Below are positions 1 to 64,000 of a stretch of 64,000 nucleotides of DNA, in pieces. Numbering within the stretch: the first letter of the stretch is position 1; each line of letters starts with the position of its first letter. A model generated the notes under the pieces. The model was not told the origin of the DNA and made no database searches. It worked only from the letters and a program-made list of their open reading frames with translations. The translations under genes were made by a program, and so were the position numbers. This DNA is from an uncultured Planctomycetales bacterium (GTDB lineage Bacteria > Planctomycetota > UBA1135 > JACQFD01), in assembly GCA_964545855.1 (NCBI GenBank), contig CAZJHD010000011.1, forward strand, positions 41,763-105,762, given 5' to 3'.

Positions 1-265
1 CCTCCGGGTCCTTCCGGCCGAAGAAGCGCTCGGCCCACGGGCCGAGCGCGATGCAGGCTCCGCTCGCGGCGAGCGCCGCGAATCCTGCAGCCAAGGGATA
101 GCGTTCGTCGCCCGGAAAAAGCGCGATCAGCAGCATCGCCACGACGGAACCGGCGGTCCCGGGGGCCCAGGGCGAGAGACCCGCGCCTCCCGCGGTCGCG
201 AGGAGGAGCCGGATGCGGTCGATCCAGGTAGCGGGGACCGCGGGAAGTCTCGGGCGCCGCGCCAT
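1..265 (-). CDS. pgpA: phosphatidylglycerophosphatase A, N-terminal part (gene runs off the left window edge)
   Basis: Hand translation from the reverse-strand ATG at 265-263 gives MARRPRLPAVPATWIDRIRLLLATAGGAGLSPWAPGTAGSVVAMLL...FGRKDPG. The GxGxxPxAPGTxGS motif and the later KDPG are typical of PgpA. It lies directly downstream of pgsA on the same strand. It is absent from the ORF track because the window edge truncates it. Confidence 0.7.
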   Translation of the reverse strand, partial: MARRPRLPAVPATWIDRIRLLLATAGGAGLSPWAPGTAGSVVAMLLIALFPGDERYPLAAGFAALAASGACIALGPWAERFFGRKDPE

Positions 266-354
266 GGAGTCCGTCGGGATCGGCGTGGCCTCAGCGTGGC
301 CGAGGGATCGGGCAGGCGACGGAACGCTGACTTCGCGTCGCCACGCGGCTCCGA

Positions 355-999
355 TCAGGGCCGAGCCGCGGCCGTCGAGGAGAGGAACCGCCAGGCGCGC
401 GAGAGATAGCCGATCGCGGAGAAGACCGTCGTCGCGAGCGTGAGGAAGAGAAGGACCCGCGTGATGCCCGGGACGAGCCCGAGGAACCCCTCCACGGGAC
501 CGCCGTCACCGATCGAGGGCGAAGCGCCCGCGTCCGCGGGCCCGGAGAGACAGAGGATCCCTCCTCCCACGAGCATGCACTGGAGCACCATCTTGCTCTT
601 GCCCCAGGAATCGGCCGGGAACGCGAGACCGCGCGACTCGACGTAGCCCCGGATCCCCGTCACGAGGAACTCCCGGGCGACGATCACCACGACCGCCCAG
701 GCCGGCACGAGGTCGCGGGTCTCGGGGATCGCGGCGAGGAACACGAGGGCTCCCACGACGAGCACCTTGTCGACGAAGGGATCGGCGATGCGGCCGAAGT
801 CGCTCGACCCGAGCCGCCTCGCGACCGCGCCGTCGACCACGTCCGTCACCGCGGCCGTGACGAAGAGCGCGAAGGCCGTCCACATCGGCAGAGATCTCTC
901 CGACGGCGCCAACCGTTCGGCCCACGCGAGGATCCCGAAGAGCACGAGCGCGAGGAAGAACCGCGCCGCGGTGATCCGATCGGCGAGGGTCTTCAGCAT
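355..999 (-). CDS. pgsA: CDP-diacylglycerol--glycerol-3-phosphate 3-phosphatidyltransferase
   Basis: This is the C-terminal 214 codons of track ORF 355..1908, starting at MLKTLADR (ATG at 999-997). It carries the CDP-alcohol phosphatidyltransferase motif DGAVARRLGSSDFGRIADPFVD (DGxxAR...G...D...D) and several TM helices. The upstream 300 aa of the track ORF are Arg-rich and overlap rimO, so I rejected them. Confidence 0.88.
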   Translation of the reverse strand: MLKTLADRITAARFFLALVLFGILAWAERLAPSERSLPMWTAFALFVTAAVTDVVDGAVARRLGSSDFGRIADPFVDKVLVVGALVFLAAIPETRDLVPAWAVVVIVAREFLVTGIRGYVESRGLAFPADSWGKSKMVLQCMLVGGGILCLSGPADAGASPSIGDGGPVEGFLGLVPGITRVLLFLTLATTVFSAIGYLSRAWRFLSSTAAARP

Positions 1000-2399
1000 T
1001 CGGCGCGCGTGCGCCCAGGGCGCTCTGCCTTCGATCGCCGGCGGCCGTCGAACCGGGCGTTCACCGGCTTCACGACGAGGTCGTATCCGTCGGCTTCGAC
1101 GCCGAGGACCCGGGCGTCGAAGATCTGGCCGGGCGCCGCGCGGCCCACGATGCGCACGCCGCAGTCGATCTCGGGTGCGTCCGCGCGCGTGCGCCCGAAG
1201 GCGGCGCCCTTCGGATGGACGCCGTCGACGAGCACCTCCACGGTCCGTCCGACGAGGGCCTCGTTCGCCTGACGGACCACGTCGCGCTGGAGGCGCAGGA
1301 CTGCGTCGTGACGCGCCGCCGCGACGCTCTCGGGCACCGGATCGGGGAGGGCGATGGCCGCCGTGTTCTTCTCCGGCGAGTAGCGGAACGCGCCGAGTCG
1401 CGCGAATCGAAACGTGCGGAGGAACTCGAGGAGCTCCTCGAAGTCCGCCTCCGTCTCTCCGGGGAAGCCCACGATGATCGTCGTGCGGAGCGCGATCCCG
1501 GGGACCTCTGCGCGCAGCCGCTCGAGCGTCTCGCGCACGCGATCGCCGGACGACGCGCGGCGCATCGCCTTGAGCACGCGGCTGGCGATGTGCTGGATCG
1601 GGATGTCCAGGTACTCGACGACGCGCTCGTGATCCCGGAGCACGTCCGTGAGCCCGGCCGGGAGGCCGTTCGGGTAGGCGTACATCGTGCGCACCCATCG
1701 GACGCCCGGCGTGTCGGCGACGGCGGCGATCGCCTGCGGAAGACGCTCGCCGCTCTCCAGGTCGCGCCCCCACCACGTCGAGTCCTCCGCCACGAGGACG
1801 ATCTCGCGCGCGCCGCGATCGACGAGACCCTGCGCCTCCTCGCGCAGCCGGGCGATTGGCTTGCTGCGGTGGCGCCCGCGAATGCGCGGGATGATGCAGA
1901 AGGCGCAATCGTGATCGCAGCCCTCCGAGATGCGGAGGTACGCCGTCGAGCGGGGACCCGTCAGCAGCCGCGTGCGGTCGTCCGGCACGCCGCGCACGCC
2001 GCCGCCGGTCAGTGAGCGCGCGTTGCGACCTTCGTCGATCGCGCGGACGACCTCCGTGATCGCCGTGGAGTCTCCCAGGCCGAGGAAGGCGTCGACGTCG
2101 CGAAGGTCCGGATCGGCGTCGAGGTCCGGCCGGAAGAGCTGCGGGAGGCAGCCGGCGACGATCACCCCGCGGAGTTCCCCGGCGCGCTTGCGCTCGAGGA
2201 GGTCACGGATCGCCCCCATCGACTCCTCACGGGCGGGTCCGATGAAGGCGCAGGTGTTGAGGATCGCGACCTCGGCGTCCTCCGGGCGGGCGCACACGGC
2301 GAGTCCGTCGCTCGCGAGCTGTCCGAGGAGCACCTCGGAGTCGACCTGGTTCTTGGAGCAGCCGAGGTGGACGAGGCTGACTCGAGTCGCGGATTTCAA
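993..2399 (-). CDS. rimO: ribosomal protein S12 methylthiotransferase (radical SAM, MiaB family)
   Basis: 468 aa. It has the N-terminal UPF0004 domain (VSLVHLGCSKNQVDSE), a radical-SAM CxxxCxxC box (CDHDCAFC) and a C-terminal TRAM-like region. The N-terminus and length fit RimO better than MiaB. It overlaps the pgsA start by 7 nt. Confidence 0.85.
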   Translation of the reverse strand: MKSATRVSLVHLGCSKNQVDSEVLLGQLASDGLAVCARPEDAEVAILNTCAFIGPAREESMGAIRDLLERKRAGELRGVIVAGCLPQLFRPDLDADPDLRDVDAFLGLGDSTAITEVVRAIDEGRNARSLTGGGVRGVPDDRTRLLTGPRSTAYLRISEGCDHDCAFCIIPRIRGRHRSKPIARLREEAQGLVDRGAREIVLVAEDSTWWGRDLESGERLPQAIAAVADTPGVRWVRTMYAYPNGLPAGLTDVLRDHERVVEYLDIPIQHIASRVLKAMRRASSGDRVRETLERLRAEVPGIALRTTIIVGFPGETEADFEELLEFLRTFRFARLGAFRYSPEKNTAAIALPDPVPESVAAARHDAVLRLQRDVVRQANEALVGRTVEVLVDGVHPKGAAFGRTRADAPEIDCGVRIVGRAAPGQIFDARVLGVEADGYDLVVKPVNARFDGRRRSKAERPGRTRAEC

Positions 2400-2436
2400 C
2401 GAGATGGCGGGCGGTCGGGCGGGACCTTCGCCGGGA

Positions 2437-4683
2437 TCATCCCGACGCCCGGGACTCCCAGTCGGGAAGGGTGAGGAGGATATCCCTCGATGGATTGCCC
2501 CGATAGGGCCCCACGACGCCCGCGCGCTCCAGCTGCTCGATCAAGTGCTGCGCCTCGCCGAACCCGATCTCGAGGCGTCTCTGGAGGAACGAGATCGACG
2601 CGCGCGACTCGGTGATGACCAAGTGCGCCGCGCGTCCGAGGAGCGCGCTGCCGCCGGATGCATCCTCCTGGGCGGGCTCCGCGGCGCTCGCGGCGGGGCC
2701 GACCTCGTTCATGCCGAGCGACTGGTCGGACGACGTGGGCGCCGCATCCGCGTCGATCGGTGCGGGCTCCGCAGCGCCGGCACCGGCATGGTCTCTCGAG
2801 AGGCTCGCGTCCCCGTCCTCGCCCTCGGACGACGCCTCGGGCGTTTCGGGCGCTTCGGGCGCTTCCAGCGCCGGTGATGCGGCCAAGGCCGACGGATCCT
2901 CGAACGCGGGCGCCACTTCCCAGGTGACGGCGCCCGTCAGGAACTCCCCACCATGCCGTTCGCCCAGATCCCGCGGAATGGTCCGGGGGAGATCTTCCTC
3001 GAGGTCGGCCGGAGCGAGCGGCTCCGAGTCCTCCCGGAAACTGCTCCCTAGCGCCCCTTCGGCTCCCCCTTCGATCCCTGGCTCTTCCCTCTCCCTCGCG
3101 TCGACTCCGGCGGAGGCGGAACTCCATCCTCCGACGTTCGCGGGGTCGGCGGCGTCCGCTCCTCGGACGACCGTGTCGTCGAGTCCCGCTCCGAACTCTC
3201 TCTCGGCGGCCGCTGGGTCCAATCCTTCGGCGACACCCGCGGAGGCCGCTTGCTCACCGCCGTCGTCGACGCCTCCCCGCGACGCGGTAGACGCTGTGGG
3301 AACTTCGGGACTTGCGCTGTACCCAGCCAGAGGTCCGTCAGGGTGTCCGGCTGCTGTGCGTGATAGGGGGAGGGCCAGATCGAGGTCGGCTCGACCGGCG
3401 ACGTGTGCGGGCCCTTGGGCGGTTTCTGCTTGGGACGATTCAACGGGGACCTCCGAAGGCCAGAGCGAGCTCGGACCGGGATTCGGGGCTCCGTAGGGAG
3501 CCGCCGGGAACGAGTCTCCGGAAGAAGTGGTCGACTCGTGAGACGCCGAGAACAGAGGCGGAGGTGCGTTTTCGAAGGTGGGTGCCCCTTCTCGGGGGGC
3601 TTGCGTTCGGTGCGCACCTCGGACCGGCGTGCCGGTCGATTCGGCGCGATCGAACTCCAAGGCAAGTTCCGACAAAGTGTTGCGTCTGGCTCGAGGACCG
3701 TTCTCCGGCGTCGCCGCCTCGGGCTGCGTCTCGGGAGCGTCGCGGCGGGGAAGGAGCCGGACCTTCATCTCCTCGTCCTCGCCACGCCCGGGCTCCCCGG
3801 CGGTCCCCGACTCGAACTCGGCCGGAGCGGCCGCCTCCCCCGATCGCGAGAACATCTGTGCGATCCAGGCACGCGGGACGAAGGTGCTCCGCGTCGGCGA
3901 TTCCTCGACAGCGACGCCTTCGCTCGACTCCGCAACACTCGCGCGCCGCGTCGCCGAGAGCGCCACCACGTCGTCCGCGTCTCCGGAGAGGAAACCCTCT
4001 TCCCCGACGCGGCCACCGGCGACGCCCATGGCCGGTGCGTGCATGCCAGCCGCGGTCGCCCGCCGATCCTCCGAGCCGAACAGCCGCGACGCGGCGAAGT
4101 CGCGCCTGCAGCCGTCGGTCACGAGGAACAACGCGAGGACCGCGGTGATCGCCGTGAGCAGCAGGGCGATGGGCATCGACATGAGCGCCGTGAGCTGCAT
4201 TCCGAAGAACCGGCCCCAGGCGCCGCCCTCGTCCGCGGAGATTCCCTGGATGCCGCCCCAAGCGCCGAGGAAGACCGCCAGGAGGAATCCGGCCATCACG
4301 GAGACGACGACCCGCATCACGAACGCGCGCGTGGACGCGTTGGCCGTGAGGGCGGCGGCCGAGCTCGCCAGCAGGAGGAACATGGCGACCAGCGCCGGCA
4401 TGCGCCCGACCCTGAGCGTGATCCCCTCGACAAGTCCGAGGAAGAACGGCGACGCACCGCGCATGCCCGCCGCGTGGCAGATCAGCGACGTTCCCAGGAC
4501 GACGGCGACGAACGCGACGAGGAAGGCGAGGGAACGGGCCGCGATCTCGTCGATGCGGCTCTTCGCTCGAGTCAGCTCCAGCAGATCCACGTTGGTGCAC
4601 CCCGAGGTATGCGCGAGACGATCGTCTCGCGAGGGGCGGATGTTCGGGATCCCGGAGGCCCGTTGCAAGCGGCGTCGGGGCAT
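2437..4683 (-). CDS. membrane protein with an FtsK-like 4-TM N-terminus and an FtsK gamma (winged-helix) C-terminus, but no motor domain
   Basis: 748 aa. There are four hydrophobic helices in the first ~190 aa. A ~480-aa acidic Pro/Ala/Gly-rich linker follows. The C-terminus SISFLQRRLEIGFGEAQHLIEQLERAGVVGPYRGNPSRDILL matches the FtsK gamma domain consensus. I saw no Walker A/B anywhere in the ORF. Confidence 0.7.
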   Translation of the reverse strand: MPRRRLQRASGIPNIRPSRDDRLAHTSGCTNVDLLELTRAKSRIDEIAARSLAFLVAFVAVVLGTSLICHAAGMRGASPFFLGLVEGITLRVGRMPALVAMFLLLASSAAALTANASTRAFVMRVVVSVMAGFLLAVFLGAWGGIQGISADEGGAWGRFFGMQLTALMSMPIALLLTAITAVLALFLVTDGCRRDFAASRLFGSEDRRATAAGMHAPAMGVAGGRVGEEGFLSGDADDVVALSATRRASVAESSEGVAVEESPTRSTFVPRAWIAQMFSRSGEAAAPAEFESGTAGEPGRGEDEEMKVRLLPRRDAPETQPEAATPENGPRARRNTLSELALEFDRAESTGTPVRGAHRTQAPREGAPTFENAPPPLFSASHESTTSSGDSFPAAPYGAPNPGPSSLWPSEVPVESSQAETAQGPAHVAGRADLDLALPLSRTAAGHPDGPLAGYSASPEVPTASTASRGGVDDGGEQAASAGVAEGLDPAAAEREFGAGLDDTVVRGADAADPANVGGWSSASAGVDAREREEPGIEGGAEGALGSSFREDSEPLAPADLEEDLPRTIPRDLGERHGGEFLTGAVTWEVAPAFEDPSALAASPALEAPEAPETPEASSEGEDGDASLSRDHAGAGAAEPAPIDADAAPTSSDQSLGMNEVGPAASAAEPAQEDASGGSALLGRAAHLVITESRASISFLQRRLEIGFGEAQHLIEQLERAGVVGPYRGNPSRDILLTLPDWESRASG

Positions 4684-4731
4684 GGCCCCCGCCGACCCGG
4701 TGATGCGGCTCCGACCGACGGCCGACGGCCG

Positions 4732-5709
4732 CTAGAAGCTCGGGTCGTCGCGGCTCAGATGCTCCTGCACGTACTCTCGAACGCCGTCCTCGAGCGAGGT
4801 CATCGGATCCGTGTAGCCGGCGGCTCGGAGCCTCTCCAGGTTCGCCTCGGTGAAGTACTGGTACTTGCCTTTCAGGTCGCCGGGCATGGGCACGTAGCGC
4901 ACGCCGCTCTTCGGCCGCCCGCAGGCAGCGAGGAGGGACTCGCCGAGGTCTCGAAACGTCCGGGCTCCGCCGCTCCCTAGATTGAAGATCCCGTTCGCCC
5001 GAGGCTGGCGCACGAGGAAGGAGACGACGCGCGCCACGTCCTTCACCCACACGAAGTCGCGCTTCTGCTCCCCATGAGCGATGCCCGGTCGATCCGACTC
5101 GAAGAGCTCGACCACGCCCTCGCGCTTCGCGCGCGGGTAGGCGTGGTACACGACGCTCGCCATCCGGCCCTTGTGGCTCTCGTTGGGGCCGTAGACGTTG
5201 AAGAAGCGCAGCCCGGCGACGGTCGATCCGAGTCCGTTCTCGAGAACCCAGTTGTCGAAGAGCCACTTGGTGAAGGCGTAGCCGTTCAGCGGACGCAGTC
5301 GGGGCGTCAGATCGTCCGCATCGGAGAATCCCAGGGCCCCGTCGCCATAGACGGCCGCCGAAGAGGCGTAGACGAAGCGCACGCCGCGCCGATGGGCCCA
5401 GGTGCAGAGGCGTCGGCTGTACTCGAAGTTGAGCCGGAGGAGCAGATCGGTGTCCGTCTCGGTCGTGTCGGTGCGCGCGCCGATGTGCACCACCGCCTCC
5501 ACCTTCTCTCGATCGTAGGCGCCGCGCTCCACGCGCTCGAGGAAGTCGGCGTGGTCGACGTAGTCGACGATCTTCTTGCCGAGGAGGTTCTTCCACTTGT
5601 CCGTCGCGCCGAGACGGTCGACGGCGACCAGCCCCCGGTGGCCCTCCTCGGCGAGCACGCGAAGGACGACGCTTCCGATGAACCCGGCCGCTCCGGTGAC
5701 GATGATCAT
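4732..5709 (-). CDS. hldD: ADP-L-glycero-D-manno-heptose 6-epimerase
   Basis: 325 aa. It begins MIIVTGAAGFIGS (Rossmann GxxGxxG). It also has YASSAAVYG and NVYGPNESHKGRMASVVYH, which are typical of HldD/RfaD. Confidence 0.85.
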   Translation of the reverse strand: MIIVTGAAGFIGSVVLRVLAEEGHRGLVAVDRLGATDKWKNLLGKKIVDYVDHADFLERVERGAYDREKVEAVVHIGARTDTTETDTDLLLRLNFEYSRRLCTWAHRRGVRFVYASSAAVYGDGALGFSDADDLTPRLRPLNGYAFTKWLFDNWVLENGLGSTVAGLRFFNVYGPNESHKGRMASVVYHAYPRAKREGVVELFESDRPGIAHGEQKRDFVWVKDVARVVSFLVRQPRANGIFNLGSGGARTFRDLGESLLAACGRPKSGVRYVPMPGDLKGKYQYFTEANLERLRAAGYTDPMTSLEDGVREYVQEHLSRDDPSF

Positions 5710-5752
5710 GGGCCGGCGAACATGCGTCCGCGGGAGCGCCCGCGCAAGCGGC

Positions 5753-6901
5753 TCAGAGCTTCTTCTTCAGCACGTCGCGGGCGATCACGATCCGCTGGAT
5801 CTCGTTCGTTCCCTCGTAGATCCGGTTCACGCGAGCGTCCCGGTACCAGCGCTCGACGGCGTAGTCGCGCGAATAGCCCATGCCGCCGTGGATCTGCACG
5901 GCGCGGTCCGCCGCGCGGTCCAGACACTCGGACGCGAGGAGCTTCACGATGGCGCTCTCGCGGGAGAAGGGCAGCCCCTGGTCGCACATCCAGGCCGCGC
6001 GATAGGTGGCCGACTCGACCGCGAAGATGTCGGCGGCCATGTCCGCCAGGTAGAACTGGATCGCTTGGTTCTCGGCCAGGGGAGTGCCGAACTGCACCCG
6101 TTCCTGGGCGTACTTCTTGGAGAGCGCGAGACACTCCCTCGAGGCTCCGAGGCAGTTCGCGCCGAGCCCGAGACGGCCGCGGTCGAGCGTGCGCATGGCG
6201 ACCTTGAATCCGTCGCCGGGTGCGCCGATCCGGTTCGCGTCGGGGATGCGCACGTCCTCGAAGTAGATCGGGCACGTCGAGGACCCGCACTGACCCATCT
6301 TCCTCTCTCGGGGGCCCGTCCGGACGCCCTTGCGATCGCGCTCGACCACGAAGCAGCTGATGCCCTTGGCGCCCTTCGACCGGTCGGTCGACGCGAAGAG
6401 CGTGATGAGCTCCGCCACGTCGCCGTTCGTGATCCAGATCTTCGAGCCGTTCACGATCCAGTCGCCGCCGTCCTTCACGGCGGTCGTCTTCATCGACGCG
6501 GGGTCGCTCCCGCTCTCCGCCTCCGTCAGGGCGTAGCAGCCGAGCCACTCGCCCGACGCGATCTTCGGAATCCAGCGACGGCGCTGCTCGTCGTTGCCCG
6601 CCAGGTAGATCGCCATTCCGCCGATCGATGTCGAGGCGCCCAGAGTGACGGCCGTCGAGAAGTCGGCGCGCGTCAGCTCCTCGGAAGCGACGCAGTAGCC
6701 GGTCTCACCGAGCCCGGCGCCGCCCAGCTCCGGGGGGAACGGGATCCCGAACAACCCGATCTCCGCCATCTTCTCGAGCAGAGATCGAGGCACCTCGTGC
6801 TTCTCGTCGATCTCCGCGGCGAGGGGACGCACCTCCTGATCGGCGAATTGCCGGACCATCTCACGGAGGAGCTCGATTTCTTCGGAGAACGTGAAGTCCA
6901 T
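5753..6901 (-). CDS. acyl-CoA dehydrogenase (short/medium-chain type)
   Basis: 382 aa. The sequence is full-length ACAD-like: N-terminal helical domain, central ...CYALTEAESGSDPASM..., and C-terminal ...QIHGGMGYSRDYAVERWYRDARVNRIYEGTNEIQ. Confidence 0.9.
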   Translation of the reverse strand: MDFTFSEEIELLREMVRQFADQEVRPLAAEIDEKHEVPRSLLEKMAEIGLFGIPFPPELGGAGLGETGYCVASEELTRADFSTAVTLGASTSIGGMAIYLAGNDEQRRRWIPKIASGEWLGCYALTEAESGSDPASMKTTAVKDGGDWIVNGSKIWITNGDVAELITLFASTDRSKGAKGISCFVVERDRKGVRTGPRERKMGQCGSSTCPIYFEDVRIPDANRIGAPGDGFKVAMRTLDRGRLGLGANCLGASRECLALSKKYAQERVQFGTPLAENQAIQFYLADMAADIFAVESATYRAAWMCDQGLPFSRESAIVKLLASECLDRAADRAVQIHGGMGYSRDYAVERWYRDARVNRIYEGTNEIQRIVIARDVLKKKL

Positions 6902-7128
6902 CGGCAGGTCGGCGCGGCACGAGGGCCGCGAACTCGGGAGAAATGCTCGTCTCCTCCTTCGGCTCGTGAGCCCGGCCGGGGAGAGTGCCGGCGCGCGGAG
7001 CGCCGGTGGAAGCGGTGGTCGGGTCGGGCTCGTCGCGACGCGACGGAGACCGAGGGGGCAGGGCGATCGTGGACCGGCTCAGTCGGGCGTTCCGCCAAGG
7101 CGCCCCTTATCCCGGCACCCCGACGCGG

Positions 7129-7482
7129 TCAGTCGCCCTTCTCGATCCGGTAGGAGTCGTCCTCGAAGTGCTCCGTCGAGAACTCGAAGATCTCCGAGTC
7201 CTCGATTCCCGTGAATCGGTGCCGGAGCAGCGGAGTGATCTCGCAGGAGTCGCCGGGAAGCATCTCGAACGTCTCCTTCTCGCCGGACTTCTGCACCAGC
7301 TCCATCTGCACTCTCCCTTTCGCGATGTAGAACGTCTCCGTCTTCTTCACGTGGAAGTGGAGCGAGCAGCGCTTTCCCTTCTTCAGGAGCAACAGCTTTC
7401 CGCAGTAGAGCGCGTCGTTGTGGATCCAGTGCTCCTCACCCCACCCCTTGGGTTGAATGTGGATCGGCTTCTGGGCAGGCAT
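7129..7482 (-). CDS. cupin-domain protein
   Basis: 117 aa with normal composition. It has a cupin-like G(x)5HxH core (KRCSLHFHVKKTETFYIAKG) and a second strand motif, LPGDSCEI. Confidence 0.6.
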   Translation of the reverse strand: MPAQKPIHIQPKGWGEEHWIHNDALYCGKLLLLKKGKRCSLHFHVKKTETFYIAKGRVQMELVQKSGEKETFEMLPGDSCEITPLLRHRFTGIEDSEIFEFSTEHFEDDSYRIEKGD

Positions 7483-7700
7483 CGGGTCGAAGAAGAGCGA
7501 GTTGAGGGAAGCAGGATGCTCGTGAGGATCCCGCCGGAGCTTACGAGGCCGCGGGCTCGGAGGGGCACTCCACGAGACTTGCGACTACGATAGCACCCCC
7601 GCGCGGTACGGACGGGCATCGGAACCTGCCGACCCCTGGTGGGTTGCCCGCCCGCTTCCCGCATCCGTCTTCACGAGAAGGCCCTCCTCACGCATCGCCG

Positions 7701-8522
7701 ATGAACCGCTCGCTCCTGATTGGAATCCTCTCCGCCGGTTTCGCGGCATGCGCGACGGCCGTCGTGTTCCTCGTGAGTCCTCCGGCCGCGGGAGATGCGG
7801 GAACCTCGCACGAGACCGTCGACTCTCTGCAGAACGAGGTGCGCGACCTCCGCAGGTCGCTCGACGATCTGCGCAAGCAGGTGACGATGATCCCGGCAAC
7901 GGCCGCCGCGCCCCGCGAACTCGCGCCGGCGACCATCGACGCGACCCCGACCCCGGGGCCGACCGCCTCCCCGGCCCTCGCGAACGTCGGGAGCCTCGAC
8001 CGTGAGACGGTCTTCGCACTGATCAAGGAGGAGCGAGACCTGCGTGACAAGGAGCGCGAAGAGCGCCAGCGAACGCAGGCGAAGGAGGCGGTCAGCCGCC
8101 GCATCCAGCAGAGCGCGGAGCGCGCGGGCATCGATTCGGCCACCACGTCGACTCTCGTGAACGCCTACCTCCGCACCCTCGAGCGCGAGGAGGAGATCCG
8201 GCGCGCCTATCCCCTCGAGGACTGGGACGACCCGAGCCGGGAGAAGCGGCAGCTCGAGATCGAGGCCGCCCGCAAGGATCGAGACGCCCTCGTTGCGTCG
8301 CTCGTCCCCGCGGACAAGCTCGAGTCCTGGAATCGCTCCACGCGCTTCCTCGGCCGCGCCGGAGACTTCGCGGGAATGGTCGAGCGCTTCGGAGGCGGAG
8401 ACTTCGGAGGAGCGATGATGGGCGGAGGCGGTCGGAACCGCGGGGAAAGCGGCGGTTCCGGACCGGGCAACGGGCCTGGAAGGCGCAACCGCGACAGTGG
8501 TCCCGGCGGGAACGATCGCTGA
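7701..8522 (+). CDS. hypothetical membrane-anchored coiled-coil protein with a Gly-rich tail
   Basis: I moved the start to the internal ATG at 7701 (MNRSLLIGILSAGFAACATAVVFLV, a signal-anchor). A charged helical region follows, then a GGGDFGGAMMGGGGRNRGESGGSGPGNGPG tail. I do not recognise a family. Confidence 0.5.
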   Translation: MNRSLLIGILSAGFAACATAVVFLVSPPAAGDAGTSHETVDSLQNEVRDLRRSLDDLRKQVTMIPATAAAPRELAPATIDATPTPGPTASPALANVGSLDRETVFALIKEERDLRDKEREERQRTQAKEAVSRRIQQSAERAGIDSATTSTLVNAYLRTLEREEEIRRAYPLEDWDDPSREKRQLEIEAARKDRDALVASLVPADKLESWNRSTRFLGRAGDFAGMVERFGGGDFGGAMMGGGGRNRGESGGSGPGNGPGRRNRDSGPGGNDR

Positions 8523-8633
8523 GGGGTCTCCCTCGTCGCCGTTTCCACGGCATCCGAGTCTCGATCACGATCCGGCCGGGCTTCGCCCCGGCCGGCTTCG
8601 TTTCGGCGCGCCGCTCGGTAGAACGGGCTCCCG

Positions 8634-9521
8634 GTGTCCTCCGTCCCGACTGCGACCCCCTCCGCGGCGCGCGCGGCCCGTGCCGCCGCGCGCGGCGGCG
8701 CCCACCGAGTCCTGCGCTTCCTGCCGCGCGTCCTCCTGAGCCGGATGCTGGGATTCCTGGAGCGCGTACCGCTCCCCGTCCCGCTACGCCGCCGCTTCTA
8801 TGGCGCCTACTGCCGCCGATTCGGCGCGAATCTGGAGGAAGCGGAGCAGCCGCTCGAATCGTTCCGCAGCTTCAACGAGTTCTTCGTCCGGCGGTTGAAG
8901 CCGGGCATCCGGCCCGTCGACCCCGATCCAGCGAGCGTCGTCTCGCCCGTCGATGGGCGCGTCGCGGCCTGCGGCGCGATCGAGCGGGGACGGCTGCTGC
9001 AGGCGAAGGGCCTCGATTACTCGCTCGAGGAGCTGGTCACGGTCCCCATGCTCTCGGCGTCGCTGGTGGGCGGCTGCTACGTGACGATCTACCTCGCTCC
9101 GGGCGACTACCACCGGATCCACTCTCCGGTCGACGGCGACGTCCTCTGGGCGGTCCACCGCCCGGGATCCCTCTGGCCCGTGAACGACGCGGCCGCCGCC
9201 GCGATCCGTGACCTGTTCGTCGTGAACGAGCGCCTCGTCACCGTCCTCGAGACGTCGCGCGGCACGGCGGCGCTCGTCAAGGTCGGCGCCTTCAACGTCG
9301 GATCGATCCGCGTCGACTACGACGCGAGGCTCGGGCGAGGCCGTCGCGCGCGGCATCGAGCATTCCCCGTTCCGGCGCACTACACCAAGGGAGCGGAGAT
9401 TGCCCGGTTCGAGATGGGGTCGACGGTGATCGTCCTTCTGCCGAGGACCTTCGAGCTCCGGAACGGCCTCTCGGCCGGGACACGTCTCCGCTGCGGCGAG
9501 CCGATCGCACGCGCCCGCTGA
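8634..9521 (+). CDS. psd: phosphatidylserine decarboxylase proenzyme
   Basis: 295 aa. Motifs: FNEFFVRRLKPGIRP, SPVDGRV, IYLAPGDYHRIHSPVDG, and the self-cleavage-site context FEMGSTVIVL (the G-S-T motif). Confidence 0.88.
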   Translation: MSSVPTATPSAARAARAAARGGAHRVLRFLPRVLLSRMLGFLERVPLPVPLRRRFYGAYCRRFGANLEEAEQPLESFRSFNEFFVRRLKPGIRPVDPDPASVVSPVDGRVAACGAIERGRLLQAKGLDYSLEELVTVPMLSASLVGGCYVTIYLAPGDYHRIHSPVDGDVLWAVHRPGSLWPVNDAAAAAIRDLFVVNERLVTVLETSRGTAALVKVGAFNVGSIRVDYDARLGRGRRARHRAFPVPAHYTKGAEIARFEMGSTVIVLLPRTFELRNGLSAGTRLRCGEPIARAR

Positions 9522-9551
9522 GGAACGGGCCCGGCGCACCTCCCTCCGGCC

Positions 9552-10856
9552 TCACGCCGACGGCGGAGGCGAGCCCTCGGGCGTCGCTCCCGGTGCGCGG
9601 GGCCCCTTTCGGCGGCGCTCGCGGAGGATCGTGATGGCCCGTCGCCAGAGCCTCCCCGAGAGGATCTGCGCGGTGACCGTGTCCTCGCGAGGATCGAAGT
9701 TCGCGGCGATGGCTCTCGCGATCGGACGCGCCGTGCGACCGACGTAGCGCGCGTAGCCGATCTCCTTCACGGCGGCGAGCTGCGCGCGGTAGGGCCTCCA
9801 GCCCTGCTCCACCACGATGCGCGTCGCCACGTCGAGTCCCGCCGCGGCGGCCCGGCCCGCCATCCGCGCGCTCGAGACGGCTCCGATCGCGACCGCGTTC
9901 GAGACCTCGGCGATGCTGCGTCCCTCACGCTCGGAGACCTCCTCCAGCTCCGCTGCGATCTCCCGGGCTTCCTTCTGGAGGCCCGTCCGTGACTCCTCGG
10001 AACGTCCGAGGTCTTCCCGCACGCGCGCGACGGTCCGTCGAAGCTCCGGCACGGAGAGCGGAGGCTTGTCGACGTCCGCGTGCAGCCCCGAGGAGGTGCG
10101 TTCGAGGACCGCCAGGAGCTGGTCGATCCCCTCGACGTTCTCCTCGCGCGAGAGCGCGCCGCGAGCCTTCAGCTCCCGGACCACTTCGTCGAGGTACCGC
10201 CTCGATCCCTGGGCGACATCGGAGACCGCCGCCAGGATCCACAGGGGCGACACGTGGAACACGACGAGCGCCGCGGTGTCCACGACGGATCCGACGGCGA
10301 GCCGCGCGAACTCGTTGCTGGTCGCATCCGGGGATCCGCCTTGGACGCGCCCCACACCTTCCGCGAGGATCCGGAGCGACCGTTCCACGGCCGATTGCCA
10401 GAGGCGCGTCCGGCGCAGCAGGGGCGGCACGAGGACGTGCGTCAGCTCCCGCGTGGTCGCGCCCACGGTGCCGAGGACGCTGCGCAGGGATCGCTCCGGC
10501 AGGGAGAAGAGGTAGAACGCCTCGCGGGCCGCTCGCGCCGGGGCCTCGGCCGCACTCGACGCGTCCAGAACGAGGTGCCGGCACCCGTCGCATCGTTCGA
10601 TCTCCAGAGCGTCCCGGCGCCTCTTCTCGAGAGGGTCGCCACAGATAGGGCAAGTACGCGAGCTGGCCCCCCCATGCGCCAGGCGAGCGACCCAGCGCCG
10701 TCCCTCCTCCGTGAGCGACGCCTCGGAGAGGCCGATCGCCGAGCAGGCGCTGCACCGCCACTCCATCGCACCGCCGACCGGGACCGACCGGCCGAGCTCC
10801 TCCAGGTCGTTCGCACAGATCGGACACGGGTGAAGGCGCGCGACGTCGCCGCTCAC
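9552..10856 (-). CDS. hypothetical protein with two N-terminal zinc-ribbon CxxC pairs
   Basis: This is the C-terminal 434 codons of track ORF 9552..11807. I placed the start at the GTG at 10856-10854, which forms a GTGA overlap with the stop of the upstream gene. It contains CPICAN...CSAC and CPICGD...CDGC, followed by a helical domain. The upstream part of the track ORF is Arg-rich artefact. Confidence 0.55.
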   Translation of the reverse strand: MSGDVARLHPCPICANDLEELGRSVPVGGAMEWRCSACSAIGLSEASLTEEGRRWVARLAHGGASSRTCPICGDPLEKRRRDALEIERCDGCRHLVLDASSAAEAPARAAREAFYLFSLPERSLRSVLGTVGATTRELTHVLVPPLLRRTRLWQSAVERSLRILAEGVGRVQGGSPDATSNEFARLAVGSVVDTAALVVFHVSPLWILAAVSDVAQGSRRYLDEVVRELKARGALSREENVEGIDQLLAVLERTSSGLHADVDKPPLSVPELRRTVARVREDLGRSEESRTGLQKEAREIAAELEEVSEREGRSIAEVSNAVAIGAVSSARMAGRAAAAGLDVATRIVVEQGWRPYRAQLAAVKEIGYARYVGRTARPIARAIAANFDPREDTVTAQILSGRLWRRAITILRERRRKGPRAPGATPEGSPPPSA

Positions 10857-11557
10857 GACGTCAGCTCCTCGATCGCGAGCGCCGGCAGCCGCCGATAGGC
10901 GCAGTTCGCCATGGCGCAGTACCGACATCCCAGCTCGGGGCTCGCCGCCGAGAGATGCCGGCCCAGGGGAATGCCGAAGGAAACCGTCTTGCGCGGCGTC
11001 ATCACGCTCGCCTCGTTCAGCTCGATCCCGAGGGGCCGGTCTCCGAGTCGCGCGAAGAGAGCCTGCTGCTGCTCGATCGGCCACGCGTCGTAGCCCGGCG
11101 AGAGCCTGCGCCCGGAGACGAGCCCCCGCGACTCCGCCTCCTCGCAGACGCGCGCGTTCGCGTGCACCGCCGCCGCCTCCACGGCGGCCGAGCCGTAGGC
11201 GTCGAGCACGAGCGCGAGCGTCCACTCCCGAGCCTCCACCAGCCGATCCGCGTGCTCCTCCAGGGCCGCGCCCGCCGTCGCGACGCCGAGCACCAGCGCG
11301 TCGGCCTTCGCGAAGATCGCGTCTCTCCCGAAGGCGCCGGGATCCGCGACCTCCCGGAGGAGGACCTCCGTGTGGAGGAGCGCACCGGCCAAGTCTCGCG
11401 CCGCCTGCAGGACTCCCATCATGGGCCGAGCGATCCGCGTGGTTCCCGGGCGATGGCCGAGCAGCCGGAGGACCTCCTCCTCGCGGGGCAGCTCCCCGAT
11501 CTCGAATCGCTGCAGGGCTCCCGGGGGCGAGGAGCGGATCGGATCGATGGTCGCCAT
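10853..11557 (-). CDS. methionine-synthase activation-domain-like protein (Met_synt_B12-like)
   Basis: 234 aa with normal composition. The stretch ...GRRLSPGYDAWPIEQQQALFARLG...GIELNEASVMTPRKTVSF resembles stand-alone B12-dependent methionine synthase activation-domain proteins. A C-terminal Cys cluster is present (CRYCAMANCAYR). The family call is from memory only. Confidence 0.45.
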   Translation of the reverse strand: MATIDPIRSSPPGALQRFEIGELPREEEVLRLLGHRPGTTRIARPMMGVLQAARDLAGALLHTEVLLREVADPGAFGRDAIFAKADALVLGVATAGAALEEHADRLVEAREWTLALVLDAYGSAAVEAAAVHANARVCEEAESRGLVSGRRLSPGYDAWPIEQQQALFARLGDRPLGIELNEASVMTPRKTVSFGIPLGRHLSAASPELGCRYCAMANCAYRRLPALAIEELTS

Positions 11558-11664
11558 GGCCTTCGACGCGCAGGCTACTCCTCGGGCTCCTCGATCGCGC
11601 TGCGAGACGGCGCCGAGCCGTACGGTCGTGGACCGGGGCGGGGCGGGGCGTCACGCTTCCGACG

Positions 11665-12270
11665 ATGGCTCGAACTTCTCCCGATCCCGCGCTCGTCGCG
11701 GCCTTCGTCGCCGCCGTCGTCGGGGACGCGCCCGCGACGGCGCGCGCCCTGCGCCGAGGCTTCCGCTCGGGGCTCCCTCTCGCGCGCGCCACGGAGGCGA
11801 TGCGCATGGTCCACCTCTTCGCGGGGTTCCCCCGAGCCCTCTCGGCGCTGGAGGCCCTCCGCGCCGCCCGCAGCCGGCGGTCGTCCGCGTCTTCCGTCGA
11901 TCGTGCGAGGCCCGAGGCGGGACGGCGCGCCTTCGAGCGGATCTACGGGCTGCAGGCGGACCCGGTTCGGCGGCTGCTGCGCGATCTCGACCCCTGCGTG
12001 GCCCGGTGGATCCGCGACCACGCCTACGGTCGAGTGCTCTCTCGGCCCGGCCTACCGCTGCGAGACCGGGAGTGCCTGGCCGTCGCCGCCCTCGTCGCGA
12101 CGCACCAGGAGAAGCAGCTCGTCTCCCATGTCCGAGGCGCGGAGCGGAGCGGCGCATCCGTCCGCGCGATCCTCGCGTGCGCACGGGCGGGCGCGCGGCG
12201 TCTGCCTCGGGCCTCGCGGGCTCGTCTCCTCGCGACCGTTGAGCGCTCTCTTTCGTCGAGCTCCGCCTGA
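11665..12270 (+). CDS. carboxymuconolactone decarboxylase (AhpD-like) family protein
   Basis: 201 aa. The stretch ...WIRDHAYGRVLSRPGLPLRDRECLAVAALVATHQEKQLVSHVRGAERSGAS... resembles the CMD-family helical repeat. Confidence 0.55.
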   Translation: MARTSPDPALVAAFVAAVVGDAPATARALRRGFRSGLPLARATEAMRMVHLFAGFPRALSALEALRAARSRRSSASSVDRARPEAGRRAFERIYGLQADPVRRLLRDLDPCVARWIRDHAYGRVLSRPGLPLRDRECLAVAALVATHQEKQLVSHVRGAERSGASVRAILACARAGARRLPRASRARLLATVERSLSSSSA

Positions 12271-12371
12271 AGCCTCGGGCGGACGGCGCAAAGCGAAAAC
12301 CTTTCCGGTCGATTGGGCCGCACACGAGGCCCCCGTAGGTTCTGGGCGTGTACGCACGGGGAGCTGCGGAA

Positions 12372-13280
12372 ATGGAGATGGAACACCGAATCGGCCACGA
12401 CTTCTGTCGACGGGGCGGCGCGGGCCGAGCGCGAGCTCGCAGCCGGCCGCGAGCCGGCTTCTCGATCGTCGAGCTCCTGGTCTCGATCGCCGTGCTCTCC
12501 CTCGGCGTCGTCGCCGCCTACGCGGCCCAGCTGAGCGCGACGTCGCTCGGCGCGTCTGCCCGCGAGCAGGACGTCGCGACCTACGCCGCCAACTCCGCCA
12601 TCGAGATGGTGACCGCTCGACCCTTCGCCGAGATGATCGATCCCGATCCGGTGCAGGGGACGATCGACACGGACGACCTGGCGGCCTTCCAGCCGCCCTA
12701 CGATCCGCGTGGCTTCGCCGTGTACGGCGACGCGCCCCAGACCTATCCGGACGCGCCGACGAAGGACTACGTCACGCCCGATCCGGGCCTCTACGGCAAG
12801 GTCCTCGATTTCGGCGCCCGCATCTGGGAGCCGGTGCAGACCGACACGCTGAAGCTCGATCCCGCGACGGGAGTCGCCTACAAGCTCTACGCGATGGGGA
12901 GCCTGCAGCGCCCGAAGGTCCTCGTCTGGTTCGAGCCGCGGCCCACGAAGCTGAACGGCGGCACCGGCGCGAACGAGAGCAGCGTGCAGAAGGCGAACGC
13001 CCTCGGATACTCGAAGCTCATGCCGAAGCTCTCCGATCCGGGCGACGAGAACTCGGCGATGCCGACTTCGGTCGTGACGGCGATCGGCTGGTTCCCGGTT
13101 CGGTCGGATCACTCCGATCCAGAGCTCGTCGACTTCAACCCGCTCCTGCTGTTCCTGCCGCCCGCAGACGATGGCGGCACCTTCACGGCAGCCGAGATCG
13201 CAACGCTCCGCCAGCGCCGCGACGACCTGAAGGAGCGGGGTCTCCGCATGATCGTGTCGCGCACCATGGTGAAGCAGTGA
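12372..13280 (+). CDS. prepilin-type N-terminal cleavage/methylation domain protein (pseudopilin 1)
   Basis: The class III signal is RAGFSIVELLVSIAVLSLGVVAAY (G-F-S-x-x-E followed by a hydrophobic helix). I chose the ATG at 12372 because GGGGAG lies ~9 nt upstream. The track start at 12348 (GTG) is an alternative. Confidence 0.75.
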   Translation: MEMEHRIGHDFCRRGGAGRARARSRPRAGFSIVELLVSIAVLSLGVVAAYAAQLSATSLGASAREQDVATYAANSAIEMVTARPFAEMIDPDPVQGTIDTDDLAAFQPPYDPRGFAVYGDAPQTYPDAPTKDYVTPDPGLYGKVLDFGARIWEPVQTDTLKLDPATGVAYKLYAMGSLQRPKVLVWFEPRPTKLNGGTGANESSVQKANALGYSKLMPKLSDPGDENSAMPTSVVTAIGWFPVRSDHSDPELVDFNPLLLFLPPADDGGTFTAAEIATLRQRRDDLKERGLRMIVSRTMVKQ

Positions 13281-14128
13281 AGCTCGCTCTCCGCTCCGCG
13301 CGACGGCTCGCTGGCACGGCCGCCGGCTTCTCGGTCGTCGAGGCCATGATCGTGGCGACCGTCTTCGTCCTGATCGCCATGTCGATCTACGGGACGCTCA
13401 CGAGCCTCACGAAGCTGCAGGGGTCGACGGACTCCAACGTGAAGCTCCAGATCGAAGGGCAGAAGGCCCTGAACGCGATCATCCGCGAGCTGCGCACCGC
13501 GGGCTTCTACCGGCCCAACCCGGATCAGACCCTGTCCCCCTACGGGACGGGCCTCTGGTCGACCGCACCGTGGGACGATCCGCACACGAGCTGGGACGTG
13601 CCGTACCTCTTCGCCGACGAAGGCGCTCCGGCCGGAGTCTTCGGTCCCCTCGCCCACGAGCCAGCGCAGCACTCGGCGCTCCCGACGGACGAGGAGTTCC
13701 AGGCCACGCGCGAGATGTGCTTCGTCCCGCTGCAGCCCATCGTGAATCCGGCGGGCGCGGCCCCCGTGATCGCGTCCGTGAACTGGAGCGTGTCGGGTCT
13801 GGGCGCGCAGTCGGCCGTCGTCATGCCGATCCAATGGCAGCTCGTCTCCTACGAGCTGCACACGGCACCCAACGCCGACTACAACGAGCTCCGGCGCGTC
13901 ACGCGCAGCGTGACGCAGGCCGGCGGGGCGAATGTGATCGGACCGATCGTCTCGAGCACCGTGCTCGCGAACTTCGTCGAGGCCGCTCGCTTCGACACCG
14001 CTCAGACCGATGCATCGCTGACGCTCAACACGGTCAAGATCACGATCTGGCTCCGCAAGAACGCACCATCGGGCTTGGTGATGAAGGCGAAGGTGACTTC
14101 GCGAGTGAAGCTCAGGAACAGCATCTGA
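13277..14128 (+). CDS. prepilin-type N-terminal cleavage/methylation domain protein (pseudopilin 2)
   Basis: These are the last 283 codons of track ORF 10955..14128. The GTG at 13277 forms a GTGA overlap with the pseudopilin 1 stop. The signal is TAAGFSVVEAMIVATVFVLIAMSIY. The rest of the track ORF is Arg-rich artefact. Confidence 0.75.
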   Translation: MKLALRSARRLAGTAAGFSVVEAMIVATVFVLIAMSIYGTLTSLTKLQGSTDSNVKLQIEGQKALNAIIRELRTAGFYRPNPDQTLSPYGTGLWSTAPWDDPHTSWDVPYLFADEGAPAGVFGPLAHEPAQHSALPTDEEFQATREMCFVPLQPIVNPAGAAPVIASVNWSVSGLGAQSAVVMPIQWQLVSYELHTAPNADYNELRRVTRSVTQAGGANVIGPIVSSTVLANFVEAARFDTAQTDASLTLNTVKITIWLRKNAPSGLVMKAKVTSRVKLRNSI

Positions 14129-14197
14129 ATGTCGTCGATTCGATCGGCGCGGGGAAACGCCGCTCGAGCGACCCAACGGGGACCGCAGGGAGAGATC

Positions 14198-16225
14198 ATG
14201 CAAGCGAACGTTCGTTCTCGACACGCGAAGGGCACTCGAACCGATCGGGGATCGGTCCTCGTGCTCTCGCTCGTCATCCTCATCGTCGTGGCCGGCTTCA
14301 CGGCCGCCCTCCTGACGGTCGCCGTCTCGAGCCAAACGACGGCGACCATCAACGCGAAACGGCTCACCGCCCAGGGCCTCGCCGAGGGCGCCGTGGAAGT
14401 CGGCAAGCAGTGGGTCCAGACGAGCTGGGCCAACCAAGCGACGGCGGCCATCCAGGCGAAGGCCGTGACGGATCCTTCGCAGCTGTCCAATGCCGCGGCC
14501 TGGACCAACGTCAGCGTCGGGGGCGAGACCGCGCGCTACGCGCTGCTCTCGATCCCTCCGAACATGAATCCCGCGCCCCTCGCTGCCTCGCCGGTGCAGG
14601 TGACGCCCGACGGCCAGGGCTGGTGGGTCGACGGCACGGACGGCGTGCGCACCTTCCACTACCTCTACTCGGTCTACGGCCGCGCCGAGTACACACCCAA
14701 GCTGAGCGCGGGCGACTCGAAGTCGGTCGTCGCCGCCATGTCGAAGGTCGTCGAGGCCCAGGTGACGCCGCTGTTCCAATACGCGGTGTTCTACAACTCC
14801 GATCTCGAGATCCTGCCCGGGCCGAACATGACGCTCACGGGCAGGGTTCACTCGAACCGGGACATGTATCTCGGGACCGGTGCGACGCTCACCTTCGACA
14901 CGGACTACGTCCGCGCCGTGGGCAAGATCTACCGCAAGAGGAAGAACGACGGCACTCCCTCGACGGGCGTGGTGCTGGTGAAGAACCTCGCCAACATGAA
15001 CGACGGGAATCCCGCGAACGACTTCATGTTCCGCCTTCCGAACGGAGCCGTCGTTTCCTCGAAGATGTTCTCCAAGACCGAGATGGCCTCCCTGGGAGTC
15101 AACACTCCCTCGGGATTCGACTCGACCTTCGGCGGCTTCGATACCAACGCGAACGGCACGCTCACCGACACGGGCGACTGGAAGCCCTGGGGCACCCAGT
15201 CGATGAGCTTCTGGGGCGGCACGGTGCAGTCGAGCGACATGGACGTGCCGAAGGCGGAACCGCCGCAGCAGAACCTCTCGATCGACGCCTACGCGCTCAC
15301 GCTGGGCGGCGACTTCGTCTCCGACGGCCTCGGCGGGTACGTCCCGGTCGCAGCGGGCTCCGGGACCCACAAGAAGGGATTCTTCCACCAGAGCGCGGGT
15401 CTCGCGATCGTCAACGGTGTCCCCAAGACTCCCGACGGAACGAACGTCGCCGCATGCCTGCTGGCCGGGACGCTCAGCACCGCGTACGTCTACGACGCGC
15501 GCGAAGGCATGTCCGTCCCCCAGACGAAGATCGACGTCGAGAAGCTGAAGCTCAGCATGGAGCAGACGGGCCTCGGCGGCGCGGCACTCGCGGCGCAGAA
15601 CGCCCTCAAGGGATCGTGGAACGGCCTCGTCTACGCGACGCAGTCGAACGCCACACCGTCGGCCGTGAAGGGAATCCACCTCGTGAACGGCTCCGAGCTC
15701 CCGAACAGCCCAACGGGCGAGAAGATCGGCCTCACGGTGGCGACCGATCTCCCGATCTACATCCAGGGCGACTACAACACGAAGGTGAACGGCGTCGCGT
15801 CGCCCACGAACGACCCGGCCTATCGCAAGCCGGCGGCCGTCATCGCGGACGCCGTGAACCTGCTCTCCAACAACTGGACGGGATCGAAGTCGGCGGGAAG
15901 CTCGCTCCCGACGGCAGGCAACACGACGTTCAATACCGCGATGATCGCCGGCAACAGCGATTCGATCCCGGGCTCGCTCTACAACGGCGGACTCGAGAAC
16001 CTTCCGCGCTTCCACGAGAACTGGTCCGGCAAGAATGCCGTGATCGCGGGATCCTTCGTGAATCTGTGGAAGTCGAAGATCGCCAAGAAGCCCTGGGTCT
16101 ACGGCTCGCCCATCTACACGGCGCCGAACCGCATCTGGGACTTCGACTCCAACTACAAGAGCTACGCGAAGCTCCCGCCCTTCACGCCGCTCGCCGTCGA
16201 CGTGACCGACGTGGTGACGCAGTAG
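14198..16225 (+). CDS. large PilX-N-like pilus/pseudopilus-associated protein
   Basis: The N-terminus RGSVLVLSLVILIVVAGFTAALLTVAVSS resembles the PilX N-terminal domain. A ~640-aa Thr/Asn/Gly-rich extracellular region follows. I chose the ATG at 14198 (GGGAGAG 4 nt upstream). The track start at 14129 is an alternative. Confidence 0.65.
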   Translation: MQANVRSRHAKGTRTDRGSVLVLSLVILIVVAGFTAALLTVAVSSQTTATINAKRLTAQGLAEGAVEVGKQWVQTSWANQATAAIQAKAVTDPSQLSNAAAWTNVSVGGETARYALLSIPPNMNPAPLAASPVQVTPDGQGWWVDGTDGVRTFHYLYSVYGRAEYTPKLSAGDSKSVVAAMSKVVEAQVTPLFQYAVFYNSDLEILPGPNMTLTGRVHSNRDMYLGTGATLTFDTDYVRAVGKIYRKRKNDGTPSTGVVLVKNLANMNDGNPANDFMFRLPNGAVVSSKMFSKTEMASLGVNTPSGFDSTFGGFDTNANGTLTDTGDWKPWGTQSMSFWGGTVQSSDMDVPKAEPPQQNLSIDAYALTLGGDFVSDGLGGYVPVAAGSGTHKKGFFHQSAGLAIVNGVPKTPDGTNVAACLLAGTLSTAYVYDAREGMSVPQTKIDVEKLKLSMEQTGLGGAALAAQNALKGSWNGLVYATQSNATPSAVKGIHLVNGSELPNSPTGEKIGLTVATDLPIYIQGDYNTKVNGVASPTNDPAYRKPAAVIADAVNLLSNNWTGSKSAGSSLPTAGNTTFNTAMIAGNSDSIPGSLYNGGLENLPRFHENWSGKNAVIAGSFVNLWKSKIAKKPWVYGSPIYTAPNRIWDFDSNYKSYAKLPPFTPLAVDVTDVVTQ

Positions 16226-16263
16226 CACCCATCCCGCCGGGTTCCCCACCCGGCACCTTCTCG

Positions 16264-16297
16264 ACGGGCCGCGCGCCGGAAATGGTGCGCGGCCCGT
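16264..16297. terminator. candidate bidirectional terminator hairpin between convergent genes
   Basis: ACGGGCCGCGC (16264-16274) pairs perfectly with GCGCGGCCCGT (16287-16297) around a 12-nt loop. It lies in the 92-nt gap between the stops at 16225 (+) and 16318 (-). There is no U-tract. Confidence 0.45.
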
Positions 16298-16317
16298 TCC
16301 CGTTCCGCCCCCGATCG

Positions 16318-19300
16318 TCAGCGTGGAAGGGCGACCCCTTCGACGGAGAGCGAGCGCAGGAGGATCGCCCCGGTGCAGCGGAGTTCGCACGCATCGCCCG
16401 CGACCGCCGCGTCGAGGCTCGCCACGGCCGCCCCGTCCACCCTCAGGACCGCGCTGCGTCCGTCTTCGGACACGTCGAGCGACAGATCGTGCGTTCCACC
16501 GCGCAGGAACCCCGAGGACCGACGGAAGCCCGGCTCCCAGTGGCGCGGCCAGGGCGCCAGGTCGAGCACCTCGGCGCCGCCGGAGATCAGCTGCGCCGAC
16601 CAGGGGCCTCCGCCGGACGCACGGTGGATCGCGCCGGTGCGTCCGAAGGCCGTGAGACCGTGCACGAGCAGGGACACCGGGTCCGACTCGTAGGGAAGGC
16701 TCGACCGAGCCGTGAAGCGCACGGGACCGCGACCCATCGCCGGCAGCGGGAATCGGAGTGCGGGGGCGCGCCCGAGCCTCGACGCATCCTCCAGCGCCGC
16801 TCCCTCGCACTGGATCCCCGCCGCGGTGCGCCGCCAGCCCTTCGGCACCTCGAGTCCGCTCGGCCCCGGCCCCGCCGCCAGGTCGTAGTCGAGCCGGAGC
16901 CGCCCATCGGGAAGCTCCGACGCGCGCGCGCCGGGGAAGGCGCCCGCGAGCGCTCTCCTCCTCTGGTGCGCGCGCCAGAGGACCTCGAACTCCTCGATCT
17001 CGCGATCGAGATCCGCCACGCGCGGATCTCCGACGTCGAAGCCCACGGCCTCCGTGCGCACCCGCTCGTACTCCGCGCGCGCCTGCTCCATCTCGCCGAT
17101 GCGCGTCAGCTCGCGCGCACGATCGAGCGTCGCGCGGTAGAGGCGCTCCCGCTCCGAGCCAGAGCCTTGGGAGAGCAGCCGGAGGGCGCTCACGTCGGAC
17201 AGCGCGAACGCCGCGAGCTCGGCCTCGGACGCGGAGGCTTCCGGGTCGAGGCGCGCCGCGGCGAACCGGGCCTGCGCGCGATCGAGTTGCCCCTCGGCCA
17301 TCCAGAGGAGGCCGAGCTCGAGCCGCGCGCGGGGCCCCGACTCGGCCGCGACGAGAGTCTCGATCTCCCCGAGCGCGAGCGCCGAGAAGCGGACCTCCGG
17401 GATCGCACCGTCCGCGAGCGTGCCGAGCCAGTCGTCCGCGAGGGACTCCGTCGAGACGAGACGGCCCGACGCGATCGCCCCCGATCGGAGCGAGAGGTTC
17501 ACGCGCGTTCCCACGCGCCGCGCGAGCTCGCGGCCCGCGCGAGCCCGCAGCCCGGCCAGGGCGTCGGCGTACCCGATGCGTCGATCGAGCCTCGCGCGCA
17601 CGGCCGCCAGCTCCGGACGCTCGCGCTCGCTGCGCCAGACTTGCGAGGCGGTGACGTACTGCCGCTCCCGCATGCGCGCCCAAGTGCGCGCCTCGAGCAC
17701 CTCGAACTCGCGCAGCGTGCGCTGCTCCTCGGCCTTGCGGTCGAGGGACGCGAGGGAGTCGTGCAGGTCCTTCGCGAGACCTCCCGGATCGGGAACGACT
17801 TCGAGGGGCCACTGCTGGCGCACGTAGCCCATCTCGCGGAAGACCGTCTCGGCCTCGTCGGCGAACTCGCTCGCCGTCGCCGAGCGCGTTCCCTCGGTGA
17901 CGCCTCGACGCAGGAGCTCGAACTCCGCCTGGAGCCGCGCCGTGATCCGCCGCCCCCGCTCCGCCGCCTCCTGGAGGACGCGCGATCGGATCGACGCCAG
18001 CTCGCCCCGGATCCGCTCGGCGACGGAGTCGCGGGAGATGTCCGGCAGCCTGCGCGGAGCGTCGCCCTGCGGAGTCATGAGCCGGCTCGGCGCGTCGGCG
18101 AGGCGCACGAGCGCGTCGGCGAATCGTCCCTCCTCCACGTGCTGCTGCACGCGCGAAGACTCCTCCTCGAGGAATGCCGGGAGCATCGCGAGGATCGCGG
18201 CCTCGGCGGCGGCGACCTCCTGGCGCAGGTCGCGGCGCTTCGTGTCGAGATAGCGCTCGAAGCGGATCGCGAAGGGGCCCGGCAGGAGCTCGGCTCGACG
18301 GTCGAAGGCCTCGCGCACGCGGCGCGGAAACTCGGTCTCGAGCTGGGTCCATGCTTCGTCGAGCCGGCGCTCCGCGATCCCGGCCGCGAGATCCCGGTCG
18401 ATCTCGCGCTCGAGACCGTCGAAGGCCGCGGAGATCGCCTCTCCGATCGTCGTCTGCAGCGCCGTCGCCCGCAGGCGCCCCGCGTCTTCGAAGGCGCCCG
18501 ACGCCAGCAGGGCGTCGACCCGCGCCCATCGGTCCGCGAGCGCGGCCGGCGAGCCGTCCGCGTCCGTCTCGAGGCGCCCGAGCTCCTCGGCGGCGGCCCG
18601 CGCCGCCGGACTCGGTGCATTCGACCCGAAGAGGCCGAGGCCCGCGCCGGCGAGCAGGACGAGGGTGGCGACCACGACGAGCCCCGCGCCCGACGCGAGC
18701 CCGACGCGAAGCCGAAGGCGAGCGCGCGGATTCACGTCGAAGACGCTGACGGAGGGCCGTTCGTGGCGACGCACGCGCTCCAGGTCGCGAATGACTTCGT
18801 CGGGCGTCTGGTAGCGGCGGGCGGGATCCTTCGCCAGCAACCGCAGCAGGCAGAGCTCGAGGTTTCGGCTGAGGGGCACGTCGGCCGGCACCTGCGCGAC
18901 GGACGACGCGTCGAGCACCTGCGAGAGCACGCCGCCCACGGTCTCGGCGTCGAAGGGAGGCCGCCCCGTCGCGACGTGGAAGAGCGTGGCGCCGAGCGAG
19001 TAGAGGTCGCTCCGCGTGTCCGCCGTGACGGGATCGCGCGCCTGCTCGGGGCTCACGTAGTGCGGCGTGCCGAGGGTGGTGCCCTCCTTCGTGACGCTGG
19101 AGTCGTCCGGACGCCGCGCGAGCCCGAGGTCCGCGAGCTTCAGCGTGCCGTCCTTCGCGAGGAGGAGGTTGCCGGGCTTGATGTCCCGGTGGACGACGCC
19201 GAGCCGGTAGGCGTGGTCGAGCGCGCGAGCCACTTGGAGCCCGAACTCCAGGACCTCGTCCTCCTCGAGGCGACCGCGCTCCCGCAGGACGGTCTTCAGG

Positions 19301-19596
19301 CTCTTCCCGTCGACGAACTCCATCACGAAGTAGGGCACACCGTCGACGTCGCCGTGATCGAGCCCCTTCACGATGTTCGGATGGTCGAGGCGCGCCGAGA
19401 GACGCGCCTCGCGCTCGAGCCTCGCGACGTAGAGGCGATTCCGCGCGAGCTCGCGACGGAGGATCTTCACGGCCACGAGTCGGTCGAGCCCCGCGTGGCG
19501 CGCGAGATACACCGAGCCGACGCCTCCCGAGCCGAGCCGCTCCAGGATCTCCAGGTCCGGGATCGACGGGAATCGCTCTCGGCTCGGCTCGCTCAT
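16318..19596 (-). CDS. Ser/Thr protein kinase with a long helical-repeat region and a C-terminal beta-rich (lectin/LamG-like) domain
   Basis: 1092 codons starting at MSEPSRERF (ATG at 19596-19594, an ATGA overlap with the upstream stop). Hanks motifs: GSGGVGSVY, VAVKIL, HRDIKPGNLLL, DLG, GTPHYVSPE. One TM segment follows the kinase domain. The 5' extension in the track ORF is Arg-rich artefact. Confidence 0.88.
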   Translation of the reverse strand: MSEPSRERFPSIPDLEILERLGSGGVGSVYLARHAGLDRLVAVKILRRELARNRLYVARLEREARLSARLDHPNIVKGLDHGDVDGVPYFVMEFVDGKSLKTVLRERGRLEEDEVLEFGLQVARALDHAYRLGVVHRDIKPGNLLLAKDGTLKLADLGLARRPDDSSVTKEGTTLGTPHYVSPEQARDPVTADTRSDLYSLGATLFHVATGRPPFDAETVGGVLSQVLDASSVAQVPADVPLSRNLELCLLRLLAKDPARRYQTPDEVIRDLERVRRHERPSVSVFDVNPRARLRLRVGLASGAGLVVVATLVLLAGAGLGLFGSNAPSPAARAAAEELGRLETDADGSPAALADRWARVDALLASGAFEDAGRLRATALQTTIGEAISAAFDGLEREIDRDLAAGIAERRLDEAWTQLETEFPRRVREAFDRRAELLPGPFAIRFERYLDTKRRDLRQEVAAAEAAILAMLPAFLEEESSRVQQHVEEGRFADALVRLADAPSRLMTPQGDAPRRLPDISRDSVAERIRGELASIRSRVLQEAAERGRRITARLQAEFELLRRGVTEGTRSATASEFADEAETVFREMGYVRQQWPLEVVPDPGGLAKDLHDSLASLDRKAEEQRTLREFEVLEARTWARMRERQYVTASQVWRSERERPELAAVRARLDRRIGYADALAGLRARAGRELARRVGTRVNLSLRSGAIASGRLVSTESLADDWLGTLADGAIPEVRFSALALGEIETLVAAESGPRARLELGLLWMAEGQLDRAQARFAAARLDPEASASEAELAAFALSDVSALRLLSQGSGSERERLYRATLDRARELTRIGEMEQARAEYERVRTEAVGFDVGDPRVADLDREIEEFEVLWRAHQRRRALAGAFPGARASELPDGRLRLDYDLAAGPGPSGLEVPKGWRRTAAGIQCEGAALEDASRLGRAPALRFPLPAMGRGPVRFTARSSLPYESDPVSLLVHGLTAFGRTGAIHRASGGGPWSAQLISGGAEVLDLAPWPRHWEPGFRRSSGFLRGGTHDLSLDVSEDGRSAVLRVDGAAVASLDAAVAGDACELRCTGAILLRSLSVEGVALPR

Positions 19597-21203
19597 CGAC
19601 GCGGGACCCACTGCGTCCACTCCGCCTCGACTCCCGCCACGTCCAGGCCGAAGGCCTCGCGGAACGCCTGGTCGTGGAAGACGCGCGCCCGGTCGGGGAT
19701 CCGCTGGAGCCCCCAGAGCTTGCGCACGAGCCGGTGGAATCGGTCGAGCCCTCCCGGCGCCTTCTGCGCGAGGAACTGCACGACGCTCATCGACTTGCGC
19801 ACGTCGTCGATCGTCAGGTCCGGGAGGTCCTTCTGCACGATGGCGAGCAGCGATTGCGGACGCCCCGCGGCGATCGAAGCCCTCAGCTCGTCCTCCCAAC
19901 GGCCCGCGCGCGCATCGCTGCGGCGTTCACCGCCGGTGGTCGTGCCCCCGGAGCCCTCCGCGCGGGGAACGGAGCGCGAGTGCGCGCAGAAGATCGTGTT
20001 CCTCTCCCAGGCGGCCGCTTCCGCGAGGCATGCCAGCGCCTCGTCGTACCAGGGCGGCAGCAGCGACGGCACGTGCCCGTGCCGGTTCGCGAGCACGTGG
20101 CCCACGTGGTGGAACGTCTGGCCCGCCGCCTGGTCGAGGTCTCGTCCCCGCAGCAACGCCACGGAAACGCCGAGGGGCTCGTGCACGAAGTAGCCGTGCG
20201 TCCGGCGCGCCCGCTCGTCCCACCCCTCCCAGAGGAAGCGCTTCGACTCGCGGTAGGTCCGGTCGACGGCGCGCCCGTACTCGGCGTCGCCCTCGAGGAC
20301 GATCAGCTCGACGCGCGGGATCGGCTGCGACGCCGGCATCGCGAAGGGCGCCGGGGGGATCCCCGCCGAGAGGACGCTTCCGGCTCCATCGCCGCCGAAG
20401 AGACGATCGAGCGCTCCGAGAGCGCGCTCGCTCCCCTCGGAGACGGTGCGGAGCCACGCCTCCTCGGCCGCTCCCTGGACCGCGAAGTGCGCCGAGAGCA
20501 CGAGCTTCCAGGACGCGACCCCGAACTCGGCCGCCGCTTCGCGGGACCGGAGGCGGAACGGGATCTCCGACGCCTCGATCCAGGCTCCCTCGAAGGACTC
20601 GAGGCCCCGCGCGCGCCGGGCCTCGTCCTCCGTGACCCACCGGTCGCCGAGTCGGACGAGCCCCTTCTCGAGCGCCTCTTTCTCCTCCGGCGCCATCCAC
20701 CGGCCACGGAACTCGACCAGACCCTGGGCCGCGAGCGCCGCAGCCTTCCGCTCCTCGTCGCGGCGTGCCTTCTCCTCCGGCGTCACCCAGTCGTCGCCGT
20801 CGCGCACGCGGCCGAGGGCGCGGTTCGCCGCCTCGTGGCGCGGATCGATCTCCACGGCCGTCTCGAGGCATCTCCGCGCCTCCTTCGACATCCCCTTCTC
20901 GGCGCACCACCGCGAGAGCTCGAACCAGTCGCCGGCCGTCTTCGCGTCGAGGCGTCTCCGCGGGAGCTCCTCCTCCGGCGTCTCCTTCCGCTCGATGCGA
21001 ACGACCGACGCACGCGGCACCTCGATCGTGCCGAACCGCGTCTCGATGCGAACCACGGCGTCGTCCTCCCGCACGATCTTGCCCTCGATCGTCCGACCAT
21101 CGTTCGTCACGACCACGTCGGCGGACGCAGGGGGCGCCGAGGCGAGCGCCGCGGCGGCGAGCACCGCCAGCAGGACGGCGCGGGCCCGGCCTCGGCGGAT
21201 CAC
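19593..21203 (-). CDS. secreted hypothetical protein with GxW(V/M)xxEE repeats
   Basis: 536 aa with a GTG start. The signal peptide is AVLLAVLAAAALASAPPASA. Four spaced repeats are present: DGDDWVTPEE, FRGRWMAPEE, LGDRWVTEDE, FEGAWIEASE. The C-terminal domain has histidines (HHVGHVLANRHGH) but no HExxH. Both gene ends are 4-nt overlaps. Confidence 0.6.
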   Translation of the reverse strand: MIRRGRARAVLLAVLAAAALASAPPASADVVVTNDGRTIEGKIVREDDAVVRIETRFGTIEVPRASVVRIERKETPEEELPRRRLDAKTAGDWFELSRWCAEKGMSKEARRCLETAVEIDPRHEAANRALGRVRDGDDWVTPEEKARRDEERKAAALAAQGLVEFRGRWMAPEEKEALEKGLVRLGDRWVTEDEARRARGLESFEGAWIEASEIPFRLRSREAAAEFGVASWKLVLSAHFAVQGAAEEAWLRTVSEGSERALGALDRLFGGDGAGSVLSAGIPPAPFAMPASQPIPRVELIVLEGDAEYGRAVDRTYRESKRFLWEGWDERARRTHGYFVHEPLGVSVALLRGRDLDQAAGQTFHHVGHVLANRHGHVPSLLPPWYDEALACLAEAAAWERNTIFCAHSRSVPRAEGSGGTTTGGERRSDARAGRWEDELRASIAAGRPQSLLAIVQKDLPDLTIDDVRKSMSVVQFLAQKAPGGLDRFHRLVRKLWGLQRIPDRARVFHDQAFREAFGLDVAGVEAEWTQWVPRR

Positions 21204-23251
21204 TCCTCGCTCTCCTCCTCCGGCGGCTCCGTGTCGTCGGAGGCGCCGGGCGCGTCGATCCCGTACTTCGAGAGCTTGCGCTGGAGGGCGAAGCGCGAGA
21301 TCCCGAGTCGCCGGGCCGTCGCGCTGCGGTTGCCCTGCGTCGCCACGAGGGCCGAGCGGATCGCGCGGATCTCCAGCGAGCGCACGCGCCCCGGGAGCGT
21401 GGAGGCGTCCGTCGCCGCCTCCGGATCGTCGGGCACCTCGGGCTCCCAGTCGCGGATGGCGTCCGACACGAGGTCGGGTCCGATCACGTCGCCGGCGAGC
21501 ACCACGAGGCGCCGCACCTCGTTCTCGAGCTCGCGCACGTTGCCGGGCCAGTCGTAGGCGCGGAAGTGGTCGAGCACGACGGGATCGATGCGCTTCAGCG
21601 GCACGCCGGCCTCGCGGCAGCGCTGCACCAGGAATCGCTCCACGAGCAGCGCGATGTCCTCCTTCCGCTCCCGCAGGGGCGGCAGCCGCAGCGGCAGCAC
21701 GTTCAGCCGGTAGTAGAGATCCTCGCGGAACTGCTTCGCCTTCACGCGCTCCGTCAGGTCCGCCTGGGAGGCGCAGATGATCCGCACGTCGATCGGGAGA
21801 GGCGTCTCCGAGCCGATGGGACGGATCTCCCCCTCCTGCAGCGCCCGAAGGAGGCTCTTCTGCATCTCGCTCGACATCTCGGCGACCTCGTCGAGGAAGA
21901 GCGTCCCTCCGTGGGCGAGCTCGAAGAGACCCTTCTTGGCCCGGTGGGCGCCCGTGAAGGCACCCTTCGAGTGGCCGAAGAGCTCGCTCTCGAGGAGCGT
22001 GTCCTGGATCGCCGCGCAGCTCGCGCTCACGAAGGACTTGTCGCCCCGCGCCCCGTTCGTGTGGATCGCCCGCGCCACGAGCTCCTTTCCGGTGCCGCTA
22101 TCGCCGGTGATGAGGACGGGTGCGTCGGAGCCCACGAGCCGATCCAGCAGCCGGAAGACCGACCGCATGGCCGGGCTCTCGCCGACGATCGAGCGATAGT
22201 CGTAGCGGCTCCGGAGATCCCCGCGGGCGAGCGCCGCCTCCTCGCGCACCCGCGCCAGCGCCTCCTCTCCCTTCTCCAGGCGCCCCGCCAGGTCGAGGGC
22301 GCGCACCTCGAGCTGCGCGCGCGAGGCCGCGAGCGCCCGGTTGGCCTCCCGCAGCTCGTCCATCGCGCGCGCATTCGCGAGCGTGATGCCCGCCTGGTCG
22401 GCGAGAGCCTCCAGCAGATCGATCTCGTCGTCTCCGAAGAGCGCCCGCTGCAGTCGGTTGTCGACGACGATCACGCCTTCGGTCTTGTCGCGCACGCGCA
22501 GCGGCACCGCCAGGAGCGAGCGGAGCTCCAGATCGACGACGGACCGGAAGTCGGCGAAGCGCTCGTCGGAGAGAGCGTCCGAGGAGATGATCGGCCGCCC
22601 GTTCGCGAGCACGTCCTCGACGATCTTCCGCGAGAGCTTCTCCTCCGGGAGCGGCACCACCTCCCGCGCGAAGTTCCGCGCGACGCGGAACTCGAGCCGG
22701 CCCCCGTCGCCCGTGCGGGCGTCGCCTCCGCTGCGAACGGCGAGGAAACCCCGCTCCGCGCGCGTCAGCGTGATCGCCGAGTCGACGATCAGATCGAAGA
22801 GGGCGGCGATGTCGCGCGCCGAGTTGATGGCGCGGTTGATGCGCTGGAGGACCAGAAGGTTGTCGCGCTCGCGCGTCAGCTCCTGGACGAAGGTCTCGTG
22901 CCCGCCGGCGGGGAGCGACGCGATCCGCGTGTTCCGCATCGCGGGGTCCGTCGACTCGTCGAGGTCGCCGATGCCGATGCGCGTCTTCCCGATGACGATC
23001 CAGTCTCCCGCCGAGAGGACCGCGCGGTCGACCACCTCGCCGTTCACCTGCGTCCCGTTGGCCGAGCCCGAGTCCGTGAGGACCAGCCCCGATCCCTGGA
23101 TCTCGATCTTCGCGTGGTGGCGCGAGGCGAGACCGTCCCGGAGCCGGAGATGGTTGTCGAGGGCCCGTCCGATGGTGATGACCGGCTGGTCCAGCTCGAC
23201 GACGGTGCTGGAGCCGTCCTCCACGACGGTGAGGCGGATCGACGCGGCCAT
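21200..23251 (-). CDS. sigma-54-dependent transcriptional activator with FHA and GAF N-terminal domains
   Basis: I placed the start at MAASIRL (ATG at 23251-23249). The FHA domain reads ...ITIGRALDNHLRLRDGLASRHHAKIE...DSGSANGTQVNG. A GAF-like middle domain follows. The AAA+ domain has Walker A GDSGTGKE, the sigma-54 contact loop GAFTGA, and Walker B LFLDEV. The C-terminus has a Fis-type HTH (NRSATARRLGISRFALQRKL). Confidence 0.9.
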   Translation of the reverse strand: MAASIRLTVVEDGSSTVVELDQPVITIGRALDNHLRLRDGLASRHHAKIEIQGSGLVLTDSGSANGTQVNGEVVDRAVLSAGDWIVIGKTRIGIGDLDESTDPAMRNTRIASLPAGGHETFVQELTRERDNLLVLQRINRAINSARDIAALFDLIVDSAITLTRAERGFLAVRSGGDARTGDGGRLEFRVARNFAREVVPLPEEKLSRKIVEDVLANGRPIISSDALSDERFADFRSVVDLELRSLLAVPLRVRDKTEGVIVVDNRLQRALFGDDEIDLLEALADQAGITLANARAMDELREANRALAASRAQLEVRALDLAGRLEKGEEALARVREEAALARGDLRSRYDYRSIVGESPAMRSVFRLLDRLVGSDAPVLITGDSGTGKELVARAIHTNGARGDKSFVSASCAAIQDTLLESELFGHSKGAFTGAHRAKKGLFELAHGGTLFLDEVAEMSSEMQKSLLRALQEGEIRPIGSETPLPIDVRIICASQADLTERVKAKQFREDLYYRLNVLPLRLPPLRERKEDIALLVERFLVQRCREAGVPLKRIDPVVLDHFRAYDWPGNVRELENEVRRLVVLAGDVIGPDLVSDAIRDWEPEVPDDPEAATDASTLPGRVRSLEIRAIRSALVATQGNRSATARRLGISRFALQRKLSKYGIDAPGASDDTEPPEEESEE

Positions 23252-23325
23252 GGCCTTCGATGATAAGCGGCGCCCTCCGGTTGGTTTCAGGCCTGCCGAG
23301 CCGGGCCGTGCCATGATGACGCGCG

Positions 23326-24558
23326 ATGGCGATCCCCCCGCTCCGCCCGATCGATGCCTTCCCGTTCGAGGAACCGAAGGGAAGGACCGTCATCGCGATG
23401 CGAGACCCCATGGGAGTCGTGGCGGGCACGCTCGTGGTCCAGCCCGAGGCCTTCTTCGTCGCGAGCCACTTCGACGGAGAGCACGACGCGGCGCAGGTCG
23501 CGAGCATCGTGAACGGGAAGACGAACGGGCAGCTCACGACCGCCGTCGTCCAGTCGATCGCCGATCGCTTCAGCGAGCGGTGTCTCCTCCACGACGACCG
23601 TTTCCGCGAGGCCTTCGAGCGCGCGCGTCGGGCCTTCGCGGAGGCACCGGAGCGGCCGGCGGCGCACGCCGGCTCGAACTACCCCGAGGACGCGGGGGAG
23701 CTGCGCCTGCGGCTCGGCGGCATCCTCGCGGAGGCGTGGGACCAGCCTCGTCCCCAGGGAGACGTGGTGGGGCTCGTGGCACCGCACATCGACCTCGATC
23801 GCGGGCAGATCACCTACGCGCGCGCCTATGGCGTGCTCCGCGACCTCGGGAGCTTCGACCGGATCGTCGTGCTGGGGACGGCCCACGGACCCACGTCGCG
23901 CCTGCTCGCGCCGACGCGCAAGCCCTACGCGACGCCGCTCGGTCCCCTGGAGGTCGACCTGCCGGCGATGGATCGCCTCGTCTCCGTGCTCGGCGATGGC
24001 GCCTGGGACGACGAGTTCTCCCACCGCGGAGAGCACTCGATCGAGTTCCAGGCGATCTTCCTGCGGTTGGTCCAGCCGCGGGCGCGGGTCCTGCCGATCC
24101 TCTGCGGCAGCCTGCGGCCCCTCGTGGACGACGGAGTCGATCCGAACGGCCACCCGGACATCGAGCGCGCCGTCGAGGCGCTCCGCGCGGCCGTGGACGA
24201 CGGGCGGAGGACGCTCGTGCTCGCGGCCGCCGATCTCGCCCACGTGGGTCCGCGCTTCGGCGGCCCGCCTCTCACCCGCGAGTTGCTGCAGCGCACGGAG
24301 TCGCACGACCGCGCGGCCCTCGACCTCGCCGCGACGCGCGACGCGGCCGGCTGGCACCGCGCGGTCACCGAGGGCGGGGATCCGCGGAACGTCTGCGGGC
24401 TCTCGCCGATCTACCTGCTCCTGCGCGTCCTCGACCGCGGGCGCGGCCACCTGATCTCCTACCGGCGCTGCGAGGCGCCGGATCAGTGCGTCACGATCGG
24501 GGCGATGGCCTTCGTCGACGGACCCTTCGTGCCGCCGGACGACTCCCCCGGGGAGTGA
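23326..24558 (+). CDS. MEMO1 / AmmeMemoRadiSam system protein B family protein with a ~150-aa N-terminal extension
   Basis: 410 aa. The core reads VAPHIDLDRG...VVLGTAHGP...GEHSIEFQAIFL...AAADLAHVGPRFG...HDRAALD...NVCGLSPI, which fits the Memo-like family. Confidence 0.7.
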   Translation: MAIPPLRPIDAFPFEEPKGRTVIAMRDPMGVVAGTLVVQPEAFFVASHFDGEHDAAQVASIVNGKTNGQLTTAVVQSIADRFSERCLLHDDRFREAFERARRAFAEAPERPAAHAGSNYPEDAGELRLRLGGILAEAWDQPRPQGDVVGLVAPHIDLDRGQITYARAYGVLRDLGSFDRIVVLGTAHGPTSRLLAPTRKPYATPLGPLEVDLPAMDRLVSVLGDGAWDDEFSHRGEHSIEFQAIFLRLVQPRARVLPILCGSLRPLVDDGVDPNGHPDIERAVEALRAAVDDGRRTLVLAAADLAHVGPRFGGPPLTRELLQRTESHDRAALDLAATRDAAGWHRAVTEGGDPRNVCGLSPIYLLLRVLDRGRGHLISYRRCEAPDQCVTIGAMAFVDGPFVPPDDSPGE

Positions 24559-24564
24559 CGGCGT

Positions 24565-26670
24565 TCAGCGCGGCGCAAGCGCCTCGAGCGCGCGCGCGGC
24601 GGCCTCGAGGAGCGGCTTCGCGGAGAGCGGAGCTCCGACGGCCTGCCGCATCCACGCGTCGGGCGTGAGCGACCCGATGCGGGTGACGCGCTCGAACTCG
24701 TCGCCCAGGCTCTTCGCCTCGCGGAAGTACCGGTCCACCTGGAACGCGATCAGGTGTCCGAGCGGGTAGTCGGGCGTGTACATCGCGCCATCGATCATGT
24801 GGGAGTAGATGGCGAGGATCGGCACGTCGCGACGGCCACCGAGGAGCGCCGCGTAGGAGCGGTTCCAGAGATCGTTCGCGATCGCGACGACGGCCTCGCG
24901 GAACGCCGCCGCGTCGGCGTCGGGATGCTCGTAGAGCCAGCGCCACGCGGCCATGTCGACGAGCGCCACGCCGGCGATCTCGCGCGTGGCCCAGAAGTCC
25001 TCCAGCGCGCGGAGGTGCTCGCTCTCGGGACCGGGCTTCTCGAGCCCCAGGAGCTCCAGGTCGCGCGACTGGAACACGAAGGCGAGCGCCTCGGTGAACG
25101 CGGTGTTCGGCACGCCCTCCAGCAGCGTGTGGTCGATCGTGACCATGGAGAACACCTGCTCCACGTTGTGCCCCATCTCGTGGACCGCGATGTTGTAGCC
25201 CTTGTAGTCCATGCCCTTCTCGCCGACGCGCGTGCGGAGATGGGCCTTGTCGTCGCGCCGCTGGCCGCCGAGCGCGTGCCCCGCGCCGCGCGACGGCTCC
25301 ACCTCGATGTGCTCCGCGAGGAAGCGCGCCTTCTCGGCCGAGAACCCGAGATCGCGCAGGAGACGGGGGATGTCCGACGCGTAGGCGGCGGCGCTCGGGT
25401 AGCGCTCCCGCACGATGCGGTCGAGGTCGGCCTCGGCGTGCTTTCCTCGCGGCTTGAACCCCGCGTACCAGATGTCGAAGGGCTCGAGCGGCCGTCCGAG
25501 ACGCTGCGCCACGAGGTCGGCGACGCGGCGCGAGAGCGGCGAGTCGAGGATCTCCTCGAAGAGCCCGCGGACGATCTCCTCCGGGATCTCGCGGTCGCGC
25601 TCGAAGCGTCGCGCCACGAGCGACGGGCACTCCGGATCGAATCGGTCGGCGAGCGTCTGCGCCTGGAAGATCGCGAGCCAATGCGCGTAGCGCGTGTCCG
25701 GCTCGCGCGCCGCCAGGTCCTCCGGCAGCGGCCGCGCCGGCGGCTCCCCGTCCTCGATCGGAGAGCGCACGACGGCGTTCGTGGCGGGCGTCCAGTCGAA
25801 GCGCGGATCGCCGATCACCGACGCGGGGATCTCCTGCCGCACGATGCGCTCCATCACGAGCTGGATCATGCGTTGCTTCGAGAGCCCTCCGGTCTCCGCG
25901 TAGCGCGCCTTCAGCTCGTCCCGGAGCCCCCAGTGGCTGATCAGCCGCAGCCCCGGCGGGAAGGGCCGGCCGCCGTCCTCGTCGAGGAGGTGGTGCATCA
26001 TCACGTCGTAGCGCGCGATGTAGGCGTCGGCGTCGGCCGACGCGCGCGCCATCCGCTGCTGGACGGAGGCGGGCACGCGCGTCGCGAACCGTCCCGCGAG
26101 CCGCGCCTCCGCCCATCGACGGCGGCTCCAGCTCGGGCCCTTCTCCATGCGCTCGGCGAGACTCGTCACGGGGAAGTTCAGCAGCGAGAGGAACGCGATG
26201 CGGTTCGCGAAGAGGTCGTCGGTGACGTGGGCCGAGACGTCCCATCCGGCGAGGCGCTCGTCGATCGGCTGGATCGGTCCCAGATCGAGATCCGCCCCGC
26301 GCCGGAGATCGCGCTGCATCGAGTTGAAGAAGCCGTCGATGCGCTCGAAGGCGAACTCGAGCCGATCGAACAGCGCGTCGAGCCGCGGTCCCGTCGGCAG
26401 GAACTCCTCCACGCAGAACGCCTCGAAGGCGGCGCCGTCGCCGTCCTCGGCGCGCCAGAGTCGCGCCGCCTGACCGACCCCTCGGTCGATGCGCGCGGCC
26501 TCGCCGGCGCCATGGAGCCCCCGCAGGCGCTCCTTCGCGCGCGACCCCGCAACGGGGCCGGCGGCCGGCGCGCCGTCCTGCGCGTGGGCGGGAGAAGAGG
26601 GGAGCGCGGCGGACATGGCGGCGAGGAGCGAGAGCACGCCGGCGAGGAGCCGGCACGGAGCTTCGGGCAT
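24565..26670 (-). CDS. secreted gluzincin-type zinc metallopeptidase
   Basis: 701 aa. The signal peptide is LLAGVLSLLAAMSAALPSSPAHA. The zinc site is HEXXH (AVHEMGHNVEQ), with a glutamate ~25 aa later (AFTEALAF). I could not decide the subfamily (M2-, M3- or M32-like) by eye. Confidence 0.65.
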   Translation of the reverse strand: MPEAPCRLLAGVLSLLAAMSAALPSSPAHAQDGAPAAGPVAGSRAKERLRGLHGAGEAARIDRGVGQAARLWRAEDGDGAAFEAFCVEEFLPTGPRLDALFDRLEFAFERIDGFFNSMQRDLRRGADLDLGPIQPIDERLAGWDVSAHVTDDLFANRIAFLSLLNFPVTSLAERMEKGPSWSRRRWAEARLAGRFATRVPASVQQRMARASADADAYIARYDVMMHHLLDEDGGRPFPPGLRLISHWGLRDELKARYAETGGLSKQRMIQLVMERIVRQEIPASVIGDPRFDWTPATNAVVRSPIEDGEPPARPLPEDLAAREPDTRYAHWLAIFQAQTLADRFDPECPSLVARRFERDREIPEEIVRGLFEEILDSPLSRRVADLVAQRLGRPLEPFDIWYAGFKPRGKHAEADLDRIVRERYPSAAAYASDIPRLLRDLGFSAEKARFLAEHIEVEPSRGAGHALGGQRRDDKAHLRTRVGEKGMDYKGYNIAVHEMGHNVEQVFSMVTIDHTLLEGVPNTAFTEALAFVFQSRDLELLGLEKPGPESEHLRALEDFWATREIAGVALVDMAAWRWLYEHPDADAAAFREAVVAIANDLWNRSYAALLGGRRDVPILAIYSHMIDGAMYTPDYPLGHLIAFQVDRYFREAKSLGDEFERVTRIGSLTPDAWMRQAVGAPLSAKPLLEAAARALEALAPR

Positions 26671-26750
26671 CGGCGGACCTGGAAGGGACGCGTCGGGCGC
26701 CGGATCCTACCGGCCGGCGATCCGCCGCGGCTCCGCGCGAGCGCGTGCCG

Positions 26751-27848
26751 CTACCGAGAGTTCGCCTGCGACCTCGACCGCGTCACGAGCGAGTCCACGG
26801 TCTCGCGCACGGACCCGATCGAGCCGTCCACGCGTCCCGTGGCGAAGCCCGCGCGCCCCGCCAGGGCGTCGCCGGAAGCCCGGAGCAGCGCGATCACGCG
26901 GTCCGCGATGCGGGCGGCGATCTCCTCCGGTGCGCCGGGGAGCGCGACGACGATGGCGTCCTCGGAGTAGACGGCGACGGTGTCGCTCGGGCGCGTGGAC
27001 GCGAGCGCGTGACGCGCGAGAGCGACGGCCGTCTTGCGCCGGCCGACCCTCCCGATCCTCGAGGGGACCGCGAGAGCCACGAGCGTGATGCCTGCGCCCT
27101 CGGGGCCCTCGCAGGCGAGCTGCGCGTCGGTCCTCTCGATGAAGCGAGAGAGGGCGAGCGGCGTTCGGGGCCGATCCTGGAGGACCGTCTTCGGCGCTCC
27201 ATCCTCGATCCGCCGGATCCGATCGGAGAGAGACTGGGCCGCCACCCGGAGGAGCGGACCCAGGGCGGCGGCGCCCGCCTCGTCCGGCGGGCAGGCGACG
27301 ACGAGCGCTCCCCAGGGCTCGACGCGGCCCGTGATGGGGACCACGGCGACGGCCGAGGGCTCGCCGTAGGCGAGCACGAAGGCGGAGACGAGCTCGTCGG
27401 TCGTGTCTCGGAACACGCGGAGCGCCCCCGCGTCGTTCGACGCGTTGCGGAGCGGCACGCGCCCGACGGTGATGCGAGGGCCGTCCGCGTGGCCGCCTCC
27501 GAGGACATGCAGCGCCTCGAGCTTCCCTTCGGGGTGCAGGACGCGGAAGCAGATCGCTCGAGTCGAGGTCGTCTCCTCGGCCCCCTTCGATCCGTCGCCG
27601 GAGGACTCCGGGAGCGGGGCAGCCGGCGGACTCGACGATGCATCGGCCGCGCCGCCGGCCGGCTTCTCCGCGCCCGCGCCGGCCGCCGGCGTCTCGGCCA
27701 TTCCGCTCGCCGCCGCCAGCTTGTCGTACCAGGCGAGGGTCGCCTCCGCCGCCACGCCGACCGTTGCCGACTTCGCGAGCTGGCGGCGAAGCAGCTCGAC
27801 TTCCTCGAGACTCGGCACGATTCGCGGCGGCGCAGGTGTCGTGGTCAT
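26751..27848 (-). CDS. GAF-like plus degenerate GGDEF-like regulatory protein
   Basis: 365 codons from MTTTPAPP (ATG at 27848-27846). The central region is GAF-like. The C-terminal region is laid out like a GGDEF domain, but the signature reads VYSEDAIVVALPG instead of RxGGDEFxxLLPG. Confidence 0.45.
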   Translation of the reverse strand: MTTTPAPPRIVPSLEEVELLRRQLAKSATVGVAAEATLAWYDKLAAASGMAETPAAGAGAEKPAGGAADASSSPPAAPLPESSGDGSKGAEETTSTRAICFRVLHPEGKLEALHVLGGGHADGPRITVGRVPLRNASNDAGALRVFRDTTDELVSAFVLAYGEPSAVAVVPITGRVEPWGALVVACPPDEAGAAALGPLLRVAAQSLSDRIRRIEDGAPKTVLQDRPRTPLALSRFIERTDAQLACEGPEGAGITLVALAVPSRIGRVGRRKTAVALARHALASTRPSDTVAVYSEDAIVVALPGAPEEIAARIADRVIALLRASGDALAGRAGFATGRVDGSIGSVRETVDSLVTRSRSQANSR

Positions 27849-28063
27849 GTGCTGGGCCCGGGCGGAGCCTTCCAAACGAGGCGGCTGCCCCGGGCAAGAT
27901 CCATCTCTCGGGGAGATGATCGGCCGATTCGGGCCTCGAGGTGGAGGCCCGATCGGCGTTCCGATCGAAGGCGCCGGCACTCCCCGCGCCGACGGTTCCG
28001 ATGGCACGATGGTCGATGAGACGGCCGGAGTTCCCGCCCGCGGGAGCCAGCGTCCGTCTCCGC

Positions 28064-29374
28064 ATGTCCTTGGAATCCAACCGCCCGCACTCCGGGCTCC
28101 AGGAGCAGACTCCACACGCGCTCCGCTTCGCATGCGGCGAGGGCGGGAGCGTCGAAGCGGCGGAGGAGACGGCCGCGCCCTCCGCCGAGCCGGTCCCGAC
28201 GCTCGTCCTCGGGTCGGGAATCACGGCCCTCGGCGTGCTCCGAACGCTCGGGAGGCGCGGCTTCGAGGTCTACGCGCAGTCGAACCCGGGAGACCTCGCG
28301 ATCCATTCGCGCTGGTTCCGGCCGCTGCCGGGGGTCGAGCCGGGCTCCGTCGAGCCCGCGGACCTCGCACGAGCGCTCGCCCGGCTCTCCTTCGAGCGCG
28401 CCGTGGTGATCCCCTGCTCCGACGGCTGGACCGCCGCGGCCTCCGCGCTGCCGAAGGAGGTCGCGCGACGATTCCTCACGAGCCTCGCACCGGCGGACGC
28501 CATCCGCACGCTCCTCGACAAGGGGCTCCTCGCGCAGCTCCTCGTCCGCATCGACGTCCCCGCGCCGCGCACGGTGCTCGTCGAGAGCGAGGCGGACCTC
28601 GCGGGGTTGGACGACTCCGCGTTTCACGACGTCTTCCTGAAGCCGCGGCATTCGCAGGCGTTCCTCGAGCGCTTCCACGTGAAGGCGTTCCGGGTGAACG
28701 GCCGTACCGACGCGATGGCGCGCCTGCGGGAGATCTCCGCGGCTGGGCTCCCCGTCGTGCTGCAGGAGTACGTCCCGGGCCCGCCCTCCTCGCACTACTT
28801 CCTCGACGGCTTCGTCGACCGGTCGGGCCGCGTGCGCGCGCGCTTCGCGCGGCGCCGGCTCCGGATGTTCCCGCCGGACTTCGGCAACAGCACGCTCACG
28901 GTGAGCATCCCCTTCCACGAGGTTGCGCCCGCCATCGACGCGCTGGACCTCGTTCTCGACGCGGTGCGCTTCCGCGGCATCTTCAGCGCCGAGTTCAAGC
29001 GCGACGCTCGCGACGGAGTCCTCCGCCTGTTGGAGGTGAACGTGCGCCCCTGGTGGTACCTCGGCTTCGCCGAGTCCTGCGGCGTGCCCGTCTGCGAGCT
29101 CTATCAGCGCGACGCCCTGGGTCTGCCTCCGCCGGTGGTCCGGCCGTACGTCGTGGGACGCCGCTGCGCCTACCCCTACTTCGACTTCGCCGCCTACCGC
29201 TTCGCGAAGCAGTCGGGCGCGACTCCGCGGCCCCGGCTCGCAGGGGTGCTCCGATCGTGGTGGGGCGCCGACCAGCCGATCTTCGCCTGGGACGACGTCC
29301 GACCCGCCGCCTTCCACTTCGGCTTCCTGACCCGCCGTTTCGTCCGGACGCACCTCCGCCGCGCCCGGCGATGA
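28064..29374 (+). CDS. ATP-grasp domain protein (predicted carboxylate-amine ligase type)
   Basis: I placed the start at the internal ATG at 28064 (MSLESN). The pre-ATP-grasp region reads LVLGSGITALGVLRTLGRRG. The core reads ...FLKPRHSQAF...VVLQEYVPGP...FRGIFSAEFKRDARDGVLRLLEVNVRPW. Confidence 0.65.
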   Translation: MSLESNRPHSGLQEQTPHALRFACGEGGSVEAAEETAAPSAEPVPTLVLGSGITALGVLRTLGRRGFEVYAQSNPGDLAIHSRWFRPLPGVEPGSVEPADLARALARLSFERAVVIPCSDGWTAAASALPKEVARRFLTSLAPADAIRTLLDKGLLAQLLVRIDVPAPRTVLVESEADLAGLDDSAFHDVFLKPRHSQAFLERFHVKAFRVNGRTDAMARLREISAAGLPVVLQEYVPGPPSSHYFLDGFVDRSGRVRARFARRRLRMFPPDFGNSTLTVSIPFHEVAPAIDALDLVLDAVRFRGIFSAEFKRDARDGVLRLLEVNVRPWWYLGFAESCGVPVCELYQRDALGLPPPVVRPYVVGRRCAYPYFDFAAYRFAKQSGATPRPRLAGVLRSWWGADQPIFAWDDVRPAAFHFGFLTRRFVRTHLRRARR

Positions 29375-29431
29375 TTCCGCGGCCGGCGTCACCGAAGCCA
29401 CCACCCCCTCCGCTCCGCTCCGATCCGCACC

Positions 29432-30499
29432 GTGGGCGAACCGCTCTCCGTCTCCTTCCTCGCGGCGCCCGACCACGCCCGGTGGGCCGCCATGGTCGCC
29501 GCGGCGCCCGGAGGAAGCCCCTACGCGACGCCGGAGTACCTGGAGGCTCTGTGCGAGGCGACGGGCGGGACCTATCGCATCCTCTGCGCGGAGCGCGGCG
29601 GCGAGATCCGCGGCGGCGTCGCGCTCTACGAGGAGAGGTCGCGGCTCGGCGCCTTCGTCTCCGACCGGCGGCTCCTCTTCTACAACGGGATCGTGCTGCG
29701 GGCGTCGCCGTCGAAGTACCCCTCGCAGCGGACGGCGCGGAGCACGGAGACGCTCGCGGCCCTCGAGGCGGCCCTCGCGCCGCTGCGCTACGGCAGCCTC
29801 CGTCTGAAGCAGCGGAGCCCCGTCGCCGATCCGCGACCCTTCCAGCGGCGAGGCTGGACGGTCTCGCCGGCCTTCACCTACGTGGTCTCCCTCGGCGACC
29901 TCGCCGCGCAGTGGCAGCGCGTCGAGCAGAACCTGCGCCGGCTCGTCGATCGCTGCGAGCGCGCCGGCGTGCGGCTCACGGAGGACGACGACTTCGAGAG
30001 CTTCTTCCGCATGCACGAGCAGACGCACCTGCGGAAGGGAGCGCCGCTCTATCTGCCACGCGACCGTTTCCGCCGGTGGTTCGAGCGGCTGCGGAGCGCC
30101 GGCCTCGCGCGGCTCTTCCAGGCGCGGCTCCCGGACGGTCGGTCGATCGCGGCGCAGATCGTCCTCGCGGGCGCGCACCCCGTCACGCACACGGTGGCGG
30201 CCGCGGCCGACGCCGAGCACCTCGCGCTCGGGGCGAATGCCTTTCTGCGATGGCGGGTCTTCGAGGCCCTCGCGAAGCTGGGCTACGCCGCGAACGACCT
30301 GACGGACGCGACGCTCGATCCCGTGACCCACTTCAAGAGCCAGCTCGGAGGCGACCTCGAGACCTGCTGGGTCCTCGCGCGGCCCGAGCGTCTTCCCTGG
30401 CGCGTCGGCGCCTGGGCGCTCGAGCGCGCACGGAGCTGGCGCTCGGCCCGCGCGCCGGCCGATGTGCCGGCCCGGGCGTCGGAGAACGGAGAGACATGA
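29432..30499 (+). CDS. FemAB-like / BioF2-like GNAT acyltransferase family protein
   Basis: 355 aa with a GTG start. The overall layout matches FemAB-related, EPS-locus-type proteins: an N-terminal half, then a helical insert and a GNAT-like C-terminal half (...HPVTHTVAAAADAEHLALGANAFLRWRVFEALAKLGY..DL). This call is by resemblance only. Confidence 0.5.
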   Translation: MGEPLSVSFLAAPDHARWAAMVAAAPGGSPYATPEYLEALCEATGGTYRILCAERGGEIRGGVALYEERSRLGAFVSDRRLLFYNGIVLRASPSKYPSQRTARSTETLAALEAALAPLRYGSLRLKQRSPVADPRPFQRRGWTVSPAFTYVVSLGDLAAQWQRVEQNLRRLVDRCERAGVRLTEDDDFESFFRMHEQTHLRKGAPLYLPRDRFRRWFERLRSAGLARLFQARLPDGRSIAAQIVLAGAHPVTHTVAAAADAEHLALGANAFLRWRVFEALAKLGYAANDLTDATLDPVTHFKSQLGGDLETCWVLARPERLPWRVGAWALERARSWRSARAPADVPARASENGET

Positions 30500-32244
30500 G
30501 CACGCCGCGCGTTCCCGGGAGCCAGGTGCTGTGCGCCCACCTCGCACGGCTCGGAGCGCGGTGCGTCTTCGGCGTGCCGGGCACGCAGAACGTGGAGGTC
30601 TTCGAGGCGCTGCGCCGCTCGACGATCCGCACGATCGGCGCGACCCACGAGCTCGCCGCGGCCTTCATGGCGAACGGCTGGGCGCGCGCGACGGGCCGGC
30701 CCGGAGTGGTCGTCACGATCCCCGGTCCCGGCTTCGCGATGACGCTCCCGGCCCTCGCCGAGGCGCGGCTCGATTCCACACCGTTGCTCGTGATCACCGG
30801 AAACCCTGTGGCGCCCGGCGGACGCCGCTTCCAGCTCCAGGAGATCGACCAGCGCGCCCTCTCCGCACCCGTCGCGAAGCAGTTCTTCGCCGTGGAGAAG
30901 GCGATCGAGATCGGACGCACGATCCAGGAGGCGCACGAGGTAGCGCTCCGCGGCGAGCCGGGACCGGTCGTCGTGCAGGTCGCGCGGGCGGCCCTCGCCG
31001 AGCTCGAGGTCGCGCCGCCGGAGCGCGCGGCGGCGCCGCTGCTGACGCCGATCCCGGGCGACTTCGGGAAGTTCGAGGAGGCGTTCGCGGCCCTCGTCGC
31101 GGCGCGGCGCATCGCGCTCCTCGTGGGGCAGGGAGCGTGCGGCGTGGCCGGCGGGGTGCAGCAGATGGCGGAGTGGCTGCAGTCCCCCGTCGTCACGACC
31201 ACGTCCGGCCGCGGAATCCTGCCGGAGGATCATCCGCTCGCGTTCCCGCTCGACCTGGTCGGCGACCGCTTCGACGACCTGAACGAGCTGCTGGGCTCCT
31301 GCGACCGCATCCTCGCCATCGGGTGCAAGCTCGGTCACAACGGCACCGGCGGCTACCGGCTCCAGCTCGCGCCGGAGAAGCTGCTCCACGTCGACGCCGC
31401 CGATCACGTGCTGGAGGCGAACTACCCGGCCTCCCTCGCCATTCGCGGCGACGCCGTCGAGTTCGTCCGCTTCTGCCTCCGTCGCCGCGACGACGCGCCG
31501 GAGCGGGCGCTCGCGTGGAACCTGGGCGAGCTCCAGCGCTGGCAGGATCGTCTGCGGAGCACCTCGGGATCGCCGGATGCCCTCGAGCCCCGCTTCCCCG
31601 ACTTCTCCCCGCCGACGGCCGCCTCCTTCTTCGGCGCGCTGCGCCGCGCGCTGCCGAAGGAGGGCGTCCTCGTGACCGACTCGGGGCTGCACCAGCTGCT
31701 CGCGCGCAAGCACTTCACGGTCCTCGGCGCGCGGACGTTCCTCGTGCCGACCGACTTCCAGTCGATGGGGTTCGGCATCCCCGCCGCCGCCGGAGCCAAG
31801 CTCGCGCAGCCGGAGCGGCCCGTCGTCGCGCTGATCGGCGACGGCGGTTTCGCGATGACGGGCCTCGAGCTCCTGGCCCTCGTCCGGGAGCGCGTCCCGA
31901 TCACCGTCGTGGTCCTGAACGACGGCCAGCTCGGTCTGATCCGATTGAAGCAGCTCGCCGAGTACGGCATTCCCTTCGCGACCGATCTCCACAACCCCGA
32001 CTTCGAGAAGCTGGCGGAGTCGATCGGCGTCTCCTACGACCGCATCGACGGAGACGGCGAAGCGACGCTCCGCCGCGCGATCGGGTCCGGCAAGCCCGGG
32101 ATCGTCGAGGTGCGCGTCTCCGATTCCCTCGACATGCACAAGATCCGAGCCAAGGGCCTCGCCCGCGACACGGCCGAGCGCGTCCTCGGGCCCCAGGGCC
32201 TCGAGTGGCTGAGGGACCGCGCCCGGCGCTTCGGCATCGGCTGA
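30496..32244 (+). CDS. thiamine-diphosphate-dependent enzyme (acetolactate synthase-like family)
   Basis: These are the last 582 codons of track ORF 27403..32244. The ATG at 30496 forms an ATGA overlap with the upstream stop. The N-terminal PYR domain reads GVPGTQNVEVFEAL...THELAAAFMANGWARATGRPGVVV.IPGPG. The C-terminal ThDP-binding motif reads GDGGFAMTGLELLALVRERVPITVVVLNDG. Confidence 0.85.
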   Translation: MSTPRVPGSQVLCAHLARLGARCVFGVPGTQNVEVFEALRRSTIRTIGATHELAAAFMANGWARATGRPGVVVTIPGPGFAMTLPALAEARLDSTPLLVITGNPVAPGGRRFQLQEIDQRALSAPVAKQFFAVEKAIEIGRTIQEAHEVALRGEPGPVVVQVARAALAELEVAPPERAAAPLLTPIPGDFGKFEEAFAALVAARRIALLVGQGACGVAGGVQQMAEWLQSPVVTTTSGRGILPEDHPLAFPLDLVGDRFDDLNELLGSCDRILAIGCKLGHNGTGGYRLQLAPEKLLHVDAADHVLEANYPASLAIRGDAVEFVRFCLRRRDDAPERALAWNLGELQRWQDRLRSTSGSPDALEPRFPDFSPPTAASFFGALRRALPKEGVLVTDSGLHQLLARKHFTVLGARTFLVPTDFQSMGFGIPAAAGAKLAQPERPVVALIGDGGFAMTGLELLALVRERVPITVVVLNDGQLGLIRLKQLAEYGIPFATDLHNPDFEKLAESIGVSYDRIDGDGEATLRRAIGSGKPGIVEVRVSDSLDMHKIRAKGLARDTAERVLGPQGLEWLRDRARRFGIG

Positions 32245-32283
32245 TGGCGCGGGGACCGGCGGCGCCCGAGGCCGCGGTGTTGG

Positions 32284-32769
32284 CTGCCCGTGGTTGAGAG
32301 TCTCCGCAGAGCGAGCGCGAGGCAGCGGCGCACAGCGCGAGGCGCGCGCCGCAGACGTAGCGGGAGGTTACGGTGAGGACGCGCAACGACGCGATGGGCG
32401 TCGGGGCCCGCGCGCAGCTCGGATGACTTCTGCCACGGGCAGTGGACTGCCCGTGGCGGAAGGGCTCCGCAGAGCGAGCGCGAGGCAGCGGCGCACAGCG
32501 CGAGGCGCGCGCCGCAGACGTAGCGGGAGGTTACGGTGAGGACGCGCAACGACGCGATGGGCGTCGGGGCCCGCGCGCAGCTCGGATGACTTCTGCCACG
32601 GGCAGTGGACTGCCCGTGGCGGAAGGGCTCCGCAGAGCGAGCGCGAGGCAGCGGCGCACAGCGCGAGGCGCGCGCCGCAGACGTAGCGGGAGGTTACGGT
32701 GAGGACGCGCAACGACGCGATGGGCGTCGGGGCCCGCGCGCAGCTCGGATGACTTCTGCCACGGGCAGT
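32284..32769. repeat. tandem array of about 3 copies of a 163-nt non-coding unit with 16-nt terminal inverted repeats
   Basis: CTGCCCGTGG recurs at 32284, 32447 and 32610, a period of exactly 163. Copies 2 and 3 are identical. Copy 1 differs only in an 8-nt patch. Unit junctions form the hairpin CTTCTGCCACGGGCAG-TGGA-CTGCCCGTGGCGGAAG at 32427-32462 and 32590-32625. Confidence 0.95.
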
Positions 32770-32817
32770 TACACTCCGCGGCTTTCTCCCTGACTCCAAG
32801 CCGCTCCGAACCCTCCC

Positions 32818-34617
32818 TTGGCCGACTCCTCGATCCGCAACTTCTGCATCGTTGCGCACATCGACCACGGCAAGTCCACGCTCGCCGACCGGTTCCTGGA
32901 ACTCACGGGCACGATCGAGAAGCGGGAGATGCGGGAGCAGACGCTCGACGGCATGGACCTCGAGCGGGAGCGCGGCATCACGATCAAGGCGAAGGCCGTG
33001 GCGATGCGCTATCGCCACGAGGGCGTCGAGTACCGCCTGAACATGATCGACACGCCGGGGCACGTCGACTTCGCCTACGAGGTGATGAAGAGCCTCCAGG
33101 CCTGCGAGGGAGCGCTCCTCCTAGTCGACTCCTCCCAGGGCGTCGAGGCCCAGACGGTCGCGAACGCGCACCTCGCCATGAACGCCGGGCTCACGATCAT
33201 CCCGGTCCAGAACAAGATCGATCTGCCCCACGCGCACCCGGACGAGGTCGACCAGGAGATCGAGAACTCCCTCGCCCTCCCTCGGGAGGACTGCATCCGG
33301 GTCTCCGCGAAGACGGGAGAGAACGTCGAGCAGATCCTCCACGCGATCATCGAGAGGATCGCGCCGCCCGAGGGCGACGCCGAGAAGCCGCTCCGGGCCC
33401 TCGTCTTCGACTCCGTCTACGACGACTACGTCGGCGTGATCGTCTACCTGAGGCTCGTCGACGGCCGCATCCGCAAGCGCGATCGGATCGTCATGCTCGG
33501 GACGGGCCGCGGCTACGAGGTCCTCGAAGTGGGCGTCTTCCGCCCCAAGAAGCAGCCCGTGGAGGGGCTCGAGGCGGGCGAGGTGGGCTACGTCGTCGCC
33601 GGCATCAAGCGACTCCAGGACGTCCGCATCGGCGACACGGTCACCGCCGACAAGGGAGAGCGCGCCGAGCTGCTCCCGGGCTACGTGGAGCCGAAGCCGA
33701 TGGTCTTCTGCGGGCTCTACCCGACGAACCACGCCGACTACGAGGCCCTCCGCGAAGCGCTCGACAAGCTCGCGCTCAACGACGCGTCCTTCACCTACGA
33801 GCCGGAGACCTCCGAGGCCCTCGGCTTCGGCTTCCGCTGCGGGTTCCTCGGTCTGCTCCACATGGACGTGGTGCAGGAGCGCATCGAGCGCGAGAGCAAC
33901 ATCGACATCATCACGACGGCTCCGTCGGTGGGCTACGAAGTGCTCATGAACGACGGATCGGCGCGGCGCATCCGGAGCGCCGCCGAGGTGCCCGATCCCT
34001 CCACCTTCGACGAGTTCCGGGAGCCGATCGTCCACCTCTCGCTCCTCGTCCCGACGGAGTCGATCGGCCCGATGATGAGCCTCTGCATCGAGCGTCGCGG
34101 GACGTACGTGAAGACCGACTACCTCTCGCCGACGCGCGCCCTCCTCGTGTTCGACGTCCCCCTCGGCGAGATCCTCTTCGACTTCTACGACAAGCTGAAG
34201 AGCGCCACGCGCGGCTACGGAACGATGGACTACGAGTTCGCCGGGTACCGGACCGCCGACCTCGTGAAGTGCCGCATCCTCGTCGGCGGATCCGAGGTGG
34301 ACGCCCTGTCGACGATCGTCGAGCGCGGCCAGGCCGAGCGCCGTGGCCGCGCGGTCCTGCTGAAGCTCCGCAAGGAGATCCCGCGCCACCTCTTCGAGGT
34401 CGTGCTCCAGGCGGCGATCGGCGGCAAGGTCGTCGCGCGGGAGTCGATCCGCGCCCTCTCGAAGAACGTGATCTCGAAGTGCTACGGCGGCGACATCACG
34501 CGCAAGCGCAAGCTCCTGGAGAAGCAGAAGGAGGGGAAGAAGCGCATGAAGTCGGTCGGGAACGTGGAGATCCCCCAGAAGGCGTTCCTCGCCGTGCTCA
34601 AGACGGGCGACGAATGA
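32818..34617 (+). CDS. lepA: translation elongation factor 4
   Basis: 599 aa with a TTG start. The sequence reads IRNFCIVAHIDHGKSTLADRFLELTG, DLERERGITIKA, IDTPGHVDF, NKID, and it has the LepA-specific C-terminal domain. Confidence 0.95.
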   Translation: MADSSIRNFCIVAHIDHGKSTLADRFLELTGTIEKREMREQTLDGMDLERERGITIKAKAVAMRYRHEGVEYRLNMIDTPGHVDFAYEVMKSLQACEGALLLVDSSQGVEAQTVANAHLAMNAGLTIIPVQNKIDLPHAHPDEVDQEIENSLALPREDCIRVSAKTGENVEQILHAIIERIAPPEGDAEKPLRALVFDSVYDDYVGVIVYLRLVDGRIRKRDRIVMLGTGRGYEVLEVGVFRPKKQPVEGLEAGEVGYVVAGIKRLQDVRIGDTVTADKGERAELLPGYVEPKPMVFCGLYPTNHADYEALREALDKLALNDASFTYEPETSEALGFGFRCGFLGLLHMDVVQERIERESNIDIITTAPSVGYEVLMNDGSARRIRSAAEVPDPSTFDEFREPIVHLSLLVPTESIGPMMSLCIERRGTYVKTDYLSPTRALLVFDVPLGEILFDFYDKLKSATRGYGTMDYEFAGYRTADLVKCRILVGGSEVDALSTIVERGQAERRGRAVLLKLRKEIPRHLFEVVLQAAIGGKVVARESIRALSKNVISKCYGGDITRKRKLLEKQKEGKKRMKSVGNVEIPQKAFLAVLKTGDE

Positions 34618-36062
34618 GCGCCGCCAAGTCCGCTCCGGCCGACGTGCCGCGCCATCCATGGCGCGAGAACCTGGAGACCGCGGCCGTCGCGATCGTGATG
34701 GCGCTGGTGCTCAAGTACTTCACCCTGGAGGCGTTCCAGATCCCGACGGGCTCGATGCAGCCGACGCTCATGGGCCTCGACGCGACGCGAGGGAACGCGG
34801 GCGGCTCCGGGGTCCGCGTCTTCGACCGCATCCTCGTCGACAAGCTCGTGCCCTTCTTCCGCGACCCCGAGCGCTGGGAGGTGTGGGTGTTCCTGTTCCC
34901 CCTGGACCGGTCGAACCGCTACATCAAGCGCGTCGTCGGCATGCCGGGCGAGGAGCTCAAGGTCGCCTTCGGCGACCTCTTCGTGCGGCGCACGCCGCAG
35001 GAGGAGTGGAAGATCCTGCGGAAGCCGCGGCACGTGCAGGACGCTGCGTGGCGCGAAGTCTGGCGCAGCGACCAGGGCGAGCGGATCGGCGACTACTTCG
35101 ACCTGACGGGCTTCGTGGAGAAGGACGGCCAGGCCGTGGGATCGGGCGCCGCGACCGCGTCGTCGCGGCGGCAGATCCTCGACGGATACACGGACGGCTA
35201 CCCGGACGCGCTCCGCGCGGCGCTCCGCGAGTCGGGCCGGATCGTGCACGGGCAGTCGTCGGTGCGCGATCTGCGGCTCCGCATGGACGTGCGGCCCGAT
35301 GCGCAGCACCGGCTCCTCACGCTCCTCCTCGACTGGAGCGGCGACCAGCTCCGGGCCGAGGTCTCCGGTCCCTCCGGCGACGGCAAGGTGCGCCTCCTGT
35401 TGAACGACCGGCCCCTCGCCGAGGGAACGGCGCGGCTACGGCTCGATCGCGCGAACTCCGTCGTCTTCGAGCGCGCCGACGAGACGGCGCGGCTGCTGGT
35501 GAACGGCGAGGAGGTGGCGCGGCAGGAGTTCACGAGCTCCACGCGGCCCGAGCAGGCGACCATGGGCATCCAGCCGCCCAATCGCGTGAAGTTCGAGACC
35601 GAGGGCGGGACGCTGCGTCTGGAGCACGTCGGCGTCGATCGCGACAACCACTACACCAATCGCATCGGCAACCAGGAGTTCTGGTCCGTCTCGATCCCGG
35701 AGAACGAGTACTTCATGATGGGAGACAACTCCTCGGACAGCGCCGATGGCCGTGCGTGGATGAGCGTGTCCGTGGATCTCGCGACTCCCGTCGACGGCAA
35801 GAGGAAGCTCGAGGGCGGCACGATGACCTCCGGCGAGCACGCGGGCCCCAACCCTCGCTTCGCACGCACGGCGCGCAACGGTGCGACGGAGATGATCTTC
35901 CGCGACGAGTGGGGCGAGGAATACCGCTACACGCAGGGCGCGGCGAGCGCACCGTCGGCGCAGCACACCGTTCCTCGCGATCATTTCCTCGGACGCGCGA
36001 TCTTCGTGTTCTGGCCGTTCCCTCCGCTCGCTCCCGTCGCGCGGTTCAAGGCCGTCCACTGA
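34614..36062 (+). CDS. lepB: signal peptidase I (long form)
   Basis: 482 codons from the ATG at 34614, an ATGA overlap with the lepA stop. It has a TM anchor, the catalytic Ser box IPTGSMQPTL, the Lys box YIKRVVGMPGE, and MMGDNSSDSADGR. The upstream part of track ORF 34269..36062 overlaps lepA, so I rejected it. Confidence 0.88.
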   Translation: MSAAKSAPADVPRHPWRENLETAAVAIVMALVLKYFTLEAFQIPTGSMQPTLMGLDATRGNAGGSGVRVFDRILVDKLVPFFRDPERWEVWVFLFPLDRSNRYIKRVVGMPGEELKVAFGDLFVRRTPQEEWKILRKPRHVQDAAWREVWRSDQGERIGDYFDLTGFVEKDGQAVGSGAATASSRRQILDGYTDGYPDALRAALRESGRIVHGQSSVRDLRLRMDVRPDAQHRLLTLLLDWSGDQLRAEVSGPSGDGKVRLLLNDRPLAEGTARLRLDRANSVVFERADETARLLVNGEEVARQEFTSSTRPEQATMGIQPPNRVKFETEGGTLRLEHVGVDRDNHYTNRIGNQEFWSVSIPENEYFMMGDNSSDSADGRAWMSVSVDLATPVDGKRKLEGGTMTSGEHAGPNPRFARTARNGATEMIFRDEWGEEYRYTQGAASAPSAQHTVPRDHFLGRAIFVFWPFPPLAPVARFKAVH

Positions 36063-36385
36063 CCGCGCGATGGATCCGCGCACGATGAAGGCCCCGGTGT
36101 CGAATCCATTCCTTTTCCACAGGCTTCCCAAGGGCTTGCGGCGAGCAACGGGGAGCGGTCCCGAGGGGGAGTCCGGCGCGGTGTCTCGAAGGATGCCAGC
36201 TCTCCACAGCGCTCCACGGACTTCGAACAGGTCGCAAGTGAATCATTCGAAACGAGTTGCGGGCCGCTCGCAGGGCGCTTCCCAGGGAGGCCTCCGAGAG
36301 GGCGGAATCGTCGAAAACTCCGCGGCGCTCCGCGGCGCGCGCCCCCCCTCCCTCGGGACGCGCTGAGTTCACAATCTCTCCACAC

Positions 36386-37120
36386 GTGGACCCGATCCTC
36401 CAGGTCGAAGGACTTCGAAAGGTCTACCGGTCCCGAGCGGTCGTCGACGGAGTTGCTTTCACCGTCCAGCTCGGCGAGATCGTGGGACTCCTCGGACCGA
36501 ACGGCGCCGGCAAGACGACTTCGTTCCGGATGACCGTCGGGATGATCGCGCCGACGGCGGGCCGCGTCTGGTTCGATCGCCAGGACGTCACCTGGCTCCC
36601 CATGTTCCGGCGTGCGCGCCTCGGCATGGGATACCTCGCGCAGGAGCCTTCGGTTTTCCGTCGTCTCTCCGTCGAGGACAACGTGCGCGCGATCCTCGAG
36701 ACGATGGGGATCCGCCGCGCGGAACGAAGGCGGAAGTTGGAGGCGGTGCTGGAGCAGCTCGGCCTCCTCAAGGTCCGAAAGAGCCTCGCCGACACGCTCT
36801 CCGGCGGCGAGCGGCGCCGTCTCGAGGTGGCCCGCGCGCTCGCTCGGGATCCGAAGCTCCTCCTGCTCGACGAGCCCTTCGCCGGCGTCGATCCGATCGC
36901 CGTCCAGGACATCCAGGCGATCCTCCGGGAGCTCCGCGGACAGGGCATCGCCGTGCTGCTCACCGATCACAACGTCCGCGAGACGCTCACGATCACCGAC
37001 CGCTCCTACATCCTCGCCGACGGGAAGATCCTCCGGCACGGCAACGCGCGCGACCTCGTCACCGATCCGCACGTCCGGCGCGTGTACCTCGGAGAGTCGT
37101 TCGAGATGAAGACGCCCTGA
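36386..37120 (+). CDS. lptB: LPS export ABC transporter ATP-binding protein
   Basis: I placed the start at the GTG at 36386 (VDPILQVEGLRKVY). Motifs: Walker A GPNGAGKTT, GMGYLAQEPSVFRRLSVEDN, signature LSGGERRRLEVARAL, Walker B LLLDEPFAGVDP, and the LptB-type C-terminus VRRVYLGE. Confidence 0.88.
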   Translation: MDPILQVEGLRKVYRSRAVVDGVAFTVQLGEIVGLLGPNGAGKTTSFRMTVGMIAPTAGRVWFDRQDVTWLPMFRRARLGMGYLAQEPSVFRRLSVEDNVRAILETMGIRRAERRRKLEAVLEQLGLLKVRKSLADTLSGGERRRLEVARALARDPKLLLLDEPFAGVDPIAVQDIQAILRELRGQGIAVLLTDHNVRETLTITDRSYILADGKILRHGNARDLVTDPHVRRVYLGESFEMKTP

Positions 37121-37302
37121 CGGCCCTCGCCGGGAGTCCTCCCCGCTGCGTGCGCGCGGCGGAGGTTCCCCGCGCCGCGCGCCGCCAGTAGACTCGTCGC
37201 CCCTTTTTCGCGCCGAGCCCGCAGGTCCTCGGGACCCGCGCGAGGAGACTGCGGTCTCCTCTCGGCGGTATCCCCCTTTCCCACATCCCTTTCTTCTTGC
37301 CC

Positions 37303-38061
37303 ATGGACATCGTCGTCTGCGTGAAGCGCGTGCCGTCCACCGAGACGCGCGTGAAGGTCGGAGCCGGCGGCCGGAGCATCGATCCGGCCGGAGTGCAGTT
37401 CGAGCTGAACCCCTACGACGAGTTCGCGGTCGAGGAGGCGCTCCGGCTGAAGGAGGCGAGCGGCGGCGGGACCGTCACGCTCCTCTCCCTCGGCCCCGCC
37501 GAGACCCAGAAGGCGCTGCGCAACGAGCTCGCGCGCGGCGCCGACAAGGCCGTGCTCCTGAAGGACGAGAAGCTCGAGGAGCGGGATGCCTCGTCGATCG
37601 CGACGGTGCTCGCCGAGCAGATCAAGAAGCTCCCCCACGAGCTGGTGCTCATGGGCAAGCAGGCGGTCGACCGCGACAACGGCCACGTCGGCACGATGGT
37701 CGCCACCATGCTCGGCTACGCCTGCGTGAACGAGGTGGTGAAGGTGGAGCTCACCGGCAAGACCCTGCACTGCGAGCGCGAGATCGAGGGAGGCGCGCGG
37801 GAAGTGGTCGAGGCCAAGCTCCCGGCGGTGCTCACGGCCCAGAAGGGGCTGAACGACCCGCGCTACGTGAAGCTGCCCGGCATCATGGCGGCCAAGAAGA
37901 AGCCGCTCGAGGAGCTCGACGCTCCCGCGTCGGAGCCGAGGATCGCGGTTCTCGAGATGACGCTCCCCGAGCCGCGCAAGGCGGGCCGGTTCATCGGCAA
38001 GGGCAAGGAATCCGTGGGCGAGCTCCTGACGAAGCTCCGTGACGAAGCGAAGGTGCTCTGA
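37303..38061 (+). CDS. etfB: electron transfer flavoprotein, beta subunit
   Basis: The sequence starts MDIVVCVKRVPSTETRVKV...NPYDEFAVEEALRLKE, typical of EtfB. I preferred the ATG at 37303 over the TTG at 37297. Confidence 0.9.
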   Translation: MDIVVCVKRVPSTETRVKVGAGGRSIDPAGVQFELNPYDEFAVEEALRLKEASGGGTVTLLSLGPAETQKALRNELARGADKAVLLKDEKLEERDASSIATVLAEQIKKLPHELVLMGKQAVDRDNGHVGTMVATMLGYACVNEVVKVELTGKTLHCEREIEGGAREVVEAKLPAVLTAQKGLNDPRYVKLPGIMAAKKKPLEELDAPASEPRIAVLEMTLPEPRKAGRFIGKGKESVGELLTKLRDEAKVL

Positions 38062-39041
38062 TGGCTGGAATCCTCGTCTACGCGGAAACGCGCAACGGCA
38101 CCGTTCGCAAGGCGTCCCTCGAAGCCGTCTCCGAGGCCGCGCGCCTCGCGAAGGACCTCGGAGGGCCCGTGGTGGCCGTCCTCGTCGGCGATCCGCCGGC
38201 CACGGCCGGCGAGCTGCTCGGCAAGGCCGGCGCGACGGAGGCGATCTCCCTGAAGGGAGCCCACCTCGCGATGTACTCCGGCGACGGGTTCGGCGCCGCG
38301 ATCCAGCCGGTCGTCGACGAGAAGAAGCCCCTGGCGTGCTTCTTCGCGGCGACGCCCCAGGGCAAGGACCTCGCGCCGCGCGTCGCCGTCCGATCCAAGG
38401 CCGGCGTCGCGAGCGACTGCGTCGGATTCACCGTCGACGGCGGCAAGCTGCGCGCGAAGCGTCCGGTCTACGCCGGCAAGGCCTACCTCTCCGTCGAGGC
38501 CAAGTCCGGGATCCTCGTGGCGACGCTGCGCCCGAACGTCTTCGCGCACGCGGAGACCGGCCAGGCCGTCACCATCGCGTCCCGAGACGCCGCCGCCACC
38601 GATCTCCGCGCCGTCGTGAAGGAGGTGCTCGCCGCGGCGGCCACCAAGATCGACGTCACGGAAGCGCCCGTGGTCGTGAGCGGAGGGCGCGGGCTCAAGG
38701 GGCCCGAGCACTGGGGCCTCATCGAGAAGCTCGCCGCGGCCTTCGGCGGCACCGCCGCCACGGGCGCGTCGCGCGCCGTCGTCGACGCCGGCTGGCGTCC
38801 CCACGACGAGCAGGTGGGCCAGACCGGCAAGACCGTCTCGCCCACGCTCTACTTCGCCTGCGGCATCTCCGGCGCGATCCAGCACCTCGCGGGCATGTCC
38901 TCGTCCCGCGTGATCGTCGCCATCAACAAGGATCCCGAGGCGCCGATCTTCAAAGTGGCCGACTACGGCATCGTCGGCGACGTCTTCGAGGTGCTCCCGG
39001 TCCTGACCGAGGAGATCGAGAAGCTCAAGGCCGTTTCGTAG
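38061..39041 (+). CDS. etfA: electron transfer flavoprotein, alpha subunit
   Basis: 326 aa. The start overlaps the etfB stop (TGATG). The FAD-binding C-terminus reads VVSGGRGL...[11 protein letters not shown]...[29 protein letters not shown]. Confidence 0.9.
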
Positions 39042-39061
39042 CCCGCGTTCGCCTCGCGGGC
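39041..39061 (+). terminator. candidate hairpin directly after the etfA stop
   Basis: GCCCGCG-TTCGCCT-CGCGGGC gives a 7-bp stem and a 7-nt loop. It starts at the last base of the TAG stop. There is no U-tract. Confidence 0.35.
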
Positions 39062-39110
39062 AGCGAGAGGCTTCACGATTTCGCCACGATCGCTATCGTT
39101 CGTCTCCATC

Positions 39111-39187
39111 GGGCGGCTGGCTCAGCTGGTTAGAGCGCCACATTCACATTGTGGAGGTCGCAGGTTCGAATCCCGCGCCGCCCACCA
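39111..39187 (+). tRNA. tRNA-Val (anticodon CAC), CCA encoded
   Basis: I folded the cloverleaf by hand. Acceptor stem GGGCGGC/GCCGCCC. D stem GCTC/GAGC. Anticodon stem CCACA/TGTGG with loop TTCACAT (anticodon CAC). Variable loop AGGTC. T arm GCAGG-TTCGAAT-CCCGC, with one A-C mismatch. Discriminator A plus CCA. Confidence 0.85.
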
Positions 39188-39188
39188 T

Positions 39189-39460
39189 CGCTCCCCCCTG
39201 CGCGCCTGCCTTCGGCAGGACGCGCGTCCCCTAAGGCGACCGAGACCGCTCCCCCCTGCGCGCCTGCATTCGGCAGGACGCGCGTCCCCTAAGGGGACCG
39301 GAGATCGCTCCCCCCTGCGCGCCTGGCGTTGCTCCCTTCCCGCAGAGCGGCGCCGGCAGGACGCGCTGTCCCCTAGGGGGACCGAGAGGTTTCCCCCTCG
39401 CGCTCCCGGCTTTGCTCCCATGCCGCGGAGCAGCGATGCCGGGACGCGTCGGGTTGCGGC
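39189..39460. repeat. four tandem REP-like units (two-hairpin palindromic elements) directly 3' of tRNA-Val
   Basis: The units lie at about 39189-39245, 39246-39304, 39305-39387 and 39388-39460. The consensus is GCTCCCCCCTGCGCGCCTGC-NNNN-GCAGGACGCGCG-TCCCCTAAGGGGACCGAGA. Units 3 and 4 carry enlarged or degenerate loops. The same family recurs at 58603-58720. Confidence 0.85.
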
Positions 39461-39527
39461 TCGGCGCGCTGCTCTCTCGGGAGTCCGAGTGGATCCCCCC
39501 TCCGCGTCGGGCTGGTAGTCTCTCGCC

Positions 39528-40610
39528 ATGCTTCCGAGGGCGGCCCTTGCGGACGTGCGCAGCCTGCATCGGCGCGAGCGCGCTCTGCAGGCGGCCCTCG
39601 GGCTTGCTGACGGGCTCTTCGCGATCGCCATCGCGGCTTCCGCCGCGATCCTCCTCGCGCGCCTACTCGGCGCCGCGATCGAGCCGCGACCGCTCTGGGG
39701 ACTCGCGGCGCTCGCCGCCGTTCCCTACGCCCTCGTGCGCGCATCCCGCCGCGCGCCCAGCCTCGCGCGGTGCGCGGCGCGGATCGATCGCGCCTCGCCG
39801 CTGCGCGGGCTGCTGATCGCGTCGCTGGAGGCGGACACGAGCGCGTGGTCGGCGCCGCTCGCGGCGGGGCTCGCCGCCCCCCGCGCTCCCATCCCCGGAC
39901 CGCCGCTTCGCGCGCCGATCGTCCGCCTCGCGGTCGCGCTCGGCCTCGTCGCGACGGTGGTCGCGCTCCCCGCGAACGCCGTATCCTCCTCGCCCTTCGC
40001 GAATCCGGCGATCGCCGAAGCGATCGAGGCGCAGCGCCACGACCTCCAGAGCCTCCAGGAGAAGTCGATGCTCGACCCCGAGCAGTCCGAGTCGCTGCGT
40101 CTCGCGCTCGAGGAGCTGTCGGAGAAGGCGGAGTCCGGGGAACGCGTCGACTGGGCCGACGTCGACGCGGCGCAGGCGCGCCTCGCGCACGCGCTGGACT
40201 CTCGCGAAGCTTCCCTCGCCTCGGCGCGCGACGCCCTCGATGCGCTCGCCGCGCGGGCGGACGACGGCGCGAGCGGCCCGATCGGCGAGGAACTCGCCGA
40301 CGCCCTCGCGCGTCTCGCGGAGTCGGGCCTCGCGGCGGACCTCCCCGCCGAGCTGCGCGTGGCCGCCGGTCTCGAGGCTTCGGACGGCGCGCGCGCCGGG
40401 CTCGACGCGAGCCGGCTACCCGCCGGCGCCGAGGCCGCCGCCGACCTCGCGCGGCGCGCGGCGAACGCGCTCGACGCACGGCTCGCCGACCTCGCTGCGG
40501 CGGGTCTCGCCGATCCCGAGGCGGGGCGCCGCCTCGCGGAGCTCTCGGAGGCGGAGCGCGCCGCCTCCCCCACGCACGAGCACGGGGAGGAATGCGCCGG
40601 TGGCACCTGA
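39528..40610 (+). CDS. hypothetical membrane protein, first gene of the MoxR/VWA operon; its annotated stop is an in-frame UGA
   Basis: 360 aa. Two N-terminal TM helices (LFAIAIAASAAILLARLL, LWGLAALAAVPYALV) are followed by a third hydrophobic segment and an Ala/Asp/Leu-rich helical region. It ends ...HEHGEECAGGT-TGA. Confidence 0.6.
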   Translation: MLPRAALADVRSLHRRERALQAALGLADGLFAIAIAASAAILLARLLGAAIEPRPLWGLAALAAVPYALVRASRRAPSLARCAARIDRASPLRGLLIASLEADTSAWSAPLAAGLAAPRAPIPGPPLRAPIVRLAVALGLVATVVALPANAVSSSPFANPAIAEAIEAQRHDLQSLQEKSMLDPEQSESLRLALEELSEKAESGERVDWADVDAAQARLAHALDSREASLASARDALDALAARADDGASGPIGEELADALARLAESGLAADLPAELRVAAGLEASDGARAGLDASRLPAGAEAAADLARRAANALDARLADLAAAGLADPEAGRRLAELSEAERAASPTHEHGEECAGGT

Positions 40611-41024
40611 AGCGGCGGCGGGGGCGACGGTCGTCGCCCGGAATCGAGACCTGCCGGCAGCGCGGGCGCAGCCGGTGCTCTCGCGGAGGCCGACTCGGCC
40701 GCGAGCGCGAACGACTCCGGCGCCGGCGGAATCGACCGCGGCCGCGGCGACGCCGCACTCCGCTACGGCAACGAGCCGGCCGGCGCGAGCGAGACCTTCC
40801 GCGCCGAGAAGCTGCCGGCCGGCGCCCTCGTCGGCGAGCAGTGGAGGATCGTCGGTCGCTCCGCCGCCGAGCCGCGCGTCGATCCGATCGCGCCCGAAGG
40901 CGCGGGCCGCGCCGGCGCCCGTGGATCGGGAGAGGCCGCGTGGCGGCGTCGCCTCGCGCCCCGCCACCGCGAGGTCGTGTCCCGCTACTTCGGCGCGGAC
41001 CCCGCGGGCGACCGCGGCCGCTGA
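40611..41024 (+). other. 138 codons of strong same-frame coding signal downstream of the UGA, with no ATG/GTG/TTG start until the last 17 codons
   Basis: Hand translation in the frame of the 39528 ORF gives SGGGGDGRRPESRPAGSAG...ETFRAEKLPAGALVGEQWRIVGRSAAEPRVDPIAPEG...AAWRRRLAPRHREVVSRYFGADPAGDRGR-TGA. Third codon positions are almost all G/C. It ends 12 nt before the MoxR start. Confidence 0.55.
40622..40639 (+). promoter_or_regulatory. SECIS-like stem-loop candidate
   Basis: GGGCGAC (40622-40628) pairs with GTCGCCC (40633-40639) around the loop GGTC. It begins exactly 11 nt after the UGA at 40608-40610. Confidence 0.3.
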
Positions 41025-41036
41025 GTCGGGATCCCG

Positions 41037-42086
41037 TTGAGAGCTCCTCCGGAAACGGGCGCGTCTCCGACGCCTCGACTCCTCGCGCCGAGCGACGTGG
41101 AGCGCGCGCGCGAGCTCCTCGGCCGCGTCCGGTCCGGGCTCGCGGAGACGATCCTCGGGCAGGACGAGCTGCTCGACCTCGTCACGATCGCGCTCGCCGC
41201 GCGCGGGCACCTGCTCCTCGAAGGGCTCCCGGGCCTCGGGAAGACGGAGCTCGTGAAGGCGCTCGCCGCGCTGCTCGCGCTCTCCTTCCGAAGGATCCAG
41301 TTCACGCCCGACCTGCTCCCGAGCGACGTGACCGGCGGTCCCGTCCTCGAAGAGCGCGGCGGCTCCCGCACGTTCGTGTTCCATCCGGGGCCGCTCTTCG
41401 CGCACGTGGTCCTCGCCGACGAGATCAACCGCGCGTCGCCGAAGACGCAGTCCGCTCTCCTGGAGGCGATGCAGGAGCGGCGCGTCACGGTGCTCGGCGA
41501 GACGCACCCGTTGCCCGATCCCTTCTTCGTCCTCGCGACCCAGAACCCCATCGAGCTCGAAGGGACCTATCCGCTCCCCGAGGCGCAGCTCGACCGATTC
41601 CTCTTCAAGGTCGAGGTGCCCGGCGTGAGCGCCGACGTCCTCGTGCGCATCGTCCGCGAGCGCCGTCGCGGCGCACCGCCCGCGCTCGCGCCGGTCGCGA
41701 CCCACGGAGATCTCACGGAGCTCTTCCAGCTCGTCGACCGCGTCTTCCTCCCGGAGCCCGTCGCCCGCTACCTCGCGAGAATCGTGGATGCGACCCACCC
41801 TTCGTCGCCGCGATGCCCGGAGCGCGCGCGGCGTCTGGTGCGCTACGGGGCGTCGCCGCGGGCGGCAATCGCGCTCGCCGAGGCGGGACGCGCCTCGGCG
41901 CTCCTCGAGGGCCGCCCCAACGTCGACTTCTCCGACGTCGAGCGCGTGGCCGTCTCGGCGCTCGCGCACCGCCTCGTCCTCGATCACGCGGCGCGACTCG
42001 AGGGAGTCACGCCCCGCGACGTGGTCGCGACGATCCGCTCGGCCGTCGACCCGCTCGATCGCGACGAGCCTCGCGGCGCCCCGTGA
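41037..42086 (+). CDS. MoxR-family AAA+ ATPase
   Basis: 349 aa with a TTG start. Motifs: ILGQDELLDLVTIALAARGHLLLEGLPGLGKT (Walker A), VVLADEINRASPKTQSALLEAMQE (Walker B / sensor), ATQNPIELEGTYPLPEAQLDRF. Confidence 0.9.
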   Translation: MRAPPETGASPTPRLLAPSDVERARELLGRVRSGLAETILGQDELLDLVTIALAARGHLLLEGLPGLGKTELVKALAALLALSFRRIQFTPDLLPSDVTGGPVLEERGGSRTFVFHPGPLFAHVVLADEINRASPKTQSALLEAMQERRVTVLGETHPLPDPFFVLATQNPIELEGTYPLPEAQLDRFLFKVEVPGVSADVLVRIVRERRRGAPPALAPVATHGDLTELFQLVDRVFLPEPVARYLARIVDATHPSSPRCPERARRLVRYGASPRAAIALAEAGRASALLEGRPNVDFSDVERVAVSALAHRLVLDHAARLEGVTPRDVVATIRSAVDPLDRDEPRGAP

Positions 42087-43936
42087 GAGCCGCGCTCGCC
42101 GAGACCGTCGTCGCCGCGGCCGTCGTCCTCGCTGCCGCAGCGACGCGCGTCGGCGCGCAGGAGGAGAGGCACTTCGCGTTCCTTCGGAAAGCCGGTGGCA
42201 TCGAGCAGCGGGTCGCCCGCTTCCACGTGCGGTCCTTCCCGATCGCGGCACAGCCGGGGGGCTGGAGCTGGATCACCGCCAACGTCGAGGTCGTCGACGG
42301 CAAGCCCCACGAGGTCGAGGTGGAGGTCGTGTCGCCCATGCCGGTCCTGGAGGCGCGGCGCCGCCTGCGGCTCGCGGCCGGAGAGAGAGCGACCCTCTCC
42401 CTTCCGGCGTCGGGAACCGGCATGGGTTGGAACCTGATCCGCTGCCATGTCGACGGCGAGCCCGTGGGCGACGTGAACCTATCGACGTCGCGATACCCCG
42501 CCTCGACGACCGGGATCGAGATGGGGCTCGTCGTGTCGGACGACCCCGACTTCGCTCGGGCGATCGCGGCATTGATCGACGCGAAGGAGGGAGTGCGCGC
42601 CGGCTCGGCGTCCGCCGCCGTCGTCGCTCCTCCCGAGCTGCTCCCGGACCGTTGGAGCTGGCTCTCGGGAGCGAGCGTGATCGTCGTCGACTGCGACGCA
42701 CCCGGGCTTACGCCGGATCGCCAGCGCGTGCTCGCGGACTACGCCGCGGGAGGTGGCCGGCTCGTTCTGACGGCGCGATCGGGAGCGATCGCGATCGAAG
42801 GACCCCTCCGGGAGCTGATCGGCGAGGGTTCGGGCCCCGGCGCAACCGAGGGGCACTACGGCCTCGGGACCTGGGCCGTCGATCCGACTTCGTCGCCGTC
42901 CCCTTCGGTGCTCCGCCACCCGAGCGGCGCGCGCTGGGGCGCGGGCGCGCCGGACGTCGGCCTCCTCGCCTTCCTCGACCTCCCGGGGCTCGGACACGTC
43001 CGGTTCGGCTTCGTCGTCCTCCTGCTCACGGCCTTCGCCACCGCCGTCTGCGTCGAGGTGATCTGGCTCGTGCGGCGCAGGCGCGCCGTCGCGCTCCTCG
43101 TCGTGGTGCCCGCCACCGGACTCGGCTTCGCGGCCGCCGTCGTGGTCTACGGCCTCCTCTCCGACGGGCTCGGCGTGAAGGGGTCGATCCGGAGCTTCAC
43201 GCTGCTCGACCAGAGGCGCCACACGGCCGTCGCCGTGGCGCAGCGAACGCTCTACGCGGGCATCTCCCCGTCTCGGCTCTCCCTCGATGCGGCGACGCTG
43301 CCCGCCTCGTCGAGCTGGAGGACTTCGACTGCGGATTCGCTCCATCGCCTCTCGATCGATCTCGATCGAGGAGAGATCGCCGGAGCGGCGCTCCCTTCCC
43401 GCGTCCCGACGCAGATGGCGACGACGACGGTCGCGCCGTGTCGGGAGCGGCTGCGGTTCCGCCGCGCTCCTGGCGGAGCGCTGGAGCTCCGCGCGGGCTC
43501 GGGGTTCGAGCCGGTCGAAGCCGAGGGCGCGCTCGTCGTGCGCGACTTCGACGGGTCGATGCATGTGCTGACGGGAGAGTCGCTCCGGCGGGTCGGCGAC
43601 GACCGAGCGGATCCTTTCGTCCACCGCGCGCTCCGCGCGTTCGCCGACGTCTCCGCGGCGCATCCGCGCGCGTTCGGAGGCGTGGCTCCGCAGCGAGGCT
43701 TCGTGATCGAGTCGTCCCCGGCGGAGACGTCCGAGTCGGCGAGCTACGCCGACGAGCCGAGCCAGGCTGAGCTCCGGCGATGGATCCGCGACGACCTCGT
43801 CGGCACCCTCGCTCCGGGCAGCTACCTCGCGCGCACGCGTGCCGCGCCCGCCGTCGACGATCTCGGCCTGGAGGTCGCCTGGGTCCGCGAGGAGCACGTC
43901 GTGCTCGGGAGGCTTGCTCCGGAGGACATCGAATGA
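42083..43936 (+). CDS. hypothetical membrane protein
   Basis: 617 codons within track ORF 39770..43936. The GTG at 42083 forms a GTGA overlap with the MoxR stop. It has an N-terminal signal-like helix (VVAAAVVLAAAATRVGA) and two central TM helices (FGFVVLLLTAFATAVCVEVIWLV, LLVVVPATGLGFAAAVVVYGLL). Confidence 0.6.
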   Translation: MRAALAETVVAAAVVLAAAATRVGAQEERHFAFLRKAGGIEQRVARFHVRSFPIAAQPGGWSWITANVEVVDGKPHEVEVEVVSPMPVLEARRRLRLAAGERATLSLPASGTGMGWNLIRCHVDGEPVGDVNLSTSRYPASTTGIEMGLVVSDDPDFARAIAALIDAKEGVRAGSASAAVVAPPELLPDRWSWLSGASVIVVDCDAPGLTPDRQRVLADYAAGGGRLVLTARSGAIAIEGPLRELIGEGSGPGATEGHYGLGTWAVDPTSSPSPSVLRHPSGARWGAGAPDVGLLAFLDLPGLGHVRFGFVVLLLTAFATAVCVEVIWLVRRRRAVALLVVVPATGLGFAAAVVVYGLLSDGLGVKGSIRSFTLLDQRRHTAVAVAQRTLYAGISPSRLSLDAATLPASSSWRTSTADSLHRLSIDLDRGEIAGAALPSRVPTQMATTTVAPCRERLRFRRAPGGALELRAGSGFEPVEAEGALVVRDFDGSMHVLTGESLRRVGDDRADPFVHRALRAFADVSAAHPRAFGGVAPQRGFVIESSPAETSESASYADEPSQAELRRWIRDDLVGTLAPGSYLARTRAAPAVDDLGLEVAWVREEHVVLGRLAPEDIE

Positions 43937-44871
43937 GCGCGCTCGCCCTCGAGGTCGACCGAGTGACGCGGCGCTTCGGAAGCGTCGTCGCCGTCGACGG
44001 CCTCTCCTTCCAGCTCGAGAAGGGCAAGGTCTGCGGCTTCGTCGGCCCGAACGGAGCCGGGAAGACGACGACGATGCGCATCCTCGCGACTCTCGAGCTC
44101 CCCGATGAGGGCGACGCGCGAGTCCGGGGCCTCTCGGTGCTGGAGGAGCCCCGGGGAGTCCGGCGAGCCGTCGGCTTCATGGCCGACCAGTTCGTGCCCT
44201 ATCCGAACCTGAGCGTGCGCGAGCTCCTCGACTTCTTCGCTCTCGCGCACGGGCTCCGCGGGCGCAAGCGCCTCGAGACGATCGACGCGGTCGCGACCTT
44301 CTGCGGTCTCGCCGACCTCCTGGGGCGCCCGGCGACGGGCCTTTCGAAGGGGATGGGGCAGAGGCTCCACCTCGCAAAGACCCTGCTCCACGACCCCGAC
44401 GTGCTCGTCCTCGACGAGCCCACGGCCGGCCTCGACCCGCGCGCCCGCGTCGAGTTCCGGGAGCTCGTCCGCGAGCTCGCCTCGCGCGGGAAGACGATCC
44501 TCTGCTCCTCCCACATCCTGTCGGAGCTCGGCGAGATCTGCGACGAGGTCCTCGTGATCGAGCGCGGGCGCCGCATCGTCTCGGGCGGGATCCGCACCAT
44601 CGCCCGCGAGCTGCAGTCTCGCCTCGCGGTGCGCGCCCGCGTCCTGCGCGACGGCGACGCCGCCGAGCGCTTCTTCGCCGTGCAGGCGGGCGTCGATCGG
44701 CTCGTCCGCTCCGACGCGAGCCTCACGTTCGAGTTCAGCGGGGACGATGCGGCCCTGAGCGAGCTCCTCGAGCGCGCCGCCGCGGCGAGCCTCGGCCTCG
44801 TCGAGTTCCGCGTGCTCGAGGCGAGCCTCGAGGAGATCTTCCTGCGCTCGACCAAGGGGGTCGTCCAGTGA
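43933..44871 (+). CDS. ABC transporter ATP-binding protein (ABC-2 / export type)
   Basis: The ATG at 43933 forms an ATGA overlap with the upstream stop. Motifs: Walker A GPNGAGKTT, signature LSKGMGQRLHLAKTL, Walker B VLVLDEPTAGLDP, H-loop SSHIL. Confidence 0.88.
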   Translation: MSALALEVDRVTRRFGSVVAVDGLSFQLEKGKVCGFVGPNGAGKTTTMRILATLELPDEGDARVRGLSVLEEPRGVRRAVGFMADQFVPYPNLSVRELLDFFALAHGLRGRKRLETIDAVATFCGLADLLGRPATGLSKGMGQRLHLAKTLLHDPDVLVLDEPTAGLDPRARVEFRELVRELASRGKTILCSSHILSELGEICDEVLVIERGRRIVSGGIRTIARELQSRLAVRARVLRDGDAAERFFAVQAGVDRLVRSDASLTFEFSGDDAALSELLERAAAASLGLVEFRVLEASLEEIFLRSTKGVVQ

Positions 44872-46355
44872 TCGCGAGCGATCGCGCCGCGCTCGGGCTC
44901 CGCGACCGGCTGAATCCCGTGTTCGTGCGGGAGGTCCAGCAGGCGTTCAACGGCAAGTCGTTCCTCCTGATCCTCGCGCTCGCCCTCGCCGCCGTCGGCA
45001 CCATCGCGGCGATCCTCGGCCTCGAGGACCCGTCGACGCAGGGCCTCGGCGCGCAGGGTCTCCAGCTCGTCACGATGACGCTCGCGCCCATCGCGGTCCT
45101 CGTCGTGCCGACGCAGGCCTTCCTCTCGATGAGCCGCGAGATGCGCGCCGGCACGGCGGAGCTGCTGCTGCTCACGAGCCTCTCGCCCGGGACGATCGTG
45201 CGCGGGAAGCTGCTCGCGGCGATCTCCCAGTTCGGGCTCTGGCTCTCGCTCTTCGCGCCGCTCCTCGCGCTCTGCTACCTGCTGCGCGGGATCTCGGTCG
45301 TCGACGTCGTTCTCGGCATCGCCCTCACGACGCTCTTCTGCGCCGCCGCCAGCTCCTTCGCCATCGCGCTCGGGTCGCTCGCGCGCTCGGGCCCCGCGGC
45401 CGGCATCGTCACGGCTCTCGCCGCCCTCGGGCTCGCCATGGCGACGCTCCAGACGATGGCGTTCTTCGCATGGGCGTTGTTCGCCATGGGAATGTGGGGA
45501 GGCTCGTCCGCATTCGTGGAGGTCTACGGGACGGTCTGCGTCGTCCTCGCGCTCGTGGTCTCGCTCGGGGCGGTCGTCGCCCAGAGCCAGCTCCAGCACA
45601 CCGTCGAGAACCGCTCGACTCCCTTCCGGGTCTTCTTCCTCACGGCGTGCGCGACGGGACTCGTCTGGACGTGGGCCGTCTCGACGCCCGGGTTGCTCGA
45701 CGGCGCGCTCGATCGCGTCTCGACCTGCTGCTTCATGGCGGGCCTCGTCTTCTTCGTCTTCGCCGCGACGGAGGAGCCGGAGCTCTCGCCTCGCGTTCGG
45801 GCGCGCGTCCCGCGCAGCCCGACGATCGCCTTCCTCGCGCTCCCCTTCCTCCCGGGCGCGGGCCGGGGGCTCCTCTTCGCGGTCCTCGCGACGGCGCTCG
45901 TCGGCATTGCGACGATCTTCGGTCAGGCGAAGGACGGGTGGCCGGTCTCGCGCGACCATCTGACCTGGCTCGCCTGGGCCCACTACGCGGTCCTCTACGC
46001 CTCGATCGCCTTCCTCCTGCGCCGGCTCCTCCGACGGATCCGGCGTCCGGCCCTCGCGGCCCGGCTCGCGACGGCGGCCTTCTTCCTCTTCGTCGGCATT
46101 CTCCTCCCGACGCTCCTGCAGGTCGCCTTCCGGAGCACGTCCGGATCCGCGGGCCGAGAGTGGACGCTCCTCCAGGTGCTGAATCCCTACTGGACGACCG
46201 GCACCTTCGCGAGGAGACCGACGGGCGCCAGCTTGGCGCTCCCCCTGCTCCTGCTGATCGACCTCGTCCTGCTGCTCCTCTGCCTGCCGTCCGTCCTCCG
46301 CTCCGTCGGGGAGGTCTTCGCGGCCTCGCGCGCGAATCGCCGCCGTGCGGCCTGA
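44868..46355 (+). CDS. polytopic membrane protein, probable permease partner of the ABC ATPase
   Basis: 495 aa. The GTG start forms a GTGA overlap with the ATPase stop. About 10 hydrophobic helices run along the whole length. Confidence 0.65.
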   Translation: MIASDRAALGLRDRLNPVFVREVQQAFNGKSFLLILALALAAVGTIAAILGLEDPSTQGLGAQGLQLVTMTLAPIAVLVVPTQAFLSMSREMRAGTAELLLLTSLSPGTIVRGKLLAAISQFGLWLSLFAPLLALCYLLRGISVVDVVLGIALTTLFCAAASSFAIALGSLARSGPAAGIVTALAALGLAMATLQTMAFFAWALFAMGMWGGSSAFVEVYGTVCVVLALVVSLGAVVAQSQLQHTVENRSTPFRVFFLTACATGLVWTWAVSTPGLLDGALDRVSTCCFMAGLVFFVFAATEEPELSPRVRARVPRSPTIAFLALPFLPGAGRGLLFAVLATALVGIATIFGQAKDGWPVSRDHLTWLAWAHYAVLYASIAFLLRRLLRRIRRPALAARLATAAFFLFVGILLPTLLQVAFRSTSGSAGREWTLLQVLNPYWTTGTFARRPTGASLALPLLLLIDLVLLLLCLPSVLRSVGEVFAASRANRRRAA

Positions 46356-47157
46356 CCTCGAGCTCGCCTGCGCACGATTCCGTCTCGCGCCGCCGGTGCG
46401 CGCGCTCGCGGGCCTCGCCGGCGAGCGGCTCGGGCGGGGCCTCGGCGCGTCCCTCGAGTTCCAGGACTTCCGCGACTACGCCCCCGGCGACGACCTGCGG
46501 CGCGTCGACTGGCGCTCCTACGCACGGACCGACCGGCTGCAGGTGCGTCTCTACCGCGAGGAGGTCTCGCCGGCGCTCGACCTCGTCGCCGACCTCTCCG
46601 CGTCCATGGGCGTGACGGAGACGAAGGCGCGCGCGACGCGCGACCTCGTCGAGGCGTTCGCTGCCTGGGGGCTGCGCGCCGGAGGGCGGCCGCGGCGCCT
46701 GCGCGCCGGCGGCGCCCGGTTCGAGGACGCCGGCGCCGAGCGGCTCGAGGGAGACGGCCGCGGCGGGCTCCTCCCGCGCGAGGCGCTCCGCCCCCACGGC
46801 GTGCGCGCCGTCGTCTCCGACTTCCTCTTCGCCGGAGATCCCGGCCCCGCGATCCGGCGCCTCGCCGCCGGCGCCGCGCACCTCGACGTGATCCAGCTCC
46901 TCGATCCCTGGGAGCAGGACCCCGCGCTCGACGGGACGTGGGCTCTCGTCGACGCCGAGGACGGCTCGCGACAGGAGCTCCGGCTCGACGCGCGCGCCGT
47001 GAAGGGCTACCGCGAGCGCCTCGCGCGGCTCCGCGGCGCCGTCGAGTCAGCGGCCCGCGCCGCGGGCGCCCGCTACGCCTGCGTCGCCGCCGCGGAGCCC
47101 GAGGCGATGTTCCGGGGCGCGCTCCTCGCCCGGGGAATCCTGGAGCCGGCGCGGTGA
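46345..47157 (+). CDS. DUF58-family protein (MoxR-associated)
   Basis: 270 aa. The hallmark motif is LEFQDFRDYAPGDDLRRVDWRSYARTDRLQVRLYREE. It overlaps the upstream gene by 11 nt. Confidence 0.8.
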   Translation: MRPDLELACARFRLAPPVRALAGLAGERLGRGLGASLEFQDFRDYAPGDDLRRVDWRSYARTDRLQVRLYREEVSPALDLVADLSASMGVTETKARATRDLVEAFAAWGLRAGGRPRRLRAGGARFEDAGAERLEGDGRGGLLPREALRPHGVRAVVSDFLFAGDPGPAIRRLAAGAAHLDVIQLLDPWEQDPALDGTWALVDAEDGSRQELRLDARAVKGYRERLARLRGAVESAARAAGARYACVAAAEPEAMFRGALLARGILEPAR

Positions 47158-48941
47158 ACTTCGCCGCGCCCCTCGGCCTGCTCGCGCTGCTCGCGCTCCC
47201 CGCGATCCTCTTCCTGCATCTCTTCCGCCGGCGCCTGCGGGAACGACGCGTCGCCGGCCTTTTCCTCTTCGCGCCCGACGCGCTCACGGCGCCCGCGGGG
47301 CGCCGGCGCACGCGGCTGCTCCGGACCGGGTCGCTCCTCTGCGAGCTCGCGGCGGCGGCGGTGCTCGCGCTCTGGCTCGGCGCGCTCGACCTCGGCTGCT
47401 CCGCCCGCGCGGTCCACGTCGTCGCCGTCCTCGACGACTCCGCGTCGATGGGGGCGCGCGGCCCGGCGGGATCCTTCGCCGACCGGGCGAGGCGCGTCGT
47501 GGAGTCGGCGCTCGACGGTGCGGGCTCCGCTGCGACGGCGACGCTCGTCGTGAGCGGACCCCGTCCCGAGATCGTGGCCGGGCCGCATGCGCCCGCCGCG
47601 GAGGTGCGCGCGGCGCTCGCCGCCTGGTCGCCCCGCCGGACACGCCATGACCCGGCCGCCGCCCTCGACCTCGGCCTCGCGATCGCGGGCGCCTCGGATC
47701 GGCTCCTCTTCGTGACGGACGAGCCGAAGGCTCCGGCGCCTCCGCGCTACGAGGTCGTCGCCGTCGGCGAGCCGCTCGCGAACGCGGCGATCGTCGCGGC
47801 GAGGCGCGTCGTCGAGCCCGGCGGCGAGGAGCGGCTCCTCCTCGACGTGCGCGCCTTCGGCGCCGGGATCGGCCGCGTCCGCGTCCGAGTGCATTCCGCC
47901 GAGGGGCCGGGCCGCGGCGCGCTGCTCGCCGAGACCGACGCGGCGCTCGGGGAAGGCTCCCTGGCGCGGCTCGCGCTCGTGCTGCCGCCGGACGCGGGCG
48001 CCGTCACGGCGACGATCGACGACGACGCGCTCGCGATCGACGGCGAGGCGACGCTGCTCCCCGATCCGCTCCGGATCGTCGGCGTCGCGTCGCTCCTCGG
48101 CGAGGAGGAGACGGGGCGCCTGCGGCTCGACCGGGCGCTCGCCGCGATCCACGGCGCGCGCGCGGCGCCGCTCGCGGAGTCGACCGTCGTCCTCGCGCCC
48201 GCCGCCGGCGCGCTTGCGCCGGGGCGCGTCGAGCTCGTGATCCAGGCGACGGGTCCCGAGCGCAGCGAGTGGACCGGGCCGTTCCTGCTCGCGCACCGCC
48301 ACCCGCTCCTCGCCGGCGTGACGCTCGCGGGCGTGGTCTGGAGCGCGGGCGACGGAAGCCACCCCGGGCTCCCGCTCGTGTCGGCCGGCGACCGGACGCT
48401 CGTGAGCGAGTCGGTCGAAGGGACCGCGACGCGCCTCTGGGTCGATCTCGACCTCGCGCGCAGCAATCTCCCCTTCTCGCCGGACTGGCCGATCCTCCTC
48501 GCGAACGTCGTCGAGCGCGCGCGAGCGGGGCTGCCGGGCCTCGGCGCGGCGAACGCGCGCGTCGGGGACGAGATCGTCTGGCGCGCCGAGACGCCGGGGG
48601 CGCCGGCGGGAGCGGTCGAGTGCGTCGCGCCGAGCGGCGCACGTGCGCCCGGGCGCGGGAGCGCCGAGATCGGGTTCCCGGCGCGCGAGCCGGGGATCCA
48701 CCGGATCGAGAGGAGCGGGCGCGAGGTCGCGCGCTGCGCCGTGCGCTTCGAGGACGCGAGCGAGTCGGACCTGACGCGGTGCGGAGCCGCGCGGCGACCC
48801 GCCGAGGCACCGCCCTCGCCGGACGAGGCGGCGGCGCAGGCCGCGGCTCCGGCGGCGGCGGAGCGGCGCGTCCTCGCGGTCCTCCTGCTGGCCGCGCTCG
48901 TCGCCGACTGGCTCGTCCTGCGGCGGGCTCGCACCTCGTGA
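47154..48941 (+). CDS. BatA-like protein: N-terminal double-TM domain plus a VWA-like domain
   Basis: The GTG at 47154 forms a GTGA overlap with the upstream stop. The N-terminus reads FAAPLGLLALLALPAILFLHLFRRR, then a second TM helix. A MIDAS-like VAVLDDSASMG follows, and there is a C-terminal TM helix. Confidence 0.7.
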   Translation: MNFAAPLGLLALLALPAILFLHLFRRRLRERRVAGLFLFAPDALTAPAGRRRTRLLRTGSLLCELAAAAVLALWLGALDLGCSARAVHVVAVLDDSASMGARGPAGSFADRARRVVESALDGAGSAATATLVVSGPRPEIVAGPHAPAAEVRAALAAWSPRRTRHDPAAALDLGLAIAGASDRLLFVTDEPKAPAPPRYEVVAVGEPLANAAIVAARRVVEPGGEERLLLDVRAFGAGIGRVRVRVHSAEGPGRGALLAETDAALGEGSLARLALVLPPDAGAVTATIDDDALAIDGEATLLPDPLRIVGVASLLGEEETGRLRLDRALAAIHGARAAPLAESTVVLAPAAGALAPGRVELVIQATGPERSEWTGPFLLAHRHPLLAGVTLAGVVWSAGDGSHPGLPLVSAGDRTLVSESVEGTATRLWVDLDLARSNLPFSPDWPILLANVVERARAGLPGLGAANARVGDEIVWRAETPGAPAGAVECVAPSGARAPGRGSAEIGFPAREPGIHRIERSGREVARCAVRFEDASESDLTRCGAARRPAEAPPSPDEAAAQAAAPAAAERRVLAVLLLAALVADWLVLRRARTS

Positions 48942-51727
48942 TCCATTTCGCGCATCCCGAGGCGTTCCTGCTCGCGCTGCCGCTGCTGCTCGTCCTGCGG
49001 TGGCGCCTCGGCGAGCGGCCGCTCGTCTCGCTCCTGCGCGGCGCGTGTCTCCTCGCCGCGCTCGCGCTCCTCGCGCGGCCCTCCTGGTCGGGGCGCGAGC
49101 AGGGGCGCGACCTGATCCTCGTCGTCGACCGCTCGCTCTCGATCCCCGAGGACGCCTTCGTGCGCGTGCGCGAGCTCGCCGACTTCGCCGCGCGGGCGGC
49201 GCGCTCCGGCGATCGGATCGGGGTCGTCGCCTTCGGTCGCGGCGCCGTCGTCGAGCGGGCCCCCGAGGAGAGCTTCCGGCCGGCGCCCCTCCAGCGCGCC
49301 GTCGACCGCGACGGGACCGACGTCGCGCAGGCGCTCGAGACCGCGCTCGCGCTCGTGCCGTCGGGGCGGCCCGCGTCCCTCGCGCTGCTCTCCGACGGGC
49401 AGACGACGGGGCGCGACCCGTCGGGCGTCGCGCGCGAGGCGGCGCGCCGTGGGATCCGCGTCGACGCGTTCCCGCTGCGGCGCGCGGGGTCGGCGGACGT
49501 GGCGGTCGAGGACGTCGAGGTGCCGGGCGAGGTGGCTGCGGGGGAGCCGTTCCAGGGCTCCGCCTGGATCCGCAGCGACCGCGCCGTCGAGGCGGACGTG
49601 ACCGTGCTGCGCGACGGCGCGGTGCTCTCGACGTCGCGGCGCGCGCTGCGCCCCGGAGCGAATCGCGTCCTCTTCCGCGATCGGCCGATCGACGCGGGTC
49701 TCCGCCGCTACGAGGTGCGCGTCGAGGCGGGCACGGACCGCGTCCCGGAGAACGATCGCGCGTTCGGCGCGCTCCGCGTCGCGGCGCCCTCGCGCGTGCT
49801 GTGCGTGACTCCGGGGGGCCGCGAGGACCGCCTCACGCGGTCGCTGCGCGCGGCGGGGCTGACGGTCGAGGTGAGCGCTCCCGGGGTCGCGCCGCTGCGG
49901 CCCGAGGCGCTCGACGGCGTGCGCGCCGTCGTGCTCGAGAACGTCGCCGCGGGCGACCTTCCTCCCGGAGGGATCGCGGCGCTCCGCGGCTTCGTCGAGG
50001 GCTTCGGCGGCGGCCTCCTGATGACCGGCGGGCGCGCCTCCTTCGGCATCGGAGGCTATCGGCGCTCGCCCGTGGAGGAGGTGCTTCCGGTCTCGCTCGA
50101 GATCCGCCAGGAGCAGAGGAAGTTCGGCATCGCTATGGCGATCGCGCTCGACCGCTCCGGCTCCATGGCCGTGTCGGTCGCCGGCGGGCGCACGAAGATG
50201 GACCTCGCGAACCAGGGCGCCTGCGCCGCGATCGAGCTCCTCTCGCCGATCGACTCCGTCTCCGTCCTCGCCGTCGACTCGTCGCCGCACGTCGTCGTTC
50301 CCGCCACGGACGTCGTCGATCGGGCCGCGATCGTCCGGCGCGTCCTGCGCATCGAGTCGGCCGGCGGCGGGATCTTCGTCGGCGCGGCGCTCCACCGCGC
50401 CGCCGATCAGCTCGCCTCCGCCGTCCAGGGGAGCCGCCACATCGTCCTGTTCGCCGACGCGGCCGATGCCGAGGAGCCCGGCGACTACGCCACCTTCGTG
50501 CCGCGGCTCGCCGAGGCGGGCGTGACCGTGTCCGTGATCGGGCTCGGCTCCGAGACCGACAGCGACGCGAGGCTCCTGCGCGAGATCGCGCGACTCGGGA
50601 ACGGTCGGTGCGTCTTCAGCTCCGATCCGGCCGATCTGCCGCGCGTCTTCGCCGAGGAGACGATCCAGGTCGCCCGCTCTTCGGTGGTCGAGGCGCCGAC
50701 GGCCGTCGAGAGCCGGGCGGGGCTGCTCTCGATCGGCGACCTCCTCGCCACGCGCGTCCCCGACGTGGGCGGCTACTCCATCGCGTACCTGAAGCCCGAT
50801 GCGCAGGAGGGTCTCCGGACCGCCGACGAGCAGCGGGCGCCGTTCCTCGCGTTCCGGAACGCGGGGCTCGGCCGGTCGGCGGCCTTCCTCGGGGAGGTCG
50901 ACGGCGATCTCTCCGGAGGTCTCGCGGACTGGCCCGCCTACGGAGACTTCTTCGCGACCCTCGTGCGCTGGCTCGGGGGGAGCGACGCGAGCGACGCGGT
51001 TTTCGCGGAGTTCGCGAGAGAAGGACACGAGGGAGTCCTCTCCATCGAGGTCGCGCGGGGCGACGAGCATCTCCTCTCGGCGGTCCGCGCGCTCGTCGCC
51101 GGTCCCGGCTCGGACGCGCACGAAGTGCTGCTCGAGCGCGTCGATGCGCGCCGCCTCGCGGCGCGCGTGCCGCTCGAGGCACCCGGCCTCTGGCGCGCCG
51201 TCGTCGAGGCCGACGGCGCGGTCCTGCGCCTGCCGCCCGTGACGCTCTCCTATTCGCCGGAGCTCGCGCCGCGCGCCGACGCGACGGCCGGCGAGCGCCT
51301 GCTCGCGCGGCTCGCCGAGCTGAGCGGTGGCCGCGTCGAGCCCCCCGTCGCGGATCTCCTCTCCGGCTCGCGGACGGGAGCGGGATCGACCGACCTGACC
51401 GTCCTCGTGGCCTGGCTCGCCGTGGGACTCCTCCTCCTCGAGATCGCGGTACGGCGGCTCGACGTCCGCGTGCGGGCGGCCTGGCTCGCCCGCGCGATCC
51501 GCCGACGCCCGATGCAGGGGCGCAAGCGCGATCGAGCGACCGCGGCGCGCGGGACGGTGGCGGATCGTCCGACGGCGGCGCCTTCCGTGCATGCGCCCGA
51601 GGCGGGCCCGTCCGAGACGGGCGCTCCGATCGCGTCGGATCCGCCCGCCGCTCCCCCCGCGCCGGAGGAAGACGGCCTCTCCTCGGCCCTCGAGCGCGCG
51701 AAGCGACGTGCGCGCCGGCAGGGGTGA
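48938..51727 (+). CDS. large membrane protein with two VWA domains
   Basis: 929 codons. The GTG at 48938 forms a GTGA overlap with the upstream stop. The N-terminus reads FAHPEAFLLALPLLLVLRWR. MIDAS motifs: LILVVDRSLS and IALDRSGSM. There is a C-terminal TM helix (LTVLVAWLAVGLLLLEIAV). Confidence 0.75.
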   Translation: MIHFAHPEAFLLALPLLLVLRWRLGERPLVSLLRGACLLAALALLARPSWSGREQGRDLILVVDRSLSIPEDAFVRVRELADFAARAARSGDRIGVVAFGRGAVVERAPEESFRPAPLQRAVDRDGTDVAQALETALALVPSGRPASLALLSDGQTTGRDPSGVAREAARRGIRVDAFPLRRAGSADVAVEDVEVPGEVAAGEPFQGSAWIRSDRAVEADVTVLRDGAVLSTSRRALRPGANRVLFRDRPIDAGLRRYEVRVEAGTDRVPENDRAFGALRVAAPSRVLCVTPGGREDRLTRSLRAAGLTVEVSAPGVAPLRPEALDGVRAVVLENVAAGDLPPGGIAALRGFVEGFGGGLLMTGGRASFGIGGYRRSPVEEVLPVSLEIRQEQRKFGIAMAIALDRSGSMAVSVAGGRTKMDLANQGACAAIELLSPIDSVSVLAVDSSPHVVVPATDVVDRAAIVRRVLRIESAGGGIFVGAALHRAADQLASAVQGSRHIVLFADAADAEEPGDYATFVPRLAEAGVTVSVIGLGSETDSDARLLREIARLGNGRCVFSSDPADLPRVFAEETIQVARSSVVEAPTAVESRAGLLSIGDLLATRVPDVGGYSIAYLKPDAQEGLRTADEQRAPFLAFRNAGLGRSAAFLGEVDGDLSGGLADWPAYGDFFATLVRWLGGSDASDAVFAEFAREGHEGVLSIEVARGDEHLLSAVRALVAGPGSDAHEVLLERVDARRLAARVPLEAPGLWRAVVEADGAVLRLPPVTLSYSPELAPRADATAGERLLARLAELSGGRVEPPVADLLSGSRTGAGSTDLTVLVAWLAVGLLLLEIAVRRLDVRVRAAWLARAIRRRPMQGRKRDRATAARGTVADRPTAAPSVHAPEAGPSETGAPIASDPPAAPPAPEEDGLSSALERAKRRARRQG

Positions 51728-51752
51728 GCCTCGGAGTCTGCGCCACGGGATC

Positions 51753-55140
<3,388 letters not shown>

Positions 55141-55656
55141 TCAGAAGACATCGTCCTCGAGTCCTTCGTCCTCTCCCGAGAGCGGCGCCGTTCCCGGGGC
55201 TCCGTGCGTGTCGTCGTCCTCGGGCGTCGCGTTCTCGCCGGGGCCGAGCGCCTCCACCCCCGCGTAGGGAACGCGGTTCGAGATGACGCGCCGTCCCGTC
55301 ACCGAGTCGACGCGCTCGCGCGCGTAGACGGTGACCCGCGCGCGGCGGCCCTCGAGCGCGAGCGGCTCCAGACGCTGCTCCCCTTCCACGGGGATGCCGA
55401 TGCGCCCGAGCACGAGCTTCGCGCGCCGGAGCCCGCGCACCGTGAAGACGAGCGAGTCCCACGCGGCGGTGCGCCCCGCGTAGGGCCCTTCGCTCACGAT
55501 CCATCGCACGCCCCACCGCTCGGCGCCGTCGTCGCCGCGCCGTGCGCGCACCTCGCCCACCGAGCAGACGTAGCTGCCGTTCGGGACGCTCACGAAGTTC
55601 TCTGCGTCGTCGACCTGATCGAAGTCCACCTGGACCATCGTTGGCTCCTGCCGCAT
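55141..55656 (-). CDS. hypothetical protein (weak DUF669-like N-terminus)
   Basis: 171 codons from MRQEPTMVQVDFDQVDDAENFVSVPNGSYVCSVGEV. An alternative start lies at 55638. The layout (D-F-D..V....F..xPxGxY followed by a beta-rich body and an acidic tail) recalls phage-associated DUF669 proteins. This call is by memory only. Confidence 0.4.
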   Translation of the reverse strand: MRQEPTMVQVDFDQVDDAENFVSVPNGSYVCSVGEVRARRGDDGAERWGVRWIVSEGPYAGRTAAWDSLVFTVRGLRRAKLVLGRIGIPVEGEQRLEPLALEGRRARVTVYARERVDSVTGRRVISNRVPYAGVEALGPGENATPEDDDTHGAPGTAPLSGEDEGLEDDVF

Positions 55657-56029
55657 GGCGGCGTTCCGCTCTCGATGCAGCGGCCGGTGGATCGGGGCGA
55701 GCCAGGACCGCGGGATGTCCAGCTTCGATGCTTCATCGAGCGCTCTCGAAAGAGCTTGCGCACGAGTTGCTTCCACGAAGGCGCCTCGCCCCGCGACGCC
55801 CTCGACGCGGTCCCGTGCGACCCCTTCGGCCGCCTTCTCCCGCCGCCTGCGCTGGTCCCGGACCCTCGCACTCCGCCCCATCGAAACCCTCGCGTCCCGA
55901 GCGGGTTCGCCCGCCGCCCGTTGCCCGGCTCGGATCACCGCGGCGGAAGCTCGCTACGATCACCCGAGTCGACGGCCGCATCCGGCCCACGGGGCCACGA
56001 TCGACTCCACCGATTCCTCGGAGACCTCC

Positions 56030-56908
56030 ATGCTGAACCTCGCTGTCCTCGCCCTCGCCCTCGTGCCGACGCCCTCCCTCCAGGGGCAGGGTCCCAAGGC
56101 GGGCGCGCAACAATCCCCCATGCGCCAGCTCCTCGGGAGCCTGCAGTTCGAGAAGGTCGACGCCGACAAGGATGGCAGCCTCACGCTCGACGAGGTCACG
56201 AAGGCGGCCTTCGCCTGGCTCGACCGCAACGAGGACGAGTCGCTCGACCGCAACGAGCTCGCGAAGCTCCCGCCCGAGCAGACGGCCGCGCAGATCGCGA
56301 ACCGCAACGAGCGCGATCGCAAGAAGGAGAAGGAGGAGGGCGAGCAGAAGCCGAAGGACGGAGACGGAGCCAAGCCGCGCGAGAAGGACGGTGACAAGCC
56401 CCAGGAGAAGGACGGCGACAAGGACAAGGACAAGAAGCGCGAGGGCGGTGACCCCGCGAAGGCCCACCTCGAGCGCATGGACGCCGACAAGGACGGCAAG
56501 GTCTCCCGCAAGGAGTTCGCGCTCCCGAAGGGCTGGTTCGGCCAGGCCGATCGCGATCGCGACGACAAGATCTCCGCGGAGGAGTTCAAGGGCGAGGGAC
56601 GCAGCGGACGCCAGGGCCAGGGCGGCATGGGCGGCAAGCTGCGCGAGCTCGCCAACATGTCGCCGAAGGAGGCCCACGCCGAGCTCGACGCGAACAAGGA
56701 CGGCAAGGTCACCGCGGACGAGCTCGGCATTCCGGCGCAGTTCTTCGAGCGCGTCGACACCGACGGCGACGGATCCCTCTCGGAGGCCGAGCTGGGTGCG
56801 GTCCTCGAGCGCATGAAGGAAGGCCGCGGCCCCGGTGGCGGCGGCGCGGGCGGCCCGAAGAAGGAGGGCGGCAAGGAGAAGAAGGACGGCGAGACGCCTC
56901 CTCTCTGA
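56030..56908 (+). CDS. secreted multi-EF-hand calcium-binding protein
   Basis: 292 codons from MLNLAVLALALVPTPSLQG (signal peptide). There are six EF-hand loops: DADKDGSLTLDE, DRNEDESLDRNE, DADKDGKVSRKE, DRDRDDKISAEE, DANKDGKVTADE, DTDGDGSLSEAE. A Lys/Asp/Glu-rich spacer separates them. Confidence 0.8.
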   Translation: MLNLAVLALALVPTPSLQGQGPKAGAQQSPMRQLLGSLQFEKVDADKDGSLTLDEVTKAAFAWLDRNEDESLDRNELAKLPPEQTAAQIANRNERDRKKEKEEGEQKPKDGDGAKPREKDGDKPQEKDGDKDKDKKREGGDPAKAHLERMDADKDGKVSRKEFALPKGWFGQADRDRDDKISAEEFKGEGRSGRQGQGGMGGKLRELANMSPKEAHAELDANKDGKVTADELGIPAQFFERVDTDGDGSLSEAELGAVLERMKEGRGPGGGGAGGPKKEGGKEKKDGETPPL

Positions 56909-58602
<1,694 letters not shown>

Positions 58603-58720
58603 GTCTCCCCCCTGAGCGCCTGCCTACGGCAGGACGCGTTGTTCTTCGTGGAGCCTGTCCCCTCGGGGGACGAGAGGTCTCCCCCCTGAGCGCCTGCATC
58701 CGGCAGGACGCGTTGCGCCT
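58603..58720. repeat. two REP-like units of the same family as at 39189-39460
   Basis: Unit 1 (58603-58676): AGTCTCCCCCCTGAGCGCCTGCCTACGGCAGGACGCG...CTGTCCCCTCGGGGGACGAGA. Unit 2 (58677-58720): GGTCTCCCCCCTGAGCGCCTGCATCCGGCAGGACGCG. They start at the base after the ftsB stop. Confidence 0.8.
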
Positions 58721-58725
58721 CTTCT

Positions 58726-58827
58726 CCCGGGAATGGGGTCAGACCCCTTTTCCCTCGCTCGCTCACGCGCCGCGCGTGCGCGGCGCGTGAGCGAGCGAGA
58801 GAAAAGGGGTCTGACCCCATTCCCGGG
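58726..58827. repeat. 102-nt near-perfect palindrome (~50-nt arms), possible bidirectional terminator
   Basis: The left arm is CCCGGGAATGGGGTCAGACCCCTTTTCCCTCGCTCGCTCACGCGCCGCGCG. The central GT at 58776-58777 is followed by the reverse-complement arm, ending CCCGGG at 58827. There is a single mismatch (C vs T). It lies between the convergent ftsB and M16 peptidase genes. Confidence 0.9.
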
Positions 58828-58847
58828 TGCTCACTCCGCGCGGCCCG

Positions 58848-61781
58848 TCACCGCCCGTCGCCGCTGCCCGCGGGCACCGGCGCGCCCTTCGCGGGAGCCG
58901 ACGCCGGCACGCTCGGCTTCGCCGCCGTCACGACGGCGAACGACGCGCGCGCCCGGCCGAGCCAGCGCTTCGCGAGCGGCGTGAGGTCGGCCGGCGCGAG
59001 CTTCTCGTGGAAGGACACCTGCGAATGGATGTCCTCGACGGCGGTCTCGTCGCGGTGGATGCGCGCGAGCGCGTTCACCCAGTACTCGTTCGTCCGGCGC
59101 GAGTCCTTGATCGCCGCCAGCATCGGCTCCTTCACGCGCGCGAGTTCGTCCTCCTGGACGCCCTCGGTCGCGAGACCATCGGCGGCCGCGAGGCACGCCT
59201 CCACCAGCGCCTTCTCGACGCCCGGCTCCGCCTGCGCCATCACCTGCACGAAGCCGTCCCCCGGGAACGTTTGGCTCAGCTCCGCGCGCGCGCCCGGCGA
59301 GTAGGACGCACCGAGCTTCTCGCGCACGTCGACGCGGAGCCGGTCCGAGAGCAGCGACGCGAGCACGTCGAACTTGCGCCGAGCCTCCGTCTCGCGGCCG
59401 TCGGGAGTCGGGAAGTAGATCGAGACGAGCGATCGCGGGACTTTCGAGTCGATCTCGTACGTCCGCTCCAGACCCGTGCGCAGCACGACGGGAGTTCGCC
59501 GCTCGTCCATCGGCCGCACCGCGGCGCGCACCGGGAGCGCGCCGAAGGTGCGTGCGGCCGCCTGCACCACCGCCTCGACGTCGAGGTCGCCGACCACCGT
59601 GAGGTCGAGAGCGCCCGTCGCGAGCTGCGGCTCGAGCCAGGCTCGGATCCGCTCCATCGTGATCGACTCCAGCTCCTCCCGCGTCGGGAACGACGTGCGC
59701 ACGTCGCCGGAAGCGAACTCCGGTCGGAACTGCTGCATCAGCGGGCCCTCGGGCTGGTGGCGCAGCGACTCGAACAGGAGCGGGATCTGCTCCGCGAAGC
59801 GCGTCAGCCCGTCGGGCCTCCAGCCCGGATCGGCCATGTAGGCCGTCGCCAGCTCGAAGCCGAGCAGAAGGTCGTCCTTCGTCGTGGAGCCCTGGAACAC
59901 GAAGCGGTCGTCCACGCTGTCGAAGACGACGGACGCCTGGCGCCCGGCCATCAGCCGGCGGATCGCGTCGTCGTCGTGCGCGCCGAGGCCGCCGCGGATG
60001 AAGACCTCGGGACCCGCCATCGAGAGCGCGCGGTCCTTCGCGTCGAAGGCGAGCTCGCCCTCGCCGAGCTGGGCCATCCAGAGGATCTGCCGATCGCGGA
60101 AGTCGGTCTTCTTCACGAAGAGACGCACTCCGTTCGCGAACTCCACCCGATCGGCGTCGAGCGCGTCGTCGTGCTTGCGGCTCGCGATCGCCCCCGCCTT
60201 CGCCGCGTCGGAGGGATAGGCGAAGGGCTTCGCCTCCATCGCCGCGCGCGGACTCACCGTCTTCGCGCGGCTCGCCGCGAGCGCCGCCGAGAGCGCCGCG
60301 TCCGCGCCCTCTCCGAGGGGAACGTTGCCGATCATGCTCACGCGGAGCTCCCCCTGGCCCCAGGCCTCGGCGAGCGCCCGGTGGCAGTCTTCCGCCTTCA
60401 TCGCCTCGAGCGCCGGCTTCAGCAGCGCGCGGCGCGTCGCCGCGTCCGCCACCACGACGCGCCGGCCCGCGGCGGAGGTGATCTCCGACACCCACGCGAC
60501 GCTCGACCGCGTCGCCTCGCGCTCGGCGGCCTCCTCGAGCTGGCGGATCTCGTTCGCGCGCACCTCGACGAGCTCCTCGGCGTCGAAGCCGTGCTCGACG
60601 GCGCGGCGCAGCTCGCGGTCGGCGCGATCGAGCGCCTTCTCCCAGTTGTCGGGAGTCGCCACGACGACGAGACCTTCGCCCGCGATCACCGGGACGCCGA
60701 GGCCCTCGGCGAGCTGCCGCAGGTCGAGCGCGCTCGCGTTCAGGAACGGCGCCCCCTGCTTCTTGCGGATCTCCGCGAGCCGGAGGTTCAGCATCGCGCG
60801 CGCCATGTCGAGCGGGAGGCGCTCCCGCACCGACTTCGCCGTGACGGGACGCTCCACGCCGGGCGTCACCTGGTCGATCTCCATGATGACGACGGGGATC
60901 TCCGGCTCCTTCACCACGAACACCGGGAACGCGTCCGAGAGCTCCCCGAGGGGCGGCTGCTTCGCCGCCTTGCCCGCCGCGCCCGCGAAGCTCGCGAAGG
61001 CCTCGCGCACGAGCGGCTCCGGATCAAGATCGCCCAGATCGCCGACGAGGACGAGGGTCGTGTTCTCGGGCCGGTACCACTTCTCGTAGAAGGCGCGGAC
61101 CGACTCGGGAGTGAATCCGTCGCGCGCCTCCTTGGCGCCGATCGGCAGCCGCGACGGCACGCGCGTCCCGTCGAGCTTCTTCCGGAGACCCTCGATCTGC
61201 GCGCGGAACTGCGCGCTGTCGCGCTCCCGCTCCTCGGCATCGATGATCCCGCGCTCCGCCGCCACCTCCTTCGCTTCGAGGAGCGCGCCGTCGGCGAAGT
61301 CGCGCAGGACCTTCAGCCCCTCGGCGAGCGTCGCGGCGTCGGTGCGCGGCAGATCGATCTGGTAGATCGTCTCGGAGAAGCTCGTGGACGCGTTCGTGTC
61401 GGCGCCGAAGGCCATGCCGTGCTTCTGGAACCACTCCACCAGCGTTCCGGCCGGGAACGACCGCGTGCCGTTGAACACCATGTGCTCGAGGTAGTGGGCC
61501 ATGCCGCGCTCGCTCTCCTCCTCGGCGAGACTCCCGACGTCCACGTGGAGCCGCAGGTAGCTGCGGTCCTTCGGCTCGACGTTCGCCATCCACGCGAAGC
61601 GCATTCCGTTCGGGAGATGACCGAAGCGGATCCGCGGCGAGACCGCGACGTCGGAGGTCTCGTGCTCCCAGGGGCGAACCTCCGCGGGACGCGCCTGCGC
61701 GAGGGCCGGCGGAACGAGCGCCGAGGAGACGAGGACGATCGGGAGGACGAGCGCCGCGGCGGCGCGGAAGGATCGGAGCAT
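58848..61781 (-). CDS. secreted M16 (pitrilysin/insulinase) family zinc peptidase, double-length form
   Basis: 977 aa with a signal peptide. It has the inverted zinc motif HYLEH (HxxEH) with downstream glutamates, and four M16-type half-domains. Confidence 0.88.
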   Translation of the reverse strand: MLRSFRAAAALVLPIVLVSSALVPPALAQARPAEVRPWEHETSDVAVSPRIRFGHLPNGMRFAWMANVEPKDRSYLRLHVDVGSLAEEESERGMAHYLEHMVFNGTRSFPAGTLVEWFQKHGMAFGADTNASTSFSETIYQIDLPRTDAATLAEGLKVLRDFADGALLEAKEVAAERGIIDAEERERDSAQFRAQIEGLRKKLDGTRVPSRLPIGAKEARDGFTPESVRAFYEKWYRPENTTLVLVGDLGDLDPEPLVREAFASFAGAAGKAAKQPPLGELSDAFPVFVVKEPEIPVVIMEIDQVTPGVERPVTAKSVRERLPLDMARAMLNLRLAEIRKKQGAPFLNASALDLRQLAEGLGVPVIAGEGLVVVATPDNWEKALDRADRELRRAVEHGFDAEELVEVRANEIRQLEEAAEREATRSSVAWVSEITSAAGRRVVVADAATRRALLKPALEAMKAEDCHRALAEAWGQGELRVSMIGNVPLGEGADAALSAALAASRAKTVSPRAAMEAKPFAYPSDAAKAGAIASRKHDDALDADRVEFANGVRLFVKKTDFRDRQILWMAQLGEGELAFDAKDRALSMAGPEVFIRGGLGAHDDDAIRRLMAGRQASVVFDSVDDRFVFQGSTTKDDLLLGFELATAYMADPGWRPDGLTRFAEQIPLLFESLRHQPEGPLMQQFRPEFASGDVRTSFPTREELESITMERIRAWLEPQLATGALDLTVVGDLDVEAVVQAAARTFGALPVRAAVRPMDERRTPVVLRTGLERTYEIDSKVPRSLVSIYFPTPDGRETEARRKFDVLASLLSDRLRVDVREKLGASYSPGARAELSQTFPGDGFVQVMAQAEPGVEKALVEACLAAADGLATEGVQEDELARVKEPMLAAIKDSRRTNEYWVNALARIHRDETAVEDIHSQVSFHEKLAPADLTPLAKRWLGRARASFAVVTAAKPSVPASAPAKGAPVPAGSGDGR

Positions 61782-62046
61782 GGAGCGTGTCGCGCCCTCG
61801 GGGGCGCCTCGGAGGGAATCGCGCCGCGACGACGTCGCCAGCCGCGAAACGGGCGGAGCAGCATACGGGGAGGCGGATCCGGAGGTGGGGACCCGCCACG
61901 ACGCCGGCCCCTCCCGGCGCGCCGCAGCGCCGAGCCTGACGGATTCAACCGTCTCTGTCTGTTCGTCGAGGGAGCCGGCAACGCCGGCGGGACGAAGGCA
62001 GAATCGATCTCTCCTCTTGCCCCATCGAGTCGGGCATTCTGTCTAG

Positions 62047-63282
62047 GTGGCCCAAGACAACTCCACGCCCGATTCTCGCCTCACCGAGCTTCGAGTTCAG
62101 GGGCTTCGGTCGCTCGAAGACGTGCGATTGAAGCTCGACGGCCTCACGGTCCTGATCGGGGAGAATGGGAGCGGAAAGAGCAGCCTGATCGAGGCGCTCG
62201 AGCTCCTTCGTCTCACGGCCACGGACGGGTTTCACGACTCGTTCTGGACACATCATGGAGGGACGGCAGCCCTACTTCGCCAGGGCTCGACCAAGCTCAC
62301 CCTTGGCGTCCGATTCACCGGATCGTTCGGACTCGCGGAATACTCCGTCTCCTTCTCGTCCGCCTATCCGGGGCGCATCGCCGAGGAGAGTCTCAAGGTC
62401 GCGGATGCCGCTGGAGAAGAACCGTCCATCGAGCTTCTCCAGCGAGACGAGAAGCGAGCCAAGCTTCAGGACCAACAAGGAGCGAAGTCGGCGATTGCGG
62501 TGTCTGGTTCGAACGACCCGAGGCGGCCTGCCCCGAGCCTCTTCGGCTTCATCTCGACTCCGCCAATGAGCGATCTTCAGAAGCTCCTCAGGGGACTCGA
62601 CGTCCACCTCGCCTTTCACGTTCGCGCCGCCTGGGCCGACCGTTCGGTCGCTCTGAGGAACCCGATCCGCGATCCGAGCAGCCTCTCGCAAGCTCAGCGC
62701 CTCGAGAGGCTCGGCTTCGGCCTCGCCAACATCTACCACGCGCTCTTGAATGGGGCTTCTCCAGAGACCAGGCAGAGAACGATCGATCTGGTCCGACTCG
62801 GATTGGGCCCCCAGGTCGAACTCATCACGACGCCCGCTGCTGCTAGCGGAGGCCAGATCGCCCTCGCACTGAAGGTGAGCGGATTGCGGGCGCCGATCTA
62901 CGCAACCGACCTATCGGACGGAGAGCTGAGTTACCTCGCAATGGTCTCATTGCATCTATGGGACGAAGGGCGAGAGCTACTCGCCTTCGATGAGCCGGAG
63001 ACCCACCTACATCCGAATCTGCTCTCGCGAGTCGTTGATCTCTTCGAGGCGTGCTCCCGCAGGTATCCCGTAGTCGTAGCAACGCATTCCGACCGCATCT
63101 TGGACGATCTCGCCCATCCTGAGCAGAGCGTGGTTCTCTGTGAGCTCGACGATCGGCGTGCGACGAAGCTCGTGCGTCCTGACAAGGCGGCGCTCGCGAG
63201 CTGGCTCGAGAGCTACCGAGGTCTCGGTGAGATCCGAGGCGCAGGACATGTCTCATCGGTGATGACTCGGCGTGACGACTGA
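62047..63282 (+). CDS. ABC-type (AAA_21-like, SMC/OLD-class) ATPase with no transmembrane or nuclease domain
   Basis: 411 aa with a GTG start. Motifs: Walker A GENGSGKSS (aa 38-46), signature-like LSDGELSYLAMVSL, Walker B/D-loop LLAFDEPETHLHP, H-loop VVVATHS. Its GC is lower than the flanks. Confidence 0.8.
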   Translation: MAQDNSTPDSRLTELRVQGLRSLEDVRLKLDGLTVLIGENGSGKSSLIEALELLRLTATDGFHDSFWTHHGGTAALLRQGSTKLTLGVRFTGSFGLAEYSVSFSSAYPGRIAEESLKVADAAGEEPSIELLQRDEKRAKLQDQQGAKSAIAVSGSNDPRRPAPSLFGFISTPPMSDLQKLLRGLDVHLAFHVRAAWADRSVALRNPIRDPSSLSQAQRLERLGFGLANIYHALLNGASPETRQRTIDLVRLGLGPQVELITTPAAASGGQIALALKVSGLRAPIYATDLSDGELSYLAMVSLHLWDEGRELLAFDEPETHLHPNLLSRVVDLFEACSRRYPVVVATHSDRILDDLAHPEQSVVLCELDDRRATKLVRPDKAALASWLESYRGLGEIRGAGHVSSVMTRRDD

Positions 63283-63856
63283 CTCCCCGCGCCCGGTCGC
63301 CACGATCCTCTATGAGGATCAACGCGGTCCAACCAAAGGCTTCGGTCTGCACGAACTCCTTCTCTCCTGTATCCACGATCAGCTCGGCGGCGAGCGCCAC
63401 GACTTCCGTCGAAGAGTGGAAGGGATTCCGAAGAAGGGAAACGGCAGCTTGCTGCGCTGCTGCGAGAAGGACGCCGCGAGGATCGCTGCGGACGGGCGGC
63501 AGCTGATCGCTGTTTTCGACAACGACAAGGTGCGCCGACTCCTGAACCTCGCGCAGGCCGTTTCCGAAGACGAAGTCCTCCAATCGATTCGCGCTCGCGT
63601 CCGTTTCGAGGAGCGATTCACCCCCGTGCTGCTTCACGAGAATCTCGAGTCCGTCCTTGAGGCGCTCGGCGCCTGTGACGAGGCCATCGACAAGGGACAA
63701 CTGGACGCTGCGACGAGGGAGAAGAGCCTCTTGGATCGAGACCTTCTTCTCCAACGCGCGGCTTTCAGCTCGCACCAGGACGTGCGGGACTGCGTCCTTG
63801 CGCGCATTCCTGCCTTGAAGGCCATTCGGGACATTGTCCTCGGCCTGCTTCGCTGA
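63272..63856 (+). CDS. small Toprim-like (RloB / DUF4276 / DUF4435-class) partner protein
   Basis: 194 aa with a GTG start that overlaps the ATPase gene by 11 nt. An N-terminal beta strand ends in acidic residues (VATILYEDQRG). A later stretch, LIAVFDNDKV, has a DxD-like motif. This is the layout of small Toprim-fold partners of AAA_21 ATPases. The assignment is tentative. Confidence 0.45.
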   Translation: MTTDSPRPVATILYEDQRGPTKGFGLHELLLSCIHDQLGGERHDFRRRVEGIPKKGNGSLLRCCEKDAARIAADGRQLIAVFDNDKVRRLLNLAQAVSEDEVLQSIRARVRFEERFTPVLLHENLESVLEALGACDEAIDKGQLDAATREKSLLDRDLLLQRAAFSSHQDVRDCVLARIPALKAIRDIVLGLLR

Positions 63857-63888
63857 CTCGGACTCTCCTGAGACAGCCGTCCGAGCGA

Positions 63889-64000
63889 CTAGGACCGGCT
63901 GCACTCCACGAAGGTCTCCGGCAGCCGCAGCTCCACGCCCTCCGGCACCACGACGAAGAGGAGCTCCTTGTTGCGCAGCCGGCCCGGCGTTCCGACGCGC
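63889..64000 (-). CDS. C-terminal fragment of an unidentified host gene (runs off the right window edge)
   Basis: Hand translation of the reverse strand gives ...RVGTPGRLRNKELLFVVVPEGVELRLPETFVECSRS-TAG. The high G/C third positions are typical of host genes. I could not infer a function. Confidence 0.4.
   Translation of the reverse strand, partial: RVGTPGRLRNKELLFVVVPEGVELRLPETFVECSRS

Follow-up and report, generated by a model that had tools for sequence, protein, structure and literature searches.

The tandem array upstream of lepA in this uncultured Planctomycetales bacterium is, with a probability that we put at roughly three in four, made of a miniature, non-coding and non-autonomous foldback element of the MITE type, 159 bp long, with terminal inverted repeats (TIRs) of 16-17 bp and about 40 bp conserved at each end. 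It is not a conserved RNA gene or a regulator of lepA. Among the explanations offered when the DNA was read without database searches (the sequence-only reading), that of a tandem, TIR-bounded, non-autonomous element has held up in its MITE form, because relatives are dispersed in both orientations, with 4-bp target-site duplications, in a second Planctomycetota genome, MAG-28. We regard it as a new MITE family of the Planctomycetota, distinguished by clear target-site duplications in MAG-28 and by an unusual head-to-tail triplet here. The value of this is descriptive and leaves current understanding unchanged. For annotation, it shows that perfect tandem intergenic repeats in high-GC metagenome-assembled genomes can be mobile-element arrays, and that the spurious ORFs running across them should not be called.

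Layout of the array

The triplet occupies positions 32284-32768 of the window, i.e., the whole 64,000-nt stretch that was analysed, which has a GC content of 71.6%. As first described, the array is bounded by the end of a thiamine-pyrophosphate (TPP) enzyme gene (30517-32244, + strand), whose stop lies 40 nt before it, and by the TTG start of lepA (elongation factor 4; 32818-34617, + strand), 49 nt after it; lepB follows at about 34632-36062. TRF places the array at 32284-32769, with a period of 163, 3.0 copies, 98% matches and a score of 937 (246 for the runner-up in the window), and a repeat search likewise found three copies at spacings of 163 and 163. The three-copy array and its period therefore stand as claimed, but 163 nt is not the natural unit. 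The array is exactly three whole elements of 159 nt, CTGCCCGTGG...CCACGGGCAG, with the 4-nt spacer TGGA between neighbours: E1 (32284-32442), E2 (32447-32605) and E3 (32610-32768), all on the + strand, with spacers at 32443-32446 and 32606-32609. The left flank, TTGG (32280-32283), is a direct repeat of neither the right flank nor the spacer and is one substitution from TTAG; the right flank, TTAC (32769-32772), is one substitution from TTAG or TTAA. On both sides, homology ends exactly at the element termini, which points to events defined by the element rather than to random duplication.

The copies are as similar as had been reported. Compared at a shift of 163, E2, the canonical copy, and E3 are completely identical over 160 nt, and the longest run identical at that shift spans 305 nt (32302-32606). 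E1 has a variant left arm, with five substitutions relative to E2 (32294, 32295, 32298, 32299 and 32301), all inside the 8-nt patch 32294-32301, where it reads TTGAGAGT and E2 reads CGGAAGGG; it still scores 121 bits in the CM search and folds at -97.9 kcal/mol. Searched on both strands, the 16-nt terminal motif occurs in the 64 kb solely at the six element ends, its few 3-mismatch matches are at chance level, and no further copy was found in the window outside the array. One extra CM match (21764-21841, 26.5 bits, E 0.012) was dismissed, as it lies inside a sigma-54 activator gene.

The array is non-coding, as had been proposed: the period is not a multiple of 3, one relative (L011) carries a 1-nt indel, and a minus-strand read-through frame, which crosses all three reading frames of the unit, had no homologue in the protein collection. 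The + strand of the array is rich in G and A. The earlier failure to recognise an RNA family is likewise borne out by Rfam, which at its gathering threshold reported one tRNA only in the window. A permissive scan of the array returned eukaryotic miRNA models as its best matches. These scored 19 bits where the cut-offs are 55-268 bits, and the hairpin formed at the element junctions is responsible for them.

Dispersed relatives and their target sites

A scan of one genome per GTDB species with the pattern CTGCCCGTGGC-N(122-152)-GCCACGGGCAG returned 22 loci: seven in the Planctomycetota MAG-28 (JAEUHX01, GCA_016792805.1), one in a Vicinamibacterales chromosome and 14 unrelated ones of varied length that we attribute to chance. 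MAG-28 holds at least seven intact copies on seven contigs, each 159-160 nt long and in both orientations, together with decayed copies. The MAG-28 copies are 93-97% identical to one another and 72-75% identical to the window unit. Perfect 4-bp repeats flank four of the seven intact copies (CTAA/CTAA three times and TTAG/TTAG once), two more match at three of four positions (CTAG/CTAA and ATAA/ATAG), and the seventh is mismatched (TGAA/TTCA); a decayed copy (L015:866-995) lies between CTAG and CTAG. Since these flanks co-vary from copy to copy, they represent duplicated target and not element sequence. The window array, in contrast, has no target-site duplication, its flanks being TTGG and TTAC and its spacers TGGA. 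The intact MAG-28 copies all lie clear of long high-GC3 ORFs. For five of them Pfam identified a neighbouring gene, in each case of housekeeping type (for example efp, enoyl-CoA hydratase, alcohol dehydrogenase, or a PDZ or TPR protein); most of the five copies sit downstream of the 3' end of a gene. MAG-28 also contains a solo right-end fragment (L015:3758-3785) and a decayed, inverted copy (L020:3342-3497) 9 nt from an intact one. Another locus (L024:7661-7759, - strand) forms a 101-nt hairpin with the element's inner blocks CAAAAGTGCTCC ... GCGCGCAGCTCGGATGACTTTTG; its outer stem differs (GGAGGACG.../...CGTCCTCC) and it lacks a clear target duplication. It could represent either a rearranged copy or a second subfamily.

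Judged from sequence, the 4-bp flanking repeats in MAG-28 (CTAA, TTAG, CTAG) are the signature of a MITE mobilised by a DDE transposase with an IS5-like YTAR target. The element ends would serve as binding sites for a DDE transposase whose gene lies in another part of the genome and which would make 4-bp staggered cuts at YTAR-like targets in the manner of IS5. IS5 ends begin with GG, whereas the element termini, CTGCCCGTGGC, do not; the likeness to IS5 lies in the length of the duplication, 4 bp, and in its sequence in the MAG-28 copies. The target duplication of IS5 is 5'-YTAR-3', 4 bp (PMC5009759), and elements of the IS701 family also produce 4-bp duplications (PMC2266710). The family resembles IS701 in this length, but its termini depart from the IS701 end consensus, ---YACT-Y--YR (PMC2266710). 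An approximate TIR search of the window and the loci examined returned MITE ends only, with no autonomous IS or transposase bearing the element termini, and no transposase was found among the Pfam-tested ORFs of the window and beside the MAG-28 copies.

How does the element compare with known MITEs? MITEs are defined as non-coding, gene-adjacent elements of 70-300 bp, with TIRs of 15-30 bp and robust secondary structure (PMC3733652); at 159 bp, and with TIRs of 16-17 bp, the element lies within both ranges. It shares these sizes and its lack of coding capacity with Correia/NEMIS of Neisseria, ERIC/IRU and YPAL of enterobacteria, RUP of S. pneumoniae and Nezha of cyanobacteria, and it also resembles them in its whole-element hairpin and, as seen in MAG-28, in its dispersed, gene-adjacent copies and its short target-site duplications (PMC3733652). 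It differs from described bacterial MITEs in its host phylum, the Planctomycetota, and in having three copies head to tail with 4-nt spacers, and it showed no sequence similarity to them in a literature string search, a plasmid BLAST or Rfam. Correia and RUP duplicate TA, unlike the 4-bp YTAR duplicated by this family in MAG-28. The plasmid BLAST gave no match to the element, the terminal 11-mers were absent from the relevant literature by string search, and our literature search found neither an earlier account of this element nor a described MITE family in the Planctomycetota.

Scans of metagenomes and viruses added no members to the family. Strict termini had no match in the metagenome scan, and the terminal pattern had none in the viral scan. 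Four matches to a conserved 18-20-mer in further metagenome and viral scans are read as chance because their surroundings are non-repetitive and nothing beyond the seed resembles the element. The Vicinamibacterales locus (L001:7357-7515 on chromosome OZ253576.1) folds over its full 159 nt into one hairpin (z -7.8). It has 15 nt at the left terminus and 11 nt at the right in common with the family, but its interior is unrelated, its flanks show no duplication, and the 3' end of a CoxE-like VWA gene lies partly within it. On the strength of the shared ends, it may be a cross-phylum relative with the same putative transposase-binding termini. A 148-nt perfect palindrome in a Chloroflexi MAG (L018:4883-5030), on a 5-kb contig and 32 nt from its end, was set aside as a chance match, the search pattern itself being palindromic. 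It might be a genuine hairpin element, or else a foldback artefact of assembly.

Origin of the triplet at a synteny breakpoint

The window LepA is 100% identical to one NCBI protein, and its next matches, at 84-86%, are in Planctomycetota MAGs, including MAG-28 (85%). Four such relatives (L023, L024, L029 and L030) carry lepB, an ABC ATPase and ETF beta and alpha downstream of lepA, in synteny with the window, and the upstream side varies among them. By blastn and CM search, none of the four (LepA 84-86%) has the element upstream of lepA. This lack of synteny argues against another early suggestion, a regulatory array in the lepA-lepB leader. In L029 and L030, about 7.7 kb separates lepA from an Acetyltransf_6-TPP gene pair upstream of it, with a large Pyr_redox_2/RP005_N gene and others between, and those intervening genes are absent from the whole 64-kb window. 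Here the order runs from TPP to array to lepA with about 7.7 kb of genes missing, and the array therefore lies at a synteny breakpoint, where it may record an element-mediated deletion. Intergenic DNA of the window and the relatives is not alignable, so the deletion end-points cannot be refined. The TTG start of lepA stands in the context TTGGC[CA]GA in the window and all four relatives, with no obvious Shine-Dalgarno sequence upstream.

Two features, outer flanks that do not match and some 7.7 kb lost between TPP and lepA, suggest a deletion associated with the element, either by recombination between two copies or by adjacent deletion. Our preferred account is that the triplet arose locally. 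A tandem dimer would have formed first, by double insertion or through a transposase-made head-to-tail junction carrying donor flank; unequal exchange or replication slippage would then have added one unit and kept the units identical, in a homogenisation that spared only the 18 nt of E1 at the very edge of the array. The deletion that brought the TPP and lepA regions together would also have replaced one or both outer flanks, possibly when a variant copy lying downstream of TPP recombined with a copy, or an array, upstream of lepA. Recombination of this kind would account for the unmatched flanks, for the restriction of differences to the leftmost 18 nt and for the missing 7.7 kb. It is reasonable to conclude that amplification was recent in the past or that homogenisation is active. 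Tandem expansion by unequal exchange is documented for eukaryotic transposons (McGurk & Barbash 2018, PMC5932611), and eukaryotic tandem dimers and TE-derived satellites resemble our case in that a DNA transposon lies head to tail at one site and can be expanded by unequal exchange (PMC5932611). The present array differs from eukaryotic TE arrays (PMC5932611) in that it lies in a bacterial chromosome, has three units only, and has a spacer unlike its outer flanks. Should the copy number hold, the array is a small-scale bacterial case of a transposon becoming a tandem array.

Three predictions do not agree with the sequence. Repeated insertion into a regenerated target predicts spacers equal to the outer flanks, whereas TGGA is seen against TTGG and TTAC. 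Plain tandem duplication of the flanks fails to yield TGGA for every left/right split of the four nucleotides. Templating of the E1 patch from the element's own right arm predicts CAGAAGTC, and TTGAGAGT is seen.

Alternatively, the triplet could be a frozen transposase product, in which a multimer made elsewhere, with TGGA as its donor flank, was inserted whole into a TTAG-like site upstream of lepA. Some IS families form abutted-end junctions as circles or tandem dimers, and the spacers at the head-to-tail junctions here do have the length of the target-site duplication, as such junctions would. Both spacers are one and the same foreign 4-nt sequence, underivable from the present flanks; the abrupt end of homology at the element termini on both sides also fits; and a single substitution turns either TTGG or TTAC into TTAG, a YTAR tetramer, in a window where YTAR tetramers are very rare (11 in 64 kb). 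However, the family was found without a transposase, IS5-type elements offer to our knowledge no precedent for tandem-dimer intermediates, and the E1 patch is left unexplained. In addition, no further head-to-tail junction turned up among the MAG-28 loci examined. On this balance we consider whole insertion of a multimer unlikely.

An assembly artefact in the copy number is improbable to about the same degree. Under this explanation there would be two real copies, E1 and one canonical, and the assembler would have made one pass too many through the repeat loop. The window derives from a MAG contig, and the stretch identical at shift 163 is 305 nt, which exceeds short reads and the usual k-mers, so that short reads alone cannot count passes through the loop; the third copy thus hangs on the assembler's handling of a 305-nt exact repeat. 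Nevertheless, two or more copies must be real, because the variant left arm of E1 and the junction ...GGGCAG-TGGA-CTGCCCGTGGCGGAAGGG are distinct and come with unique flanks. Expansion of such loops by an assembler is also less usual than their collapse, and the identity of the element is unaffected either way.

Folding, a possible regulatory RNA and other palindromes

Each unit forms one long imperfect hairpin, or palindrome. The MFE of the + strand is -103.2 kcal/mol, compared with -78.3 +/- 3.9 for shuffles (z -6.4), and that of the complementary strand is -87.8 kcal/mol (z -4.75). This full-length hairpin had been missed in the sequence-only reading, whose junction hairpins are nonetheless present, with their TGGA loop, at 32427-32462 and 32590-32625; they fold at -38.4 kcal/mol (z -7.1) and are a trivial consequence of abutting terminal inverted repeats. 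The TIRs themselves are also as first described, 16 nt with one G-T pair (32447-32462 and 32590-32605 in E2), and in the MAG-28 copies the outer stem is perfect and extends to 17 bp. A small internal hairpin proposed at the same time, CGACGC/GCGTCG, falls outside the MFE fold of the whole unit. Shuffle tests gave z -12.7 for the MAG-28 element and z -7.8 for the Vicinamibacterales element.

Conservation is concentrated towards the ends. Positions 1-10, 19-39 and about 122-159 of the element are invariant between the window and MAG-28, and E2 contains blocks identical to the MAG-28 copies at about 32464-32485 and 32570-32591 (+ strand). The central stem is only about 50% identical, and both versions pair. 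In a model-fitted alignment, which leans towards structure, 94% of cells are standard pairs compared with 38-48% in slid controls. Seven pairs are altered on both sides; as the comparison comprises essentially two lineages plus the doubtful L001, this covariation amounts to one divergence. Mutations private to single MAG-28 copies mostly break pairs, as neutral decay after insertion predicts. The upkeep of pairing in so diverged a centre is not required of a plain MITE that needs only its TIRs.

An alternative is to see in this fold a structured RNA exapted for regulation, either as a hairpin RNA of about 160 nt or as part of a TPP-lepA read-through transcript, which might act as a stabiliser, an RNase III/RNase E target or a terminator-like barrier, or through a purine-rich, Shine-Dalgarno-like apical loop. 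The fold is very stable, the central stem shows compensatory changes, and every family member folds better by 7-17 kcal/mol in the orientation that is '+' in the window. A conserved stem, CGUAGC/GUUACG, carries an apical loop of purines in both lineages, GGGAG in the window (hairpin at 32519-32535 in E2, + strand) and AAGGA in MAG-28. Moreover, most copies with an identifiable neighbour lie 3' of a gene, and MITE folds have been reported to influence neighbouring genes (PMC3733652). Against these points, no Rfam family matches; no sigma-70-like promoter or intrinsic-terminator-like site, and no U-tract, was found in 31900-33100; copies lie in both orientations relative to neighbouring genes; and the element is not syntenic in the relatives. 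Single-copy mutations mostly break pairs, and the apical loop of the Vicinamibacterales relative is different. G-U counts show no clear excess that would explain the energy asymmetry between strands, which we therefore take as a weak hint only. Altogether, a regulatory role for the RNA seems distinctly unlikely. Under the MITE reading, any effect on lepA would be incidental, the result of a highly stable fold, in RNA or DNA, that lies between two genes running in the same direction.

The proposal of a tandemly amplified small-RNA gene loses its footing on similar grounds: Rfam has no match, promoter- and terminator-like sites are absent, and the copies decay by pair-breaking changes. Tandem bacterial sRNA genes do resemble the array in having near-identical structured units of about 100-200 nt, head to tail and intergenic. 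The element differs from them in being mobile (target-site duplications, dispersal and both orientations in MAG-28), non-syntenic and without a promoter/terminator signature.

More speculative still, and in our view highly doubtful, is a combined scheme of a mobile hairpin module. Selection on one strand would keep the full pairing and a Shine-Dalgarno-like purine apex, the transposase would make multimers that become frozen, and the triplet would serve as a structural barrier that insulates or tunes lepA-lepB after the deletion behind TPP.

Y1/HUH transposases are not known to leave target duplications, and PATEs have subterminal hairpins without TIRs, insert 3' of a fixed tetra- or pentanucleotide and likewise leave no target duplication. 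A REPIN or REP doublet mobilised by RAYT, or an IS200/IS605-type PATE, both sub-options of the original mobile-element proposal, is thus very improbable: the repeat is long, hairpin-forming, intergenic and sometimes clustered, and REPs are reported in Planctomycetes (PMC3733652), but the element has, in its MAG-28 copies, 4-bp target duplications that co-vary between flanks (CTAA/CTAA, TTAG/TTAG, ATAA/ATAG) and true TIRs with the termini CTGCCC.../...GGGCAG, it has no GTAG/CGTC tag, and no tyrosine-transposase or RAYT gene was found in the ORFs tested. REP, BIME and REPIN systems with RAYT resemble the family as intergenic palindromic repeats that cluster, reiterate in tandem and often lie at the 3' ends of genes. 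The element differs from REPs in its length (a single REP has 20-40 bp, and the element is four to eight times as long), in its true TIRs and target-site duplications, and in showing neither tag nor RAYT.

Some features elsewhere in the window deserve mention in their own right. ARAGORN calls a 99-nt tRNA-Arg(gcg) at 17470-17568 (- strand), which is probably a false positive because it lies within a Ser/Thr protein-kinase ORF (16318-19926, - strand) and is unreported by Rfam. A second repeat family, with a unit of about 58 nt, CGCTCCCCCCTGCGCGCCTGC-cTTCG-GCAGGACGCG...GTCCCCTAAGGGGAC, that forms two short hairpins, occurs at 39189-39435 and 58603-58697. Three to four of its units stand in tandem directly 3' of tRNA-Val(CAC), and two diverged copies lie just past a gene stop 19 kb away; the repeat is absent from all other loci examined. 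Finally, a near-perfect palindrome of about 104 nt (CCCGGGAATGGGGTCAGACCCCTTTTCCCTCGCTCGCTCACGCG...) at 58726-58830 separates the end of one ORF (56909-58330, + strand) from the 3' end of another (58848-62042, - strand). The genome from which the window comes appears to be rich in intergenic palindromic elements.

Follow-up and report, generated by a model that had tools for sequence, protein, structure and literature searches.

The locus at 39528-41024, on the forward strand of the window (the whole 64-kb stretch of DNA that was analysed), raises the question of whether an in-frame TGA ends its gene or is decoded within it. It was observed that the open reading frame at 39528-40610 ended at a TGA (40608-40610) and that the same frame stayed open for 137 further codons, up to the TGA at 41022-41024. 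The initial annotation had proposed either recoding of this codon (selenocysteine or readthrough) or a fresh pseudogene. Its placement of the stop directly after ...HEHGEECAGGT was exact in the sequence, and the continuation of the frame ended 12 nt upstream of the TTG start of the MoxR gene at 41037, as it had described. The GC3 coding signature claimed for the continuation was confirmed over 40698-40878 (0.93-0.95) but not in the 90 nt directly after the TGA, where the profile was flat (0.78/0.82/0.78). Because of this flat stretch, two compensating frameshifts around the TGA were considered; they were rejected, since the peptide on both sides aligned residue for residue with homologues carrying Cys at this position. 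TGA terminated 21 of the 25 confidently coding ORFs in the window, in agreement with the earlier statement that UGA is an ordinary stop there; thus any recoding must be local. A scan of the window for further in-frame TGAs with coding signal on both sides gave only that at 29372, and it was rejected as a second recoding site: it marks the normal end of a gene, and a GNAT gene begins after it at GTG 29432. A look-up found no record of the window's own N-terminal product.

Comparison with homologous loci showed that an in-frame TGA occurred at the same position in 20 distinct sequences (the window and 19 other loci), in every case after ...G-G-T. A conserved ...C-x(n)-G-G-T motif preceded the TGA in the 19 other loci, and the frame continued for 110-145 codons after it in all 20 sequences. 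A sequencing error, which had been named as one way to refute recoding, was excluded by the presence of the same TGA in the 19 other loci. Six of the TGA-form loci came from named genome records, all of them from Planctomycetota. The carriers included the closed genome of the isolate Engelhardtia mirabilis Pla133 (L017; NZ_CP036287) and genomes of 52-56% GC, in which the gene itself ends in TAA. One locus (L025) contained two in-frame TGAs, 8 codons apart within the motif, and the first of these aligned with a Cys of L043. In the closest relatives by LepA (84-86% identical), the LepA-peptidase-ABC-ETF block was retained and the MoxR operon was not adjacent to it; therefore, no very close orthologue was obtained.

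Alignment of orthologues at the UGA position, a check suggested earlier, showed that Sec-UGA and Cys both occur there. In P0018 the position was occupied by TGC (310-312 of locus L030), giving CAGGR-C-PGG as compared with CAGGT-U-SGG in the window. An exhaustive search was run with P0018 as the query, and P0040, P0042, P0043, P0044, and P0051 were full-length proteins with Cys at the UGA position. The residues just after the UGA also matched those of the Cys forms (U-SGTG and C-SGTG; U-SGGG and C-PGGA). Homologues elsewhere were single proteins of 440-500 aa spanning both halves of the window product. Uninterrupted homologues, including ones of 445-454 aa, likewise covered both halves; these were P0002-P0004, together with sequences from Acidobacteriota, Verrucomicrobiia, and Planctomycetota among loci L002-L022. 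The Cys-form and linker-less members of the family (P0040 and P0042-P0044; P0002-P0004 and Acidobacteriota) shared the domain order and the motifs GGVxRGRGDA and WRRRLAPRH with the window protein. They differed from it in that Cys replaced Sec or the Cys/His linker was absent altogether, and they were annotated as single 'hypothetical proteins'. The neighbourhood of the homologue P0004 (L001) was fetched, and its gene was found directly upstream of MoxR, as in the window.

Purifying selection acts on the frame beyond the TGA: dN/dS there was 0.18-0.55 in seven pairs. The initial annotation had stated that the continuation contains no in-frame start until near its end. This was borne out, as the sole canonical start in the 137 codons was the GTG at 40977, which lies 15 codons before the stop and not 17 as had been given; the window thus had no start for 122 codons after the TGA. 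In the window and 18 relatives (19 loci), the first in-frame ATG, GTG, or TTG lay anywhere from 7 to 123 codons past the TGA, so its place is not conserved. Orthologues that end at the same place and have a downstream gene with its own start had been named as a result that would refute recoding; the orthologues did carry the TGA, but no start at a conserved place.

The hairpin described after the UGA was recovered in full: a spacer of 11 nt (40611-40621) is followed by GGGCGAC (40622-40628), GGTC (40629-40632), and GTCGCCC (40633-40639). The resulting bSECIS-like apical hairpin (40622-40639) has a stem of 7 bp (40622-40628/40633-40639) and a GGUC loop (40629-40632), which begins 18 nt after the UGA. 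An extended lower stem around it (40613-40656) was a possible addition according to the RNAfold optimum of -21.7 kcal/mol, at low confidence. A contiguous hairpin this good at this spacing was found at 3.5% of in-frame positions in the window locus, so the single hairpin is by itself only suggestive. The background fraction per locus had a median of 0.042, and combining the 19 loci (the window and 18 relatives) by Fisher's method gave an enrichment of p = 4e-11, or p = 6e-7 when the loci were merged into 14 conservative groups.

Covariation was then measured on a sequence-only MAFFT alignment of 10 loci. It was observed that 90% of cells were paired, compared with 40-59% when the partners were slid, and that five of the nine pairs showed compensatory changes. 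The covariation score was 0.494 against 0.14±0.04, a value reached by none of 500 shuffles. A covariance model built without the window (R1) had its best match in the 64-kb window at 40599-40652, with 36.8 bits, and its helix aligned to the hairpin at 40622-40639. R1 also recovered the TGA sites of seven held-out loci. Another R1 match, at 27345-27388, lacked a TGA and was dismissed as a chance GC-rich hairpin. These results demonstrated that the hairpin is conserved in the relatives, with compensatory changes, a point on which the initial annotation had made its own proposal depend. The published bSECIS consensus comprises a loop of 3-9 nt, a G in the first two loop positions, a loop lying 16-37 nt from the UGA, and an MFE of -7.5 or below (PMC13188914). 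When this consensus was applied together with an upper stem of at least 4 bp, all 19 TGA sites passed. The TGC site of the Cys form L030 also passed, indicating that such generic criteria discriminate poorly in GC-rich DNA; they were therefore rejected as sole evidence. Since the criteria are permissive, the weight comes from the enrichment and the covariation. An Rfam scan of 40000-41500 with E values up to 10 gave no match.

The prototype of such elements is the SECIS of E. coli fdhF, whose minimal form is a hairpin 11 nt after the UGA with GGUC in its apical loop (including G23 and U24), and which carries in its upper stem a bulged U needed by E. coli SelB. Both systems have an in-frame UGA with a stem-loop immediately after it, and the window hairpin likewise lies 11 nt from the UGA and has a GGUC apical loop. 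Cys-containing homologues exist here too, as for fdhF-type genes. However, all 7 bp of the window stem are contiguous, and the bulged U is absent. The 11-nt spacing with a GGUC loop was present in the window, L003, and L023, whereas the loops of other relatives varied (GUG, GGG, GGC, and CGGGC). The protein had no sequence relation to FdhF or to the listed selenoprotein families, and its Sec would lie in a flexible Gly-rich linker rather than in a folded active site.

The same observations were weighed against other explanations of the locus. A recent pseudogene or a sequencing or assembly error confined to the window genome is what a lone in-frame stop in a MAG-like contig most often means, and the loss of GC3 periodicity for about 90 nt past the TGA would fit it. 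However, the region of flat GC3 is where the hairpin and the Gly-rich linker lie. This TGA is also found in 19 other independent assemblies, a closed isolate genome among them, and the dN/dS values downstream of it stay under 0.6. The comparative data thus led us to reject the fresh-pseudogene option of the initial annotation, and we regard any such explanation as extremely improbable. It is also conceivable that the UGA is a true stop in a conserved split gene, whose C-terminal 110-145 residues are made separately through termination and re-initiation or from an internal start, with the hairpin serving translational coupling or mRNA stability. Gene callers and PGAP do annotate two genes (P0006, for instance, is recorded as 'hypothetical protein [Engelhardtia mirabilis]' with 126 aa). 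In addition, an in-frame ATG or GTG lies 7-18 codons past the TGA in 14 of the 19 loci, several of these being the GUG of the hairpin loop, and re-initiation may occur at those loci. A start within 18 codons is nevertheless expected by chance in about 70% of cases, by our estimate from codon frequencies, and 14 of 19 therefore does not exceed expectation. No start occurs for 29 to 123 codons in the window, L023, L026, L028, and L009, and the residues between the TGA and the starts match those of the Cys forms. A Cys exactly at the TGA position is the signature of Sec rather than of a gene boundary, and the two TGAs of L025 fall inside the motif. On balance, we consider a split gene very unlikely.

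Readthrough independent of Sec, with decoding of the UGA by a near-cognate tRNA (Trp, Cys, or Arg) under stimulation by the hairpin and without selenium, would explain equally well why the TGA, the downstream frame, and the hairpin are conserved. No tRNA-Sec was found in the window, which covers 64 kb of the genome, or in 17 fetched loci, and no sel genes were found among the window ORFs scanned. However, the position alternates with Cys specifically, inside a motif resembling a set of Cys/His ligands. To our knowledge, there is no conserved hairpin-driven UGA readthrough system of this kind in bacteria, which also counts against this explanation. In addition, the position of the hairpin and its G-rich loop match the bSECIS consensus, and some Planctomycetes carry full selA/selB/selD sets (PMC4807772). 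Readthrough without selenium was therefore judged to be about as unlikely as the split gene.

The recoding option of the initial annotation was thus supported by the conserved TGA, the Cys replacement, the purifying selection, and the conserved covarying hairpin. We consider it probable, at roughly 85%, that 39528-41024 is one complete selenoprotein gene in which the UGA means Sec, the hairpin is a bSECIS element, and the product is an operon-leading membrane protein with a putative metal/redox motif. Based on its translation and on the uninterrupted homologues, the candidate gene would have 498 codons, one of them the UGA for Sec, followed by the stop. It would be translated as a single protein of 497 residues, with the UGA at 40608 probably decoded as selenocysteine, given the TGA in 19 other distinct loci and the TGC/Cys of homologues. 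The hairpin at 40622-40639, acting as a bacterial SECIS, would bind SelB loaded with Sec-tRNA(Sec) and thereby bring it to a ribosome pausing at this codon.

The predicted product has hydrophobic helices at its N-terminus, a middle part rich in Ala and Glu, a Gly/Cys/His/Sec linker, and then a C-terminal region that is conserved; its architecture comprises three TM helices, a coiled region that is long and acidic, and a C-terminus that is conserved but disordered. The initial annotation had pointed to a Cys 5 residues upstream of the UGA. This Cys is present, and it proved to belong not to C-x4-U alone but to the larger ligand-like pattern H-x-[H/C]-x3-C-x4-U, represented in the window by H-E-H-G-E-E-C-A-G-G-T-U (40575-40610, forward strand, as are the other features of the gene and its operon). 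H-x-[C/H]-x3-C-x(4-7)-U was found in 14 of the 20 Sec forms, and the motif ended in C in the Cys forms P0018, P0040, P0042, P0043, P0044, and P0051. The variable linker bearing the motif was absent from many family members, such as those of Acidobacteriota. Such a position would be unusual for a catalytic Sec. Downstream, the columns of the family motif G-G-[IV]-x-R-G-R-G-D-A (40725-40754) were invariant, or nearly so, in alignments A2 and A6, and the motif was also present in the uninterrupted homologues. The C-terminal motif W-R-R-R-L-A-P-R-H-R-x-V-V-x-x-Y-F (40941-40991) was identified from the alignments and is predicted to be helical by AlphaFold2. The AlphaFold2 model of the C-terminal piece (32 sequences) was mostly disordered, with a mean pLDDT of 60 and helices at residues 106-127 of the piece.

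Searches of Pfam-A with the fused protein (U replaced by C), both halves, and the homologues P0004, P0040, and P0044 identified no family, and neither did searches of NCBIfam r20 with the fused protein, both halves, and P0004. The table of PMC13188914 lists 119 prokaryotic selenoprotein families, none of which corresponded to the window protein. Further comparators were the metal-binding selenoproteins of the 2026 inventory, such as the mercuric transport protein with C/SxxU (putative), the metal-binding double selenoprotein MbdU, the YHS-domain GxU forms, and the CopZ-like 2Fe-2S forms. In these, Sec likewise lies in a short Cys/His-rich motif with ligand-like spacing, and the swap between His and Cys at one motif position here (H-x-H or H-x-C) is often seen for metal ligands. 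In contrast, their NCBIfam and Pfam models do not match the present protein, and the architecture differs. These features suggest that the motif may function as a His/Cys/Sec metal or redox site in the flexible linker. The Sec of the Gly-rich linker would close H-x-[H/C]-x3-C-x4-U, most likely as a four-ligand metal site or a Cys-Sec redox switch.

The next gene (41037-42086) encodes a MoxR-type AAA+ ATPase (Pfam AAA_3, 4.6e-62, with AAA_lid_2 and bpMoxR). According to gene callers, a MoxR gene directly followed the family gene in L001, L031, L033, L036, L037, L043, and L044. It is followed in the window by a conserved gene of about 560-660 aa (42083-43770), whose start is uncertain, since the ORF as listed starts within the MoxR gene, at 41788; its product had no Pfam or NCBIfam match, and a gene of 591-628 aa occupied the same place in L001, L031, L033, L036, and L037. 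The ABC transporter ATPase at 43780-44871 is DrrA/GldA-like (Pfam ABC_tran, 7.6e-26; NCBIfam drrA and GldA below cutoffs). A conserved gene of about 495 aa (44868-46355) is possibly an ABC-2 type permease, as it matched GldF weakly (E 3.6e-4, below cutoff); in L001, L031, L033, and L036, the ABC ATPase was followed by a gene of 502-507 aa. Next come a DUF58 protein (46345-47157; Pfam DUF58, 6.5e-20), a usual partner of MoxR, and a putative BatA/VWA-type membrane protein (46938-48941), whose start is uncertain and whose matches (VWA_2, 7.4e-5; BatA, 9.6e-4) were both below gathering scores. Gene callers also placed a DUF58 gene in the homologous clusters of L031, L033, and L036, and in L033 the VWA/BatA genes lay on the opposite strand.

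With AAA_3 and DUF58 matches and weak VWA_2/BatA matches, the window cluster is classed as a MoxR-VWA (Bat-like) system. It shares the MoxR AAA_3, DUF58, and BatA/VWA genes and the co-directional arrangement with MoxR-DUF58-BatA/VWA (Bat-like, aerotolerance-type) operons. Unlike these, it is led by an uncharacterised membrane protein and adds an ABC ATPase, a putative permease, and the protein of about 600 aa. The selenoprotein would be the membrane-anchored first protein of a conserved operon with the order X, MoxR, ~600 aa protein, ABC ATPase, ~500 aa membrane protein, DUF58, and BatA/VWA. The roles usually assigned to MoxR-VWA systems are the insertion of metal cofactors and stress tolerance, and few of their substrates are known. 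A full-text literature search found no report of a selenoprotein in MoxR-DUF58-BatA/VWA operons.

A more specific proposal, which we put forward tentatively as possible rather than probable, is that the gene represents a new selenoprotein family (about the 120th in prokaryotes, and found only in Planctomycetota where the source is named) and acts as the membrane anchor subunit of a MoxR-VWA-ABC machine. Its Sec would then complete either a metal site with four ligands of the His/Cys/Cys type or a selenenylsulfide switch, and selenium would for the first time be linked to a MoxR AAA+ chaperone system. At present, public records list the gene as two separate 'hypothetical proteins', and RefSeq does so for the cultured strain Engelhardtia mirabilis Pla133. 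Its recognition as one selenoprotein would correct dozens of annotations and would extend the prokaryotic selenoproteome by one family, in a phylum whose selenoproteins have been little studied. Since a carrier strain is in culture, the selenoprotein claim is directly testable. If it is true, the first protein encoded by a MoxR/VWA/ABC operon carries a Sec/Cys/His motif, and a selenium-containing metal/redox site would provide a concrete handle on what the MoxR-VWA system senses or handles.

Re-reading of the window sequence reproduced exactly the coordinates of the initial annotation. The N-terminal ORF (39528-40610, +) started with ATG and ended in ...HEHGEECAGGT-TGA, with the in-frame TGA at 40608-40610; the same frame then remained open on this strand for 137 codons up to a TGA at 41022-41024, and the TTG start of the MoxR AAA_3 ATPase gene (41037, +) lay 12 nt beyond this stop. 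The continuation contained a single canonical in-frame start, a GTG at 40977. The strong G/C bias at third positions ascribed to it held from 40698 on (GC3 0.93-0.95), but the 90 nt directly following the TGA gave no informative GC3 signal. Of the 25 confident ORFs of the window, 21 ended in TGA, indicating that UGA is a normal stop codon here, as had been proposed. The window LepA was 84-86% identical to proteins of Planctomycetota MAGs, which assigns the source of the window to this phylum. Strong same-frame coding signal was also observed on both sides of a TGA at 29372-29374 (+), with open frames of 484 and 374 codons. The upstream product had no Pfam match, and the gene that follows has a possible GTG start at 29432 and a GNAT (Acetyltransf_6) domain; this TGA appears to be a normal gene terminus.

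When the fused product was used as a query, proteins of 445-454 aa (P0002-P0004) aligned to both halves, and the gene of P0004 was located immediately upstream of MoxR, in an operon that matches that of the window in gene order. Scanning a collection with one genome for each species gave 21 homologous loci. The frame was single and open over 453-512 codons in 14 of them, which belonged to Acidobacteriota and Planctomycetota; one of the records carries the name Brocadiaceae. In six loci, all from Planctomycetota and including the closed genome of the isolate Engelhardtia mirabilis Pla133, a TGA interrupted the frame at the homologous position within a retained context (H-x-C-[DE]-[DE]-x-C-x-x-G-G-T-TGA-S-G-L-G-R-A-G). 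Adding a metagenome scan and contig look-ups brought the TGA form to 20 distinct sequences; the stop codon was TGA in 20/20, each time preceded by G-G-T or G-G. The TGA form was also found in genomes of 52-56% GC (loci L036 and L037), where the gene itself ends in TAA.

UGA and Cys codons replacing each other at a single aligned position are the classical hallmark of selenocysteine (Sec). The nearest relative of the window's C-terminal half, P0018, reads ...HKHDGDCAGGR-C-PGGAG... against ...HEHGEECAGGT-U-SGGGG... in the window (U, Sec), and its Cys codon at the UGA position is TGC (positions 310-312 of its locus, L030). An exhaustive phmmer search with P0018 gave 324 family members, among them further full-length Cys forms, examples being P0040 (CAGGH-C-PGG), P0042 (CAGGN-C-PGG), P0043 (HVHGPECVGGN-C-PAG), P0044 (HVCDENCAKQLGGK-C-SGTG), and P0051 (CAGGA-C-S). 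The metagenomic homologue L025 carries two in-frame TGAs 8 codons apart (L025:2926-2952; CPLCKDLEPGET-U-PGAEGGT-U-KGG). Its first TGA aligned to a Cys of the homologous locus L043 (GET-U-PGAEGGT-U vs GEP-C-PGGT-U), and L025 is likely a double-Sec variant. No hairpin of its own was found within the usual distance of this first TGA; the loop of the shared hairpin begins 45 nt downstream of it.

The hairpin described 11 nt past the UGA was borne out exactly, with a GGGCGAC stem (40622-40628, +), a GGTC loop (40629-40632), and a GTCGCCC stem (40633-40639). Across 19 loci, including the window, stems started 9-18 nt past the TGA and loops were 3-6 nt long; the contiguous stem was 5.5-9 bp (GU-corrected score) in 18 loci and 5 bp in L041. 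The loop was GGUC in the window, L003, and L023, GUG in four loci, GGG in three, GGC in two, GGU in one, CGGGC in three, and CGGGA, CGGGAC, and CCGGA in one each. Within these loci, the median share of in-frame positions with an equally good or better hairpin was 4.2%, and the enrichment was significant by Fisher's combination (p = 4e-11 for all 19 loci; 6e-7 for 14 conservative groups). Covariation was evaluated on ten loci other than the window, aligned with MAFFT from sequence alone. The helix was paired in 90% of cells vs 40-59% with the 3' partners slid, compensatory changes were present in five of nine helix pairs (one being seen as GC, UA, AU, CG, and UG), and the covariation score of 0.494 vs 0.14±0.04 in shuffles was equalled by 0/500. 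The stem-encoded peptide varied (LAVGE, HAVGV, GAVGA, RAGGA, GDGRR), with pairing retained. A covariance model built from these ten loci gave 40599-40652 as its top match in the whole window (36.8 bits, E about 5e-5), with its helix aligned to the 40622-40639 hairpin, and also recovered the TGA sites of seven held-out loci. Enrichment, covariation, and cross-validation thus indicated that the hairpin is conserved in relatives. The second-best match (27345-27388, +; 25.8 bits; CTCGCC-GTA-GGCGAG) was rejected as a chance GC-rich hairpin without a TGA, and it shows the background level of the model. The hairpin geometry agreed with the published consensus for bacterial Sec-insertion hairpins (bSECIS; PMC13188914). 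The generic bSECIS criteria also accepted the Cys codon of L030 and are therefore weak alone in GC-rich DNA. Rfam gave no match to the hairpin region.

Gene callers consistently broke the TGA-form gene in two, predicting an N-terminal part of 351-388 aa and a small ORF of 106-139 aa whose assigned start was an arbitrary internal codon; P0006, a 126-aa 'hypothetical protein [Engelhardtia mirabilis]', is one such small product. A conserved split gene, with its C-terminal part made by re-initiation, is improbable, since the first in-frame start after the TGA fell anywhere from codon 7 to codon 123 across loci and therefore defined no conserved initiation site. The fresh pseudogene considered in the initial annotation was excluded together with a sequencing error, and we give both a negligible probability: the same TGA was shared by 20 distinct sequences, including the closed Pla133 genome, and dN/dS downstream of it was 0.18-0.55 (seven pairs), a constraint equal to or stronger than that in the 120 codons upstream. 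Sec-independent readthrough of the UGA is also unlikely. The selenocysteine reading was supported by the 20 TGA sequences, the Cys forms, the downstream constraint, and the conserved, covarying hairpin. The UGA at 40608 would be decoded as Sec, with the downstream hairpin acting as the bSECIS. On this comparative evidence from 20 sequences, we assign a probability of about 0.85 to the reading that the UGA is decoded as Sec through a bSECIS and that this is a new selenoprotein family of MoxR operons.

The conserved operon order was the candidate selenoprotein gene, MoxR, a ~600-aa protein, a DrrA/GldA-like ABC ATPase, a ~500-aa membrane protein with weak GldF similarity, and DUF58, followed in the window by BatA/VWA. 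A tRNA-Val(CAC) lies at 39111-39187 (+), between the ETF-alpha gene and this operon. Two close relatives (L045 and L046; LepA 85-86% identical) keep the block LepA, signal peptidase, ABC, ETF-beta, and ETF-alpha, and the genes after ETF-alpha differ from those of the window; the tRNA-Val therefore marks a synteny break, and the MoxR operon may have arrived here by insertion or relocation. ARAGORN also called a tRNA-Val(CAC) within the MoxR gene of a related MAG (L031:11308-11382, -), probably a false positive, and a 99-nt tRNA-Arg(GCG) in the window (17470-17568, -) within a long coding-like frame (16318-19926, -; 1202 codons). The latter exceeds the usual length of a tRNA and is perhaps a false positive, or else an embedded element.

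Neither the fused protein nor its homologues, whether Cys-form or linker-less, matched any Pfam or NCBIfam model. From the sequences, we infer three hydrophobic helices within the first ~150 residues, a long Ala/Glu-rich region, a Gly/Cys/His/Sec linker, and a C-terminal region with the motifs GGVxRGRGDA and WRRRLAPRHRxxVxxYF. AlphaFold2 (32 sequences) predicted this last region to be mostly disordered with a terminal helix (pLDDT 60). The linker motif was H-x-[C/H]-x3-C-x(4-7)-U in 14 of 20 Sec forms, and H-x-H-x3-C-x4-C or H-x-C-x3-C-x7-C in Cys forms. Four potential ligands with a His/Cys swap at one position suggest a predicted metal site; a Cys-Sec selenenylsulfide switch is the predicted alternative. 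Many family members, e.g., in Acidobacteriota, lack the motif entirely, so the Sec module is an accessory feature rather than the family core. Strongly expanded Cys-rich linkers were observed in the homologues P0048, P0050, P0052, P0070, P0072, and P0075 from the exhaustive search, where C-x(3-5)-G-x-C units recur and as many as about 14 Cys stand in place of the single H/C/C/U motif. The linker would seem to be an evolvable module of Cys repeats.

No tRNA-Sec or sel genes were found within the 64-kb window or the fetched flanks of the other loci. Complete selA/selB/selD sets have been reported in several Planctomycetes (PMC4807772), so the phylum does have the Sec trait. The family is absent from the 119 families and subfamilies of the 2026 inventory (PMC13188914) and from the new deep-Sep families, which come from Desulfobacterota (PMC12013277). 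Full-text literature searches returned nothing relevant on selenoprotein with MoxR or with Planctomycetota, and the BSepDB paper does not mention Planctomycetota. We therefore rate the candidate as a new selenoprotein family, set in the same mechanism of UGA and intragenic SECIS as known bacterial selenoprotein genes. The Sec reading would correct the public annotation of these genes, including that of the cultured strain Pla133.
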